Of a DNA stretch of 64,000 nt, positions 1 through 64,000 are shown piece after piece. The stretch spans positions 21,886,001-21,950,000 of the forward strand of contig NC_073392.1 of assembly GCF_028641065.1 (NCBI RefSeq), in the 5' to 3' direction. The stretch's first letter is position 1. Every line of letters starts with the position of its first letter. The notes beneath the pieces were generated by a model, which was not told the DNA's origin, made no database searches, and saw only the letters and a list, made by a program, of their open reading frames with translations. Position numbers and translations under genes: made by a program. Origin of the DNA: Leucoraja erinacea. Lineage: Eukaryota.

Positions 1-320
1 CCATGGAGCACAGAAGCAGGATCTATGGCCCAACATGTGTTTGACAACCAAGATGCCTACCGAAGCAAGTCCCCTTTGCCTCTGTTTGGCATAAATCCAT
101 CTAAGCCTTTTCTACCTATGTATCTGTCTTTTAAACATTGTAATTGTCTCTACCTAAATAATTTCATCTCACAGCTCTTACCATATATCCTCCACTCATT
201 GTGTAAAAAACTTGCCCCTCAGATCCCCTTTAAATATTTTCCCTCTCACCTTAAACCTATGCCCTCTAATTTTAGACTATTATTCTGGGAAAACAACTGT
301 GACCATCCACCTTATTTGTG
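1..320 (-). mobile_element. CR1 (HER1-like) LINE 3' fragment
   Basis: Matches the other CR1 3' ends in the window (cctctcaccttaaacctatgccctcta; tail ...ggcccaac). Confidence 0.7.
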
Positions 321-324
321 CCTC

Positions 325-386
325 TCATCTATCTATTCTATATCTATATTTCTATTCTATCTATATCTTTTATCTTCTATCAATCT

Positions 387-443
<57 letters not shown>
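325..443. repeat. (TCTA)n microsatellite
   Basis: Perfect run about 387-443 with a degenerate left part. Confidence 0.95.
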
Positions 444-444
<1 letters not shown>

Positions 445-450
445 CTTTTA

Positions 451-791
451 TCTAAATCACTAAAAGTCTGATCTTGACCACTTCCTGTTCTGTCTATTGA
501 TTTTAGAAAAAACGCTGCCACTTACGGCTGTGATTTTTGGCCATCTTACTCAGAGTCCCCCTTAGCGTGAGTCAACTGCTAGCCCACCAGCCGTGAGTGA
601 GCTGCCTGCACAACAGGCTTGAGTGACTGAGCCGCCAGCCCAAGAATCCATTTGGCCCATAATGTCCATACTAGCTCTCTGGAAACCAGTCCCTTCAGCT
701 CACAACACCCATACTAGCGCTCCAGAAAGCCCCCCCCCCCCCCCCCCCCCCCTGTGTGATGCTGTAACCCAATGGGTTCCACTTAGTCTAG
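451..791 (+). mobile_element. Non-autonomous Helitron
   Basis: A|TC start; subterminal hairpin AACCC-aat-GGGTT (766-778); ends CTAG|T; no TSD; 3' end shared with 4792-5516. Confidence 0.65.
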
Positions 792-1364
792 TATTTTATA
801 TTTCTTGAGAAAATGATTTCAGCTCGTATTTGCTCCGATTTCTATTGAGGAATCTGAATGATGGTTAAATACATAATTAAAGATAATGATTTCTGCTTTG
901 TTGTAATTAATTTAATTAAAAAATATTTAATGTGATTGTGTAGATGAAGAGCTGTGAGCTGAAGAACAGGATCATATGCTGGAAGAAGGGATTAGGCTGG
1001 GTAGCTCTTTTTCCACCAGCACATACAACTTTTTAAACAAAGCAATCTTCATAATTGTGGTTATTTGCCTATGATTTTACGATTGTTTACTCAGATAATT
1101 TAATCATATTCAGGGATCCACTGAACTGCTTAGTGACACTGGCACGAGTAGGAAGGTATAGCAACTGACATTGTGGGGAGCAATAAATATTTTCATTTCA
1201 GCATTGAATATAAATTCTAGACCATGTTGTTTGTCAAAAGTGAAACTGCAGAGGTGGTTGTATGTAAAATATCCTTCAGCGTTTGTTATCCACAGGCTTG
1301 AGTTTGGAATGCTTGTGATTGGATTTTAACGTGCCTCCAGAAATTTCCGCAATGGATTGTTGCA

Positions 1365-2250
1365 GGGACAATCCCCCCCCCCCCCCCCTTCCCCCCGTTT
1401 TTTGTAATCCGGATTTTAAAACCCAGTTAAATCTCTGCTATACGTGAGACAGTGAGGGTGGGACTGATGATCGAGGGCGCAGATTGGACGTGAGAGATGT
1501 TGGTCAGCAGGCAATGGGTGCGGGATATGATGATTCAGCGCAATGATTGGAGGAGGGATGTATCGGTCAGAGACAGCAGTAGGCGGGTGGGACTGAAGAT
1601 GGAGCGTGGTGATTGGAGGAGGGAGACGTCCTGGTGGAGCAAAGATCATAGAATTGCATGCCCAGGTCAAAAGCGAAAAACACTCTTGGCAGCCCTGGAC
1701 ACAGACCTGCACCTCATCCGCAGCCAGGATCGATCCCGGGTCTCCATCGCTGCCATCTCTGCCTAACTGCCACTGGACCATCCCCATCCCAACCCGAGTG
1801 CCCCCACGCCCGGGGGTGGACAGGGGCATCGGGAGTCAGACGGGAGCAGTGCCCCCAGCCAGAGCGGAGAAGCAGCGCTAAATCCAGCTCAACTCTGCCT
1901 GTCCCACCAGGTTAACCTACAGCCCTGCCTGAACTTACGGGAAAGATGGCCTAGGCTTACGGCCAGCGCGGAGAAGCAGTGCAAGCTCCCCGGCTCCGGA
2001 CTGGTGTTTTCCGTCAGTCCAGGCAGGACTGTAGGTTAACCGGCGAAACAGGGCGAGTTGAGCTGGATTTAGCGCTGCTTCTCCACGCTGGCCGTAAGCC
2101 TGTGCCGTCGTTCCCGTTACTGTCCATAGGGCCCACAGCTGAAGCCTCCAAAGCTTTGAATGCTCGCAGGGCTGCCAAGAAATTGCTTCCCCCCCCCCCC
2201 CCCCCCCCGGTCCTGCCCATGTTTTGATAGCGATTTCCGTGCATGGATTG
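1365..2250. repeat. Unclassified GC-rich interspersed element with internal degenerate direct repeats and an ~80-bp inverted repeat
   Basis: Inverted arms 1866-1944 and 2008-2084; poly-C runs near both ends; degenerate ~60-bp repeats at 1458-1630. Confidence 0.5.
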
Positions 2251-2577
2251 CTGGCAAATTACACAAGAAGAAAGCAAGCAAAACTATTCCAACACAGCAG
2301 ACGGCATTAAATTAGCATAATTTCAATTAGAAATAAAGGAAATAAGCAAGAACATCACTGAATGAGAAACTGTGGTAATCCATGATTCTAAATTGAAATG
2401 TGTAACACAATTCAAGAGTAGGACTGAGATTAGGAACCCACTGATTTAGCAGGGAAGGGTGGGGAATTTGTATACCTGGAAGAAAATAAGTTTTCAGGAA
2501 TGTATTGGGCTACATGATTAAATCACTAACATGCCAAATAGTAACTATAAAGTTATGACATTCTGTTTCCTGCAGTC

Positions 2578-3008
2578 ACCTTAAAAATATCAATTGACTT
2601 GGCCTCCACAGCCGTCTGTGGCAATGAATTCCACAAATTCACCACCCTCTGACTAAAGCAATGCCTTCTCATTTTTTTCAAGGTATGACCTTTTATCCTG
2701 AGGCTATGGCCTCCTAGAGTCTTCCACTAGTGGAAACATCCTCTCCACATCCACTCTATCCAGGCCTTTCACTATTTGGTAAGTTTCAGTGAGGTCCACC
2801 CTCATCCTTCTAAACTCTAGTGAGTACAGGCCCAGTGCCTTCAAACGCTCATCATATGTTAACCAAATCATTATTGGGATCATTCTCATAAACCTCCTCT
2901 GGCCCCTTTCCAAGGCCAGCACATCCTTCCTCAGATGTGGGGCGATAAACTGCTCACAATATTCCAAATGTGGTCTGACCAGTGCCTTATGAAGCCTCAA
3001 CATTACAT
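2578..3008 (-). mobile_element. CR1 LINE ORF2 C-terminal fragment
   Basis: ORF 2704-3003 contains LVRPHLEYC...LGLYSLEFRRMR. Confidence 0.9.
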
Positions 3009-3622
3009 TCCTCTCAAAGCTCTTGCGTTCTTTTGTCTATGTTCTCACTCTCTAGATGCCCTCGTGTTCATCCCCATTTTACCCCATCAGATATATCCCC
3101 ATTCCTCCATCCGTCCTGCAGCTTAAATACTTTGTTTATTTGCCTCCCAGATCTGATCACAAATCTGTAATTTGAAATATTAATACTGCTTCTCATAGAT
3201 ACGGCCTGACCTTAAGAGTACATCCAAATTTGTTGCTTTTATTTTAGAAAAGTGGTTTGACTTTGTTCAAAAAGCACGATAAAAGCATGATATGCTTTAC
3301 ACGGGTTATAGTAGGGGTGGAAATTATTGTAGTTCCAAGAGAACATCTGTATCATGATTTTCTGTAATACAAAGTCATTGCGTATGCACATGCGTGAAGA
3401 AACACGAGTTGAAAAATAATTATTTACTTTCTTTTCACGTAAGTTCCATGAGTAAATTTTATTTTGTATCTCAAATTTCTGGGTAGTGATTTGTGAACTC
3501 TGTAAGAGGGAATTTCCATTACCCGAGTGGCCATAACTAGGGAATCGCCTGTTGTAACTGGATGCTAACTCTTGCTCCATTTCTATATTTTGTCAGATAG
3601 CCATCAAATGGCACTTCATTAC

Positions 3623-3704
3623 CCTCATTGCCTCTTGAATGTGGTCTTGTCTGATAACTTCTGCAGATCGATCCATGTACCATTTCAGACATCGGATCAG
3701 CTCC
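3623..3704 (-). CDS. DOCK3: DOCK3 exon (K)ELIRCLKWYMDRSAEVIRQDHIQEAMR
   Basis: 82 nt, ttttcag|G...AGG|gtaatg, phase 2 to 0; continues the frame of the previous exon. Confidence 0.95.
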
Positions 3705-3944
3705 CTGAAAAAAATACAGATTTATAAAGAACATAAGTGTATCTGTGTGATCAGACTATCACATACAGGAATAACACATACAAGGACCAATAAATCAGAA
3801 CACATGAACAACAGTAATCTGCAGTGAATTTCCATGGTTTTGATGGCTACTCTCTTCCATAGGCTGTTGTAAGTGTGCGGACAATATATTTGCAGACGTG
3901 CTTTATGAATGCATTTTGGAAACCAATATAAAATCACATTTAAA

Positions 3945-4794
3945 GGTAGACACAAAATGCTGCAGGATCTCAGCGGGAAACGCAGCATCTCTGGAGTGAA
4001 GGAATGGGTGACGTTTTGAGTCGAGACCTTTCTTCAGACTGATGTCAGGGGAGGGGGCGGGATAAAGATATAATGTAGTCGGAGACAGTAAGACTAGTGG
4101 GAGAACTGGGAATGGGGAGGGGATAGAGAGGGAAAGCAAAAGCTATCTGAAGTTAGAGAAGTCAATGTGTAAACTATCCAAGCAAAATATGAGGTGCTGC
4201 TCCTCCAATTTGTGCTGGGTCTCACTCTGACAATGGAGGAATGTCCAGGACAGAAAGGTCAGATTGGGAATGGGAGGGAGAGTTGAAGTGCTGAGCCACT
4301 GGGAGATCAATAGGTTAAGACGGACTGAGCGGAGGTGTGCAGCGAAACGATCGCCGACACCTGGAACAGCAGATACAGTAGATGAAGTTGGAGGAGGTGC
4401 AAGTGAACCTCTGCTTCACCTGGAAAGACTGTTTGGGTCCATGGATGGAGTCGAGAGGGGAGGTAAAGGGACAGGTATTGCATCTCCTGTGGTTGCAGGG
4501 GAAAGTACCTGGGGAGGGGGCAGTTTGGGTGGGAAGGGACGAGTTGACCAGGGAGTTTCGGAGGGAATGATCTCTGTGGAAAGCAGAAAGGGGTGGAGAT
4601 GGGAAGATGTAACCAGTAGTGGGATCCTGTTGGAGGTGGCAAAAATGTTCTTGCTCCCCCTCCCCACATTCGTAATAAGGACAGTCCCCCTTGTCCTCAC
4701 CTTCCACCCCATCAGCCATCGCATACAGCATATAATCCTCCAACATTTTCGCCACCTCCAACGGGATCCCACTACTGGCTACATCTTCCCATCT
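3945..4794 (-). mobile_element. Penelope-like element fragment (Cys-rich linker, start of GIY-YIG endonuclease, terminal repeat), with an inverted 5' piece
   Basis: ORF 4315-4905 contains PGTFPCNHRRCNTCP...FTCTSSNFIYCICCSRC; the terminal repeat carries a decayed CTGAAGA..AAAACGTC core at about 4006-4038. Confidence 0.8.
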
Positions 4795-5516
4795 AAAACT
4801 CTCATCTTGTTTGTTTCTATGTCTGTCTGTGAGGAGTGTGATCCTGAAATGACACCAAAACGGTACACTATAGCGCCAAACGTTTTGACCCAACTTACTC
4901 ACCATTGATCTGTGGTGTGGTGTATCAAGTTTTGTTCAGATAAATGGTATATTTTACAAGTTATTCACATTTAGACAAAAATCTCTTCCATCTGCATTGG
5001 CAGTTAGCTGCATATGACATCACAATGGGATCTCATTTACATAAACTGCCCATCAGCAGTGTTCCACCCCACAATGACATCACAATGTGATCTTATTTAC
5101 ATTAAAAAAAACTCCCTTTTAAAAAACCCAGCAGCTTCCACCGAATAATGACGTCAAGAGGGGGAGGGAGGGAGTGACTGAGAGTAGGGGAAATGTGAGG
5201 GAGGGAGATGTGGGGGAGGGGAGGAGGAGAGGGGAAAGAGGGAGGGTGTAGAGGGGAAAGAGGGAGGGTGAAGAGGAGGGGGAGGGAGTGCTGGGGATGA
5301 GGGGGTATGGAGGAGGATAGGGGTAGGAAGAGGGATGGTGAGGCGTACTTGAGGAGGGTTGCCGTGACTCGCATCACAACGGGAATCTCTGGTGTTACCA
5401 CGGGAACCCGTCAGCCACGCCTGCGTAGTTGGGGGCTATGGGTTAGTGGTGAAATATTGCTTTTGGGGACCAGCCCTCCCTTGTGACAGGGACCCAACGG
5501 GTCCCACATGGTCTAG
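4792..5516 (+). mobile_element. Non-autonomous Helitron
   Basis: A|TC start; perfect hairpin GGGACCC-aac-GGGTCCC (5489-5505); CTAG|T end at 5513-5517; internal 31-bp direct repeat and a G-rich tract. Confidence 0.7.
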
Positions 5517-5929
5517 TATACAATTAAAAATCTATACTGAAGGCAAGAGGATTTCATTTATATTCTATGGAAATGGTTCAGCGATACTACGCAGTTAACT
5601 AATATCTCTCTTTCTCCTGTGTGCCTGGATATAACCGCACATTGTCACATCTGCAAGATTCAATAATCTACAAGTTATAAATGCATTTTTGACTTTGTCA
5701 GTTGGGCTAGAATACTCCCTAAATGATTCAATCAGGGATGTGATATCATGGGATCAGGCTTTCCATAACCAGATCCAGAATAACAAAGCTGATGTAATGC
5801 CATTAATGATAATAAGTATTTACAACTGTCACTTCTGCCATCCAGTTAGTAATTTGAACAATCAACAAAGGTGCAATATTCATGAATCCTTAAAAGAGCC
5901 TGCAAGCATCCTTACAGTTGATTCCTTTC

Positions 5930-7353
5930 GGGGCTGTCCCACTGCGGCAACCAAATTGGCGAGTTTGGGAGAGTTTGAAAAAGTGTCATGTTGATGACCT
6001 CATTCGAATATGTAGAAGGCCTCCTTCGACTATGTTATAGACTAGCTTCGACTAACTTTGGGAAAATTGGACACCGAATAGTGGAGAGTGAAGACGACCT
6101 CTTTCGATCTCCCTTCGACTATGTTGAAGACTATCTTCGACTACATTCGATTACCTTTGACTATCCTTGATTACCTACGAATAACATGCCGACCTACTAA
6201 GGCCTACTTCGACTAAACCTACGAGTAAAAAAAATATCAATTTTTTTCCATGGCGACCTATTTTTACTTGCGGGCATTTTTCAACATGTTGAAAAATATG
6301 CCACAACCTAGCTGAGGCCTCAAGTACACGGGGACTACTCTCGAGCATGAAGAAGAGTTACAAAGACCTCCTAGGACCTCGTGTCAACCATGCTGCGAGT
6401 ATGAATCGAGGGCAAACTCTTCTAAACTTGCCGATAAACTCTTCTAAACTCGCCAATAAACTTGTCCGGAAGTGTCGGCACTGCCCTATCAGCTGCGGCT
6501 CGCCTGCCGTCCGTTTCTTTTTTTTGTTTTCTCGTCCCGTTGTCACAGTTTGTTTGTTTATTTTAGTTGTGTATGTGTGTGGGGGGGTGGTAGAAACATG
6601 TTTTAGTATCTTCCTTCGGGGGGGTTGCGACCTTTTCTTGTCGTATCCCCCATCTCCGTCTGCGCTGAGGCCTAATGGTGGAGCTGGTGGCCTCCAACTG
6701 GGACCGACCTCGAGGCTCCAGAGGCAGAGCCAGCCAGGACTGGCCGACTTCGGGGTTGTGGCGGCGTTGCGCCGGTGGTGACCCGACTTCGGGGCTGTGG
6801 CTGCGTTGTGGCGGCTGCGACCCGACTTCGGGGCTGTGGCGGTGGTGACCCGACTTTGCAGCCTCGTAAGCTCGGCAGCGGGCCCAGTGGACGACAACAT
6901 CGGGAGTTCACAGGTCACAGGTAGGTGACCTGTTCTCCGGAGCTCCTGCAACAACAGCTTTGTCCGCTGGTCTGGAGGGCGGCAGCTTCGTTCGCCCCGG
7001 GCCGCGCAGTTTGAAGCCGGCCCGTTCGCGGCGCTCGGATTCAGCTGCGGGACTTACTTACCATCACCCGGCAGGGTCACAACATCGGAAGCTTGGATCG
7101 CCTCAACGCAGAGGGAGAACAAGGAGGGAAGAGACAAGGACTTTAAGACTTTTGCCTTCTATCACAGTGAGGAGGGCCTGGTGGACTCACTATGGTGGAT
7201 GTTAAATCTGTGTTTATAGTGTGTGTTTGGTTCTTTTTTTTCTATGTTATGACTGCAAGGCACGAAATTTCGTTCAGACTGAAAAGTCTGAATGACAATA
7301 AAGAATACTTGACTACTTGACTTGGAATTAGGTCGCTGCAGTGAGACAGCCCC
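5930..7353. mobile_element. PIF/Harbinger-type MITE interrupted by a retroelement (6461-7324)
   Basis: ~28-bp TIRs ggggctgtcccactgcggcaaccaaatt / aattaggtcgctgcagtgagacagcccc; same TIR class as 55846-56577. Confidence 0.75.
6461..7324 (+). mobile_element. Non-autonomous retroelement with Rex1/Babar-like 3' tail
   Basis: Shares blocks with 9375-10001, 36857-37620 and 62915-63756; ends hairpin + caataaa + (cttga)n; internal ~39-bp tandem repeats at 6744-6860. Confidence 0.7.
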
Positions 7354-8082
7354 TTTTTAAGCTGCCTCCTTTTGTGCCTTTTACATCTCATAATTCTATT
7401 GCAACAATACCCAGCAATTAATCATATGAACCAATCCTTGAAAGAATAGCAGGACAGAAGAAACAATGTTACATATGATAGAGATTGCAATAATTATTTT
7501 TCAGAAAATTAAACATTGGTTTGCATCTTGTTGGATTTAACCAATCCACATGGATGTTACCACATTACACAGATGGACTCCATGGCTAAACCAATGGTGA
7601 TGCCAGTCTTGCTGGGTTCTATTACTCCACCAGGAAATTGTCACAGATCCTTTGTCAAATCAGACCTAGTAAAATATCTGAATCTTACTGATTTGCTTGT
7701 GGGGCAAAGATTTAGGCAACAGAGAAAGGTAAGTTATTTTTTATATTATTTAGCTGTAATGTATTTATTTAATAATTTTGGCTTTTAATTATTTCTGCAT
7801 CTGTACATGTTTTTATTTCTTTATTAATTCACCACTCATCCGCAGAGAAAGAAGATTTAGTAAGTTTGGCCATCCACATCCACCACAAGTATGAGCATAT
7901 GGGACATGGAGGGTGATTTTCGGCACTGGTTCAAATCCAGTGCATTCTGACCCACCGTACTGAAATCATTGACTTCAATGATTATTTTACTGGAGATGAG
8001 CTTTACAGAAAGTTGTTGCAGAAATCCAATTTTGGAGACATGACCTGATGTTATTAGTGAATCATCAGGTAATTACACTCAC

Positions 8083-8183
8083 TTGTATGCCAGCGCACCA
8101 GAGAAATGCTTCTTAATGTAGGTATCCATCACTGGCCGGAAGTGAAAATACTTGCTGTCCCGCAGCAAATTTATTACGAACAC
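8083..8183 (-). CDS. DOCK3: DOCK3 exon VFVINLLRDSKYFHFRPVMDTYIKKHFSGALAY(K)
   Basis: 101 nt, cag|GTG...AA|gtgagt, phase 0 to 2. Confidence 0.96.
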
Positions 8184-9374
8184 CTGGGGAAAAAAGGGAG
8201 AAAGAAAGAAAGAGAGGAAGGGTTGTAAGTGCTTGATTAAATATATAGATAGATAGATTGAAGAAGCCAAAATAGAGGTATTTAATTAAGGCATTGTGGA
8301 GTTTAGGGCCTTGACAATTGAAGATATGGATGCCATTGTGGGACTGATAGATTTTGGGTGTTCATGGAGCATTAAGAATTTATTATGCAAAGTTGTGTGG
8401 CTAGAGATAGGGAGGAATGAGACTATTGGGGGACAAAGACAAAAATGAGGTGTGAGGCTGCAGCATATTTGTTCAGTTATGGAACAATCAGAAATAAACT
8501 ACCATGAGTGCTGAATATCAAAAAAAAAGCTAAAAATACTTAGAGATCTGTAAGTGAAAAGAATTATTGTTTCAGTTCAATAACCTCATCCAAACCAGAG
8601 AAACAGAAGTATAAGAGGTTTTAAGGAAGGGTGAAAACAGAGAAAGATCGTAAGATGGGAAAAAATCATGGGTTGATGGTGGAAGAAATGGACAAAATGA
8701 AAAGTCAATAAAAGTGGCAGGTGAGAACAAGAAATTGATATAAGGAACATTGATACCGGGAACCAGAAATGGCAAAGGAACGTAAAGAAACAATAGAAGA
8801 CTAGAGGGGATGAAAATGGCAAAAGCTGAATCACTGACAACTACTGTTGTCTAAAAATATTTGGAATAGTAGTTTTGATTTTAAATTGCTGGACCAGGGA
8901 TACTGGAATTGTAGTTTTTTATGAGTGTGGGCACCTTCATATAGTGGGTATAACATTACCATGACCTGATTGCAAGTGTTGTGACCAATGCCCCATCTCC
9001 ACTGTGCAGGGAATAACTTTACCAGGCATAAATTCTTGTTTCCAATACTGTATTTGGAGATCATCAATGCAGACCCGATTCCAACCATTTCCAAAATCAC
9101 TAGTCACAATTTCCATAAAGATACTCATCTTTGGGATGCTTTACATCTCTTCATAAAGTCCAAGTATTAATGCTGGCTCTGGAACTGCCTTTTGTCATAT
9201 TGTGCACAACAAAATAACAGCTCGACACATGCTTATCAGTGTGAGGTCACAATAAAAATAATTGTGACCTCTTTGCGTTTACCTTTTGGTGTGCAGATCT
9301 CAGGACGATGGAGCTTGATTACTTTCTCCAACTAAATGACAAGAGTCTCAACTGTCTCTCCTGTTATTGGGGAG

Positions 9375-10001
9375 GATGGGTGGCCAACAGTCAGTCTGTC
9401 CCTTCCTTTGTTGTGTTTTAATAGTATGTGCTAAATGTATGTTTTTAGTGTTCTTTAGCTTGTTTTATGTGGAGGGGTGGTGGGGGGTTGGGGGAAACTT
9501 TTTCTAATCTCTTACCTCGACGGAGATACAATTTTTTTTCTGTATCGTATCTCCATCGGCACTGCAGTCTAATATCAAGGAGCTGGCGGCGTTTGTTGGA
9601 GACCAATATTTGAGAGCTCCACAGCAGGGAGCCTATGGGATAACATCACGGAGCCTGCAATCCCTTTGCCAGGGATCGACCTCAGAGCTCCAACCTCGGT
9701 CTCTCTGCTCCGGGGAATCCAAGCTGCAGGAGCTTCAACCGCCGGCTGCGGGAGCTTCGATCGCCCTGACGGATGGTTCGGCTACCCTGACAACTGGTGG
9801 ATAAAGAGGAAGAAGATTGGGCTTTTTTGCCTTCCATCACAGTGAGGAATGTGGGTAATCTGGTGTAGTGGATATTTATGTTAACTTTTTTGTTGTTGTG
9901 TGTCTTGTTTTTTTCCCCTCGTGTGGCTGTATGGTAATTTGCATATAGCTGTACCTTCATTGGTACATGTGACAATAAAAGACCTTTGAAACCTTTGAAC
10001 A
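9375..10001 (+). mobile_element. Same non-autonomous retroelement family
   Basis: Contains tcgtatctcc..ggagctggcggc and gccttccatcacagtgagga; tail tgtacc..ggtaca-tgtgacaataaa + (ccttgaa)n. Confidence 0.7.
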
Positions 10002-10850
10002 ATTACTCTGTTGCTTCACAGTGTGCTGCTATAGTTAAAGAATGTAAACATCTTGTGGACAGTCCCTTGCCATAATAAGTAACGGTTTTAGTCTCTACTA
10101 TCTTTGTTGTAATGTTGCCCTTTATCTGGTCATTGAACCTATTATATAATAGGTTGTAATTCATAAAATGTCATTAAGCCTCAGGCCTCAACAACTCCTT
10201 TGTGCCAATTCCCCTCTGCCCTCAATTTCCAAATCATTCAAAAAATATATCTATTTCTTCTCCACAACCCTCTGGAGTGGATAATTTGAGAGGTTCACAA
10301 CCCTCTGTGACAAAAATGTTTGTACACACCTCTGTTGTAAATATCCAACCCCTAATTTCACACCAATTTTCTTCTCTTTCGAGAAAGGCCCCTATCTGAA
10401 ATGTCACCTATTCTTGTTCTCCACAGATGCCTGACCGGCTGTTACTCCAGCACTTTGTGTATTTTTTTGTAAACCAGCATCTGTAGTTTCTTGTCAGAAC
10501 CCCTCAGGATCTTGTACAAGATCATTCTTCATTCTTCTAAACTCCAAAGCTGCATTGTTACATGCTGAATGATAAAGAGACCTCAAACTGTACTGAATGC
10601 AATTGGCATGCCATAAAATCAGCAAACAGTGCTGATGGGAACTGAGAGTTATCAGACGCCAATGCTTCTGAGATGCCAAACATTAATGCAGATTAATCCA
10701 TTAATCCATGATTTCTCGATAGTTTGATGTATTGAGGTGGAGGTCAGTGCTTCAAACTATTTCAAATGGCTATCTGATAAAGTGATGAAATAATCTATAG
10801 CTAGCGGGCAAAACCCTATATATACACTCTGGAATGCCCATTCCCACCAA

Positions 10851-13800
10851 GAGTCATAGTCATAGAGTGATACAGTGTGGAAACAGGCCCCTTTGGCCCA
10901 ACTTGCCCATACCGGCCAACATGACCCAGCTACACTAGTCCCACCTGCCTGTGTTTGGTCCATATCCCTCCAAACCTGTCCTATCCATGTGCCTGTCTTC
11001 TCTTAGATGTTGGGATAGTCCCAGCCTCAACTACCTCCTCTGGCAGCTTGTCCATACATCCACCTTCCTTTGTGCAAAAAAGTTACCCCTCAGATTCCTA
11101 TTAAATCTTTTCCCTTTCACCTTGAACCTATGTCCTCTGGTTCTCGATTCCCCTACTCTGGGAAAGAGATTCTGTGCATCTACCCGATCTATTCCTCTCA
11201 TAATTTTATACACCTCTCTCTATAAGATCACGCTCATCCTCCTGCACTCCAAGGAAGAGACCCAGCCTACTCAACCTGTCCCTATAGCTCACAACTTCTA
11301 GTCCTGGCAACATCCTTGTAAATCTTCTCTGAACACTTTCAAGCATGACAATATCTTTCCAAATGGTGCCCAGAACTGAACGCAATATTCTAAATACGAT
11401 CTCACTAACGTCTTATACAACTGCAACATGACCTACCAACTTCTTTACTTACTACTCTGACTGATGAAGGCCAATGTGCCAAATGCATTTTTGACCATCT
11501 TATTCACCTGCGACTCGACCTTCAAGGAACCATGTACCTGCACGCTTAGATCCCTCTGCTCCACAACACTCCCCAAGATTGGTACATGTCCCTATCATTC
11601 ACTGTATAGGTCGTGCCCTTGTTAGACATCCCAAAATGCAACTCACATTTCGCTGTGTTAAAGCCCATCAACCATTCCTCAGCCCACCTGGCCAATTGAT
11701 CAAGTTCCTGCTGCAATCTTTCACAACCATCTTCATGATCTGCAAAACCACCCACATTTGTATCATCAGCAAATTTGCTAATCTTGAAGAAGGGTCTGAA
11801 GAAGGGTTTCGGCCCAAAATGTTGCCTATTTCCTTCGCTCCATAGATGCTGCTGCACCCGCTGAGTTTCTCCAGCAATTTTGTGTACCTTTGCTAATCTT
11901 GTCCTATGTTCTCATCCAAATCATGATAAACAGTAACGGGCCCAGCACTGAACCATGAGACACACCACAAGTCACAAGCGTCCAGTCCGATAAGTAACCT
12001 TCCACCATCACCCACTGCTTCCTTCCATGAATCCAATTTGCTATTCATTCAGCTATCTCTCCCTTGATCCCATGCAATCTAACCTTCCACGGCAGCCTTC
12101 CATGCAGAACCTTGTTGAATGCCTTACTGAAATCCATGTATACAACAACTACAGCTTTGCCCTCATCGACCTTTTTGGTCACGTCTTCAAAAAACTCAAT
12201 CAGATTTGTGAGACACGACCTCCCACGTCCAAATCCATGCTGACTATCCCAAATCAGCTCTTGCCCATCCAAATGCATGTATAACCTATCCCTCAGAATA
12301 CCCTCTAGTAACTTTCCAACTACAGATGTTAAGCCTCCTGGCCTGTAGTTCCCATCATTTCCCCTGCAACCCTTCTTGAAAAGAGGCACAACATTTTCCG
12401 CCCTCCAGTCTTCCGGCACCTCTCCTGTATTTAAGAACGACTCGTAAATTTCAACCAAGGCTCCTCTCTAGTTTCCCACAATGCCCGAGGTGACCACTTT
12501 GATTCCAAGAGGTCCCACTATCTCTCTAGTTACCCTTTTCCCCCATAAGTATTTATAAAATCTTTTGGGGTTATCCTTAATGCTACCCACCAGAGTTATC
12601 TACTGGCCCTTTTTTACCCTTCTGATTTTGTTTTTCATTTTACTCCTTAGTTCCCGAAACTCCTCCAGGGACGCACTTAATCCCAGCTTCCAATACCTGG
12701 CCCATGCATCCTTCTTGTTTGTTGACCAATTTCCCTTGTCAGCCAAGCTTCTTTACATTTGCCTGCTTTGCCCTTCACTCTAACAGGGACGTATACATAT
12801 CCTGAGCTTTTGTCAGCACATTTTTAAAAACATCCCACTTGGTCGATGTTCCTTTCCCCTCAAATAACCTGCTCCAGTCAACAAGCGAGCCCTTCTCTCA
12901 TACCCTCAAAGTTGGCCTTACCCCAGTTGAGCATTTTAACACATGGGCCCTCTCTGTCCCTGTCCATAAATATCTTAAACTTAATCGAACTGTGGTCACT
13001 GGTCCCAAAAGGCGCCTCCACAAACACTTCATTAACTTGCTCTTCCCAATATCCCAATTCTAGATCCAGTGTTTCCCTCTCATGTGTGGGGGCATCTACA
13101 TACTGTTTGAGATAACTCTCCTGAACACTTTTATAGACAATAGACAATAGGTGCAGGAGTAGGCCATTCGGCCCTCCGAGCCAGCACCGCCATTAAATGT
13201 GATCATGGCTGATCATCTCCAATCAGTACCCCGTTCCTGCCTTCTCCCCATATCCACTGACTCCGCTATTTGTAAGAGCCCTATCTAGCTCTCTCTTGAA
13301 AGCATCCAGAGAACCTGCCTCCACCACCCTCTGAGGCAGAGAATTTGTTCCATATCTCTCTGTATCATCGTCTATATCTCTCGTTTTGATTAGTTTTGAG
13401 GAATTGCACCTCATTTAAACCCAACACACTATCCCAGTGTATATTGGCAAAGTTAAAATCCCCTACTACAACAACATTATTTGACCTGCAGCTGCCTGCA
13501 ATCTCCTGGTATATTTGTTCTTCTAATTCCCATTGACTATTTGGGTGTCTGTAGTGCACCCCAAACTAGGTGATCATCCCTTTCTTATAACCATATAACC
13601 ATATAACAATTACAGCACGGAAACAGGCCATCTCGGCCCTACAAGTCCGTGTCGAACAACTTTTTTCCCTTAGTCCCACCTGCCTGCACTCATACCATAA
13701 CCCTCCATTCCCTTCTCATCCATATTTATTTTTAAATGATACAATGATTCTTGTTCCTCAGCTCCACCCATATAGCCTTACTAGACAAACCGTCCGCAAT

Positions 13801-14350
13801 GTCACCTCTGACCATAGCTGTGACATAGAAACATAGAAAATAGGTGCAGGAGTAGGTCATTCGGCCCTTCGAGCCTGCACCGCCATTCAATATGATCACG
13901 GCTGATCATCCAACTCAGTATCCTGTACCTGCTTTCTCTCCATACCCCCTGATCCCTTTAGCCACAAGGGCGACATCTAACTCCATCTTAAATATTGCCA
14001 ATGAACTGGCCTCAACTACATCCTCCTTAACCAACAACAATGCAACCCCTCCTCCTCTTTTTCCCCTCACCCTGTCTCTTATGAAGCTCCTGTACCCTGG
14101 AACATTGAGCTGCCAGTCCTGCCCCTCCCTTAACCAGGTTTCAGTAATGGCTACAACGTCCCATCGCTCGTACCTATCCATGCCTCAAGCTCATCTGCCT
14201 GACCTGTCAGACCCCTTGCATTAAAATACATGCAGTTTAAACCAACCCTCCTTCCTCGCTCTCCGCCTTTCACCTGCATATTATGTCCACTAACCTTTCC
14301 CTCACCACCCTCCATACCAACTTCTAACCTCTCACCTGCATCTGTCCTGT
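10851..14350 (-). mobile_element. Long decayed CR1 LINE (endonuclease through 3' tail) with four nested insertions
   Basis: Endonuclease motifs CMYFNARGL, VAITETWL, VGDFNF; RT motifs NYRP, QHGF, DFSKAF, KFADD. Inserts at 11787-11888, ~13133-13345, ~13587-13745 and ~13823-14020. Confidence 0.88.
11787..11888 (+). mobile_element. Solo Penelope terminal-repeat fragment with 13-bp TSD
   Basis: TSD tttgctaatcttg at 11774-11786 and 11889-11901. Confidence 0.75.
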
Positions 14351-14599
14351 ATGAGAACCCACCCCCCTGCCAAGGTGAACATCCAGCCAAAACACAAAAC
14401 CCTGAGCTACAGCCTTCAGGTGGATCATCGCCATGAGTTGAGCATGAAAGTTCCTAAGAATATTTCTCTGCAACAACTTTGGAGAAACCATTTTGACAGC
14501 TTCACTTCAAACCTTCTTGGTAAATTATTAATTCATGCCACATTTTCCAGATGTGATTAGTATTGATTAATGTGACTAGGAAGATTGCAGAGGGTATGC

Positions 14600-15150
14600 A
14601 AAATTGTGTTGTTTTTGACAGTGAGGAGGTTCATCTTCAGTTACAGAATTATATTGATGTTGGTAAGATGTGTGAAGTAATAGTAGACAAATATGTGAAC
14701 TGATGTACTTAGTAAGGACGGACAATGTTAGGCCATACACAATGAATGAGAGACTCCGAGGAAGTTTTGGGGAAAAGAGGAGGCCTTGGCATACATGTTC
14801 AAGGAACCTTGCAGGCAGTAGTACTATAGATGAGAAGGCATACACGAGACATTCATTCATCTGTGGGCAGACATGTTGCCATTGTGTGCTGATCTAGTTG
14901 CCATACTGTGGAAAGGTTGTGATTGCAATGGAGTGGGTGTAATGAAGATTCACTAGGATTCTACCTGCAGTGGAGCTTTTCAATTATGAAGAGAAACTGG
15001 ATAGGTTTGGTTGCATTCCCTGGAGCAACCAAAGCTAAGGAAAAACCTGACTAAAGTATATGATTAAAAGGGGCATAAACAGGGTAGACTTTTTTTCCTC
15101 AGTGGAGACGTCTACAATCAGAGGAAACAGGTTTAAGGTAATGAGTGTAA
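14600..15150 (+). mobile_element. Old CR1 fragment
   Basis: Degenerate similarity to the CR1 ORF2 C-terminus (MIKRGINRVD...RGNRFKV). Confidence 0.55.
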
Positions 15151-15599
15151 GATACTGTGTGTACCCAAGCTCTTTCTGTTGTTACAAGACTGGCATCCAT
15201 GTGATAATGTGGAAAATTGCCCAAGATTCACTGGAAGTAGAATAGACATATATCACCTAGTCAGAGTGCTCTCGATCATTTTCAAAGTGATGGAAAGTGT
15301 TGTCAACAGTGCAATTAAGCAATTAAAAATTATTTGCGAATAATCTGCTTTTTGATGTCTAGTTTAGGTTTGTCCAGATTTACATGGATCTGAATTTCAT
15401 CACTGACTTGGGTCAAATGTGACCAAGACTGTGATTAAGAGTTGAGAACAGAATGACTGCACTTGTCAAAGGAGCACATTACCAAAAGTGGCATTGAGGA
15501 ATTGCTGTAAAACTGAACTGAAATTAAAGTGAAAACACTAATTTTTGGTGGCACAATTTACAAATAAGAAAATAATTTTTGGAAGTCAATCATTAAAAT

Positions 15600-15905
15600 C
15601 AAAGAGAGATACAGTATGGAAACAAGCCTCCAAATCCTTGCTGACCATCAACCACCCATTTACACTAGCCCATTTTAATATCCCCACATCATTTTCAACA
15701 CTCCCTAGATTTTACCACTCACCTACATACTATGGGCAATTTACAGTGGGCAATTGACACCGTGTGTCTTTGGGATCCGAGAGGAAATTGGAGCACCTGC
15801 AGAAAACCCATGCAATCACTTGGAGAACACAGGCAACTCCAGAGGTCAGGATCAAACCCAAGATTCTGGCGCTGTGAGGCACTGGCTGTACTAGCTGTGC
15901 CACCC
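15600..15905 (-). mobile_element. HE1-like V-SINE
   Basis: Reverse complement resembles 48280-48575 (tRNA-like head, V-domain, CR1-like tail). Confidence 0.7.
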
Positions 15906-16504
15906 TAGTCCCAGAATGTCATTGCAGGAATTCATCTGGACAGTGTCCTAGAATTAACCTTGTTTAGCTGTTTCAACCATAGCCTTTCTGCCTTAATAAA
16001 ATTGGAAGCCTTGATGTTCATTTATAATTGCATAATTCTCAATTCCATTCATAATGACTCAGAACCTGGATAACATTCAGGCAGGGTCTCATATTCATAT
16101 CCTAATTGCACTAGGCACTGATCAAGGCAAGAGAGTCTATCAACCAGTTTGATATCCAATAACAGTACCATTGCCACAGTTCCCCAAACCAACAAGCTAT
16201 GGGGACACCATTGATTAGAAACTCAGCTCGATCAGCCATATGAACACAATTGCTCCAACAGTTTATCAGAGCAAGTAATTCACCCTCAATGCTTCAGATA
16301 CTTTCCACCTTCTCCAAAAGAAAAGTGTGATTTTCCACTTGTTTAATGAGAGCATTTTAACAACACTCAAGACGATTGACATCATCCAGGACAAAGCAGC
16401 CTGCTGCACAAGCACTGGATCATGTCCCTTAATAATTAATTTCCTCCACACATTGCTGCAGTGTATGCCATTTACTAAATGCACCTGCCTAGGCTGTTAT
16501 CGAA

Positions 16505-17020
16505 TATAGAACAGAACAGTGTTCAGCACAATGTTTGTACTGAACATGATGCCAAGCTAAACTGATCTCAACTGCCTGTACATGATCCATATCCGTCCAG
16601 TCCCTGCACTCCATGCCTCTTAAACACCACAATTGTATTTGCCTCCACTATCCCTGGCAGTGTGTTCCAGATCCCCATCAATCTCTGGGTAAAAAACCTG
16701 CTCCACATATCTCCATTAAACTTTCCCCCTCTCACCTTATTGCTATGCCCTCTGATGCTGGGTATTTCTACCCTGGGAAAAAGGTTCTGACTGTCTACCC
16801 TATCTATGCCTCTCATAATTTTATATAATTCTATCAAGTTTCCCCTCAACCTTTGACGTTCCAGAGAAAACACCCAAGTCTATCCAACCTCTGAAACTCT
16901 CTAATCCAGGCAGCATTCTGGTAAACTTCCTCTGCATCCCCTCCAAAGCCTCCACATCCTTCCTGTAAATGGGGCAACCAGAACTGCATGAAATACTCCA
17001 AATGCTCATTTGAAGCATAG
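16505..17020 (-). mobile_element. CR1 3' fragment
   Basis: ORFs 16568-16873 and 16821-17018 carry CR1 C-terminal motifs. Confidence 0.85.
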
Positions 17021-18107
17021 CAAAAGCTAGTTAATGCAATCAAAGTTAACTTCACCACAGATAACAACATTCTGTTCTTTAACATTTTATGTGCTAATCC
17101 TAGTATGGCCTTGCAGAATATATCTAACTATTTAAGATGAATGCCAAACACACCCACTGTATTCTGTTAAATGTATCAAGTTTCCTGATGTATTCCATTT
17201 GCACCATTTCTATTATATTCTCTTGAGTCCTTTTTTACATGTTATTGCTTCCTTTATTATTCAGGGATACACTCTTTTTGCATTATGTTGTACTACATTA
17301 TGTTGTACCAGTTAAATCAGGGAAACGTATTGAGGCTGAATGTGACTCCCTCAGTCTGAAACACATAGTTATCCATTCAGCACAGTGCCTTAAGATCATA
17401 TAGACAGAACAACAATTGTACTTCACATCTATACACGTACACTACACCACAGTACACTACAGCTTAAGAAATGTGGGAATACATGTATGAGTGCATATTG
17501 TGTGTATGATGGTCAAATAGTATTTGTGGGTAACAGCATTAAGCTTAATGAAATATACATGTATAAATCCTTAAATATTTTTTCTGGAGTAGGATCACAG
17601 AGCAAACCACTCATGGTATTTAGCACACTGCCCACCTGCTACCATTTAATTCCTGCATTCCACACTCCCTTCTGCTACCTCATAAATGAGGTTTGAATTA
17701 CGGGTGTCAAATCCCTGCCTAACTAATAATCCATTGCAGCTATGAAAGTATAAAGCTCCTGACTCAGTTACAGCAGTAATGTTGAACAGAACTCAGGTCT
17801 CCTTTTAAAGCTGGAGCCTTAACATGAATTAGTGCAGTACTTGCTCTTAGCATGCAGTAATAAAGGCATCAAGGTGAAGGACATTTTAAATGTGCTCACA
17901 GTTTTGCATAAGGAGCAAGGTAGAAATAATAATCTAATGAGACTGAGACAGACTTCTCTGGTGTACCACATGTGCATGCACATTTGCTGAGCTAAATAAT
18001 TTCTATGCTACCTTTTAGTTTAGATAGGACAAGAGGGGAGAGATGTTGTGTTGTCTGTGCGTTGACAGGATTAATTGGGTCAAGTTAGTCAATTAGTGGA
18101 TTTAATA

Positions 18108-18179
18108 GGTACACAAAAAAGCTGGAGAAACTCAGCGGGTGCAGCAGCATCTATGGAGCGAAGGAAATAGGCCATTCCA
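18108..18179 (-). mobile_element. 72-bp Penelope terminal-repeat insert with 14-bp TSD
   Basis: TSD tagtggatttaata at 18094-18107 and 18180-18193. Confidence 0.75.
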
Positions 18180-18913
18180 TAGTGGATTTAATACATTCTT
18201 CATGTACAATCACAAATCAGGGCAAGAGGCAACAAGATCCAAATTACACAAATTCCATCAAACCAATGCGGCTGGATTTGAATGACAGGAGCATTGGGCA
18301 TGAGATGTCTTTGATTGAGAAGACATGGAACCTAATGTTGATTTGTTGCATTATAATGTAGCTCAAGCAAGTATTAACTGTACATGAGCATGGTTTTCGT
18401 ATTCTGTAAGTGTCAAGCATATGTATGTGCTTGCTGGGGTTGAAGTTTCTAGGGGGAGAGTTGGGGAAATGATGGGGTGGGTAAAAAGAAACGATGCAGG
18501 AGAATGGAAGATGCAAATATGTTTTGTCATCTACTGTATATTCCATCAAAATACATGGTGCAGTGAAATGTATTTGATTCTTCAAAGATGCTTGGTCTTT
18601 TGACAAATGCAACTCTAAATGCACCAATGCTGCAGCAAATGATTCAATCTGCTCTCAATAACTCTGATGCAGAGTTTCAGTCCTTCAGTTAACATGATCT
18701 TGACTCCTCCAGCTTGTCTCTTGGTTAAGTACAGTAATTCAGTAATTGCTGAGTAAGTGAGTTCACTGTGTCTGTCAGTCAACCTACAACATGGTCATCC
18801 GTAATGCTATAGGTAGGAGTGAACATACAGCAGTCTCATTACATTTACAAGTTTTGTTTTTTAAATAATAAACATGAGGTCATCCCTTGTTCATTACTAT
18901 ACTGACCCTAGAA

Positions 18914-19082
18914 CTGGCCAAATTTTGTGTCTTCCACCACAGTGATGAATGCTGTGGTGGATGTTTGTGTTAGATTTCTATTGTGTATTGTGTGTTCTTT
19001 CTCATTGTATCACTGCTGACATATTCATTTCACTTGCACTTTATGTGCAATGTGACGAATAAACCCGTATTGTATTGTATTG
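18914..19082 (+). mobile_element. 5'-truncated copy of the element ending at 63756
   Basis: Near-identical to 63586-63756, including the (gtatt)n tail. Confidence 0.85.
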
Positions 19083-19319
19083 AAATGAGAGGGTCGAAGA
19101 TAAAATCCATTCTCACTGCTGATTCAACTGATGCCAACCTTTCAAGGATGGAGGTTGTAGCTGAATTCCGCATGCCTTGTTCAAGAGAAGGTTAGTCAAG
19201 ATTCCTTTCCTGATTCCATTCCAACAAGCTTGCTACAATGTGGAGGCGTGAGAATCAAGTTAGGGTCTACCGTGATTGCCCCCACAGTCAAATAGACTGC
19301 TAGTTCACAATATGGTTCA

Positions 19320-19641
19320 CAACATCATCAAGGACCCACACCATCCTGGCCACACACTCATCTCTCCACTGCCATCAGGTAGAAAGTACAGGAGCCTGAA
19401 ATCTGGTACATCCAGCTTCAGGAACAGCTTCTTCCCCACAGCCATCAGGTTGTTAAACTCCCCATCAAACAAACTGAACTGTAACAGCCTATTGTACCAT
19501 CTGTTTATTTATGTGTATTTATATGGTCTATGCTATATAGACACACTGAACTGTTCTGTATTTATGCTTACAATATTCTGTTGTACTGCAGCAAGCAAGA
19601 ATTTCATTGTCCTATCTGGGACACATGACAATAAACTCTCT
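19320..19641 (+). mobile_element. Rex1/Babar LINE 3' fragment
   Basis: IIKDPHHPGHTLISPLPSGRKYRSL...RNSFFPTAIRLLN; tail catgacaataaa. Confidence 0.8.
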
Positions 19642-20878
19642 TAGAAACATAGAAAACAGGTGCAGGAGAAGGCCATTCGGCCCTTCGAGCCAGCACCACC
19701 ATTCATTGTGACCATGGCTGATCGTCCCCAATCAATAACCCGTGCCTGCCTTCTCCCCATATCCCTTGATTCCACCAGCCCCTAGAGCTCTATCTAACTC
19801 TCTCTTAAATCCATCCAGTGATTTGGCCTCTGCTGCCCTCTGTGGCAGGGAATTCCACAAATTCACAACTCTCTGGGTGAAAAAGTTTTTTCTCACCTCA
19901 GCCTTAAATGGCCTCCCCTTTATTCTGAGACTGGCCCCTGGTTCTGGACTCACCCAACATTGGGAACATTTTTCCTGCATCTAGCTTGTCCAGACCTTTT
20001 ATAATTTTATATGTTTCTATAAGACCCCCCCCCCCCATCCTTCTAAGCTCCAGTGAATACAAATCTTTTCAATCTTTCCTCATATGACAATCCTGCTATC
20101 CCAGGAATCAATCTCATGAACCTATGCTGCACTGCCTCAATCACAAGGATGTCCTTCCTCAAATTAGGAGACCAAAACTGTACACAATACTCCAGATGTG
20201 GTCTTACCAGAGCACTATACAACTGCAGAAGAACCTCTCTACTCCTATACTGAAATCCTTTTGTTATGAAGGTCAACATTCCATTAGCTTTCTTCACTGC
20301 CTGCTGTACCTGCAAGCCAACTTTCAGTGACCTGTGTACAAGGACACCCAGGTCTCGCTGTACCTCCCCCTTACCTAACATAACCCCATTGAGATAATAA
20401 TCTGCCCCCTTGTTTTTGCCACCAAAGTGGATAACCTCACATTTATCTATATTATACTGCATCTGCCTTGCATCTGCCCACACACTCACCCTGTTCAGGT
20501 CATCCTGCAACCTCCTAACATTCTCTTCACAGTTCACACTGCCACCCAGCTTTGTGTTATCCGCAAACTTGCTAGTGTTGCTCCTAATTCCCTCTTCCAA
20601 ATCATTAATATATATAGTAAACAGTTGCGGCCCCAACACCGAGCCTTGCGGCACTCCACTCGCCACTGCCTGCCATTCTGAAAAGGACCCGTTCACTCCT
20701 ACTCTTTGCTTCCTGTCTCCAACCAATTTTCTATCCACGTCAACACCCTACCCCCAATACCAAATACTCTAATTTTAGTCACCAGTCTCCCATGCAGGAC
20801 CTTATCAAAGGCTTTCTGAAAGTCTAGATACACTACATCCACTGGCTCCCGTTCATCCATTTTGTTTGTCACATCCTG
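19642..20878 (-). mobile_element. CR1 (HER1-like) LINE, RT through 3' tail
   Basis: ORF 20043-20738 contains GVPQGSVLGP, KFADN and LVRPHLEYC. Confidence 0.92.
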
Positions 20879-21151
20879 ACTTGACTTGATATGGAAGTGT
20901 GTTATCTGAGCACCTGAAAATTCAGCAAGACTCACAATCTTTGAGAAAGAGGCTGAAAATTCAAGAGGCTATTTCCATCAAACAGAACTCAATCTACTAA
21001 GAGTTGAGATTTATTTTAGTTACACTCTGCACTGTGGTACAAATCTCAGAAGTTTAAATTGCTTACAATTAATATATTAACAAAGCAATTTTTATAATCT
21101 TTACATTGGACAATAGCTATGAAATACCAGTGCATGCCTTGGGTTACTTAC

Positions 21152-21235
21152 CAAGGACTGAAATACCAGCAAACCATATTTCTCCGTGTTGTCATCTAAA
21201 ATTGTAAACAATGTATCTAAAATGTCCTGTAAAAA
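21152..21235 (-). CDS. DOCK3: DOCK3 exon FLQDILDTLFTILDDNTEKYGLLVFQSL
   Basis: 84 nt, polypyrimidine tract, cag|TTT...TTG|gtaagt, phase 0 to 0; translated by hand. Confidence 0.95.
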
Positions 21236-21379
21236 CTGGAAAAGAGAAAAGCGTTAGCTTGGAGATATTCTTCAGTATCACTGATATCCACTGCTTAAGC
21301 ATTTACACTGAAATTAAATCTTTCAGAAATAGGGATATTTTTAAATTCCCTTTTCAAATCAGCCTTCAACATTAAGGAG

Positions 21380-21700
21380 TGAATGAATGAATGAATGAAT
21401 GAATGAATGAATGAATAAGTTTATTGGCCAAGTATTCACATACAAGGAATTTGCCTTGATGCTCTGCCCGCATGTGACAACATGACATACAGTGATAGTT
21501 AGGAAGGACACATAAAACATTAATAATAAAACATTATCGATTAAACATGTGAATTAAATAAGAATTAAATAATGAATTAATAGAGCAAAAGGAGGCTACA
21601 GGTTTTTGGTTATTGAGTAGAGCTACTACTCATGGAAAAAAACTGTTTTTATGTCTGGCTGTGGCAGCTTTGACAATACGGACTGTGGCAGCTTTGATAG
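21380..21700 (-). mobile_element. Rex1/Babar 3' fragment with (ATTC)n tail
   Basis: Minus strand reads VKAATARHKNSFFP*VVALLN; tail aattccttgtatgtgaatacttggccaataaa followed by a microsatellite. Confidence 0.75.
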
Positions 21701-22140
21701 TCAGTGGTTTGATTGTCTCCGCAATGAATTACCCAGTCAACACCCCATCTGATAAAGAATTGCAGAGGCAAAGGAGGATGGTTTCACTTGTGAATGGTGT
21801 CTGCTGGGCACACTACCATTTTTCAATGCATTCTTCAATCTGTGAGATGCTGATATTAACTGCTATCTACTCCATCACTACCTGTGAGGGTATCAACTGA
21901 ATCTACAACTGTAATTTAAATGGTCGCTGCAGTTAATAGCTATTTGGCAGAAGGAGTAGAGGGATACTAGTGCCAGTGAAATCATGACATAATCATTGAC
22001 TTTGGGAGAAAGGTTGTATGGATTAATAATACATAGAGATACAAAGTAAATCATATATACATACAACAGACCAAAGTTTATAAATCTATTCTGAGGGCAT
22101 TATATCTCCTCAATAATTAACGATGCTATCAGATGGTCTT

Positions 22141-23705
22141 ATAACCATATAACCATATAACAATTACAGCACGGAAACAGGCCATCTCGGCCCTACAAGT
22201 CTGTGCCGAACAATTATTTCCCCTTAGTCCCACCTGCCTGCACTCATACCATAACCCTCCATTCCCTTCTCATCCATATGCCTACCCAATTTATTTTTAA
22301 ATGATACCAACGAACCTGTCTCCACCACTTCCACTGGAAGCTCATTCCACACCGCTACCACTCTCTGAGTAAAGAAGTTCCCCCCTCATGTTACCCCTAA
22401 ACTTCTGTCCCTTAATTCTGAAGTCATGTCCTCTTGTTTGAATCTTCCCTATTCTCAAAGGGAAAAGCTTGTCCACATCAACTCTGTCTATCCCTCTCAT
22501 CATTTTAAAGACCACTATCAAGTCCCCCCTTAACCTTCTGCGCTCCAGAGAATAAAGACCTAACTTATTCAACCTTTCTCTGTAACTTAATTGTTGAAAC
22601 CCAGGCAACATTCTAGTAAATCTCCTCTGTACTCTCTCTATTTTGTTGACATCCTTCCTATAATTGCGCGACCAAAATTGTACACCATACTCCAGATTTG
22701 GTCTCACCAATGCCTTGTACAATTTTAACATTACATCCCAGCTTCTATACTCAATGCTCTGATTTATAAAGGCTAGCATACCAAAAGCTTACTTTACCAC
22801 CCTATCTATATGAGATTCCACCTTCAAGGAACTATGCACGGTTATTCCCAGATCCCTCTGTTCAACTGCATTCTTCAATTCCCTACCATTCACCATGTAC
22901 GTCCTATTTTGATTTGTCCTGCCAAGGTGTAGCACCTCACATTTATCAGCATTAAACTCCATCTGCCATCTTTCAGCCCATTCTTCCAAATGGCCTAAAT
23001 CACTCTGTAGACTTTGGAAAACCTCTTCATTATCCACAACACCCCCTATCTTGGTATCATCTGCATATTTACTAATCCAATTTACCACAACTTCATCCAG
23101 ATCATTGATGTACATGACAAACAACAAAGGACCCAACACAGATCCCTGAGGCACCCCACTAGTCACCTGCCTCCAACCCGACAAAGAACCATCCACTATT
23201 ACCCTCTGGCGTCTCCCATTCAGCCACTGTTGAATCCATCTTGCTGCTCCTGCATTTATACCCAACAGTTGAACCTTCTTAACCAACCTTCCATGAGGAA
23301 CCTTGTCAAAGGCCTTACTAAAGTCCATATAGACAACATCCACTGCTTTACCCTCGTCAATTTCCCTAGTAATCTCTTCAAAAAATTCAAGAAGATTAGT
23401 CAAACATGACCTTCCAGGTACAAATCCATGTTGACTGTTCCTAATCAGACCCTGTTTATCCAGATGCTTATATATATTATCTCTAAGTATCTTTTCCATT
23501 AATTTGCCCACCACTGAAGTCAAACTAACAGGTCTATAATTGCTAGGTTTACTCTTAGAACCCTTTTTAAACAATGGAACAACATGCGCAGTACGCCAAT
23601 CCTCGGGGACTATTCCCGTTTCTAATGACATTTGAAATATTTCTGTCATAGCCCCGGCTATTTCTACACTAACTTCCCTCAATGTCCTAGGGAATATCCT
23701 GTCAT
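22141..23705 (-). mobile_element. Young 5'-truncated CR1 LINE with near-intact RT
   Basis: ORFs 22789-23682 (YRPVSLTS, QHGF, YADD) and 22342-22779 are separated by a single stop; (TATATGGT)-type tail. Confidence 0.95.
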
Positions 23706-24059
23706 TGCTACTAGCTTGATGTTAATTTTTGCATCACTTTCCTATCTCTGCAGACAACAGTCAGGTAAATGACTCTTTCCGATGGGAGGGAGGGCAGGTT
23801 GTTCAAAAATGTATTAATTCATTTCAGGAGTAGGGGGGAAGGGTAGTTAGAGGCAGGAGTTTTTGTGATATTACTTCCAGGAACATGATCAAATCCTAGT
23901 CCATTTAATTTTGTACTAATAAATAATTGTTGAAACCCATGCCTTGCATCACAAGCCACCTTTATAATCTCACCTTTTGCTCCATTATATTCAACCACAC
24001 ATTGGGAAAAATCTGTCCAGATCTGAAAAGTCACATTACATAATGTCTTAAAATCAGAT

Positions 24060-24590
24060 CATGCAAAGGTGACAATGAGAGATGGGAAGTAGAGTTGTGA
24101 AGTAAGGGAGGTCAGTGAAATAAAAGGAAATGTGTGCAGAGCAAAAGGGAAAGATGACAGCAGGGGGAAGAAAGAAAGAATAGGTGCAGGTTGAGATGGA
24201 GAATTGGGGAGAATGGGACAGAGTGGGAAATGAGAAAGAGTAGGAAAGGAGAGTGGGTGAAAAGGGGGATTGGAAAAAGGGGAATGGAAAGGGAGGGAGA
24301 ATGAAAGGGAGCAGCAGGAAGGGTAAGAAGGCATGGGGTCCAGCAAAGGAGGGAAAGAGCAGAAAGAGGACCAGAGCAAAAAAAAGGGGAGAGTGAAGAG
24401 GGAAAGATGAGTCAGTGCAGAGAGGGGAGGAGGGGATGGGGAAAGTGCAGAGAAAATGAGCAGAGTTGCAAGTCAGAGTAATAGTGATGGGATATCGACA
24501 GTATGTAAATTTGCCAACAGGAGAAATATGGGGAGGAAATGAGAGGACAGAAATTAATAGAGAGCAATGGCAAGAAGAGAAATTGGGGAA
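24060..24590. repeat. Purine-rich low-complexity tract (pyrimidine-rich on the DOCK3 sense strand)
   Basis: GA-rich composition with no coding signal. Confidence 0.7.
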
Positions 24591-24684
24591 AATAAGGTTC
24601 AACATATGTTATTTGAATGAGATCCAGGATTTCACAATTATCTCTGGGTATACTACTGTAAACATGATCACAACATTGACTTAC

Positions 24685-24782
24685 TTTAACTATTTCTTCA
24701 CCGTTGACATGTCTCAACCTTCCCAGGATATCCATCACTCTGTCTGGCTGTGCTTTCCACTTCAAAAGGGCAAGGAGGTCAA
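24685..24782 (-). CDS. DOCK3: DOCK3 exon (V)DLLALLKWKAQPDRVMDILGRLRHVNGEEIVK
   Basis: 98 nt, tag|TT...AAA|gtaagt, phase 1 to 0. Confidence 0.96.
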
Positions 24783-24874
24783 CTAAACCCAATCAGAGAT
24801 AAGCCATTACAAAGCAAAATGCATATTGCTCAATAGTGTAACAAATCCCAAACTTCAATTGTAACTTCTCAGAT

Positions 24875-25508
24875 CATAAAGTGATCTCTTCACGTGCATC
24901 TCTTCAAACCTCATCTACTGCATTTGTTGCTTCTGAAATGTCCTCCTTTACAGTGGCAAAACCAAACATAGACAAGGTGACTGTTTTGCTGAACACTTGC
25001 ACTCCGTCTGCCAAGGCCTGCTGGATCTCCTGGTTGCTAACTATTTTATTTCCGCTTCTCATTCCCATATCGACGTTTCAGTCATTGGCCTCCTCCATTG
25101 CCATAGGCATACTGGAGGAACAGCACCTCACATTCTGCTTGGGTAGCTTAGAACCTAACCAAATGAGCATTGAATTCTCCAATTTCAAGTAATATCCCCA
25201 CCCCAATCCCACCCTTACCTTGGTTTCCACTCATTTCTCCCACTATCTCTCAAATCCCCCCCATTCTCACGTTATTCCTTTCCCTTCCTTTATACGCTTA
25301 TCTTCAATCCCAAAGTTTCCCATCTTTTTTTTTATACTCTCTGTTCCCTTCCCCATCCCCTTCTACCCATATCATTCCCTCCACCTTTACATTTCACTCC
25401 TCCTCTTCTCTGCTTATCTGACACCCTTTGGTTTCCTTTTCACCTCCAGCCTTTGTCACTTACTCCACCCATCTGCCAATCATCCCCAACCCCATCCTTA
25501 CCTGTGTT
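24875..25508 (+). mobile_element. Penelope-like element, GIY-YIG region and 3' UTR; resumes at about 27400-27485 after a CR1/Tc1 insertion
   Basis: ttcacgtgcatctcttcaaacctcatctactgcatt (FTCISSNLIYCI) and ctggaggaacagcacctcacattc (LEEQHLTF); continues with tatcacttgccagg...gtctgaagagggg. Confidence 0.75.
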
Positions 25509-27400
25509 ATAGACAATAGACAGGTGCAGGAGTAGGCCATTCAGCCCATTGAGCCAGCACCAGCATTCAATGTGATCATGGTTGATCATCCCCAATCAGT
25601 ATCCCGTTCCTGCCTTCTCCCCATATCCCCTGACTCCGCTATCTTTAAGAGCCCTATCTAGCTCTCTCTTGAAAGTATCCAGAGAACAGGCCTCCACCGC
25701 CATCTGAGGCAGAGAATTCCACAGACTTGTAACTCTGTGTGAAAAAGTGTTTCGTCATCTCCGTTCTAAATGGCTTACCCCTTATTCTTAAACTGTGGTG
25801 TGTGTGGCCCCTGGATTTGGACTCCCCCAACATCGGGAACATGTTTCCTGCCTCTAGCTTGTCCAAACCCTTAATAATCTTATATGTTTCAATAAGATCC
25901 CCTCTCATCCTTCTAAATTCCAGAGTATACAAGCCCAGCTACTCCATTCTCTCCGTATAGGACAGTCCCGCCATCCCGGGAATTAACCTTGTAAACCCAC
26001 GCTGCAGTCCTTCAATAGCAAAAATGTCCTTCCCCATATTAGGGGACCAAAACTGCACACAATACTCCTGGTGTGGTCTCACTAGGGCCCTGTACAACTG
26101 CAGAAGGACATCTTTGCTCCTATACTCAACTCCTCTTGTTATGAAGGCGAACATGCCATTAGTTTTATTCACTGCCTGCTGTACCTGCTTGCTTACTTTC
26201 ATTGACTGATGAACAAGGACCCCCAGATCCCGTAGTACTTCCCCTTTTCCCAACTTGTCACCATTTAGATAATAATCTGCCTTCCTGTTTTTGCTACCAA
26301 AGTGGATAACCTCACATTTATCCATATTAAACTGCATCTGCCATGCCTCTGCGTACTCAGCCAATCTGGCAAGTGGCAAGAAGAAAGCCATTGTTGAAAA
26401 AAAGCCATAAGAAGTCCCGTTTGCAGTTTGCCACAAGCCATGTGGGGGACACAGCAATCATGTGGAGGAAGGTGCTCTGGTCAGATGAGACCAAAATTGA
26501 AGTTTTTGGCCTAAATGCAAAATGCTATGTGTGGCGGAAAACTAACACTGCACATCACCCTGAACACACCATCCCCACTGTGAAACATGGTGGTGGCAGC
26601 ATCATGCTGTGGGGATGCTTTTCTTCAGCAGGACAGGGAAGCTGGTCAGAGTTGATGGGAAGATGGATGGTGCCAAATACAGGGCAAATCTTGGAAGAAA
26701 ACCTGTTAGAGTCTGCAAAAGACTTGAGACTGGGGCGGAGGTTCACCTTCCAGCAGGACAACGACCCTAAACATACAGCCAGAGCTACAATGGAATGGTT
26801 TAGATCAAAGCATATTCATGTGTTAGAATGGCTCAGTCAAAGTCCAGACCTAAATCCAATTGAGAATCTCTGGCAAGACTTGAAAATTGCTGTTCACAGA
26901 TGCTCTCCATCCAATCTGACTGAGCTTGAGCTATTTTGCAATGAAGAATGGGCAAAAATTTCAGTCTCTAGGTGTGCAAAGCTTCTATAGACATACCCCA
27001 AAAGACTTGCAGCTGTAACTGCAGCGAAAGGAGGTTCTACAAATTATTGACTCGGGGGGGCTGAATACTTTTGCACGCCACACTTTTCAGTTTTTTATTT
27101 GTAAAAAAATTTGAAAACCATGTATCATTTTCCTTCCACTTCACAATTATGCACCACTTTGTGTTGGTCTATCACATAAAATCCCAATAAAATACATTTA
27201 CGTTTGTGGTTGTAATGTGACAAAATGTGGAAAAGTTCAAGGGGTATGAATGCTTTTGCAAGCCACTGTATATTGTAAATAGCTGCGATCCCAGGACCAA
27301 GCCTCGCGGTACCCCACTAGTCACTGCGGTCCCAGCACCGAACCTTTGCGTACCCCACTAGTCACTGCGGTCCCAGCACCGAGCCTTGCGGTACCCCACT
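25509..27400 (-). mobile_element. CR1 LINE interrupted by Tc1 (26368-27268)
   Basis: CR1 tail at 25509; ORF 25939-26457; CR1 sequence resumes at 27269 (tatattgtaaatagctgc...). Confidence 0.88.
26368..27268 (+). mobile_element. Tc1 transposon, 5'-deleted, with DD34E catalytic domain and right TIR
   Basis: VLWSDETK, KHGGGSIMLWGCF, FQQDNDPKH + 34 aa + SPDLNPIENLW; ends ...gcaagccactg|TA; compensating frameshifts mid-ORF. Confidence 0.93.
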
Positions 27401-27485
27401 ATCAACTATCACTTGCCAGGCTTTGACCCATCGCCACCTCTGATTTTCAGCTTTTTCTCCTTTAGTCCAATTAGTCTGAAGAGGG

Positions 27486-28330
27486 GTAGACACAGAATGC
27501 TGGACTAACTCAGTGGATCAGGCAACATTTCTAGAGAACATGGATAGGTGACTTTTCGGGTCGGGACCATTCCTCAGACTGATTGTAATGGTTGGGGGAG
27601 GGGAGAAACATGGAAGTGAGACAAAAACAGCACAATTTAGTGCCGGCAAGGAGGTTTCCTGATAAGCGAATTGTTAGCCACAGATGATGTGAGCCAAACT
27701 GAATTTCATTAACCTCGCCACTACCTTCCATCCTGCCCTCAAATTTGCCTGGACTATTTCTAACACCTCTCTCCCCTTTCTCTATCCACCTCCATTAAAG
27801 GAGACAGGCTATCGAATGACGTCTACTACAAACCTATCTGCTCCCACAGGTATTATGTCTACACATTCTCCGACCCTGCTCTTGCGAAGGCACTATCCGC
27901 TACTCTCAATTCCTCCGTCTCTGCCACAACTGCTTCCAAGATGAGGCTTTCCATGTGAGATGTCCTCATTCTTTAGTGAACATGGTTAGCGCTCAGCTGC
28001 CATAGGTGGATCTCTCATTCGTGTCTCTTCTGTGTCCCGGAGTTCTGCTCTTGCTCCCTCTCTCCACAGATGCAACAAGGACAGGGTTCCCCTGGTACAC
28101 GCCTTTCACCCCACCAGCCTCCGCATCCAACAGATCATTCTCTGACATTTCCATCATGATCCCACCATCACATCTTCCCATCTCCACCCCTTTCCACTTT
28201 CCGCAGAGACTGACCCCTCTGCAACTCTTTGGTTCATCCCTTCCCACCCAAATCATCCCCTCCACAGGTACTCTCACCGCAGGAGTTGCAACATCTGTCC
28301 TTAAACCTCCTCCCTCGACTCCATCTACAC
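27486..28330. mobile_element. Penelope-like fragments: inverted terminal repeat (27486-27680, -) and RT C-terminal region (about 27690-28330, +)
   Basis: ttccatcctgccctcaaattt (FHPALKF), gacgtctactacaaacct (DVYYKP), tctcaattcctccgtctc (SQFLRL). Confidence 0.7.
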
Positions 28331-28567
28331 TAGCAATTTTTTAAACCCACTGACACCCAAGTACATCAGAGCTCTCATGTGGTCTCTGCGTCTGCGCTTC
28401 CATCTGGTCTTGTGGGCAATCGTAATTCCATTTCTGGGGAACATCTGTACAGTATCCAATGGGCACTAATATTGTGGCTCTGAGACTTGTTTCAATGAAA
28501 AGTAGAAGGTGCACCAGCACAGGAACTAATATAAAACTAGAAAGCAGCAACAATATTTCAACAGTAC

Positions 28568-28739
28568 CATTCTGTGTTAGTTTAGTAGATGAGAGTAGGG
28601 TTGAGATCCAGAAGAATTCTTTTGCACTTCGTTGGAATATATGACTGGATGGAATGTTGGGACAGCCATTAAAGTCTTCTTTACAGCAGGGGAGACCCAG
28701 GTACAGCCCATGGTTACTGAAAGTGCTGTTTTCATCACA
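28568..28739 (-). CDS. DOCK3: DOCK3 exon CDENSTFSNHGLYLGLPCCKEDFNGCPNIPSSHIFQRSAKEFFWISTLLSSTKLTQN
   Basis: 172 nt, cag|TGT...AATG|gtactg, phase 0 to 1; the STKLTQN motif ends DHR-1. Confidence 0.96.
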
Positions 28740-28999
28740 CTGTAAATTAAATTTCAGATTAATTAATCCTGTATATTCTTTGCCCTTCTCACCAAGCAGC
28801 AAAGGGCAAGAATTAAAGTGATTACTTTTTAAATAAAATGCATCATATTGATTGGCTGTGTATACAAATAGAACTAAGTCTAGAACACAATTGTGATGTC
28901 TAACTGCTAGTGGGTGCAACCTGATTTGTCTTTATTATCCAAGCTCAACAGAGAGACTGCCAAAAAATGACAAAGTGTTGGGCTTTTGCTCCAGGGGGT

Positions 29000-29680
29000 T
29001 CAAGAACAATGATGCATTGCTCTTAATTTTCTAAAATTTTCCAGATTCCAGGTTCACAGAAAGTTCCACTATATTAGTAAATGGCAAATTGTAAATATTT
29101 TATTCAAGAAAGTAACACAACTATAGGCCAGTTAGCCTACTATTTGTTGAGGGATAAATTAAAAGCCATTATGAAATAAGTTAAAGCAGAACACTTAGAA
29201 AAAAATCAAGGTAATCAGGCAAATTCTGCATTGGTCTGTGAAGGGGAAAACATGTTTGACCAATGTAGTGGATTTGCCTTAAGTAAAATAATAAATGTAT
29301 ATACTATGCATAAATCACCAAGAATTTAGTAAGGTACTCATCAAAAGCTATTGCAGAAAATAAAAGGTGATGGTGCAGAAAGTAATATGTTTGTATGGCA
29401 GAAGATTAACTGACTAACAGAAAGCAGTGGCATACATGGGTCAAGGAGAGATGTAATCCCAAAATTTGATTCAACCTATGAAAGAAAGAAAACAGGAAGC
29501 AGCCTTTCATACAAAGTTAGTTCAAATCTGTTATTCCATTTACCAAAAGGCTGTGGATATATAATCAATTGCAGCTTTCAAGCCTGACTGACAGATTTGT
29601 GTTATGTGCAAATATTTCAGAAAAAGGGCAAAAAAGCAGGTAAATGAAATTGTGGTTTAGAATTTCCTTGAATGGTGCAC
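29000..29680 (+). mobile_element. Highly decayed CR1
   Basis: Residual aactataggccagttagcct (NYRPVSL) and ggggaaaacatgtttgaccaat (GKTCLTN). Confidence 0.6.
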
Positions 29681-30142
29681 TGGTGGTGTACTCTTGTTTC
29701 TAAATTTTGATGTGTTGCTCCAATTAGATTCCAATTGCTAGTTTTCCTAAAACTGAGAGTTCATAATTTCCATTCTCTGAATTATCTCCATTGAGAAACA
29801 GTCAATACTTTTGCTGGGAAAAAAATCTTTTTTTTTATCACAATTGTTATAGGATATAACTATTGAGCCAATTGAGTGACACACACTCTTCACAAGTGAC
29901 TGAGTGTGTTCATTCAAGGGTAACAGTTGCATCACCTCCTCTATATACTGTATATGTGCTTTCTTCAAGTGTAGCATTGTGCTATAACCTGAATTATAGT
30001 CCTATACTCAATGGGTACCATGAGTAGAACATGTACCATGAGTTAGAGTATCAGTAGCGTGGCTTTACAAGTAAAATTATGCCATTTACAAATGTAGCTG
30101 TTCCATTTTGTCTTTCAGCCAAGGTGCTGTTACATTTCCCCA

Positions 30143-30306
30143 GTAGACAAAATTGCTGGGGAAACTCAGCGGGTGAGGCAGCATCTATGGAGCAAAGGAA
30201 TAGGTGACGTTTCGGGTCGAGCCCTTCTTCAGATGCTGCCTCCAGCAGTTTCTCCAGCATTTTTGTCTACCTTCGATTTTTCCAACATCTGCAGTTCTTT
30301 CTTAAA
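30143..30306. mobile_element. 164-bp Penelope terminal-repeat insert made of two inverted halves, with 15-bp TSD
   Basis: TSD tgttacatttcccca at 30128-30142 and 30307-30321. Confidence 0.8.
30203..30233 (-). ncRNA. Minimal hammerhead-ribozyme-like core (Penelope type)
   Basis: Minus strand: t-CTGAAGA-a-GGG-ctcga-CCC-GAAAC-GTC-acc, i.e. CUGANGA, stem II, GAAA, palindromic ACGT stem III and a GUC site. Confidence 0.55.
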
Positions 30307-31295
30307 TGTTACATTTCCCCAACTCCTTTGTGGCTGCAAAATTCAACTTCTATATAATGATTTTAGCCCATATGATGTGAATTGCTAATATTTGGAAGAC
30401 ATTACCTGAACACAGTGTGAAAACATATTTAATTCTAACTATCCAAAGAAAATGGGATACTTTGAATGAAGAATCATCAAGCTACAAGGTAAACATTGGC
30501 TAAGAGGATATTGCTTTCTGTTTTGTCACATGTATAAAGGGCTAAAAGAAGATACTCAATCTCTAAGTATTGAGAGACAAATCTGCTATCAATATTGTTG
30601 ATAAAATATTGCTATCACTGACAGTAGAAGTAATATACAATGAACAATCTTGAATCTCCCAATACTGCAGAGCAGAGCAGTTCTGCCCCAGAGCAGTAAA
30701 TTCTCAGGGTCAACTAATATGTATTTTCTTCCTTCAATTCCCCGTTTATATTTATGGCAAATCATTTTGCATCAATTATAGTAAATACGTTAGGGCATTC
30801 AACAGTGTACTAATCTGATTATTTCAGAATTGCTTTTCGCTAACTTGATTTTGAATAATATCTGATCACATAAATTAATGCTGGCAGGGACTGTAATAAT
30901 CCACAGGCAACAACTGTAAGCTGTAAACTGTCACTTAAAGACAGGGTTCATAAGACTGTCAGAGGATGTCAAAATGTGTTCTATTTAACATGAAAGACAG
31001 TATATATTGTATTTTAAAGTATTTTTTACTGGGAGTATGGGAAGAATCCAGTAGAGCTACTTCAACATTTCCACAGGATAATTACAACAGAAATCAAGAT
31101 AAATTTCACAGATGACATTTTCATAATCACAGTCAGATATATTTAATTGTGATGTGCATCCGTGTATTGGACAGGGGTGGGAAGGCTAGAAAGGGAGCAT
31201 TTTACTGACACAAATGAGGCAAGGGTGTTCAAGTTCATAAGAGAAGTTAACATCTCGATGATTATTGAAGCTTTTCAAGTTTATTTGTTGGCTGA

Positions 31296-31568
31296 ACTTT
31301 ACGCTAGACTTTAGAGAATTAGCGTGGAAAAAGGTCCTTCGGCCCACCAAGTCTGTGCTGACTAGCGATCACCTCGTACACTAGCACGATCCGACACACT
31401 AGAGACAATTTACAATTTACAGATGCCAATTAACCTACAAACTTGTATATCTTTGGAGTTTGGGAGGAACCCAGAGCATCAGGAGAAAACCCATGCGGCC
31501 ACAGGGATAATGTACAAACTCTGTACAGTCAGCATCCATAGTCAGGACTGCTGAACTACTGTGTCACC
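31296..31568 (-). mobile_element. HE1-like V-SINE
   Basis: aattaacctacaaac...tctttggagt...ggaggaac...gaaaacccatgcggccacaggga. Confidence 0.8.
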
Positions 31569-31890
31569 CTAGCTTTGATTCCAGAATGTCATTGGAGAAG
31601 AGTTTTGGAAGTCCAGAAAGAAAATCACAGAATAAGTAAGTAAACTGTGATTTATGAACATTCAGAATCTATTGGCTACCCAGCATATAATTGAAATGTG
31701 TAAACTTCTAAATGCGGAGAATTGTGCTTGGCATTAATAGCACATTTCTGGGAGTATGCATTAGATTCAGATTCTGGTCAGTGATTTTTGGAAGGGCCAT
31801 TGCAAGGGACTGAATTTGGATGGTTGTTGTCAGGATACCACATACATGCAACGTCATTTCTAGGAGATGAACAAATGAGTAGTCCGTTAC

Positions 31891-31997
31891 CTTGTAAACA
31901 TACAGCTCATGAATGTCATCCGAAAGAGTTGTACCATCGTCTCGCATTAGTGGTGTAAATGCAAATCCGAATAATTTTTTTTCACCTTTGTCTTTTG
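31891..31997 (-). CDS. DOCK3: DOCK3 exon (T)KDKGEKKLFGFAFTPLMRDDGTTLSDDIHELYVYK
   Basis: 107 nt, tag|CA...AAG|gtaacg, phase 1 to 0; lies within ORF 31708-32043. Confidence 0.96.
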
Positions 31998-32894
31998 CTA
32001 AATATTGGACAATAAAATTAAAATTACAGACAAGGAGCAACATCTCAAATTATATTTATTACAAAAATGGTGAGCCACACATTTTTACCCGACTCTGTAA
32101 ACTTTGTGATAGAATGAACATAGTCATCTAGCACATCTTTCTCATGATGGGTGAAAATTGATCCTTAGGTTTCTGAGGAATGAGATTCCTCATTATTCTT
32201 CTGCAGTGAAAATGCATGACACTTGTTAAAAAAAAAAAGTGTTCTGCTATTGCACCTTTTAATTTAATTTCATTTGGCATTTGTTTTTTATACTGATTTA
32301 CATCCAGAATTCAGTCAGTTGATCTTTTTCCACATGCTTATGGCAAAATACTCTCAATGCATTTTCCATACAGCAGCACAGAGCCAAAAAGTATTTTGAA
32401 ATATATAATAGGGATACATGGTGAACATTAGTATATGAAGTTGCAACCAGATATTTGTGCAGATGAAGCCGTACATTAAATGAGGTTGTGGAAAGGCAAG
32501 CCCAGGTGACTTGATGTTAGAATGAATGTCGCCAAAGGAAAAATACAAAAGATCGAATTTTACGTGATTTGGGTAGTTTATATTTCTGAAGGAAAATAAC
32601 TCATGGCACTAGTTCATTCTTCACGAACACTTCAATATGACTTGCTCCATCTTGACGATCAAAGCCATGGGAGAATTACACATCAACATATTTGCAGTTT
32701 CTTTGTATAAAGAAAGGTTAGGAAGCGGTTAATATTAAATATATAGCTGTTACTTGTGTAGAAGCAAGAAAGGATGTCACAATAAAAAGAGTGGATGGAG
32801 AAAAATTAATTGTACTTATTTAATATAATTGTACTTCATCTGACATTGTATGTAGAAAGAATAAAAGTATTGTATAGGATGCACCATAGGATGC

Positions 32895-32960
32895 CCGTGC
32901 GCCTCAACGCAACCACGAGGTCGCGCAATTTGCGTGCCAAGTAAGTGGGACAGGCGCTTA
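32895..32960. mobile_element. Single end of a Harbinger MITE
   Basis: taagtgggacaggcgcttaa resembles the TIR at 56561-56577. Confidence 0.5.
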
Positions 32961-33169
32961 AGTTTACACACAAAGAGAAGAACTATAATCTAAATACTGA
33001 GGTAGTTAAGTCAATTCTTATATCTGTAGACAATAAGAAAATCTGTAAGGCAGGACAAACAAGAATCTTAAAGGATAAACTATATTTTGAGTAACAACTG
33101 TCCATTTGTGAAGGTTTAACGGGTTTTAATGAAGGATGTAACCTAGTGCGCTTTTCTCCATCAATTTTT

Positions 33170-33570
33170 GAAAGGTATAGAGAAGGTCATAATTGTTTTA
33201 AATTAGAGTATAGAGAAGGTCAGAGTCTTTTTTCACAGGATAGAAATGTTGAAATGTCAAATAATAGGAGGCATAGCTTTAAGATGAGAGGGGGAAAATT
33301 TAAAGGAGAAGTACAAGGAAAGATTTTCTTTACACAGTGGTGGGTGCTTGGAATGTGCTGCTGGGGGTAGGGGGGAGGGGGGGAACAAGGTGGTGGTGAA
33401 AGCAGGTGCAATGGTGGTGTTTAAAAGATATTTTGACAGGAAAATTAGCTTATAAAAATGGAGGGATATAAATCATGTGCTATGAAAGAGGTTAGTTTCC
33501 TTTGGCTTAATGGTCAACATAGACATGGTGGGCTGAAGGGCCTGTTCCTGTGCTACTTTTCTATGTTCTA
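33170..33570 (+). mobile_element. CR1 3' fragment
   Basis: RRHSFKMRGGKFKG...FFTQ; tail gggctgaagggcctgttcctgtgct. Confidence 0.75.
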
Positions 33571-33711
33571 AAAAGATAGAGATGGACCAATAATAAAGGG
33601 CTTAATGTGCGGGGAGACCATTTTCATTAACATAATGGAGAATTTGACAAAGATAGATTGAGAGCATTGAATTGCAGGTACTGTAGGTCTACATCTGCAG
33701 AGTAAGAAGTA

Positions 33712-34619
33712 CAGTAAACTCTCGTTAAAACAGACCATTGGGGAGGGGGGAGGTATCCATTATTGTCGATTGATCACTATAACACTATAAGTACGGTATT
33801 ATCATTGTATGTATTAGAAATAAAGAACTGCCGATGCTGGTTAATACACAAAAGGACACAAAAGTGTTGGAGTAACCCAGCAGGTCAGGCAGCTTCTCTG
33901 GAGAACATGAACAGGTGACATTTCGGATCAGGACTCTTTTTCAGACTAATTCAGTCTGCTAAGTTACTCCAGCACTTTGTATCATTTCACCTTAAAACTC
34001 GGTGCAATGTCACTAGTCTGCACCAACAAGCCTTTCTTATCCAGCTGCCACATGCGATCCAGTTGACGCTCACCTTTTGTGGCTCACATTGTAGCCCGTG
34101 GGGACAGCGCTTTTTTCCAGCCGCCGCCAATGACAGAACAAGCCCTTTCTACATTGGGGCTCCCTCCCCTTTCAGCAGCTGTTGCAGGGGCCATCACATT
34201 GCCAGCTCCCCGCTCCTCCACCACCTCCTCCTCCTTCTCCTTCTCCTGCCGTTTTGTCCACTCTGGCACTCTCCCCTCTACTGCCATCTCCTTTCCTCCT
34301 ACTCCCCCACAGTCGCCAACATCTTTCAAGGAGGAGGCGGTGATGGAGGGGGGGGGGGGGGGGGGGGGGGGTTGGGAGTGGACAAAATGACGGGCAACAG
34401 GAAGAAGTGGCAGATTGTGAGAGGGGAGGGAGCTACACATTACCAAGCACATCCTGTCGGTGGCAGCAGCCCGAAGAAAGCACTGTCCCCAGGGGCTACT
34501 ACATGAGCCGCAACAGTAGCTCATTAATGCACCTTCCAAGTTGGGGGTGGCATTGGTAGCCAGCGTGGGTAAGTCCGTCTGCTATAACCGAAATAGGGGT
34601 GTCTGTTAAGGGTTTATTG
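33712..34619. mobile_element. Tc1/pogo-type MITE with degenerate TIRs and TA TSD, containing a Penelope-repeat insert (about 33815-33985)
   Basis: TA|cagtaaactctcgttaaaacagac ... gtctgttaagggtttattg|TA; internal inverted repeat at about 34080-34137 / 34453-34513. Confidence 0.55.
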
Positions 34620-35356
34620 TATTCAAAAGAGAAATAGTAAGAGTTCAAGGCTATCATGTTCCTGTTAGGTAAAAGCCAGGGTAAATAATATAGGGAATCC
34701 TAGATATTGAGGGATATTCAGGGTTGGATAAAGAAAATAAAGAAAAATGTGTCAAGTATTGGGAACTAATGACAGTATCAATATTATACAAAGTGTGAGA
34801 AGTGCTTAAAAAAGGAATTAGGAGGGATAAGATGTCATGAAAAATATATGGTAGGCAGTATTTTGGCGAATCCGAAGGCATTCTACAAGTACTATATATT
34901 GTGGTAATAGATTAAAACCATTAAGGGCAACAGGTGTAAGTGTGGCCAAGTCGCATCTGTAAAGGAAAGGAATTGATGACATTTTGGGATTGAGACCCAG
35001 TATCAGGACTGAGAGTGGACTGAGAGGATAGACATCAGAGAGGAAGTGGTGAGTTACTGGGCAGTAGGTGATGGGTGGACTGAAGAGGGATGGAGGACAA
35101 ATGGACCAGGTTGGGGAGGATGGATGGAGTTGGGAGACAGAGGCGAATGAGTGAAAGGTGGAAAAAGACAAAGAAGCAAAAGCAGAGCTTTGGGCATTAA
35201 GGCTTTTGCAATTTATAAAGCTGGCTGTTCAATAACAAAGGAACAAACAACTTGTTCCTTTTAAATGTTTGTTGATTCAGCACTTTTGACTGACAACAAA
35301 TCTGTAATCTTTTCAACATTTTTATCAGTTTAAAACAATGACATGCGTGTACTTAC

Positions 35357-35519
35357 TTGAGCAGTGTCTGAACTCAAATCGAAGGTGAGACCCCCTGAAT
35401 TTGTCAACCGGAATGGGCAGTTTGATTATCTCACCCCATCGTGGACTGTTGTTGTGGTACATCACAAAGGAGCAATGTTCAGTTACGGACGGCTCTCCAG
35501 ATCCAAGACTGATACAGTC
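35357..35519 (-). CDS. DOCK3: DOCK3 exon DCISLGSGEPSVTEHCSFVMYHNNSPRWGEIIKLPIPVDKFRGSHLRFEFRHCS (DHR-1)
   Basis: 163 nt, tag|GAC...TCAA|gtaagt, phase 0 to 1; contains the DOCK-family HLRFEFRHCS motif. Not in the ORF track; translated by hand. Confidence 0.95.
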
Positions 35520-35929
35520 CTATCAATAAGAAAATTACATTCTTAAAACTCCACAGTAACTTGAATAATTCTTGACAATTTATTTTTTAAGAAAGTACAA
35601 ATGTAAAGTAACCCTGCAGAGCCTAGTCAAATCATTGCAGGTGTCACAGTATTGATTGACCCTAATATTATGTGGCCTCGTTTAATGTGCAGATTATTTA
35701 CAGTTGAGATTATTTTTTGTCTATTGTAAACCACTCAAACTACTTGAAACGTACTCCCAGAAGAACATTTCATACCGCAGTTTCCAAATAATTCATCATC
35801 ACAACCTGAGCCTAAACATCCACCAGTAATAATTTGTGTGCAGTAGAACAAAAAGTGCACTGAACCTGCGTCAACTTATAATACAGGGCCTTGTACAGCA
35901 GAGATGAGACTTTCATCCTAGCACTCTGG

Positions 35930-36545
35930 ATGTATTTGATCCGAAGTGTCAGGACAGGACCTTCACAGTGAATGCTAGGGTCCTGGGGAGTGTTGGAGAG
36001 CTGTGCGATCTAGGAGTAAAGGTATGTAGTTCCTTCAAAGTGGCCTCACAGGTAGGTAGGGTGGTCAAGAAGGCCTTTGATACATTGGCCTTCATACCAG
36101 GGTATTGAGCATAAAAGTTGGGATGTTATGATGTGGTTGTACTTAACACTGGTGAGGCCACACTTGGGAGTACCATGCTCAGTTTTGTTCATCTTGCTAT
36201 TGAAAGGATATCATTAAGCTGGAAAGCATTCTGAGAAGATGTACGAGGATGTTGCCAGGACTTGAGCGGCTAAATCATATGGAGAGGTTGGGCAGGCTAG
36301 ATTTTATTCCTTGGAGCTCAGGAGGCTGAGGGGTGAACTCAAAGACGTGTATAAAATCATGAGGCGATTAGAAAGGGTGAATGCAAATATATTTTACCCA
36401 AGGTAGGGGAATCAGAAACAAGAGGACATGTGTTTATGGTAAGATGGATAAGATATAATAAGAACCTAAGCGTAACTTTTTCATTCAGAGGGTAGTGGGT
36501 ATATGGAATAAGCTACCGGGGCCTGTTTCCATGCTATATGATATA
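35930..36545 (+). mobile_element. CR1 3' fragment
   Basis: ctggtgaggccacacttgg and aggaggctgaggggtga motifs; tail gggcctgtttccatgct. Confidence 0.8.
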
Positions 36546-36856
36546 TATCTCTCTGACTATGCTAATTCAGTATGTGTAAATTCTATTTGAAAGAAAACCT
36601 GCTAAAGATGATTGGGAAATCTGGTGTCAGAAAATAAAAATGTGGGAGAAACAAATTTTAGTCTACGTAAATGCTGTTACCATGGCAGTGATGTACATAG
36701 TCTTGCATGCAAATGCCATCTGAACACATACACCAATGTATCCCAACCAAAGTTACAAAGTACATTTTCAGTAATTATAATGCATTATACTACACTGAAG
36801 CATTTGACTTAAAGTTTCACAGTTTTCTCTTCCAACAGTTTTGCCATCTAAGTGTT

Positions 36857-37620
36857 GGGACTACACTCATTTCAGAATCACACTTTATTCGCCAAGTATG
36901 TTTTGCAACATACGAGGAATTCCATTGGCCAGTTCAGTCATACAATTAAAAGCGACAGATCACTCAAAAACACATTTTAACATGAACATCCACCACAATG
37001 ACTCCTACACATTCCTCACTGTGATGGAAGGCGAAGTAAAGTTCAAGTCCTTCCCTTAGTTCTTCCTCGGTCGTGGACCTCGAGCCCTTGTGGACCTCGT
37101 TGACGGGATGATCTTGACTCCCATAGCCGGCGGCGTTCGGGGCCCTCCGCTTCGAGGCGATCAGCTCCCGCATCGGGAGGATGTCAGCTCCCCCGCACCG
37201 GGCGATCGAACCTCACGTCGGGGCTGGTCGAATCTTCCGCGAGGTTGGAGCTTCCCGACTACCCTCTCCCGACTACAAACTTGATGGTAAAGTCCGCGGT
37301 GGCCACTGTGGGAGCGATCCCACGCAACGGATCAGCTCCGATGTTAAGTCCACGCCCCGCGATAGAGCTCAAAGTCAGTCCGAGGAGGCTTCCAGCTCCA
37401 TCGATGGAAGACCGCAGAGCGTCTGGAGAATGTGATCCGAAAATTAATCACATCTCCAGCAAGATAAGAACTCGAAGAAAAGTTTCCCCTAATCCCCTCC
37501 CCCCACATAAAACAAACCGAAGAACATTGAAACAAACTTTTAACACACTAAAAAAAACCAATAAGAATGAAATAACGAACAGACTGCCGGCAGGGCAGCC
37601 ATCGCCCCGGCGCCCCTGGT
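36857..37620 (-). mobile_element. Apparently full-length non-autonomous retroelement with Rex1-like tail
   Basis: 5' ggcgccggggcgatggctgcc; central gccttccatcacagtgagga..tgtggtgga; tail aattcctcgtatgttgcaaaacatacttggcgaataaa. Confidence 0.7.
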
Positions 37621-37879
37621 GGTCACTCATTTGGTTCCATAGTTACCTTCCTATCACAACAATGCCATTTTAGGAGTCCCACAGAAATAAATACATTGCC
37701 ATTTTATTATCTAATGCTGTCTCTTGGTGCCTGATCTCATGTCAGCTTATTAATCTAATTCTCAAGTATAAGCAATGGTATTGTGGTAGCAATTTTGTCT
37801 CCACGTCAGATTTACAGGTTCCAGCATATAATCCAGCATATATATATTTGAGCATATAATCAAATCATTGCAGGGCAGA

Positions 37880-38170
37880 GAGAGTGTTTCATTGCTGGAG
37901 ATTCTACCAAATGGCTGAGATAATAAATGTGGACCCAACTTGATGTTTCAGAAGAATGTAAAAAGACCCGACGCTCTAATTCAAAGGTTGTAAGCTCAGT
38001 TCTCTAGTGACCAGGCTGATGTTTATAACTGGGCTTTAATGTGTGAGTGTTCCAATTGCAAAACAGCGGTCACCATTTCCAATACTACAACAAAAAGTAC
38101 TTTATTGACTATACTCTTTTGGACCTCCTGTAGTTAGGAAAGCTCTTTGGATGAATTAGATTTCTTCCTT
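37880..38170 (+). mobile_element. Ancient DeuSINE (SacSINE1/AmnSINE1-like)
   Basis: gtaaaaagaccc..., catttccaatactacaac.aaaagtactttattg and ttggacctcctg..gaaagc resemble the Deu-domain and tail consensus as I recall it. Confidence 0.5.
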
Positions 38171-38984
38171 TAACTGTTCTATCCACTTTTCCCACCTCTA
38201 CATCTCTCCTAATTATTTCAATTCCTATCCTGTTATGCTACTTGTCCAATGTCCAATCTTAGAAAGGATGCAACTTCCTCTAGTTAAAAACAATCTTCAC
38301 AGTTTGCCACAAACCCCCATTCAGTGCCGTGGACACTGCGCCTGCCTGTAGCTGATCAACTGCAACATTTATTTCAAATAAATCAGACTGGAGCTTCCAG
38401 CCAACACAGGAGCTATGACTTCTACTGCTAATCAACATTCATTCATGCCACCCCCTATTTCATTTCAACTGCCGTTGAAATCTCAACCATGCCTTTAACT
38501 AATTCATCTCATGGTTTGCCTTATCCTCTGTTAACTTCTGCTTATCCAAACCCTCGGTGCTTGCACCACTTACTCAACTGATGTTATTATCCTTCATTTA
38601 GATTTCCTTTTCCTTTTCTTGTGTTTAAATTATTTTATGGCTTTACATTCCCTGTGTAATTTCCATGAGCAATATAATTCCTCTCACTTCAGTTGCTTGT
38701 GCATAACCTTTCCTTTAATTCAATGAATGTGTGCCTGCAAAGGTTCCATATCATTTATTCCCAGATAGTGAATGTTGACGAGACTAAGGAGTGGCTTGAA
38801 TGTATTTATTTATTTTCTGACAGGAACCACTGGTGGTAATCAGAACTGGGAATCCTGGGCACTGTTTTCTTCCTGCGCTCAGAGCCAGAGAGATTAATGG
38901 AATCTGTCAACACTGGTGAAATCATGCAATTCAGTTTGAGCATCAAATTGGAGACCTTTTGATGTTTGCTTTTCCCGCCGGAGG

Positions 38985-39380
38985 AGGATGAGGGGTGATC
39001 TTATAAAGGCGTGTAAAACATAAGAGGAATAAATAGGGTAGATGTACAGAATCCTTTACCCAGAGTAGGGAAATCAAGAATGAGGACATTGGTTTAAGTT
39101 GAGAGGGGAAAGATTTAATAGGAATCTGAGGGGCAACTTTTATACGCACAGGATGATTGATATATGGGATGAGTTGCTGGAGGAGGTAATTGATGCAGAA
39201 GCTATAACGCCATTTAAAAGACAATTGGACAGGTACTTAGATAGGAAAAGGTTAAAGGGATACGGGCCAAACAAGGGCAGATGGGACTGGTGTAGTTGGG
39301 GCACCTTGGTCAGCAGGGGCAAGCTGGGCCGAATGGCCTGTTCCATGCTGTATGACTCCAAGACTACGACACTATGACTC
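38985..39380 (+). mobile_element. CR1 3' fragment whose tail abuts the DOCK3 5' splice site
   Basis: RGERFNRNLRGNF; tail tgtatgactccaagactacgacactatgact. Confidence 0.85.
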
Positions 39381-39382
39381 AC

Positions 39383-39507
39383 CTTCAGTATTTCTCCATC
39401 TGCATAAAGAACGTACATTGTTACTTCAATGTTCTTCTGAACACTCTTTCCACCTCTCTCAAAATCCCCTCGTTCCAATGTCAGATACAGATCGTTCCTG
39501 ATGTCAC
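39383..39507 (-). CDS. DOCK3: DOCK3 coding exon, downstream tandem copy of the same DHR-1 exon
   Basis: Same 125-nt exon and splice sites, offset by 370 bp; splices in frame to 35357-35519. Confidence 0.85.
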
Positions 39508-39752
39508 CTGTATGATGTTCACATAACATGTCCAAACAAATTACATTAATAATATTGAAAGGAATAACTCAAGAATTAAATTGACATTCAACAAAGGTTC
39601 AGTGTTGATGGACATATGTGCAGATAGTTTACACTTAAGTTTACACGCAGTGGTGAATTACTTCAAAAAGGGAAAGGATAAGTACTGGCTGAACTGGGCC
39701 GAATGGCCTGTTCCATGCTGTATGACTCCAAGACTACGACACTATGACTCAC

Positions 39753-39877
39753 CTTCAGTATTTCTCCATCTGCATAAAGAACGTACATTGTTACTTCAAT
39801 GTTCTTCTGAACACTCTTTCCACCTCTCTCAAAATCCCCTCGTTCCAATGTCAGATACAGATCGTTCCTGATGTCAC
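39753..39877 (-). CDS. DOCK3: DOCK3 coding exon, start of DHR-1/C2 domain, upstream tandem copy: (G)DIRNDLYLTLERGDFERGGKSVQKNIEVTMYVLYADGEILK
   Basis: 125 nt, cag|GT..AAG|gtgagt, phase 1 to 0. The peptide matches the DOCK3 sequence as I recall it. Identical to the copy at 39383-39507. Confidence 0.85.
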
Positions 39878-42129
39878 CTGTATGATGTTCACATAACATG
39901 TCCAAACAAATTACATTAATAATATTGAAAGGAATAACTCAAGAATTAAATTGACATTCAACAAAGGTTCAGTGTTGATGGACATATGTGCAGATAGTTT
40001 ACACTTAAGTTTACACGCAGTGGTGAATTACTCCAAAAAGGGAAAGGATAAGTACTGGCTGAACACAGATACAAAGTCCCTGTGATTTCCATATAATTCC
40101 CAAGACTGTAACAAACATTGCCCACGGAGGGTTCTGTTGAATTACCCAATCAAAAATATTAATGCTATGTTTCTCCAACATTTCATGTTTTAAACTTAAA
40201 AAAATCTAGCAGTATTCTTCTGTTAGTTTGATCCACTTTTATCACTATAGCAGAGTATATTGTCTGATGCCCGAGTGCACACAAGGGAACATGAAATATT
40301 ATGAATAGTGTTGTAATATGGTATTACATTACTAACATTATTATTACCTATATGTTGTGTTATTACTCAAAATAGAATCAAGACAGTTGAACTTTCACTG
40401 CAAAAGTTGACAAGATTAGTTCATAACACACTTTTATTCAGTTAAATGAGTTGCAGTAAAACTTTGCATCATAGTGAAATGAACTTTCTGATATAAACAG
40501 TGGTTTTGAAGTGTGGTCAAAGAAAAGAGCAGTTAGTCAAAGTGCCCATGTAAGAAATCATATGGCACAACAATGCCACCCTTTAATATTTTAAGTTTAA
40601 TATTTATGTTTATGCTAATAAATAAAATGGCATAGAATGATGAAATGTGGTTAAATCAGGAAGTCTTATTTAAGCATTGGAAAAAACAAAAATATGTATT
40701 TTTACACAAATAGTCTGTTTTCAAAGAATTGGAAATAGAAACATTCTGATGCCATTTCTGATTTGTACATTTGATGTAGGTAATGTGACGCAGCACACTA
40801 TTCAACAAATTCCAATCCAACTCACTGATACCTCATCCTTAGCATCAATAAATCATTTGAGTGTACCACATTTTCAAATGTCTTGAGCATGTATTTGTAA
40901 TTGCTTCTGGGAATCTTAGAGGAAGACAGTTGACGACCAACATTTTAAATCATTAAGATACTGCTTCTTACTCTTGTAAATTGAACCTTAACGCGAGTGG
41001 TAAATTCTCACTGTGTCTTAAACTGGGAGCTGTTCTAAATATTTTGCTTAACATTCATAGAAATTATTTATGGTATATATTTAATTTCCAACCACCACCC
41101 ATGCTCCCAAACCATGGGTAAAAATCACCATGTCAGTAAGGTACAATAAGTATACGAATGACATAGAAAGAGATCTTGTTCATCTGTGCTAGTTTTTACC
41201 TTCCATTCAAAGCTATAGACAGAAATGTCTACGAATACTTGATGTTACATGACTAACAATTTGGTACACAACTATGATATTCAGTATAAAGAAACAATTT
41301 AAAACAACAAAATCAGGTCAGTTTTCACCCGATGAAAGAGAAACAGGGTTGATTTCCCTTTACACAGGTGCTGTCTGACCCACGTATTTCCAACATTTTG
41401 TATTTAAAAATCATCAGTCATGTCTAGAATAAAGTTCATTTTAATTTTGCACAACAGGCATGCAGTTCTCTAGCTTTAGTTTTCTCTCATTAGATCCTCC
41501 CCATCAAAGGAAATGGGGAAGTGTCTTATTGAGGTTCTACTTTGACGGCTTTTGTCTACCCATACTTTTCACTGGCAAAGTTTATTTTTAAAGAGTGATG
41601 GAATCAATAAAAACATCAAAAAGGGTTGCATGTCCACTTCAGCCATGTAGCCATGGAACCAAGACAAAAATATATTTCAATTTAGCATTGCACAGAGGCC
41701 AGATAGGTAACATTATGTGATTGCAGACTTATTTTCAATACCGTCCACAAACGGTGTATAGAAACTATTGTAAAATACAGAAAATATCAAAATGTTACTT
41801 AAATTTGTTCATTTCAGGATGAAAGGAAGCAGTAAACTGGAAGCCACAATTAATGTAATAAAAATGCCTACAAATTCTGTATTTCGAGCTAAATTCTCTC
41901 CTGTCAAAGCTTTATTAATACATAAATGCCTTTTCTCAAAAGTTCAGGCTATGACTTTCCCAATCCAGCATGGGCTTTAATGTACTGTCATGGATGACCA
42001 GAGGATATCTGTGGCTACACATGGTCGCAGGCTAGAAATTAGAAGATGATTCCAGAGGAGATGGTTAAAGTCACTACACCCATTTCCTCCACCCATCATC
42101 CTCATGATTCTGCCAATGTTAGGGATTAC

Positions 42130-42940
42130 TTGAAGACGCAAGAGAATCCAGATGCTGGAATCTGAGAAAATAAACTAAACTGCTCAAGGAACTCAGCAAG
42201 TGCTATGGAGGGAAAGGATTGTCAATGTTTTGGGTTGTGATCCTGCATCAGGTCTCAGAGTGGTGAGCTAGTACAAAGAGGAGTTGGGGAGGGATGAGTC
42301 ATGTGGTAGTTAATGATAGGTGGACCAAAGAGGGGTGAGGGATGATGGGCAGAGGAGCTTGTTGCAGCAACAGGCAGATGGGGAAGGGTAGGGTAAAGGT
42401 GGAGACAGAAGCTGGAGTGTAATTAATGGGGAGGCAGAGATTATGTGCTGGCATCCGATAGGGTAGAAAGATGATAATCGGGACACAAGAAACTGCAGAT
42501 ACCGGATCTTTGAGCAAAAATCAAAAGGTTGGAGGAACTCAGTATGCCAGGAATCACCTGTGAGGGAATGGAAGATTACTTTTTAGGTCAGGACCCTTCT
42601 TCAAACTGGTAGCCTTTATCACCCTTCAGTCTGTCTCCACCTTTACCATCTCCTCCTCCCACCTGCCTCTATTTATGCATTTTTTCCCCTTGTCTGTTTC
42701 TACCTATCACTCACCTGCCTCTGACTCCCAACTCAACCATCCCCTCTCCTTTCTCCACCTGGCCCTTTCTACCCATTATACATAGCCCCTCCTTGTTCCA
42801 CATAATACCTACCAGCTCCTCTTTCATCCCTTCCGCTCTTCTCTTTATATCAGCTATCATCCCTCTCTACTCTCAGTCATAAAGCAGGATTTTGACCCAA
42901 AACATCAACAATTCCTTCCTCCACCCCCATAGGTTTTGCC
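42130..42940. mobile_element. Cluster of decayed Penelope terminal repeats (tandem and inverted)
   Basis: Repeated aagagaatccagatgctgg / aagaaactgcagataccgg heads; decayed cores near 42225-42255, 42580-42607 and 42875-42910. Confidence 0.55.
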
Positions 42941-43414
42941 CGAACTCTGGGTCATAGGTCAGTATTGTAAATTATCTGTCGTATGATTAACCTCAAACCC
43001 GTATTGTCATGCCTCATGAAATTCCTTTAATAGCTTCAAAACCAGGTTAGCATCTGCTGTGAAATTGTTTTTATGGACAGAGTCAAAGATGGTGTGGGAA
43101 GTTGGCCAGTTTCTTGCATCCTAGCCCAGAGGCTGCTCCTGTCGAACACTGGAAATCAGCTGCAATCAGCTGACTCAAAGAGCATTGCAGTCTGATAAAT
43201 ACACTCAGCAATTAGGAAAGCCACAGCAATGACAATTTTCAGTCCAGTTTGGCTGTGAAGTTATCGTGCTGAAATTAGGTGGCAACGAAACACAATAATT
43301 GTACTGATTAGCTTATTAGTATAACTTTTTGAAATTCAAATATTAAAAAGCTGAATTTATTCACAGCAGAGTATTGTTGAGCAAACATAGCATGCACAAT
43401 CACATTGATTCCTT

Positions 43415-43820
43415 CATTCATTTAGAGTCATAGCATGCAATGAGGCCCTACGACCCACTGAATCTGTACCGAGTATCAACTCAAAATCGAGAGGTAAAAT
43501 CATGAAAGATCGGGTATATGCACAGATTCTCTTGCCCAGAAGAGGGTAATCAAGAACTAGAGGACATAGGTTTAAGGTAGGGGAGGGAAGATTTATTTGG
43601 AACCTGAGGGGTAACTTTTTCAATCAAAGGATAGTGGGTGTTTGGAACGAGCTGCCGGAGGAAGTAATTGAGGCAGGTACTATCATATGGATAGGACAGG
43701 TTTAGAGGGATATAGGCCAAATGCAGACTGGTGGGCCTAGTGTAGATGGGACACATTGGCCGGCGTGGGCATGTTGGACCAAAGGGCCTGTCCCCATGCT
43801 GTAAGGCGCTATGACTCTGT
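43415..43820 (+). mobile_element. CR1 3' fragment(s)
   Basis: agaactagaggacataggtttaaggt...ggaacctgaggggtaactttt; tail ctatgactct. Confidence 0.75.
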
Positions 43821-44107
43821 GACCCATTAATGCTAATCCTACATTAATGCCCTTTCCCCCACACTTTTTCAACAACTTCCCACTGATTCTACTACTCGTC
43901 CACATATAGGGGCAAATTACAGTAGCCAATTAACACACCAGCATGCACATCTTATGAATATGGGAGGAATACAGAGAACCCACAGGAAACCCACATGATC
44001 ACAGAAAGAATGTGCAAACCACACAGACAATAACCAAGGTTAGGATTGAACCTGGACTTCTGATAATATGAGGCAGCAGCTCCACTAGCTGCACCTCTGT
44101 GCCATCC
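43820..44107 (-). mobile_element. HE1-like V-SINE
   Basis: ggaaacccacatgatcacagaaagaatgtgcaaac, ggattgaacctgg (B-box on the minus strand), tgaggcagcagctc. Confidence 0.7.
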
Positions 44108-44360
44108 TACTGATCATATGGATTGTTACTGATGGTAAATTGTAATTCAAGTATTGCTGCTGAAAATAAGGTTGCAGACATGGTCAAGTCTGCATTAAAA
44201 TTGTATTTTTAAATATAAAGTAAATTAATTATCTTTATATATGACAGCAATCTGTAGTATTTGAGTTATTTTTATGGGCTTCCAGGTAAATTACAAAGAA
44301 AATTATCTTAGAGGCACAATAAGCCAAATATTAACATTTACTCATCAAGTACAAAGTAAG

Positions 44361-44664
44361 TACTTAAAGGAGTTTAATGTTATAATAGAGCGATTGTTTC
44401 TATTTTCTCTCTCTTTCTTTTCTAGGGTCTATTTTCTCACTTTACTTCCTTCTCTAACTTCTTTCCTAAGGGGCTTTCTTTTCCCAACACTCTTGCACTG
44501 CACGACTCTCTTGCACTTTCTTTACTTCTACCTTTTTCTTAAAGCTCAAAAAAAATGAAGCGGTACAAAAAATGTATTAAGATATATGTGTTGTGTAGGA
44601 TTGTAATTTGCCGTACTTCTAATAAAAAAAAAAAAAATAAATAAAAAAAATAAAATAAAAAAAA
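44361..44664 (+). mobile_element. Poly(A)-tailed retro-insert (L1/Tx1-type 3' UTR) with 14-bp TSD
   Basis: TSD aagtacaaagtaag at 44347-44360 and 44665-44678; AATAAA followed by an A-rich tail. Confidence 0.8.
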
Positions 44665-45769
44665 AAGTACAAAGTAAGAAAAAAAACTTGACAGTATAAA
44701 ATAGCTCAAATGTTTCAATTATGCCCAATTCATATTTATCTTTCTTGGCCAGAGGAATGGAGATGCAGGAAATGAGGTAATGTTCCCACAAATTAAAATG
44801 AGGCCGCTTAAAGGATGCCAAGATTTCATAACACAGGAAATATAATACTTTGGGCATAAAATAAGAGATTTAGAATTTCATCAGCATATATTAAACTATT
44901 CATTTAAATAACTTGCCTAATAATGTGAATACATTATGTGAAGCTGTTAATGTCAGTAGCACACATCCCAATATCTGAACATAGCCATTGTTCTAATCTC
45001 CAAGTGATGAATAGCACAGTGACACTGTCTCTGTAAGCAGTGAGCATGAATAACAACATCCTTTTTCAAGCAACTGGCTCAGAATTCACTGCTAATTAAG
45101 TCACGCCCCTCGTTAACTGGCTGCTAAAGCAATTAAAGAGTTTTGGCTTAGAAACTTTGATATGCAGTGTTTTTTTTTATTGCATTTGCCAATTATCTAG
45201 AAATTGATTGTTTTCAGGACTCTGAAACACATCCAATTATGTCACACTTCTATCCAATGTTCATTTTGGATTATTACATGGGAAACATGGCCCATGTTGG
45301 TCCAGAGTTCCACTCTTTAGGCACACCCAGGTGAACCATGTTTTAACAGAGCTGCGAGCTAGGGTCACACTCAAGTCAATCAATAATTTAAGCCCTCTAC
45401 CTTGGGGTTCTCCCTATGCAGTGCCTCCACACCCACCTACCAATCTTATTCTGATACCCTGATTGGCTCAGTACCATTGCAATATTCTCCCAATGGCCCA
45501 GGCCCTGCTCCACGGTCCCATGATCAGACCAAATCTTGACCTTATGTTTTCTGATCACCTGGCTCAAATCTTTTTGGTAGCTTCCTGCATCCCCCACCCA
45601 GATCTAATTGGCTCCACTGCTCACCCTTTCTTGGCCTCTTAAATCCTATATACCATAATTTCCTTTGCAATCAATGAACCCTGTGAAAGAAAGTGTTCAG
45701 TAGTGATGCTTACATAGGGAATTGCAGAGAGATTCACATAAGCAACCAGAATCAAACAAAATCAAAGTC

Positions 45770-47975
45770 AATAGACAATAGATAATAGGTGCAGGTGTAG
45801 GCCATTTGGCACTTCGAGCCAGCACCGCCATTCAATGTGATCATGGCTGATCATCCACTATCAGCACCCCGTTCCTGCCTTCTCCCCATATCCCTTGACT
45901 CCGCTATCTTTAAGAGCTCCATCTAACTCTCTCTTGAAAGCATCCAGAGAACCGGCCTCCACCGCCCTCTGAGGCAGAGAATTCCACAGACTCACAACTC
46001 TCTGTGTGAAAAAGTATTTCTTCATCTCCATTCTAAATGGCCTACCCCTTATTCTTAAACTGTGGCCCCTGGTTCTGGACTCCCCCAACATCGGGAACGT
46101 TTCCTGCCTCTGTGATCAAGCCCTTAATAATCTTATATGTTTCAATAAGATATCCTCTCATCCTTCTAAATTCTGGAGTATACAAGCCCAACCGCTCCAT
46201 TCTCTCAGTATATGAAAGTCCCGCCATCTTGGGAATTAACCTTGGGGTAAACCTACGCTGCAGTCTCTCAATAGCAAGAATGTCCTTCCTCAAATTAGGG
46301 GACCAAAACTGCACACAATATTTCAGGTGTGGTCTCACTAGGACCCTGTACAACTGCAGAAGTACCTCTTTGCTCCTATACTCAACTCCTCTTGTTATGA
46401 AGGCCAACATGCCATTCGCTTTCTTGCTTACTTTCAGTGACTGATGAACAAGTACCCCCAGATTCCGTTGTACTTCCTCTTTTCCCAACTTGACATAATT
46501 TAGATAATAATCTGCCTTCCTGTTTTTGCCACCAAAGTGGATAACCTCACATTTATCCACATTAAACTGCATCTGCCATGCATCTGCCCACTCACCCAAC
46601 CTGTCCAAGTCACCCTACATCCTCATAGCATCCTCCTCACAGTTCACACTGCCACCCAGCTTTTGTGTCATCTGCAAATTTGTTAATGTTACTTTTAATC
46701 CCCTCATCTAAATCATTAATATATATTGTAAATAGCTATGGTCCCAGCACCGAGCCCTGCGGTACCCCACAAGTCACTGCCTGCAATTCTGGAAGGGACC
46801 CGTTAATCCCTACTCTTTGTTTCCTGTCAGCCAACCAATTTTCTATCCATGTCAGCACCCCACCCCCAATACCATGTACTCTAATTTTGCCCACTAATCT
46901 CCTATGTGGGGCCTTATCAAATGCTTTCTGAAAGTCCAGGTACACTGCATCCACTGGCTCTCCCGGTCCATTTTCCTAGTTACATCCTCAAAAAATTCCA
47001 GAAGATTAGTAAAGCATGATTTCCCCTTCATAAATCCATGCTAACTCGGACCGATCTTGCCACTGCTATCCAAATGTGCGGCTATCTCATCTTTTATAAT
47101 TGACTCCAGCATCTTCCCCACTACCGATGTCAGGCTAACTGGTCTATAATACCTTGTTTTCTCTCTCTTGCCTTTCTTAAAAAGTGGGATAGCATTAGCT
47201 ACCCTCCCATCCACAGGAACTGATCCTGAATCTATAGAACATTAGGAAATGATCGCCAATGCATCCATGGTTTCTAGAGCCACTTCCTTAAGTATCCTGG
47301 GATGCAGACCACCAGGCCCTGGGGGCTTATCAGCCTTCAGTCCAATCAGTCTACCCAGCACCAGTTCCTGCCCAATGTGAATTTCCTTCTGTTCCTGCGT
47401 CACCCTAGATCCTCTGGCCACTAGTACATCAGGGAGATTGTTTTTGTCCTCCTTAGTGAAGACGGATCCAAAGTACCTGTTCAACTCGTTTGCCATTCCC
47501 TTGTTCCCCATAATAAATTTGCCCTTTTTAGTCTTCAAGGGTCCAATTTTGGTCTTAACTAATTTTTTCCTCTTCACATACTTAATGAAGCTTTTACAAT
47601 CCTCCTTTATATTCTTGGCTAGCTTACTTTCGTATCTCAGTTTTTTCCCCGTATTGCCTTTTTAGTTATCTTCTGTTGCTCTTTAAAAGTTACCCAATCC
47701 TCTGGCTTCCCGCTCATCTTTGCTATGTTATACTTGTTCTCTTTTATTTTTATACTGTCTCTGACATCCCTTGTCAGCCACGGTCACCCCTTACTCCCCT
47801 TGTAATCTTTCTTCCTCTTTGGAATGAACTGATCCTGCACCTTTTGTATTATTCCCAGAAATACCTGCCACTGTCACCCCTGCTAGGGTATCTTTCCAGT
47901 CAACTTTGGCCAGCTCCTCCCTCATGGCTCCATACTGCTTTGTTCAACTGTAATACTGACACCTCCAATTTACCC
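45770..47975 (-). mobile_element. CR1 (HER1-like) LINE, about 2.2 kb
   Basis: ORFs 45861-46091, 46042-46608, 46736-46954 and 47242-47577 are successive ORF2 segments; (ctattgt)n tail. Confidence 0.93.
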
Positions 47976-48279
47976 ATGCATTTTGCAGTGAAGATTATTG
48001 TTTGGGGTGAAGAATTGAGCAGTAACACTGCATGAGATCATTGATCTACAGTGTATTAAGGAGCAGCTATAACTTAGATATGCTTATGTTGGGTGATGAT
48101 AATATTGTGCAGGAAATGTCGACACTGTAATTTTTGAGCAGTGTAATTCTAAACAGGAGCAATGATTGAGAGATATCTTTGAAACACTGAACCCTGATTG
48201 TTAGACACAAAGAGTCAGTCACTGCAACCCTAACACTTATTAGCTTCTTTCCACAATTCCAAGAACAGTATTTAACTTA

Positions 48280-48575
48280 GGGCAGCAAGTGGAGTATCTG
48301 GTGAGCTGCTGCCTCACAAAACCAGAGACCTAGGTTTGATGCTTAGGTGCTGTCTGTGTGGTTTGCGCGTTCTCCCTGCGACCATATTGGTATCCCCCTG
48401 GTTGTTCTGGTTTCCTACCACATCCCAAAGACGTGCAGATTTGTAAGTTAATTGACCTCTATAAATTGTCCCTAGAGTGCGGAAAGTGCATAGAACTAGT
48501 GTGAACGGGTGATTGATGGTGGGCGTGGATCCGGTGGGCCAAAGGTCCTATTTCCATGCTGTACCTTTAAAACTT
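48280..48575 (+). mobile_element. HE1-like V-SINE
   Basis: gctgctgcctcaca..ccagagacctaggtttgat head; gctgtctgtgtgg..tgcgcgttctccc V-domain; CR1-type tail gggccaaagg..tttccatgctgt. Confidence 0.8.
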
Positions 48576-49342
48576 AAACTGACTTTCAATTAAACTTTTT
48601 GTTGTGAACACCAACAATTTCATAAGTGACAAGTGCCATCTTAAGATGTAGATTCCATGCTTGCTTCTTGATCCATCAGTGTTACGAATATATTATGTAT
48701 ATTAGGTCTCTAGACACAAATTGTCCACATTTTTGTTCTATAAAACAACATTTTGGACGGGATTGACAACTAGAATATTTAATCTCCTCACTGGATTTCT
48801 TTGCTTGTGACCTTTGGAATGCACTTCACAAGACAAAGACATCCCAGCATCCTACAGCTACATTGTGTGAAATCTGGAAACATTTCTATACTGAGAACTA
48901 GAATTCAACGCAATGGCTATGACTTTAAAGACAGGTGCCTGTATAAGATACTAAATTGGGTTAATTTCTCCTGTAGCATGTTTATTTTTGTGTTTGATCT
49001 GAATTATGTTTTAATCATTTTATGTGAATTTAAAAGCTTTATAAAAGCTATATATATAGAATAAAAGCTATATATAGAATACATTTTTTAGGAACACATT
49101 TAGTTTACAACGGTGTAATGAAGCTGTGGTTTTAGAGCATGTAGGGTGACACTCATTTTTGGAAAATATGCAATGCAGCCAATGCAGTCCAGCCACAGGA
49201 TAATAAAATGGTTTGTTTACTGAGGCAAATGGAGTAGCCTTAACATGAGTATTTTTGCATACATGCCTGTTAAGTGCAATGTATAGTTATGAAGGAAGCA
49301 AGCAGTGTGAACACTGCAAACAAACAGGCATTGCGGACTTAC

Positions 49343-49360
49343 ACCCTACTATCTTCATCT
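49343..49360 (-). CDS. Candidate 18-nt alternative microexon of DOCK3 (AGATGAAGATAGTAGGGT)
   Basis: Minus strand reads TGACTAAT (branch-like) ... ttatccctcttcccctctttctctgctgcag|18 nt|gtaagt. Open in phase 1, the phase of the host intron. No transcript evidence. Confidence 0.5.
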
Positions 49361-51491
49361 CTGCAGCAGAGAAAGAGGGGAAGAGGGATAACACAAAGAT
49401 TGTGACATTAGTCAACAGAACAATATATAACCAAACACTGGGATTTACACTTTCAGTAAATAACAGACTATATTATAATTAAAACATTGCTGCAATTAAC
49501 AGGGACACAGTTTTGAAAGTTAAAGCAGAACAATAGAAAAGGATTATTATCAAATGGAGAAATTAATCAGGAGATTCAATGCCACCGTTTGTTTGTTGCC
49601 TTTCAAAACATATGCTCTATTTACATCAATAAATGTTTTGAATTCAACCTTATTATGCAATTATCAGTGAGCATCACAAAACAGATTGCTCAAATCGATT
49701 TTCCACATACCTTCCATCTAATACTTAATCCTTAATTTAGGACAAGGCCACCAAAAATTTCAAAAGCAATCATTAAATATATTCATAAAATTAGTTAAAT
49801 ATTAGAAATAGCTCAAAGTTTCATGCAAGTAGATCTAGCATTTACAAGTTCATCTGTTCCTGGTCACATCGTTTTGGCTTCAGTAATAATCTTTTAAATA
49901 TGCATGCACGTGAATATAATTCAAAGAGAGGGGAAGCAAAATGACCATCATCAAAGTTACTTTATTTTTGCTGTATCATTCCATATTACAGGAAACCTAC
50001 TTTGTACAACAATTTTGCATATAAGAGAAAGATGCATAACAGGGATGCATATTCTACATGTGTACAACAATGCAAAGAGTTTATTATATTCTTATAAATA
50101 AAAAAATACATTGAAATGTGAGGAATGAGTAGCAGGAAGTATCTCTTCATTAATGATAAAGATTAAAATTTAAATTTAAAATTCTTAATTCAGAGCCTGA
50201 GGAAGAGTTGTGTGTGTTAATAAGGGAACTGCAACAACTCCAGAAGATAATTATGATATGTAAAGTCTTGATCTTAAACTTGAACACAGTTGAATAATAA
50301 ATGTCATGGATCATCAGGAGATACGATAATGGGAAAACTGTTCATAACGACAAGATCACTGGTATGTTGCGGCAAGTTCACAACAGATAGCAAGAAACAA
50401 AAAAGGCTTGAGGAACAAGAAAAGGACAAATAGAGCAACAATTGTATCTTAAAAATACCTATTCTAAATTCATCATTAGTAAGGTACATGTAGTACCTGT
50501 AAATGTATAGTGACATTGAAAAAAACAATACATTTAATATGTGGTTATCATGGGAACAACAAGCTATTTGCATTGTTATCAAGTTTTATAAAGTTCAAGG
50601 GTCCTATTTATTTTATCAGGGACAAGTATTTATCAGTAATTGTCATTCACATCTGTGATTACCGATTCAAATAAATGTACCAATATATAGTGATTACTAC
50701 TGCAAATATCATGGCATTTTAGAAATAACTATTTCTGCGCTACCCACTTATCATTTAACAATTTTATAGTTGTATTCAAGCCTGGAGAAGACAAAGGTCC
50801 TTCTGCTGCACTATACACTTTACATAGCACATTTCTACTTATGTAATAATTCAAGGCAAAGCATGAAATATTCTCGAATACATGGTACAAGTAATTAGAT
50901 CTCTGATAATCAACTATTCTTTTCAGTTAACAATAGACCAAAACATATTATAAAGGATATTGAGCATAGATTTCAAAAGGGAAGGTCAAACTACAACAGC
51001 CTTATTATTTTTTTTGACATAGCAACAGAAGTAGTAGTAGATGTGACATAAGATTTTCAAAAGATATATAAATACTGCATGACTAGAGTGTGTGGATTCA
51101 GGTTACAAGTAGAAAGATTGAACGATAACTACAGAATAAAAAGAGGAGCGTTTAAGGATCAGTGCTGTGATCAATGTTCATAATTTACATGGCATCTATA
51201 GTTTATGAAATTAGAAATATAATTTCCATATGTACAAAATACCAACAAATAAGCAAATAAGAAATGGAAAAATGCATCAAAATGAAAAAAACGTTTTTCA
51301 AAATGCATGTGCAACAACCAACTTCAAATAATTATAAGATGTTACATTATGCTACAAAGCATAAAGAGGCCATATATTGGATAATAAGAGTCTGAAAGAA
51401 CTTGAAGAACACGTTAAAAAATATTAAGAAGTAAAGTTACGAAAATAAAATAAATTTTATTACTGTGCTTGAACTACTGCTGTTTGTGATA

Positions 51492-52818
51492 CAGGTGCAC
51501 AACCTTTTATCCAAAAGCCTTGGGACCAGACACTTTTCGTAATTCGGAATTTTTCGGCTTTCGGAATGGAAGATTTTTAGCGTAGATTTTAACGGCTGGC
51601 TCAGTGGTAGAGTGCTCGGCTCATATCCGCAAGGTCGCGAGTTTGCACCTCCATCCCGGCAGTTACTCGATCGCGATTTTGAGTCTTCAATGTAGTTTTA
51701 TCTTGCAGAATAGGAGAGAATAGGGAGGGTTAGGCTGGGATAATTCTCTGCGAGATGATCTTAGTGCGGGAGACAAGTGTAGGAGAGGTGCACTGACTGT
51801 GTGGGCAGAACTTTGGAAGTGATTGCCCACCATTCTCAAAAGCCGCTGTGTCTCCCTGTCCCTGGGATAGCAGGGGGCGATCAAACAGCACAATACCCCT
51901 CTCCCCCTCCCCCTCCAGAGGAACCCGCTCCCCGATGGGCCGCTAGGGCGACAAGTTGCAGTTCGCCCACAGCCCGAGCTGCGCCATCCCAAGAACAAGA
52001 GGTACCTTGCACACCATCAGCTTCTGCCCCTACGGGGAGCGTGTTCCTCTGGAGTTGGAGCGGGGCTGGGCTGGAGTTGCTGATCTGGGATCTCCGTGCT
52101 TGCAGTGGGCCTGGGGGTTGGTGTCCCGATGAGGGGGCGCAGCTCGGGCTGTGGGCGAACTGCCACTTGTTGCCGTAGCGGCTCATCGGTGAGCGGCTTC
52201 TGGTGGTCCTGACGTCTCCGGCCACCCCCCTGTACAGGAGCTGAGACTGGGAACTGTACCGCCCTTGCAGGTGAGCAGGAGAGTGGGGTTGTTTGCAGTT
52301 GCAGAGGGAGGGGGCAAGGGCGGTACAGTTCCTAGTCTCAGCTCCTGTCCAAGCGGGTGGCCGGAGACGTCAGGACCAACAGGAACCCGCTCCCCGATGG
52401 GCCGCTACAGCGACAAGTGGCAGTTCGCCCACAGCCCGAGCTGCGCCCCCTCATCCACAACCCGGGTTCCTCTGGTGTTAGAACGGGGCTGGGCTAGAAT
52501 TGCTGCTGGCTGTGAGTCTCTGGGATCTCCGTGCTTGCAGTCGGTGTCCCGTTGGTCCTGACGTGGGAACTTTTTAACTCAGCGGGCAGGCAGCAGATTG
52601 TCAATTATTAACCCTCCCGCCCAATATACCCTCACCTTCTCTTTTATGAATGGGGATTTAGTTCCCCTTTCTTTGAGGACCGACCGGAGGTTCCGCTGTC
52701 ACCTCTGTGGGCCACCCTCGGTGAACGTCTTCAAGGACCTTTCTTCAATGACCGAAAAAATGTCCGCTATTCGGAGCTTTTTGTTATTTGGAATTTCGGA
52801 TAAAAGGTTGTGCACCTG
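51492..52818. mobile_element. Tc1/mariner-pogo-type MITE (1.33 kb) with tRNA-like segment and long internal hairpin
   Basis: Perfect 21-bp TIRs caggtgcacaaccttttatcc / ggataaaaggttgtgcacctg flanked by TA; no transposase ORF. Confidence 0.9.
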
Positions 52819-52954
52819 TATATATAAATGGCTTGGGCGTAAACATAGGTGGATTGCTTAGTAAGTTTGCAGATTACACCAAGATTGCTGGGGTCACGGA
52901 CTGTGAAGAAGGTTGTCAAAGTATATAATGGGATATAGAGCAGCTACAGCTACT

Positions 52955-54888
52955 CACAAATACATCGGGGAATGTTCAGGAATATTATTAGCCTAATTCC
53001 CGAACTCCTAAACTACCTCACTAATGTCACGAAGCTCACTAATGCAAGATATAAGTATGCTGTTCGCTTCATCAGTAAAAATGAGCAAGCTATGAGGGCT
53101 GATTCCATGGCTAAGAAGCTGCTAAGTAACAATGCTACAGATTTTTGGAAGGAAGTGAGAGCTCTTAGCAGTTGCAAAACATCTCTACCATGTACTGTAG
53201 ATGGAATCTCCGGAACAGCTAATATCGCGGAGTTATGGCGACCACGTTATAGCACTTTATTCAACTGTGTCCAAGGTGACTTGTATAGGGTGGAAAATAT
53301 TGAGAGTAATGACTCGATGGTGATTATGTCACATGAGGTGTATCATGCCATGAACAAGCTGTCCAACAACAAAGCAAGTGGCTTGGATCATATCTCTGCT
53401 GAACATCTTAAGTATGCGAGTATGAGGATAGCTCCTCTCCTAGCTATTTGTTTTACTGGCTTTATGATTCATGGCTTGTTACCAGACTCAATGTTGTCTG
53501 TCCTGTTAGTGCCGGTCATTAAGGACAAAGCTGGTAAAGTAGGCGCCTAAATAATTACAGGCCCATAGCTTTAGCCAGCATATTGTCAAAAGTCTTAGAA
53601 AGAGTTCTGCTAGATAGAATAAATGAGTTTGTTAACTCCACAGATAACCAGTTTGGCTTTAAAGCTAAACATGGCACTGACTTATGCATATATGCCCTAA
53701 AGGAGACTGTAAACAAATATAGAGGCAAAAACTCTTCAATCCTGGTGTGCTTTATTGATGCTTCCAAAGCCTTTGACCGTGTTAATCACAGAAAGCTGTT
53801 TGGTAAAATGAGTCAAAGAGGGGTGCCTGAATACATTGTTAGAATTCTGGCCTACTGGTATGCCCACCAGACTATGCAAATAAAATGGGGCAATAGGGTC
53901 TCAGCCCCATTTGGGGTTTGCAATGGTGTTAGACAAGGGGGAATTTTGTCCCCAGTCCTTTTTAATCTATATATTGATGATCTGTCTAAACAATTGAAAG
54001 CCTGGAACACTGGGTGCGTGATTGATAATATTTTAGTGAACCATATTATGCAGATGATCTTGTGGTCTTTAGTCCATCTAGCGCTGGTCTCCAGCAGCTC
54101 CTTACTATATGTTCCGTGTATGGTGTGGAACATGACATTAAATATAATGCTAGTAAGAGTGCTGTTATGGTCTGTAGAACCAAAGAGGATAAATGCCTAA
54201 AATATCCTGTTTTTAAATTATCTGACAACAATCTAAGTGTCTGTAATAAGATAAAATATCTAGGGCATATTATTACAGAGCAAATGACAGATGACGAGGA
54301 TATTTATAGGCAACGACGCATGATGTATGTACAGGCAAATATCCTATTGCGTAAATTTGGTGCGTGTGCAGATGTGGTGAAGATGTCGCTATTTAGAGCA
54401 TACTGCACACCCCTCTACACTGCGCACCCATGGTCGAAGTATGCAGAGACTAAAGGTGGCATAAAATGATGCCATGAGAACACTGCTAAGGCAACCTAGA
54501 TGGTGTAGTGCCAGTAATATGTTTGTGGCCGTAGGAGTCAGTACTTTAGAAGCTATCCTAAGACACATGTATAAATTCATTTGCAGGATAAATGACTCTA
54601 AAAATGTGCTTATTGTGGCCTTGACAAACATAAGGGTTAGCACTACACGCTACGAATCCCGGTTGTGGAGACACTGGTATCGTTGTCTCATTGTAGGACA
54701 TTGATCATCTTTTAATCTGGACTTAAGTATTGTGGGTTTTTGTTAAATATAAATTATGATGTTTTTATGTGATATACCATGATTTTATATATATTTATGA
54801 TATTTGATATGCAATGCATTTTTAATGTAATGTTGCCCCTTGTCTGGACCTTGAGTCCGTAATAAAGTTTATTATTATTATTATTATT
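52955..54888 (+). mobile_element. 5'-truncated non-CR1 LINE, probably RTE-X clade, with few disabling mutations
   Basis: ORFs 52972-53550, 53583-54200, 54062-54469 and 54474-54704: KASGLDHISAEHLKY, QFGFK, FIDASKAFDRV, GVRQGGILSP, tatgcagatgat (YADD); AATAAA + (TTA)n tail. Confidence 0.85.
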
Positions 54889-55845
54889 ACCTCTTTGCAG
54901 CCTTTGTACTGTTTCATACCTAGACTTTCTTTGTGGTTGTAACACTATATTCTGCACTCTACCTTTCTCCATTGAACTACCTGTTGTTCTCACATATGGT
55001 TTGATTGTAATCATGTATGGATGATTTATCAGGGTAGCAGGATTAGTTGGCACTTCGCAGAAATATTTGGTCTGAATAATTATCTAGAAATTAGATTGCA
55101 ACGTTCTGGTGTTTTAACTGTGATGTGATTGATGTTTTTGGAAGCATCTGGATCTGATAGTGTACCTGATCACATTCTCAAAACCTGCAGGGACCAACTG
55201 GCTTGAATAATTGTGGAAAAGTAATGCTACAGGTTCTTCATTCATTTGCTTTATCCATAATACTCCTTGAATTGAAATAAACAATCTTCAGCACACCAGT
55301 TTCAATCTCTCCCCTGACTGCCCTCCTTTGAGGCTTACTTGTCATAACCTCTATCTTCCCATCAGTCTTTCCACTTGTTGACCTTCTGCTCTGGTTTCTA
55401 CCTCCGACCAGTCTAGTTTAAATCCTCCTGAGTAGCACTACTGAACATACCTGCAAGGATATTAGACTCACTCCAATTCAAGTGTAACCCATCATTCTTA
55501 TACAGGTCACCTTTGCCACAAAAGGTTTAAAAATATGAATCAATGCACCAACTCCTCAACCACTCATCATCTGTCCTATCTTCCTTGTCTACCCTTGGTA
55601 GCATGCAGCACCAGGAGTAAACTAGAGATGGTTGTGGAAGGAAAGATGATTTGGGTTCTAGGCATACGTGGAGAGGTTATTAGAGCCATGCCAGATGTCC
55701 CTTCTCCATTGTGCATGATCATGGGCAAGGGACTTCCATGAGTCAGTCTACCCCCACCCCATTTATTCATGGAGGTTTTGCAGTGTTTTGTCATTATTCC
55801 CCTGGATAAAAATGGTGAAAATGAATAAGGTATTGCAGAAAGTAA

Positions 55846-56577
55846 TGGGCCTGTCCCACAGTGCAGTCGCCACATGCTCGCGGGTTGTTGTCAAGGAATT
55901 GCCTTTATGGTCGTGAGGAGTTCCCGCATTCTGGGAACTAGTCGCGGCTTCATTATGGTCGCCATGAATTTTTCAACATGTTGAAAAATTAGCGGCGACT
56001 AGAATGAAGCCACAATGGAGAGTAGCGAGAATTCTCGAGCCGTAGGTGGGTCACCAGGAGGTCCTGATGGGTTGCCAGGAGGTCGAAGGTTCGCGGAGAT
56101 TCTCGTAGGTTGCAGCCAGTGCTGACCGGTGAATTTAATTGGCCCATTGGGAAAAAAAAGGTAAGCAGTAGTTTTCAGAACCAAGGCTAAATGTCCGCCG
56201 AGCTTCTCAGCCATGTATCTCTGGCTTCTTAAAAGTTGTCTCCACTCTTTCACCCCCGTTCACTCCGCTCACCCCCCCTCTTTTAAAGGACTTACTGTAC
56301 ACTGTGCTTTACCTGTCTTTTTACAGAGCAAACCTTCCTGTTCATCGCGGTGAGTGTCTGTTTCTCCTTGGCTTTGCATCATGTGAATCTTTTAGACAGC
56401 GCTCCCCCGCTTGCCCTGTCCCCTGCCTGCATAACGGGCTGGTGAAGGAAGCAATGTGTTTGCGTGTGTGTGTTCCACTCGACAGTCGCCTTCCAATTGC
56501 CGGTTTTTCAGGCGACTGCCGGCAACTTGACAGTCACCGACAGTCCGCTGAAAAGTCACCTAAGTGGGACAGGCCCA
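55846..56577. mobile_element. PIF/Harbinger MITE
   Basis: TIRs tgggcctgtcccac / gtgggacaggccca with TAA TSD (55843-45, 56578-80). Confidence 0.9.
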
Positions 56578-58150
56578 TAACAGTCTTTGTCTGAAAGACA
56601 ACATAACAATAAAGAACAGAAAATTATGACCCAAGTAGCCAATCAGGAACTGATCTAATGGTTAATCACAAACCCACATCAGAGGACAATAAGGTTGGGA
56701 TTGGGAACTTGGAATATCAAAACTGCTATAGCTGGAAGTCAGCTGCCATAAGAAAGTGTATTCAGTTTAGACAGACAATCTGAGAAACATTAACCGCCAC
56801 CCAAGTTTGAGATCTTGAATGTAGTAGTTTAAGTGATTTCCAAATACTTTAACTGATTTGTAATAATTGATAGTATTTGTACAAGGTATGACCATGGTAA
56901 TTGATTCTATTTATCATCTGTTCTTCAAGTCAATTTTTTTGTTGGGCCATCGCCATCTTGTGCCTTTGGAGCTGTACAGGATTATAAAGGCAGCAATGTG
57001 CATTCAAAACAGGAATATATAATCACATTGATCTCATTCCAATGCCTCGTCAGTGAAGGATTAGTACGCTTTTTTGGAATTATTTTAATTCCTAGGTGTA
57101 CACTGCTTAAAATCTTTCTCAGGGTTTTCGTACTAGACACGAATAATTGGCTCCTTTATTCCGAATGACTGATATAACATTGAAGAATTTCAAATGCATG
57201 TTTTTCTCTCCATTACTGTATATTTCTATCCATTCTAAGGCATATAATACTTTTGGGGAAAAATGAATGAAATGCAAACAATTACAGATTAATTTTGAAT
57301 ATTAATTAAGGTTAGTCTGAGAAGCATGATAAATAGCATATGGATGGTAATTAAATAATTCCATATTTTGGAATTAGAAACCAAGGCAGTTTTAATGGTA
57401 ATAAATTCCATTTCATAAGATGTCATGTCTTTAATGGAGAACACGATGAACCTCAAATTGATTATGGCAGTGAGGCAATTCTCCATTTTTTTAAAAAGAA
57501 AATTAAATCTTACAAGATTTCTTCATCTTGTAGATTACAATTCAGTAATATCATTCCCAATGAAACATGACTTGGAGATGGATACATTAAAAAGAGAGGG
57601 GTTGCTAAATGCCATAAACAGTAGCTCGGCAGCAAGTGTTCTTGCATTGTACAAAACAATTCACTATTTGGCATTATGTGCAATTATGGCAGAATATTTT
57701 CCAATTGCCAAGTGAGTATTCACTGCTGTGGATAGAAAACATCCCATTTACTTCATGGACGTTGTAAGACATAAATTGGTTCCTGCAAACAACTGCAAAA
57801 CATATTCATTGATTGCGAGGCAATTTGGTACATTCCAGGGATATAAATGTGCATGCACCAGCTTCTTTCTTAAAATGTGGTGCAAGTTCTGGAGAGATAT
57901 CCAGTTTGTGATAAGCATTTGATTTGAATAATAGCCTCATTAGCATTCTTTATCCTCTCCAAAACAAAAACATTCTTGTACTGCAAGAGTTTGAGACAAA
58001 TGCAAGTATTGGGTGAGTCTGGTGACAAGGAGGCTAAATATAAATAGGAAGACAAAAGCGCCCCCAATGTTCTCTCACTAACTTATACACTTATTCAGTG
58101 TATAATTGATTATATTGTTTTTATCTTGGTTTATTTTTTTTACTGTGGTT

Positions 58151-60975
58151 ATGGCTGCTGCTCTCAGGAATTATTGGGTTTGATGCAGACCTTGCAGAGC
58201 GATGGCGTGTATTCGAGGAAGATTTCTTAATCTACATTGATGCAGCGTATCCAGCTGCTACTCCTGCTCCGTGCTTCAATCCTCCTTAACACTGAAGCTG
58301 CTCGATGTGCCAGAAGATTTCACAATGCACCGGCTGGAGTCAATGCTAATGGTGTACAGATTCCAGCAGAGTCTGACCGTAATCCTGAATGTCTCCTATG
58401 TAAATTCCGACAACTATGTGAGTTACAAATTAATGTGAGCTTTGAACGACATAGATTTTTCTCACTGTGTCAAAAACAAGGAGAACCGGTCGAGCTACAT
58501 GTCAGTGCACTGAAGCATGTCGCTAGTTGATGCGATTTTAGAGAAATTCAAGATAGCTTGATAAGAGTGCTTAATACATGGCATATTGAATGATAAACTA
58601 CGTGATGAATTATTACGTGAAGTTGGCCTGACCTTAGAAGCTGTCAAAAACCACTGTCATATAGCTGAGTTAACCAATGCCCACATTAAAACTTTAACAT
58701 CCTCTGCTGCTCGTGAAGTCAATGCAGCCAGTGTGTCTAATCAAATTACTGCTCGCCCATTCCAGGGGCCTGTTAACAGCCCAAGATGGATTACTAATTG
58801 CTTTAATTGTGGCGGTTCACACACTGCAGTTCGCAACCGGTGCTCTGCATATGGAAAACTCTGCAGGTTTTGCAATAAAATAAATCATTTTGCGAAATGC
58901 TGCAGGTCATGAAACAACAAATTTCAAACGAGACAGTCTGTCAACTCGTTAAACCAGGATGAATATCCAAGCTCTGAGTTCACACAAACAGATGGTGACA
59001 ACACCGCGATTAATGTGCATGCTTTAGCTGGTTCAGCGTCCAAACTCAATCCCAAGGTCGGACTGCTCTTTAACAGCAAAACTCTTTATCTTAAAGTTGA
59101 TAGCGGGGCTAGGTGCAACACAATTTTGCTGGCTGTCTTCCAACAGCTGCAAAATACAGAAACTAACACAGCCAACTGTATCACTTATCTCCTTTAATGG
59201 TGCACCACTACACCCTATCGACCAAGTAAAGTTGCGTTGCCGTCTCAACACGCGTGCCCACATCCTGGATTTCTACGTGGTACGCAGGAAGGTACCATCG
59301 ATACTGGGTGCCGATGCATACCATGACAGGGGTTTGATTTCCTTCAGCCCTTCAGTCTGTCCACTGACTATAGGCTGTGATTTTATACATCACATTTTAA
59401 CACAATACAAAGGTTTGTTTGACGACTAGCTGGGCAGGTTGCCTGTGGGATACACGATTATTATTGACCCTGAGGCAATACCTGTTGTTTGTCCGGCTCA
59501 CAGGATACCCCATACTATGCGGGATCGTGTACGAAGTGAACTTAACAGAATGGTGGCTCTTGGTGTGATTACTCCCATAACTGAACCCTCAGACTGGGTC
59601 TCCTCAATGGTTTTCACTACTAAGAAGAATAAAGATGAGATACGGATTTGTATTAACCCCAAGGACTTAAATACAGCAATTAAGAGACCACGTTATCCAA
59701 TGCGTTCGGTGGACGAGCTTGCGGCGCAGATGACCGATGCAACTGTATTCACAGTGCTAGATGCCAAGAGTTCATTCTGGCAGATTCCGCTGGACGATAT
59801 CCTTATTGCTGGAAAAACGATTGAGGAACATGATGCCAATCTGACAAAATTATTGAAGCGTGACGAGGCCATCCATCTCAAACTCAATCCCAAAAAATGT
59901 AGATTCAGAGTGAATGAGGTAAAATATCTAGGCCATATATTTACCAAGGACGGCCTGAAAACTGATCCAGCGAAAACCAGTGCTATTAATGAACTTCCAG
60001 CACCCACGGATGTGCCCAGCTTGCAGAAGTTCCTTGGCATGGCGAACTATTTGAGCAAATTCATTCCAAATTTCAGCGAAATATCAGCCCCATTGCGCCA
60101 TCTCACACACAAAGACTCTGCTTGGACCAGGCATGAGCAACAATAGACAGCGTTTGACACTCTAAAACGGCATATGTCGGCCACCCCTACTCTAGCATAC
60201 TTTGATCCTAGACTGCCTATTACACTTACATGTGGCGCCTCACAACACGGCCTGGGCGCTGCATGCCTTCAGAATGATGGCCATGGCAATAAGCCTGTCG
60301 CCTTTGCCTTGTGCACCATATCTGACACAGAACAACGATACGCCCAAATCAAGAAAGAGTTGTTAGTGGTTGTGTTCGCCTGCAAAAAGTTAAACGATTC
60401 CATCTTTGGTCACACTATTACAATTGAAACTGACCACCAACCTCTTATCAGCATTTTCAATAAACCTATTCATAACTCTCCAGCGCACCTACAACAGATG
60501 TTACTACAACTTCAAAAATATGACATCGTCCTGACGTATAAACATGGAAAGGATATGCACCTGGCAGACACTCTTTCACGTGCACCTCGGAAAACCTGCG
60601 AGGATCTACCCTCGCAGGATGATGACTTTATCGTGATGTCCTTCATCCCTTCATCTTGGATGGAGGACTTAGTTGCCCACACTGCCACTGACAAGACCCT
60701 ATGGTCGCTAACTTCTGTCATTAAGCGCGGCTGGCCAGACAAGCATTACAACGTTCCGTTGCCAGTCCGAACTTTCTTCCCTGTTCGGGACGAAAAAGTG
60801 CTACAAGACGGCATTGGTTTAAAAGGACACAAGGCCGTGGTTCCTGTTTCGCTGCATCACCGGTATTTTGACGCTGTCCATGCAGGACACCCAGGTGCTG
60901 AAGACACGGGCGAAAAGCATGTCTTACTGGCCTGGCATGGCCGAATACATCAACGAAAATGAGGCAGCATGTGAG
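58151..60975 (+). mobile_element. Decayed Ty3/Gypsy LTR-retrotransposon internal region (gag, protease, RT, RNase H, integrase N-terminus)
   Basis: Two Cys/His knuckles (CFNCGGSH...C; CRFCNKINHFAKCC); protease LKVDSGA; RT LDAKSSFWQ/DDILI; RNase H YAQIKKELL, IETDHQPL, ADTLSR; HAGHPG. Several stops and frameshifts; no LTRs seen. Confidence 0.92.
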
Positions 60976-61009
60976 AACTTGTATTGCATGTTCCTAATAA
61001 ACTCTATAT

Positions 61010-61330
61010 AACTGAGATGGTGTGAGGCCAATGTTATTATAAGGACTACAAATCAGCAAGGTGGATGGGTGTTTTTATAACTTGAAATCTGGAGCAAGTG
61101 CTGTACTGCCGGGATTAATATTGAGACCTTCATTGTTTGTAAATTACAAGGATGAACAAGTAGGTTACATGATTAATAAGTTTGAGATGATACAAAAATT
61201 GGTTGTTTCATAAATAGCAAAGAATACAGTACATAGATCACCTGGAAATTTAGGCAAGACAGCAGCAGATGGAACTTAATTCAGACAGGAGTGGGGTCAA
61301 ATTCTGGGTAAAGGGCAAGCATCTAAAGGA
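61010..61330 (+). mobile_element. Old CR1 RT fragment
   Basis: Degenerate PQG.LLRP.LFV and aataagtttgagatgatacaaaaattgg (KF.DDTKI). Confidence 0.5.
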
Positions 61331-61554
61331 GCATGGAGCATACAGAACGGCTGTGAGCTGGCCTTCTCCAATTGTCAATGAGAATAATGAATTGCTTGAG
61401 ACCTCATGTAAGATTATCACTGTATCTGTATTTTAATCTTCTGCATGTTGCAGGTGGCTGGTGCATCATTGTTCACAGTTGGTAAATGAACATAACCTCT
61501 GACTGCACTTGCAAAACCTACAGTCTCTGCAACAGCAAGAACAGCAAGAACTGC

Positions 61555-62912
61555 TAGTCAGTTATTAAAGATGGGATAGCAGCACATTTGGAAAGTGGTG
61601 AAATTATTGGACAAAGTCAGCATGGATTTACGAAAGGTAAATCATGTCTGTCGAATCTTATAGAATTTTTCGAGGATGTAACTAGTAGCGTGGATAGGGG
61701 AGAACCAGTGGATGTGGTGTATCTAGACTTCCAGAAGGCTTTCGACAAGGTCCCACATAAGAGATTAGTATACAAACTTAAAGCACACGGCATTGGGGGT
61801 TCAGTATTGATGTGGATAGAGAACTGGCTGGCAAACAGGAAGCAAAGAGTAGGAGTAAACGGGTCCTTTTCACAATGGCGGGCAGTGACTAGTGGGGTAC
61901 CGCAAGGCTCAGTGCTGGGACCCCAGCTATTTACAATATATATTAATGATCTGGATGAGGGAATTGAAGGCAATATCTCCAAGTTTGCGGATGACACTAA
62001 GCTGGGGGGCAGTGTTAGCTGTGAGGAGAATGCTAGGAGACTGCAAGGTGACTTGGATAGGCTGGGTAAGTGGGCAAATGTTTGGCAGATGCAGTATCAT
62101 GTGGATAAATGTGAGGTTTTCCATTTTGGTGGCAAAAACAGGAGAGCAGACTATTATCTAAATGGTGTCCGATTAGGAAAAGGGGAGATGCAGCGAGACT
62201 TGGGTGTCATGGTACACCAGTCATTGAAGGTAGGCATGCAGGTGCAGCAGGCAGTGAAGAAAGCGAATGGTATGTTAGCTTTCATAGCAAAAGGATTTGA
62301 GTATAGGAGCAGGGAGGTTCTACTGCAGTTGTACAGGATCTTGGTGAGACCACACCTGGAGTATTACGTACAGTTTTGGTCTCCAAATCTGAGGAAGGAC
62401 ATTATTGCCATAGAGGGAGTGCAGAGAAGGTTCACCAGACTGATTCCTGGGATGTCAGGACTGTCTTATGAAGAAAGACTGGATAGACTTGGTTTATACT
62501 CTCTAGAATTTAGGAGATTGAGAGGGGATCTTATAGAAACTACAAAATTCTTAAGGGGTTGGACAGGCTAGATGCAGGAAGATTGTTCCCGATGTTGGGG
62601 AAGTCCAGGACAAGGGGTCACAGCTTAAGGATAAGGGGGAAATCCTTTAAAGCCGAGATGAGAAAAACTTTTTTCACACAGAGAGTGGTGAATCTCTGGA
62701 ACACTCTGCCACAGAGGGTAGTTGAGGCCAGTTCATTGGCTATATTTAAGAGGGAGTTAGATGTGGCCCTTGTGGCTAAGGGGATCAGAGGGTATGGAGA
62801 GAAGGCAGGTACGGGACACTGAGTTGGATGATCAGCCATGATCATATTGAATGGCGGTGCAGGCTCGAAGGGCCGAATGGCCTACTCCTGCACCTAATTT
62901 CTATGTTTCTAT
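61555..62912 (+). mobile_element. Young 5'-truncated CR1 (HER1-like) LINE
   Basis: 327-aa ORF 61588-62571 with complete RT motifs; one frameshift near 62540; (ttctatgt)n tail. Confidence 0.95.
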
Positions 62913-62914
62913 GT

Positions 62915-63756
62915 TAATAAGGCGGCCAAGGATGGACCCGCGGTGGGTGCCGGAGGTTTGTCTGGCCCACGGTGGGCGCCAGAGGTTTGATGGGCTCGCA
63001 TTAGCAGCCGGAGGTTGGACAGGCCCACGGTGAGAGCCGGAGTTTGGACGGGCCCACGGTGGGTGCCGGAGGGTGGATGGGCCCACGGTGGGTGATGGAG
63101 GTTGGACGGGCTCACGGTGAGTGCTGGAGGGTGGATGGGCCCACGGTGGGTGATGGAGGTTGGACGGGATCACGGTGAGTGCTGGAGGTCAGATAAGCCC
63201 ACGGTGGGTGCCGTGGTTTGGAAGACCCGCGGTGGATGCCGGAGGTTGGTCGAGGACTCGCCATTGAGAACAAAGAGGGACTCGGCATGGGGGCGCTGCC
63301 AAGAGAACAAAGAGGGACACGGCGTGGTGAGGCCACCGAGTACAAAAAAAATGTGTTGATGCCTATAGAAAGTGTGACTCTTTGCATACTTTGTGCATGG
63401 TATGCAAAAAAGAATTTCTTGGCCGCGGTCTGCGGTGTTCTAGCTGCAGCGCGGCGGGTACTGTAAATCTTCGATCGCCGGCCTGCGGTCTACACCATCC
63501 TGAAGCCGCGGTCTCCGGTGGGGAAGAGCCGACTATGGACTGGCTCTGGACTCTGGTCCCGACCACGGGGGTAAATGGAGGAGGACTGGCCAATTTTTGT
63601 GCCTTCCACCACAGTGATGAATGCTGTGGTGGATGTTTGTGTTAAATTTTTATTGTGTATTGTGTGTTCTTTCTCATTGTATCACTGCTGACATATTCAT
63701 TTCACTTGCACTTTATGTGCAATGTGACGAATAAACCCGTATTGTATTGTATTGTA
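62915..63756 (+). mobile_element. Non-autonomous retroelement with internal minisatellite and Rex1-like tail
   Basis: Hairpins ccaccacag..ctgtggtgg and tgcac..gtgca, then gaataaa + (gtatt)n. Confidence 0.65.
62934..63250. repeat. ~30-bp GC-rich minisatellite, about 10 degenerate copies (gggcccacggtgggtgccggaggttggac)
   Basis: cacggtg(g/a)gtg recurs about every 29-30 bp. Confidence 0.85.
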
Positions 63757-64000
63757 TGTCCCCAACTACCCTCACCAACCTCTGCAGATGCGCCGTAGAA
63801 AGCATTTTACGGGATGCTTCACAGCATGGTTTAGGAACAGCTCCATCGAAAGCCGAAAGAAATTGCAGAGAGTTGTGGACGTAGCTCAGACCATTATGCA
63901 AACTAACCTCCCTTTCATGGACTCCATCTACACTTCACGCTGCCTCGGCGAGGCCACAAGCATAATCAAGGAACAGTCCCATCCCGGTCACACCCTGTTA
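63757..64000 (+). mobile_element. Rex1/Babar LINE ORF C-terminal fragment, runs off the window
   Basis: Encodes TLTNL.RCAVESIL...TAW...RKKLQRVV..AQ...SIIKE.SHPGHTL. Confidence 0.75.

What the first reader, a model, noticed from the sequence alone, without database searches (positions are those of the whole stretch)
39324..40063. Very recent tandem duplication of a frame-shifting DOCK3 coding exon
Seen in sequence: two head-to-tail 370-bp units differ at one intronic base (39663 T / 40033 C). Each carries the whole 125-nt DHR-1 exon with acceptor and donor, creating a new 245-nt intron (39508-39752). Because 125 is not divisible by 3, including both copies reads GTG ACA TCA GGA ACG ATC TGT ATC TGA in the second copy, a premature stop; skipping both also shifts the frame. 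The acceptor has a poor pyrimidine tract (tgttatgtgaacatcatacag), and the junction shows ctggctgaa/ctgggccgaa microsimilarity. Inference: if real, this is either a nascent mutually exclusive exon pair with an NMD-based dosage effect, or a segregating loss-of-function allele. It could also be an assembly artefact from two haplotypes placed in tandem.
Basis: partly seen in the sequence, partly recalled or inferred. Interest (0 to 1): 0.8.

Follow-up and report, generated by a model that had tools for sequence, protein, structure and literature searches.

The report
Private DOCK3 exon duplication, possibly artefact
One coding exon of the nerve-cell gene DOCK3 appears twice in a row in this genome assembly, which would break the gene; the other samples examined show no sign of the doubling, so it is probably an assembly error or a rare broken allele rather than a new splicing switch.

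Summary
The sequence description is right: two head-to-tail 370-bp units with one mismatch, each carrying the 125-nt first exon of the DOCK3 C2/DHR-1 domain; splicing in both copies, or neither, gives an early stop. The rest of DOCK3 looks intact and single-copy. The repeat does not look like a fixed trait. In two deep public runs (X1, labelled organism A and closest to the window, and X3, organism B) one unbroken contig passes through a single unit into the right flank, with 20 left-hand letters that do not fit the junction. No run shows the copy-1 T. Both copies carry an allele (39577/39947 T) that another organism-A run lacks, so the doubling postdates a site that still varies. These are simplified contigs, not reads, so artefact and rare real allele cannot be separated. 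Nothing enforces mutual exclusion (branch points over 170 nt from the donor, identical GT-AG sites, no pairing arm), although the acceptor is the weakest of 36 in the gene. Odds: assembly duplication 0.50, rare loss-of-function allele 0.38, tolerated or nascent mutually exclusive pair 0.12. The scan's earlier notes hold no such finding.

The parts
39324..39693 (.). Unit 1 of the 370-bp tandem duplication; carries the private T at 39663
39694..40063 (.). Unit 2 of the duplication; C at 40033, the base held by all four laid runs
39753..39877 (-). DOCK3 exon copy read first (125 nt, phase 1 to phase 0; start of the C2/DHR-1 domain)
39383..39507 (-). DOCK3 exon copy read second; out of frame if spliced after the first copy
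39508..39752 (-). New 245-nt GT-AG intron between the copies; branch-point-like A's at -34, -39 and -69 (177-212 nt from the donor), one more at -151 upstream of other AGs
39481..39483 (-). Premature TGA in the two-copy transcript, 98 nt before the end of that exon
38979..39380 (+). Decayed 3' end of an abundant retroelement (CR1-like LINE by recall), antisense to DOCK3; its short-repeat tail runs into the exon's donor site, and the duplication's left break lies inside it
35352..35519 (-). Next DOCK3 exon downstream, entered in phase 0

Best explanation
The doubling is private to this assembled sequence and most likely an assembly duplication: one 370-bp stretch written twice head to tail, either from two haplotypes that differ at 39663/40033 or from a stuttered consensus or gap-fill beside a repeat. 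The animal would then have an ordinary single exon and a normal DOCK3. Shown: the anatomy, and single-unit contigs in two runs. Inferred: that it is an artefact, and how it arose.
For:: the X1 contig (3865 nt) and X3 contig (2904 nt) lie on 39694-41000 unbroken and each has 20 further letters on the left that do not extend into the junction (the junction 20-mer and the true left-flank 20-mer agree at 3 of 20). The X4 contig runs unbroken from 39730 to 41000. A real duplication would split a 31-mer graph at the unit start and at 40003-40035. Depth is 0 at 39572-39652 in 4 of 4 runs, where a piece with the copy-1 T would lie. One mismatch in 370 bp is what two haplotypes give (0.85 expected at the X1-window rate of 3 in 1307), while a new mutation would need about 49,000 to 11 million generations at a shark rate of 7e-10 (PMC10587355 abstract; applying that rate here is an assumption), long for a damaging allele. 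The mismatch sits at a TT/CC edge beside an A run, an error-prone context (recalled). All other placed DOCK3 exons read open. Biallelic loss causes disease in people and mice (PMC10606569 abstract start and passages).
Against: There is no N gap at or near the junction (0 N in 264 kb), whereas false duplications on one scaffold are mostly separated by a gap or depth gap (PMC9516828 passages). The assembly is not littered with such doublings: 0 other adjacent two-copy repeats of 99% identity or more and 80 bp or more in 0.96 Mb outside the window, against 14 older ones at 70-97%, including a blunt 325-bp one, so real tandem duplications of this size do arise here. No second haplotig of the stretch was found. 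The runs may all be other individuals (X1 differs from the window at 2 bases and one 2-base indel in 39694-41000). Logan contigs are simplified graphs (PMC12424806 passage) and could have lost the 59-nt loop and 61-nt bubble. The 20 letters and the joint were not printed because the tables were cut.
Confidence: 0.5

Rival explanations
1. A real, rare, probably heterozygous single-exon duplication allele made by end-joining or template switching with 1 bp of microhomology. Both identical exons are mostly spliced in, the frame shifts, the stop at codon 9 of the second copy sends the transcript to nonsense-mediated decay, and the allele acts as a recessive null or strong hypomorph lacking most of DHR-1 and all of DHR-2.
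For: Gapless, clean junction. Older tandem duplications of 80-700 bp occur at 13 per 0.96 Mb, plus one of 3.2 kb, and other near-perfect ones were not seen. Both copies carry T at 39577/39947, shared with X1 but not with X3, X4 or X12, as expected if it arose on one recent haplotype. Human out-of-frame single-exon duplications of DMD exons 44 and 45 gave no detectable dystrophin untreated (PMC1931584 passages). DOCK3 disease is biallelic, so a carrier could be healthy.
Against: The mismatch between copies is unexpected for a young allele unless it is a consensus error or came from crossing over between homologues. If X1 is the assembled animal, which is unknown, its unbroken contig argues against it. 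No direct read support was obtained.
Confidence: 0.38
2. A real, tolerated duplication that segregates in the population: the unusually weak acceptor lets most transcripts take only one of the two identical exons, decay removes two-copy and no-copy transcripts, and the pair is a newborn mutually exclusive exon pair with a modest dosage cost.
For: Weakest acceptor of 36 in the gene. The exon length is not a multiple of three, as in 377 of 629 human mutually exclusive clusters (PMC5740500 passages). A real post-duplication mismatch would imply tens of thousands of generations of survival.
Against: No steric block, no U2/U12 mismatch and no complementary arm above chance in either flanking intron (best E about 1). 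Not seen in 3 deep runs. X12, labelled organism A, has G at 39947 while both copies have T, so it is not fixed. 0 of 183 retrieved proteins hold the exon-start motif twice.
Confidence: 0.12

Closest known systems
False exon duplication in genome assemblies (heterotype and homotype false duplications; Ko et al. 2022, PMC9516828, passages read)
   Same: Near-identical adjacent copies on one scaffold that differ at about the level of heterozygosity and would corrupt a conserved gene.
   Different: No assembly gap between the copies; read depth and read-pair discordance, the paper's defining tests, could not be measured.
Out-of-frame single-exon duplication alleles such as DMD exon 44 and exon 45 duplications (PMC1931584, passages read)
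   Same: A non-3n constitutive exon doubled with both splice sites; two-copy and no-copy transcripts are out of frame, one-copy is wild type.
   Different: Here the unit is only 370 bp with a 245-nt intervening intron and a weak acceptor; its presence in an animal and its splicing are unproven.
Mutually exclusive exons from tandem exon duplication (Hatje et al. 2017, PMC5740500, and Ivanov and Pervouchine 2022, PMC9013439, passages read)
   Same: Equal length, same phase, homologous, non-3n, so joint inclusion would be removed by decay.
   Different: The copies are identical, so there is no protein variety; no enforcing feature, no RNA evidence, and not seen in related samples.

Membership tests
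False duplication (Ko et al. 2022) | Half or very low read depth over the copies | not testable with these tools
   Only contigs were available for DNA runs, with one depth figure per contig.
False duplication (Ko et al. 2022) | Assembly gap between the copies | tested here: not met
   0 N in the 264-kb stretch; an unsupported depth gap cannot be seen.
False duplication (Ko et al. 2022) | Discordant pairs, or reads that show a single unit | tested here: inconclusive
   X1 and X3 contigs follow a single-unit path, but may come from other individuals and from simplified graphs.
False duplication (Ko et al. 2022) | Copies differ by heterozygous k-mers | tested here: inconclusive
   1 difference against 0.85 expected; the T was seen in 0 of 4 runs.
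Out-of-frame single-exon duplication allele | Whole exon doubled with both splice sites, and a premature stop on joint inclusion | tested here: met
Out-of-frame single-exon duplication allele | Present in the animal's DNA, with both copies spliced into mRNA | not testable with these tools
   No raw reads of the assembled individual were available; no RNA was laid.
Mutually exclusive exon pair | Homologous exons of equal length and phase | tested here: met
   Identical 125-nt copies.
Mutually exclusive exon pair | Steric block (donor to branch point under 50 nt) or U2/U12 incompatibility | tested here: not met
   Nearest branch-point-like A is 95 nt from the donor, the likely ones 177-212 nt, by a simple motif scan; both introns GT-AG with identical sites.
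Mutually exclusive exon pair | Competing RNA pairings (docking and selector sites) | tested here: not met
   Best complementary matches between the unit's intron parts and both flanking introns are 9-14 nt at E about 1-4; short imperfect helices could be missed.
Mutually exclusive exon pair | RNA junction reads showing one-of-two inclusion | not tested
   No RNA was laid; the one raw RNA run offered (X22) belongs to organism D.
Mutually exclusive exon pair | Fixed or conserved in the lineage | tested here: not met
   Single-unit contigs in organisms A and B, and the 39947 site, with the caveat on simplified contigs; 0 of 183 proteins hold the motif twice.

The most novel reading that the evidence does not exclude
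The duplication is real and segregating, and because this exon has the weakest acceptor in DOCK3 the spliceosome usually takes only one of the two identical copies. That would be a mutually exclusive exon pair caught at birth, before any divergence, kept viable by a weak acceptor plus decay alone, with single-copy animals of the same species as a built-in control.
Probability: 0.1. Interest if true: 0.6.

Novelty: new member of a known kind. Interest (0 to 1): 0.2.

Why it matters
If it is an artefact, it matters only as a correction: the DOCK3 model in this assembly could be annotated as broken or given a false extra exon. If it is a rare real allele, it is one more recessive loss-of-function variant in a wild animal. 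Only the unlikely case, a tolerated pair of identical non-3n exons, would be of wider interest, because it would let one test how tandem exon duplicates survive the first step towards mutually exclusive splicing.

Tried and rejected
No RNA holder was listed for the stretch; this is no evidence on expression. Only 4 of 24 listed runs could be laid (X1, X3, X4, X12); organisms C and D and the RNA run X22 were not examined. Zero depth over most of copy 1 is not evidence by itself, because each 31-mer occurs once per contig set. X12 (shallow) covers 39215-39494 and 39860-40047 and says nothing on either junction. The joined-form count across runs was not given, and the joint table was cut at a summed depth of 52.5, just above the 51.9 that a single-unit joint would have. 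A protein search with the open frame that runs from the first-read copy into the junction found 120 proteins, none matching the flanks (best coverage 86% at 64% identity): uninformative. A 25-nt pattern from the unit's end found 0 matches in metagenome contigs: uninformative. Crossover at the two similar junction words was rejected because both words are retained. In-frame rescue by cryptic sites: 4 acceptors inside the second copy and 7 GT/GC donors keep the frame, but all look weak by eye and no splice-scoring model was available. Two of 38 exon junctions could not be placed and were left out of the acceptor count, and a few placed ones may be off. The first repeat scan flagged a 136-bp identical pair with 20 bp between (L040) and a 128-bp unit at 99% (L079); the first scored 97.4% by BLAST and the second lies in a larger array, so neither is counted as a 99% two-copy duplication. 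Earlier scan notes: none for this genome, two unrelated ones by words.

Full report
Observation. The repeat is as described: 39324-39693 and 39694-40063, one mismatch (39663 T / 40033 C), one base of exact overlap at the junction. Each unit holds a 125-nt minus-strand exon that matches Pfam DOCK-C2 positions 3-42 of 187. The named hits among the best 120 of 512 proteins are DOCK3; solved DOCK1, DOCK2 and DOCK5 chains match more weakly. The window lies at G000:C16:21886001-21950000. The genome search shows one DOCK3 locus and a paralogue on C19, and no second copy of this stretch elsewhere. Across 264 kb the other matched exons are single and read open, with no N. The host looks like a cartilaginous fish; that is recalled from the repeat type and was not tested.

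Splicing consequence. The upstream exon (C16:21951609-21951735) ends in phase 1 and the downstream exon (35519-35352) begins in phase 0. One copy gives an open frame. Two copies stop at codon 9 of the second-read copy, 98 nt before its end and with some 30 introns still to come; skipping both or retaining the 245-nt intron also stops. Decay of such a transcript is inferred from the established 50-55 nt rule (recalled). The acceptor is the most pyrimidine-poor of 36 placed DOCK3 acceptors (0.47, median 0.76). It predates the duplication, since no other letters are listed there in the laid runs. Branch-point-like A's lie 177-212 nt from the new donor, far beyond the 50-nt steric limit used by Hatje et al. 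(PMC5740500 passages); both copies have the same GT-AG sites, and no complementary arm above chance links the unit to either flanking intron. Nothing tested forces a one-of-two choice. The closest precedent, DMD exon 44 and 45 duplications, gave no detectable protein untreated, and the authors put the low wild-type-like bands down to PCR artefact (PMC1931584 passages).

Is it in other samples? Of 24 listed runs, 20 hold part of the stretch, 6 hold half or more of its words, and none is on record as RNA. Four were laid, all as contigs. X1 (organism A) is closest: 2 substitutions and one 2-base deletion in 39694-41000, against 8 and 10 other letters for X3 and X4 (organism B). In X1 and X3 a single contig covers 39694-41000 and has 20 more letters on the left that do not continue into the junction; X4 runs unbroken from 39730. 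A graph simulation shows that a duplicated haplotype, homozygous or heterozygous, breaks into pieces of 339, 61, 31, 59 and 61 nt here, while a single unit gives one piece. No run has a piece with the copy-1 T, and all four carry C. So the single-unit path is what these runs show. The limits are real: the 20 letters were not printed, the runs may be other animals, and Logan contigs pass through graph simplification (PMC12424806 passage) that could drop a 59-nt loop and pop the bubble.

Age. Both window copies have T at 39577/39947. X1 has T; X3, X4 and X12 (organism A, another study, depth 6) have G. With organism B as outgroup G is ancestral, so the doubling postdates a site that still varies among organism-A runs and is unlikely to be fixed. 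The one mismatch fits two haplotypes (0.85 expected) or a consensus error. As a new mutation it would need about 49,000 to 11 million generations at 7e-10 per base (rate from the PMC10587355 abstract, borrowed from a shark).

How ordinary is it in this assembly? In 0.96 Mb outside the window (76 scattered 10-kb pieces and 200 kb of flank) there were 0 other adjacent two-copy repeats of at least 80 bp at 99% identity or more (upper 95% limit 3.8 per Mb) and 14 at 70-97%, with one 100-N gap. The assembly is therefore not systematically stuttering, and real duplications of this size occur in this lineage. This, with the gapless junction, keeps the real-allele reading close to the artefact reading. 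False duplications are defined by depth, gaps and discordant pairs (PMC9516828 passages); only the gap could be tested, and there is none.

Verdict. The doubling is in the assembly but appears private to it. I put an assembly duplication at 0.50, a rare real loss-of-function allele at 0.38, and a tolerated or nascent mutually exclusive pair at 0.12. Biallelic DOCK3 loss causes disease in people, and knockout mice show progressive movement defects (PMC10606569 abstract start and passages), so a fixed null is unlikely. A search for DOCK3 with 'exon duplication' returned 1 paper, on DMD (listing only), and a four-term search on tandem exon duplication and decay listed 5 papers, none with DOCK3 in title or abstract start; most subscription papers are outside that library. 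Tandem exon duplication as a source of mutually exclusive exons is well described (PMC9013439 passages; PMC6071210 listing). Each reading falls in a known class; raw reads from the assembled animal would settle it.

Noticed in passing
window 38979-39382: A decayed retroelement 3' end lies antisense to DOCK3 and its short-repeat tail runs directly into the exon's donor, whose first intron bases resemble the tail unit on the other strand. This suggests insertion at the donor by tail microhomology with the splice site preserved. The left flank-to-exon path is also in X12, and the tail end in X1 and X3.
   Followed up: partly
window 40148: The window has A where X1, X3 and X4 all have T: another base private to this assembly, 85 bp from the duplication, either a rare allele or a consensus error.
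   Followed up: no
L048:3157-9998 (G000:C9:60003157-60009998): A tandem duplication with a period of about 3.2 kb at 95.6% identity.
   Followed up: no
L040:7433-7724 (G000:C4): Two identical 136-bp copies with 20 bp between them.
   Followed up: partly
window 8184-21148 and 39878 to C16:21951608: DOCK3 introns of about 13 kb and 26 kb; the 26-kb intron precedes the exon with the weakest acceptor.
   Followed up: no
window 62930-63249: GC-rich 29-bp minisatellite, about 11 copies, in the upstream intron.
   Followed up: no
G000:C35:14511009-14511698: A DOCK-family match sits in an 813-aa open frame that spans what are separate exons in DOCK3, with a second match 370 bp further on; possibly an intron-poor or retroposed paralogue.
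   Followed up: no

Follow-up and report, generated by a model that had tools for sequence, protein, structure and literature searches.

The question raised by this locus is whether an 18-nt segment inside a DOCK3 intron of Leucoraja erinacea is a genuine coding microexon and, if so, how its inclusion could be controlled and what it would do to the protein. The window, i.e. the whole 64,000-nucleotide stretch of contig NC_073392.1 that was analysed, had been described in a first-pass annotation as holding a candidate unannotated neural microexon just before the DHR-1 lipid-binding domain. On the sequence records, it can be regarded as virtually certain that the exon exists in the stated frame, that gene models use it alternatively, that its peptide is identical between species and that it lies in the C2/DHR-1 linker. 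The best overall explanation, which we consider probable, is that of an ancient, alternatively spliced 18-nt DOCK3 coding microexon of the SRRM3/4-neural kind that would tune the joint between C2 and DHR-1.

In tblastn with named DOCK3 proteins, the DOCK3 exons map to the minus strand, at 39877 and lower coordinates, with the upstream exon outside the window (Table 1). Protein identity to Leucoraja erinacea DOCK3 is 98-100% for the pair of exons nearest the microexon, the window exons share with that protein residues absent from Rhinoraja, and homologue searches return DOCK3 records, which identifies the exons as those of DOCK3, a DOCK-B Rac GEF. The tandem duplication found downstream contains the whole 125-nt constitutive exon, whose second copy lies at 39383-39507, and the use of both copies would shift the frame; it is either an assembly error or a very recent allele. 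The acceptor of this constitutive exon (39878-39937) is much weaker in pyrimidines (0.45 and 0.53) than that of the microexon. The introns also harbor broken reading frames (45771-47661, 52939-54469, 58565-60962, 61558-62571 and 26331-26990), which we take to be transposable elements, given their reverse-transcriptase-like pieces and, at 26331-26990, a transposase-like one.

Table 1. Coordinates in the window of the microexon, its splice signals and the surrounding DOCK3 features.
Feature	Position	Strand	Remarks
Branch-point consensus TGACTAAT	49407..49414	-	Likely branch A 49408, 48 nt upstream of the exon (-48)
Extended polypyrimidine tract, UCU/CUC-rich	49369..49388	-	Pyrimidines 0.91 at -5..-15, 0.93 at -16..-30
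Two UGC motifs (-8, -5) and 3' splice-site AG	49361..49368	-	From sequence
18-nt phase-1 cassette microexon	49343..49360	-	P-G-D linker becomes P-EMKIVGC-D
5' splice donor GTAAGT	49337..49342	-	Exonic -3..-1 is GGT, non-consensus
GCATG, possible RBFOX site	49262..49266	-	+77; not distinguishable from chance
Downstream constitutive exon, start of DHR-1, DIRND...EILK	39753..39877	-	125 nt, phase 1 to 0
370-bp tandem duplication, head-to-tail	39324..40064		One mismatch (39663)
Further DOCK3 exons, DHR-1 and start of helical repeat region	3620..35519	-	tblastn
DOCK3 exons	35519-35357, 31997-31891, 28739-28568, 21235-21152	-	tblastn
DOCK3 exons, approximate bounds	about 24790-24680, about 8183-8082, about 3706-3620	-	tblastn

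Each motif named in the first-pass annotation was recovered on the minus strand at the position given there. The exon length falls within 3-27 nt and is a multiple of three, and, as claimed, the exon is stop-free in the phase that the next exon requires, which is also the only one in which MKIVG is read. Each of its two junctions interrupts a codon, that of E on one side and that of C on the other; the product with the exon reads EMKIVGC-DIRND and the product without it G-DIRND. The pyrimidine tract ends in tctcTGCTGCAG at 49361 and is extended, with a fraction of 0.93 at -16..-30; of six constitutive acceptors set beside it, five stay at or below 0.6 over that interval. No other AG occurs between -79 and -2, and the UGC motifs, which overlap the acceptor itself, lie between the AG and a branch point that is assigned from its consensus. 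The ACTAAT is most simply read as that branch point; TGACTAAT also matches the QKI-type ACUAAY. The intronic part of the donor is consensus, the exonic part is not. The GCATG, put forward as an RBFOX site, is at chance level, because six copies occur on the minus strand between 47.5 and 52.5 kb and the +77 copy has no leading T. A hairpin of the exon with its own pyrimidine tract was also considered and rejected as not significant (z -1.36, 21 of 200 shuffles being as good).

The splice signature was compared with chance expectation. A loose scan of both strands of the window (YAG, exon of 3-51 nt, strong donor, pyrimidines >=75%) returned the microexon site as its sole match; Markov-resampled windows contain a mean of 2.45 such sites (40 resamplings), hence chance can account for the loose signature taken by itself. 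When the criteria were tightened, after the site had been seen, 1 of 300 resamplings satisfied them. The chance that a random 18-mer encodes the peptide is about 3e-9, and it is the exact peptide in the isoforms of other species that decides in favour of a real exon.

These isoforms were obtained from three homologue searches and three cluster look-ups, which yielded 501 proteins besides the window exon, 399 of them spanning the junction. Sampling took the best 120 matches per homologue search and at most 15 members per cluster (the main amniote cluster, for instance, has 1457 members and contributed 15), and records from one species are not independent. Early searches, confined to proteins of up to 2000 residues, gave the insert in 0 of 126 junction-spanning records among the matches listed; it appeared only with the addition of full-length proteins from elasmobranchs and birds. 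Linker length deviates in 8 of the 399 junction-spanning DOCK3 records listed, and all eight, which are predicted gene models, read P-EMKIVGC-DIRND letter for letter, exactly the six-residue change that had been forecast. They come from seven species, i.e. one shark, one stingray, one skate and four birds: Mustelus asterias (XP_078065470.1), Hemitrygon akajei (XP_072928654.1), Rhinoraja longicauda (XP_078269878.1), Melospiza melodia (XP_063020572.1 and XP_063020566.1), Zonotrichia leucophrys (XP_064580017.1), Podargus strigoides (KAM6325157.1) and Pterocles gutturalis (KAM6121330.1). The Cys is kept in every one of them, the window translation agrees at 44-47 of 48 residues with the six that were compared, and the upstream exon ends in ..VIMP/G, precisely as had been assumed. 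For Mustelus, Hemitrygon and Zonotrichia there are, in addition, isoforms that skip the exon, again as predicted models and not as reads.

Concerning the distribution of the insert, with groups assigned from record names, it is present in 3 of 34 elasmobranch and 5 of 107 bird records listed (absent from 31 and 102, respectively). Among the records listed it was found in 0 of 43 from mammals, 0 of 7 from amphibians, 0 of 3 from reptiles and 0 of 12 from chimaeras, and among the matches listed in 0 of the remaining 193, mostly ray-finned fish and unnamed. Absence at the level of a group does not follow from these counts, because the records are samples and most birds are without the insert though four have it. 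The single Leucoraja erinacea DOCK3 record examined is without it. A degenerate pattern of the exon gave 0 matches in metagenome contigs, where the control gave three weak loci and no vertebrate DOCK3 exon. Near-full-length records (>1900 residues, those listed) carry the 18-nt exon in 7 of 234 cases and a 9-residue (27-nt) segment in 184 of 234; judged from these records, the inclusion form is the minor one. Other optional DOCK3 segments are common to vertebrate groups, namely the 9 residues TQLFGPYPS near 1165, the 14 residues VRGQRCPQCTAEIT near 930 and 41 residues near 1830. The Mustelus X1 record has the 18-nt exon and lacks the 9-residue segment.

The peptide being identical in three elasmobranchs and four birds, with the other groups listed without it, the sequences place the origin of the microexon at least as early as the split between sharks and birds. 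Sharks and songbirds separated roughly 450 million years ago. That the exon was unannotated proved only partly true, because RefSeq and GenBank predicted models of seven species already contain it; what stands is that no paper describing it was found in the literature searched, while VastDB may already list the event for chicken or elephant shark. DOCK3 gave no match in the supplements of PMC7821500 (8 files), PMC12626424 (12 files) and PMC12868881 (1 file), and in those of PMC7935315 it appears in expression rows only; none of these supplements lists the 18-nt exon. The passages available of PMC10606569 give 2030 residues for the longest human DOCK3 isoform and make no mention of the 18-nt exon, the DOCK3 event of PMC12143990 is, in the accessible part, an exon-skipping event, and the DOCK3 event of PMC12424998 is given no location in its available passages. 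Hence, the exon is apparently uncharacterised, though already in predicted gene models.

RNA, to which the first-pass annotation had pointed for junction reads, was covered through the contigs of four presumed-RNA runs from related species (4 of the 24 listed, tissues unlabelled), aligned to 39700-49900. The alignments are dominated by repeats, and contigs drop rare forms. Contigs of all four runs cover the constitutive exon 39753..39877. The 49343/39877 joint expected from inclusion was not seen among the contig rows listed for these four runs, where rare forms drop out, and this result does not speak against inclusion in other transcripts. Listed contigs of runs X4 and X7 reach 39880, matching CAG three bases past the acceptor, and the CAG at that point is carried by the skipping mRNA and not by the inclusion mRNA, which implies that these two contigs are skipping forms. 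A 199-base, low-depth contig of run X2 spans 49163-49356 with 22 differences and one gap, i.e. most of the microexon and the following intron; therefore that relative has similar sequence across the exon and donor. This contig is either unspliced RNA or the relative's DNA.

At the protein level, the claimed position just before DHR-1 is borne out by Pfam, which puts DOCK_N at 70-412 and DOCK-C2 (DHR-1) from 417, the insert occupying 418-424 at their boundary. An alignment to DOCK5 shows it as one unbroken gap of six residues at ..ILP/GDVRND. The linker is indel-free in 120 of the 132 distant DOCK representatives that cover it (from 150 at 50% identity), and the other 12 mostly differ by one residue. 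In one representative (P0544) 11 extra residues stand at this P-G/D junction; they may reflect faulty gene prediction or a separate insertion event. For the inclusion form of Rhinoraja, an AlphaFold model built on 46 aligned sequences (mean pLDDT 86) has both beta-sandwiches folded and matches the DOCK5 and DOCK1 DHR-1 structures, with the insert as a coil between strands 404-408 and 428-438, the last of the first C2 and the first of DHR-1. The model is silent on the shape of the insert itself, because its pLDDT is below 50 and the query alone carried it in the alignment; the single-sequence fold (pLDDT 35) was unusable.

In DOCK5, according to the available part of PMC8294757, the two domains pack edge to edge in a tandem module that facilitates membrane binding. 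Relative to the first DHR-1 strand (428-438), the basic loop GDFERGGKSVQK comes after and the insert before. By the DOCK1 DHR-1 structure, this loop would form part of the lipid pocket. Since the insert and the loop flank that strand on opposite sides, an effect on the pocket is less likely than one on the joint, and the model suggests that the insert probably sits away from the pocket, at the far end of the strand. The Cys codon needs a T as last exon base; a G there would give a more consensus donor and the ancestral Gly-Asp. That none of the eight records has lost the Cys suggests that either the residue itself or a weak donor is under selection.

Neurites grow under the action of DOCK3 on Rac1, and a developmental disorder results when DOCK3 is lost; DHR-1 binds PIP3 and WAVE. 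From the splice-site layout it is likely that the microexon is skipped by default, with inclusion in a minority of transcripts, and that some neurons include it once SRRM3/4 bind at the UGCs lying between the distant branch point and the AG. A more tentative proposal, which we hold at slightly below even, is that the six residues lengthen the C2/DHR-1 joint, loosening or re-angling it, or add a small binding surface. The altered joint would tune membrane or partner engagement and through it local Rac1 activation, the lipid pocket and the catalytic DHR-2 not being reshaped. Six residues unchanged from shark to songbird in a linker of stable length point to an undescribed tuning of the membrane-binding module.

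The alternative that best survives, though rather unlikely, keeps a real conserved coding microexon and changes its control, to another cell type (muscle, glia or testis) or to QKI or RBFOX. The ACTAAT doubles as a QKI-type motif, and gene models contain the exon much less often than the 9-residue segment, without which it occurs in Mustelus X1. DOCK3 acts in muscle as well, as available passages of PMC12424998 state, but branch distance, extended pyrimidine tract and UGCs follow the neural-microexon layout, and neurons express DOCK3 highly according to PMC10606569.

Somewhat less probable is a direct action of the insert on lipid binding, through its Lys or through S-acylation of the junction-made Cys as a membrane anchor. 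It would account for a Cys kept in all eight records although the T-ending exon appears to cost donor consensus, and would suit a tandem C2 module said to facilitate membrane binding (PMC8294757, in its accessible text). The weak donor could itself be the selected feature, however, the insert would lie at the end of the strand remote from the pocket, and a literature search on DOCK3 palmitoylation and DHR-1 found nothing relevant among the papers listed. An equally doubtful, more far-reaching reading has the exon as a switch in a small neuron or sensory class, opening a joint of constant length across eukaryotic DOCK proteins and making, over the splice junction, an invariant Cys for lipidation or partner binding, and either hidden in human DOCK3 or lost independently in mammals and ray-finned fish. 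Its survival in human DOCK3 would mean that a gene linked to a neurodevelopmental disorder has a coding exon so far overlooked.

A conserved intronic regulatory element, with incidental splicing, peptide identity from nucleotide constraint and models copied by homology, is very improbable: it would suit the low representation in records, the lack of an inclusion contig among the rows listed and two GenBank bird models that may rest on homology, but it sits badly with a length divisible by three, with a peptide that comes from the required phase alone, with intact acceptor and donor in seven species from two lineages far apart, and with three species that have both inclusion and skipping isoforms. 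Such coexisting models are not normally the output of ab initio prediction.

We return to the preferred reading, an SRRM3/4-type neural microexon, and to known systems of this kind. In available passages, neural microexons have a median branch distance of 45-47 nt and an extended tract (PMC12871342), and 74-79% of targets have a UGC in the interval from branch point to AG, where it helps without being strictly needed, with a UCU/CUC..UGC enhancer described for such microexons (10.1101/2024.09.17.613571). The DOCK3 exon resembles these SRRM3/4 microexons, as far as the two sources were accessible, in being an 18-nt, frame-preserving, deeply conserved cassette with a branch point at -48, an extended tract and UGC. 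Hence, in every sequence feature scored it looks like a member of the class, and membership is probable. Unlike that class, it appears to be a minor form and was not found in the mammal and ray-finned fish records listed.

Within the same gene, the Srrm3 study, in its accessible part, reports a zebrafish 27-nt dock3 exon, DreEX0027949, whose inclusion falls from 86 to 26 percent in mutant eyes (PMC9303857), and because this exon is Srrm3-dependent in the eye, DOCK3 belongs to the Srrm3 programme. A mouse brain circRNA table lists Dock3 microexons of 27 and 29 nt and none of 18 nt in the portion covered (PMC8355340; files 12-20 outside the search). Its length makes it probable that the 27-nt exon corresponds to TQLFGPYPS, the segment found around residue 1165 and immediately ahead of DHR-2. 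Our exon is likewise a short, in-frame, optional exon of that gene, as far as these sources go (PMC9303857; also PMC8355340), whereas it has 18 nt, lies at residue 418 on the DOCK_N/DHR-1 boundary and is much rarer in the records listed, hence is not identical with the 27-nt exon or with the DOCK microexons of DHR-2. In Drosophila, sponge, of the same gene family, has a neural microexon of the same length, whose deletion impairs climbing and lifespan, according to 10.64898/2026.09.05.749416. The sponge and the vertebrate DOCK3/DOCK4 microexons described in available passages fall in DHR-2, in contrast to the present one, which precedes DHR-1 some 750 or more residues upstream.

The best model for the action of the DOCK3 exon may be, by analogy, the conserved neuronal microexon of DAAM1, by which, according to the accessible text of PMC12056172, a linker of this actin regulator becomes longer. 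Protein and domain differ, and in that text the function is demonstrated for DAAM1, whereas for the DOCK3 exon it is inferred. With these likenesses and differences, the DOCK3 exon remains one further example of a well-studied class.
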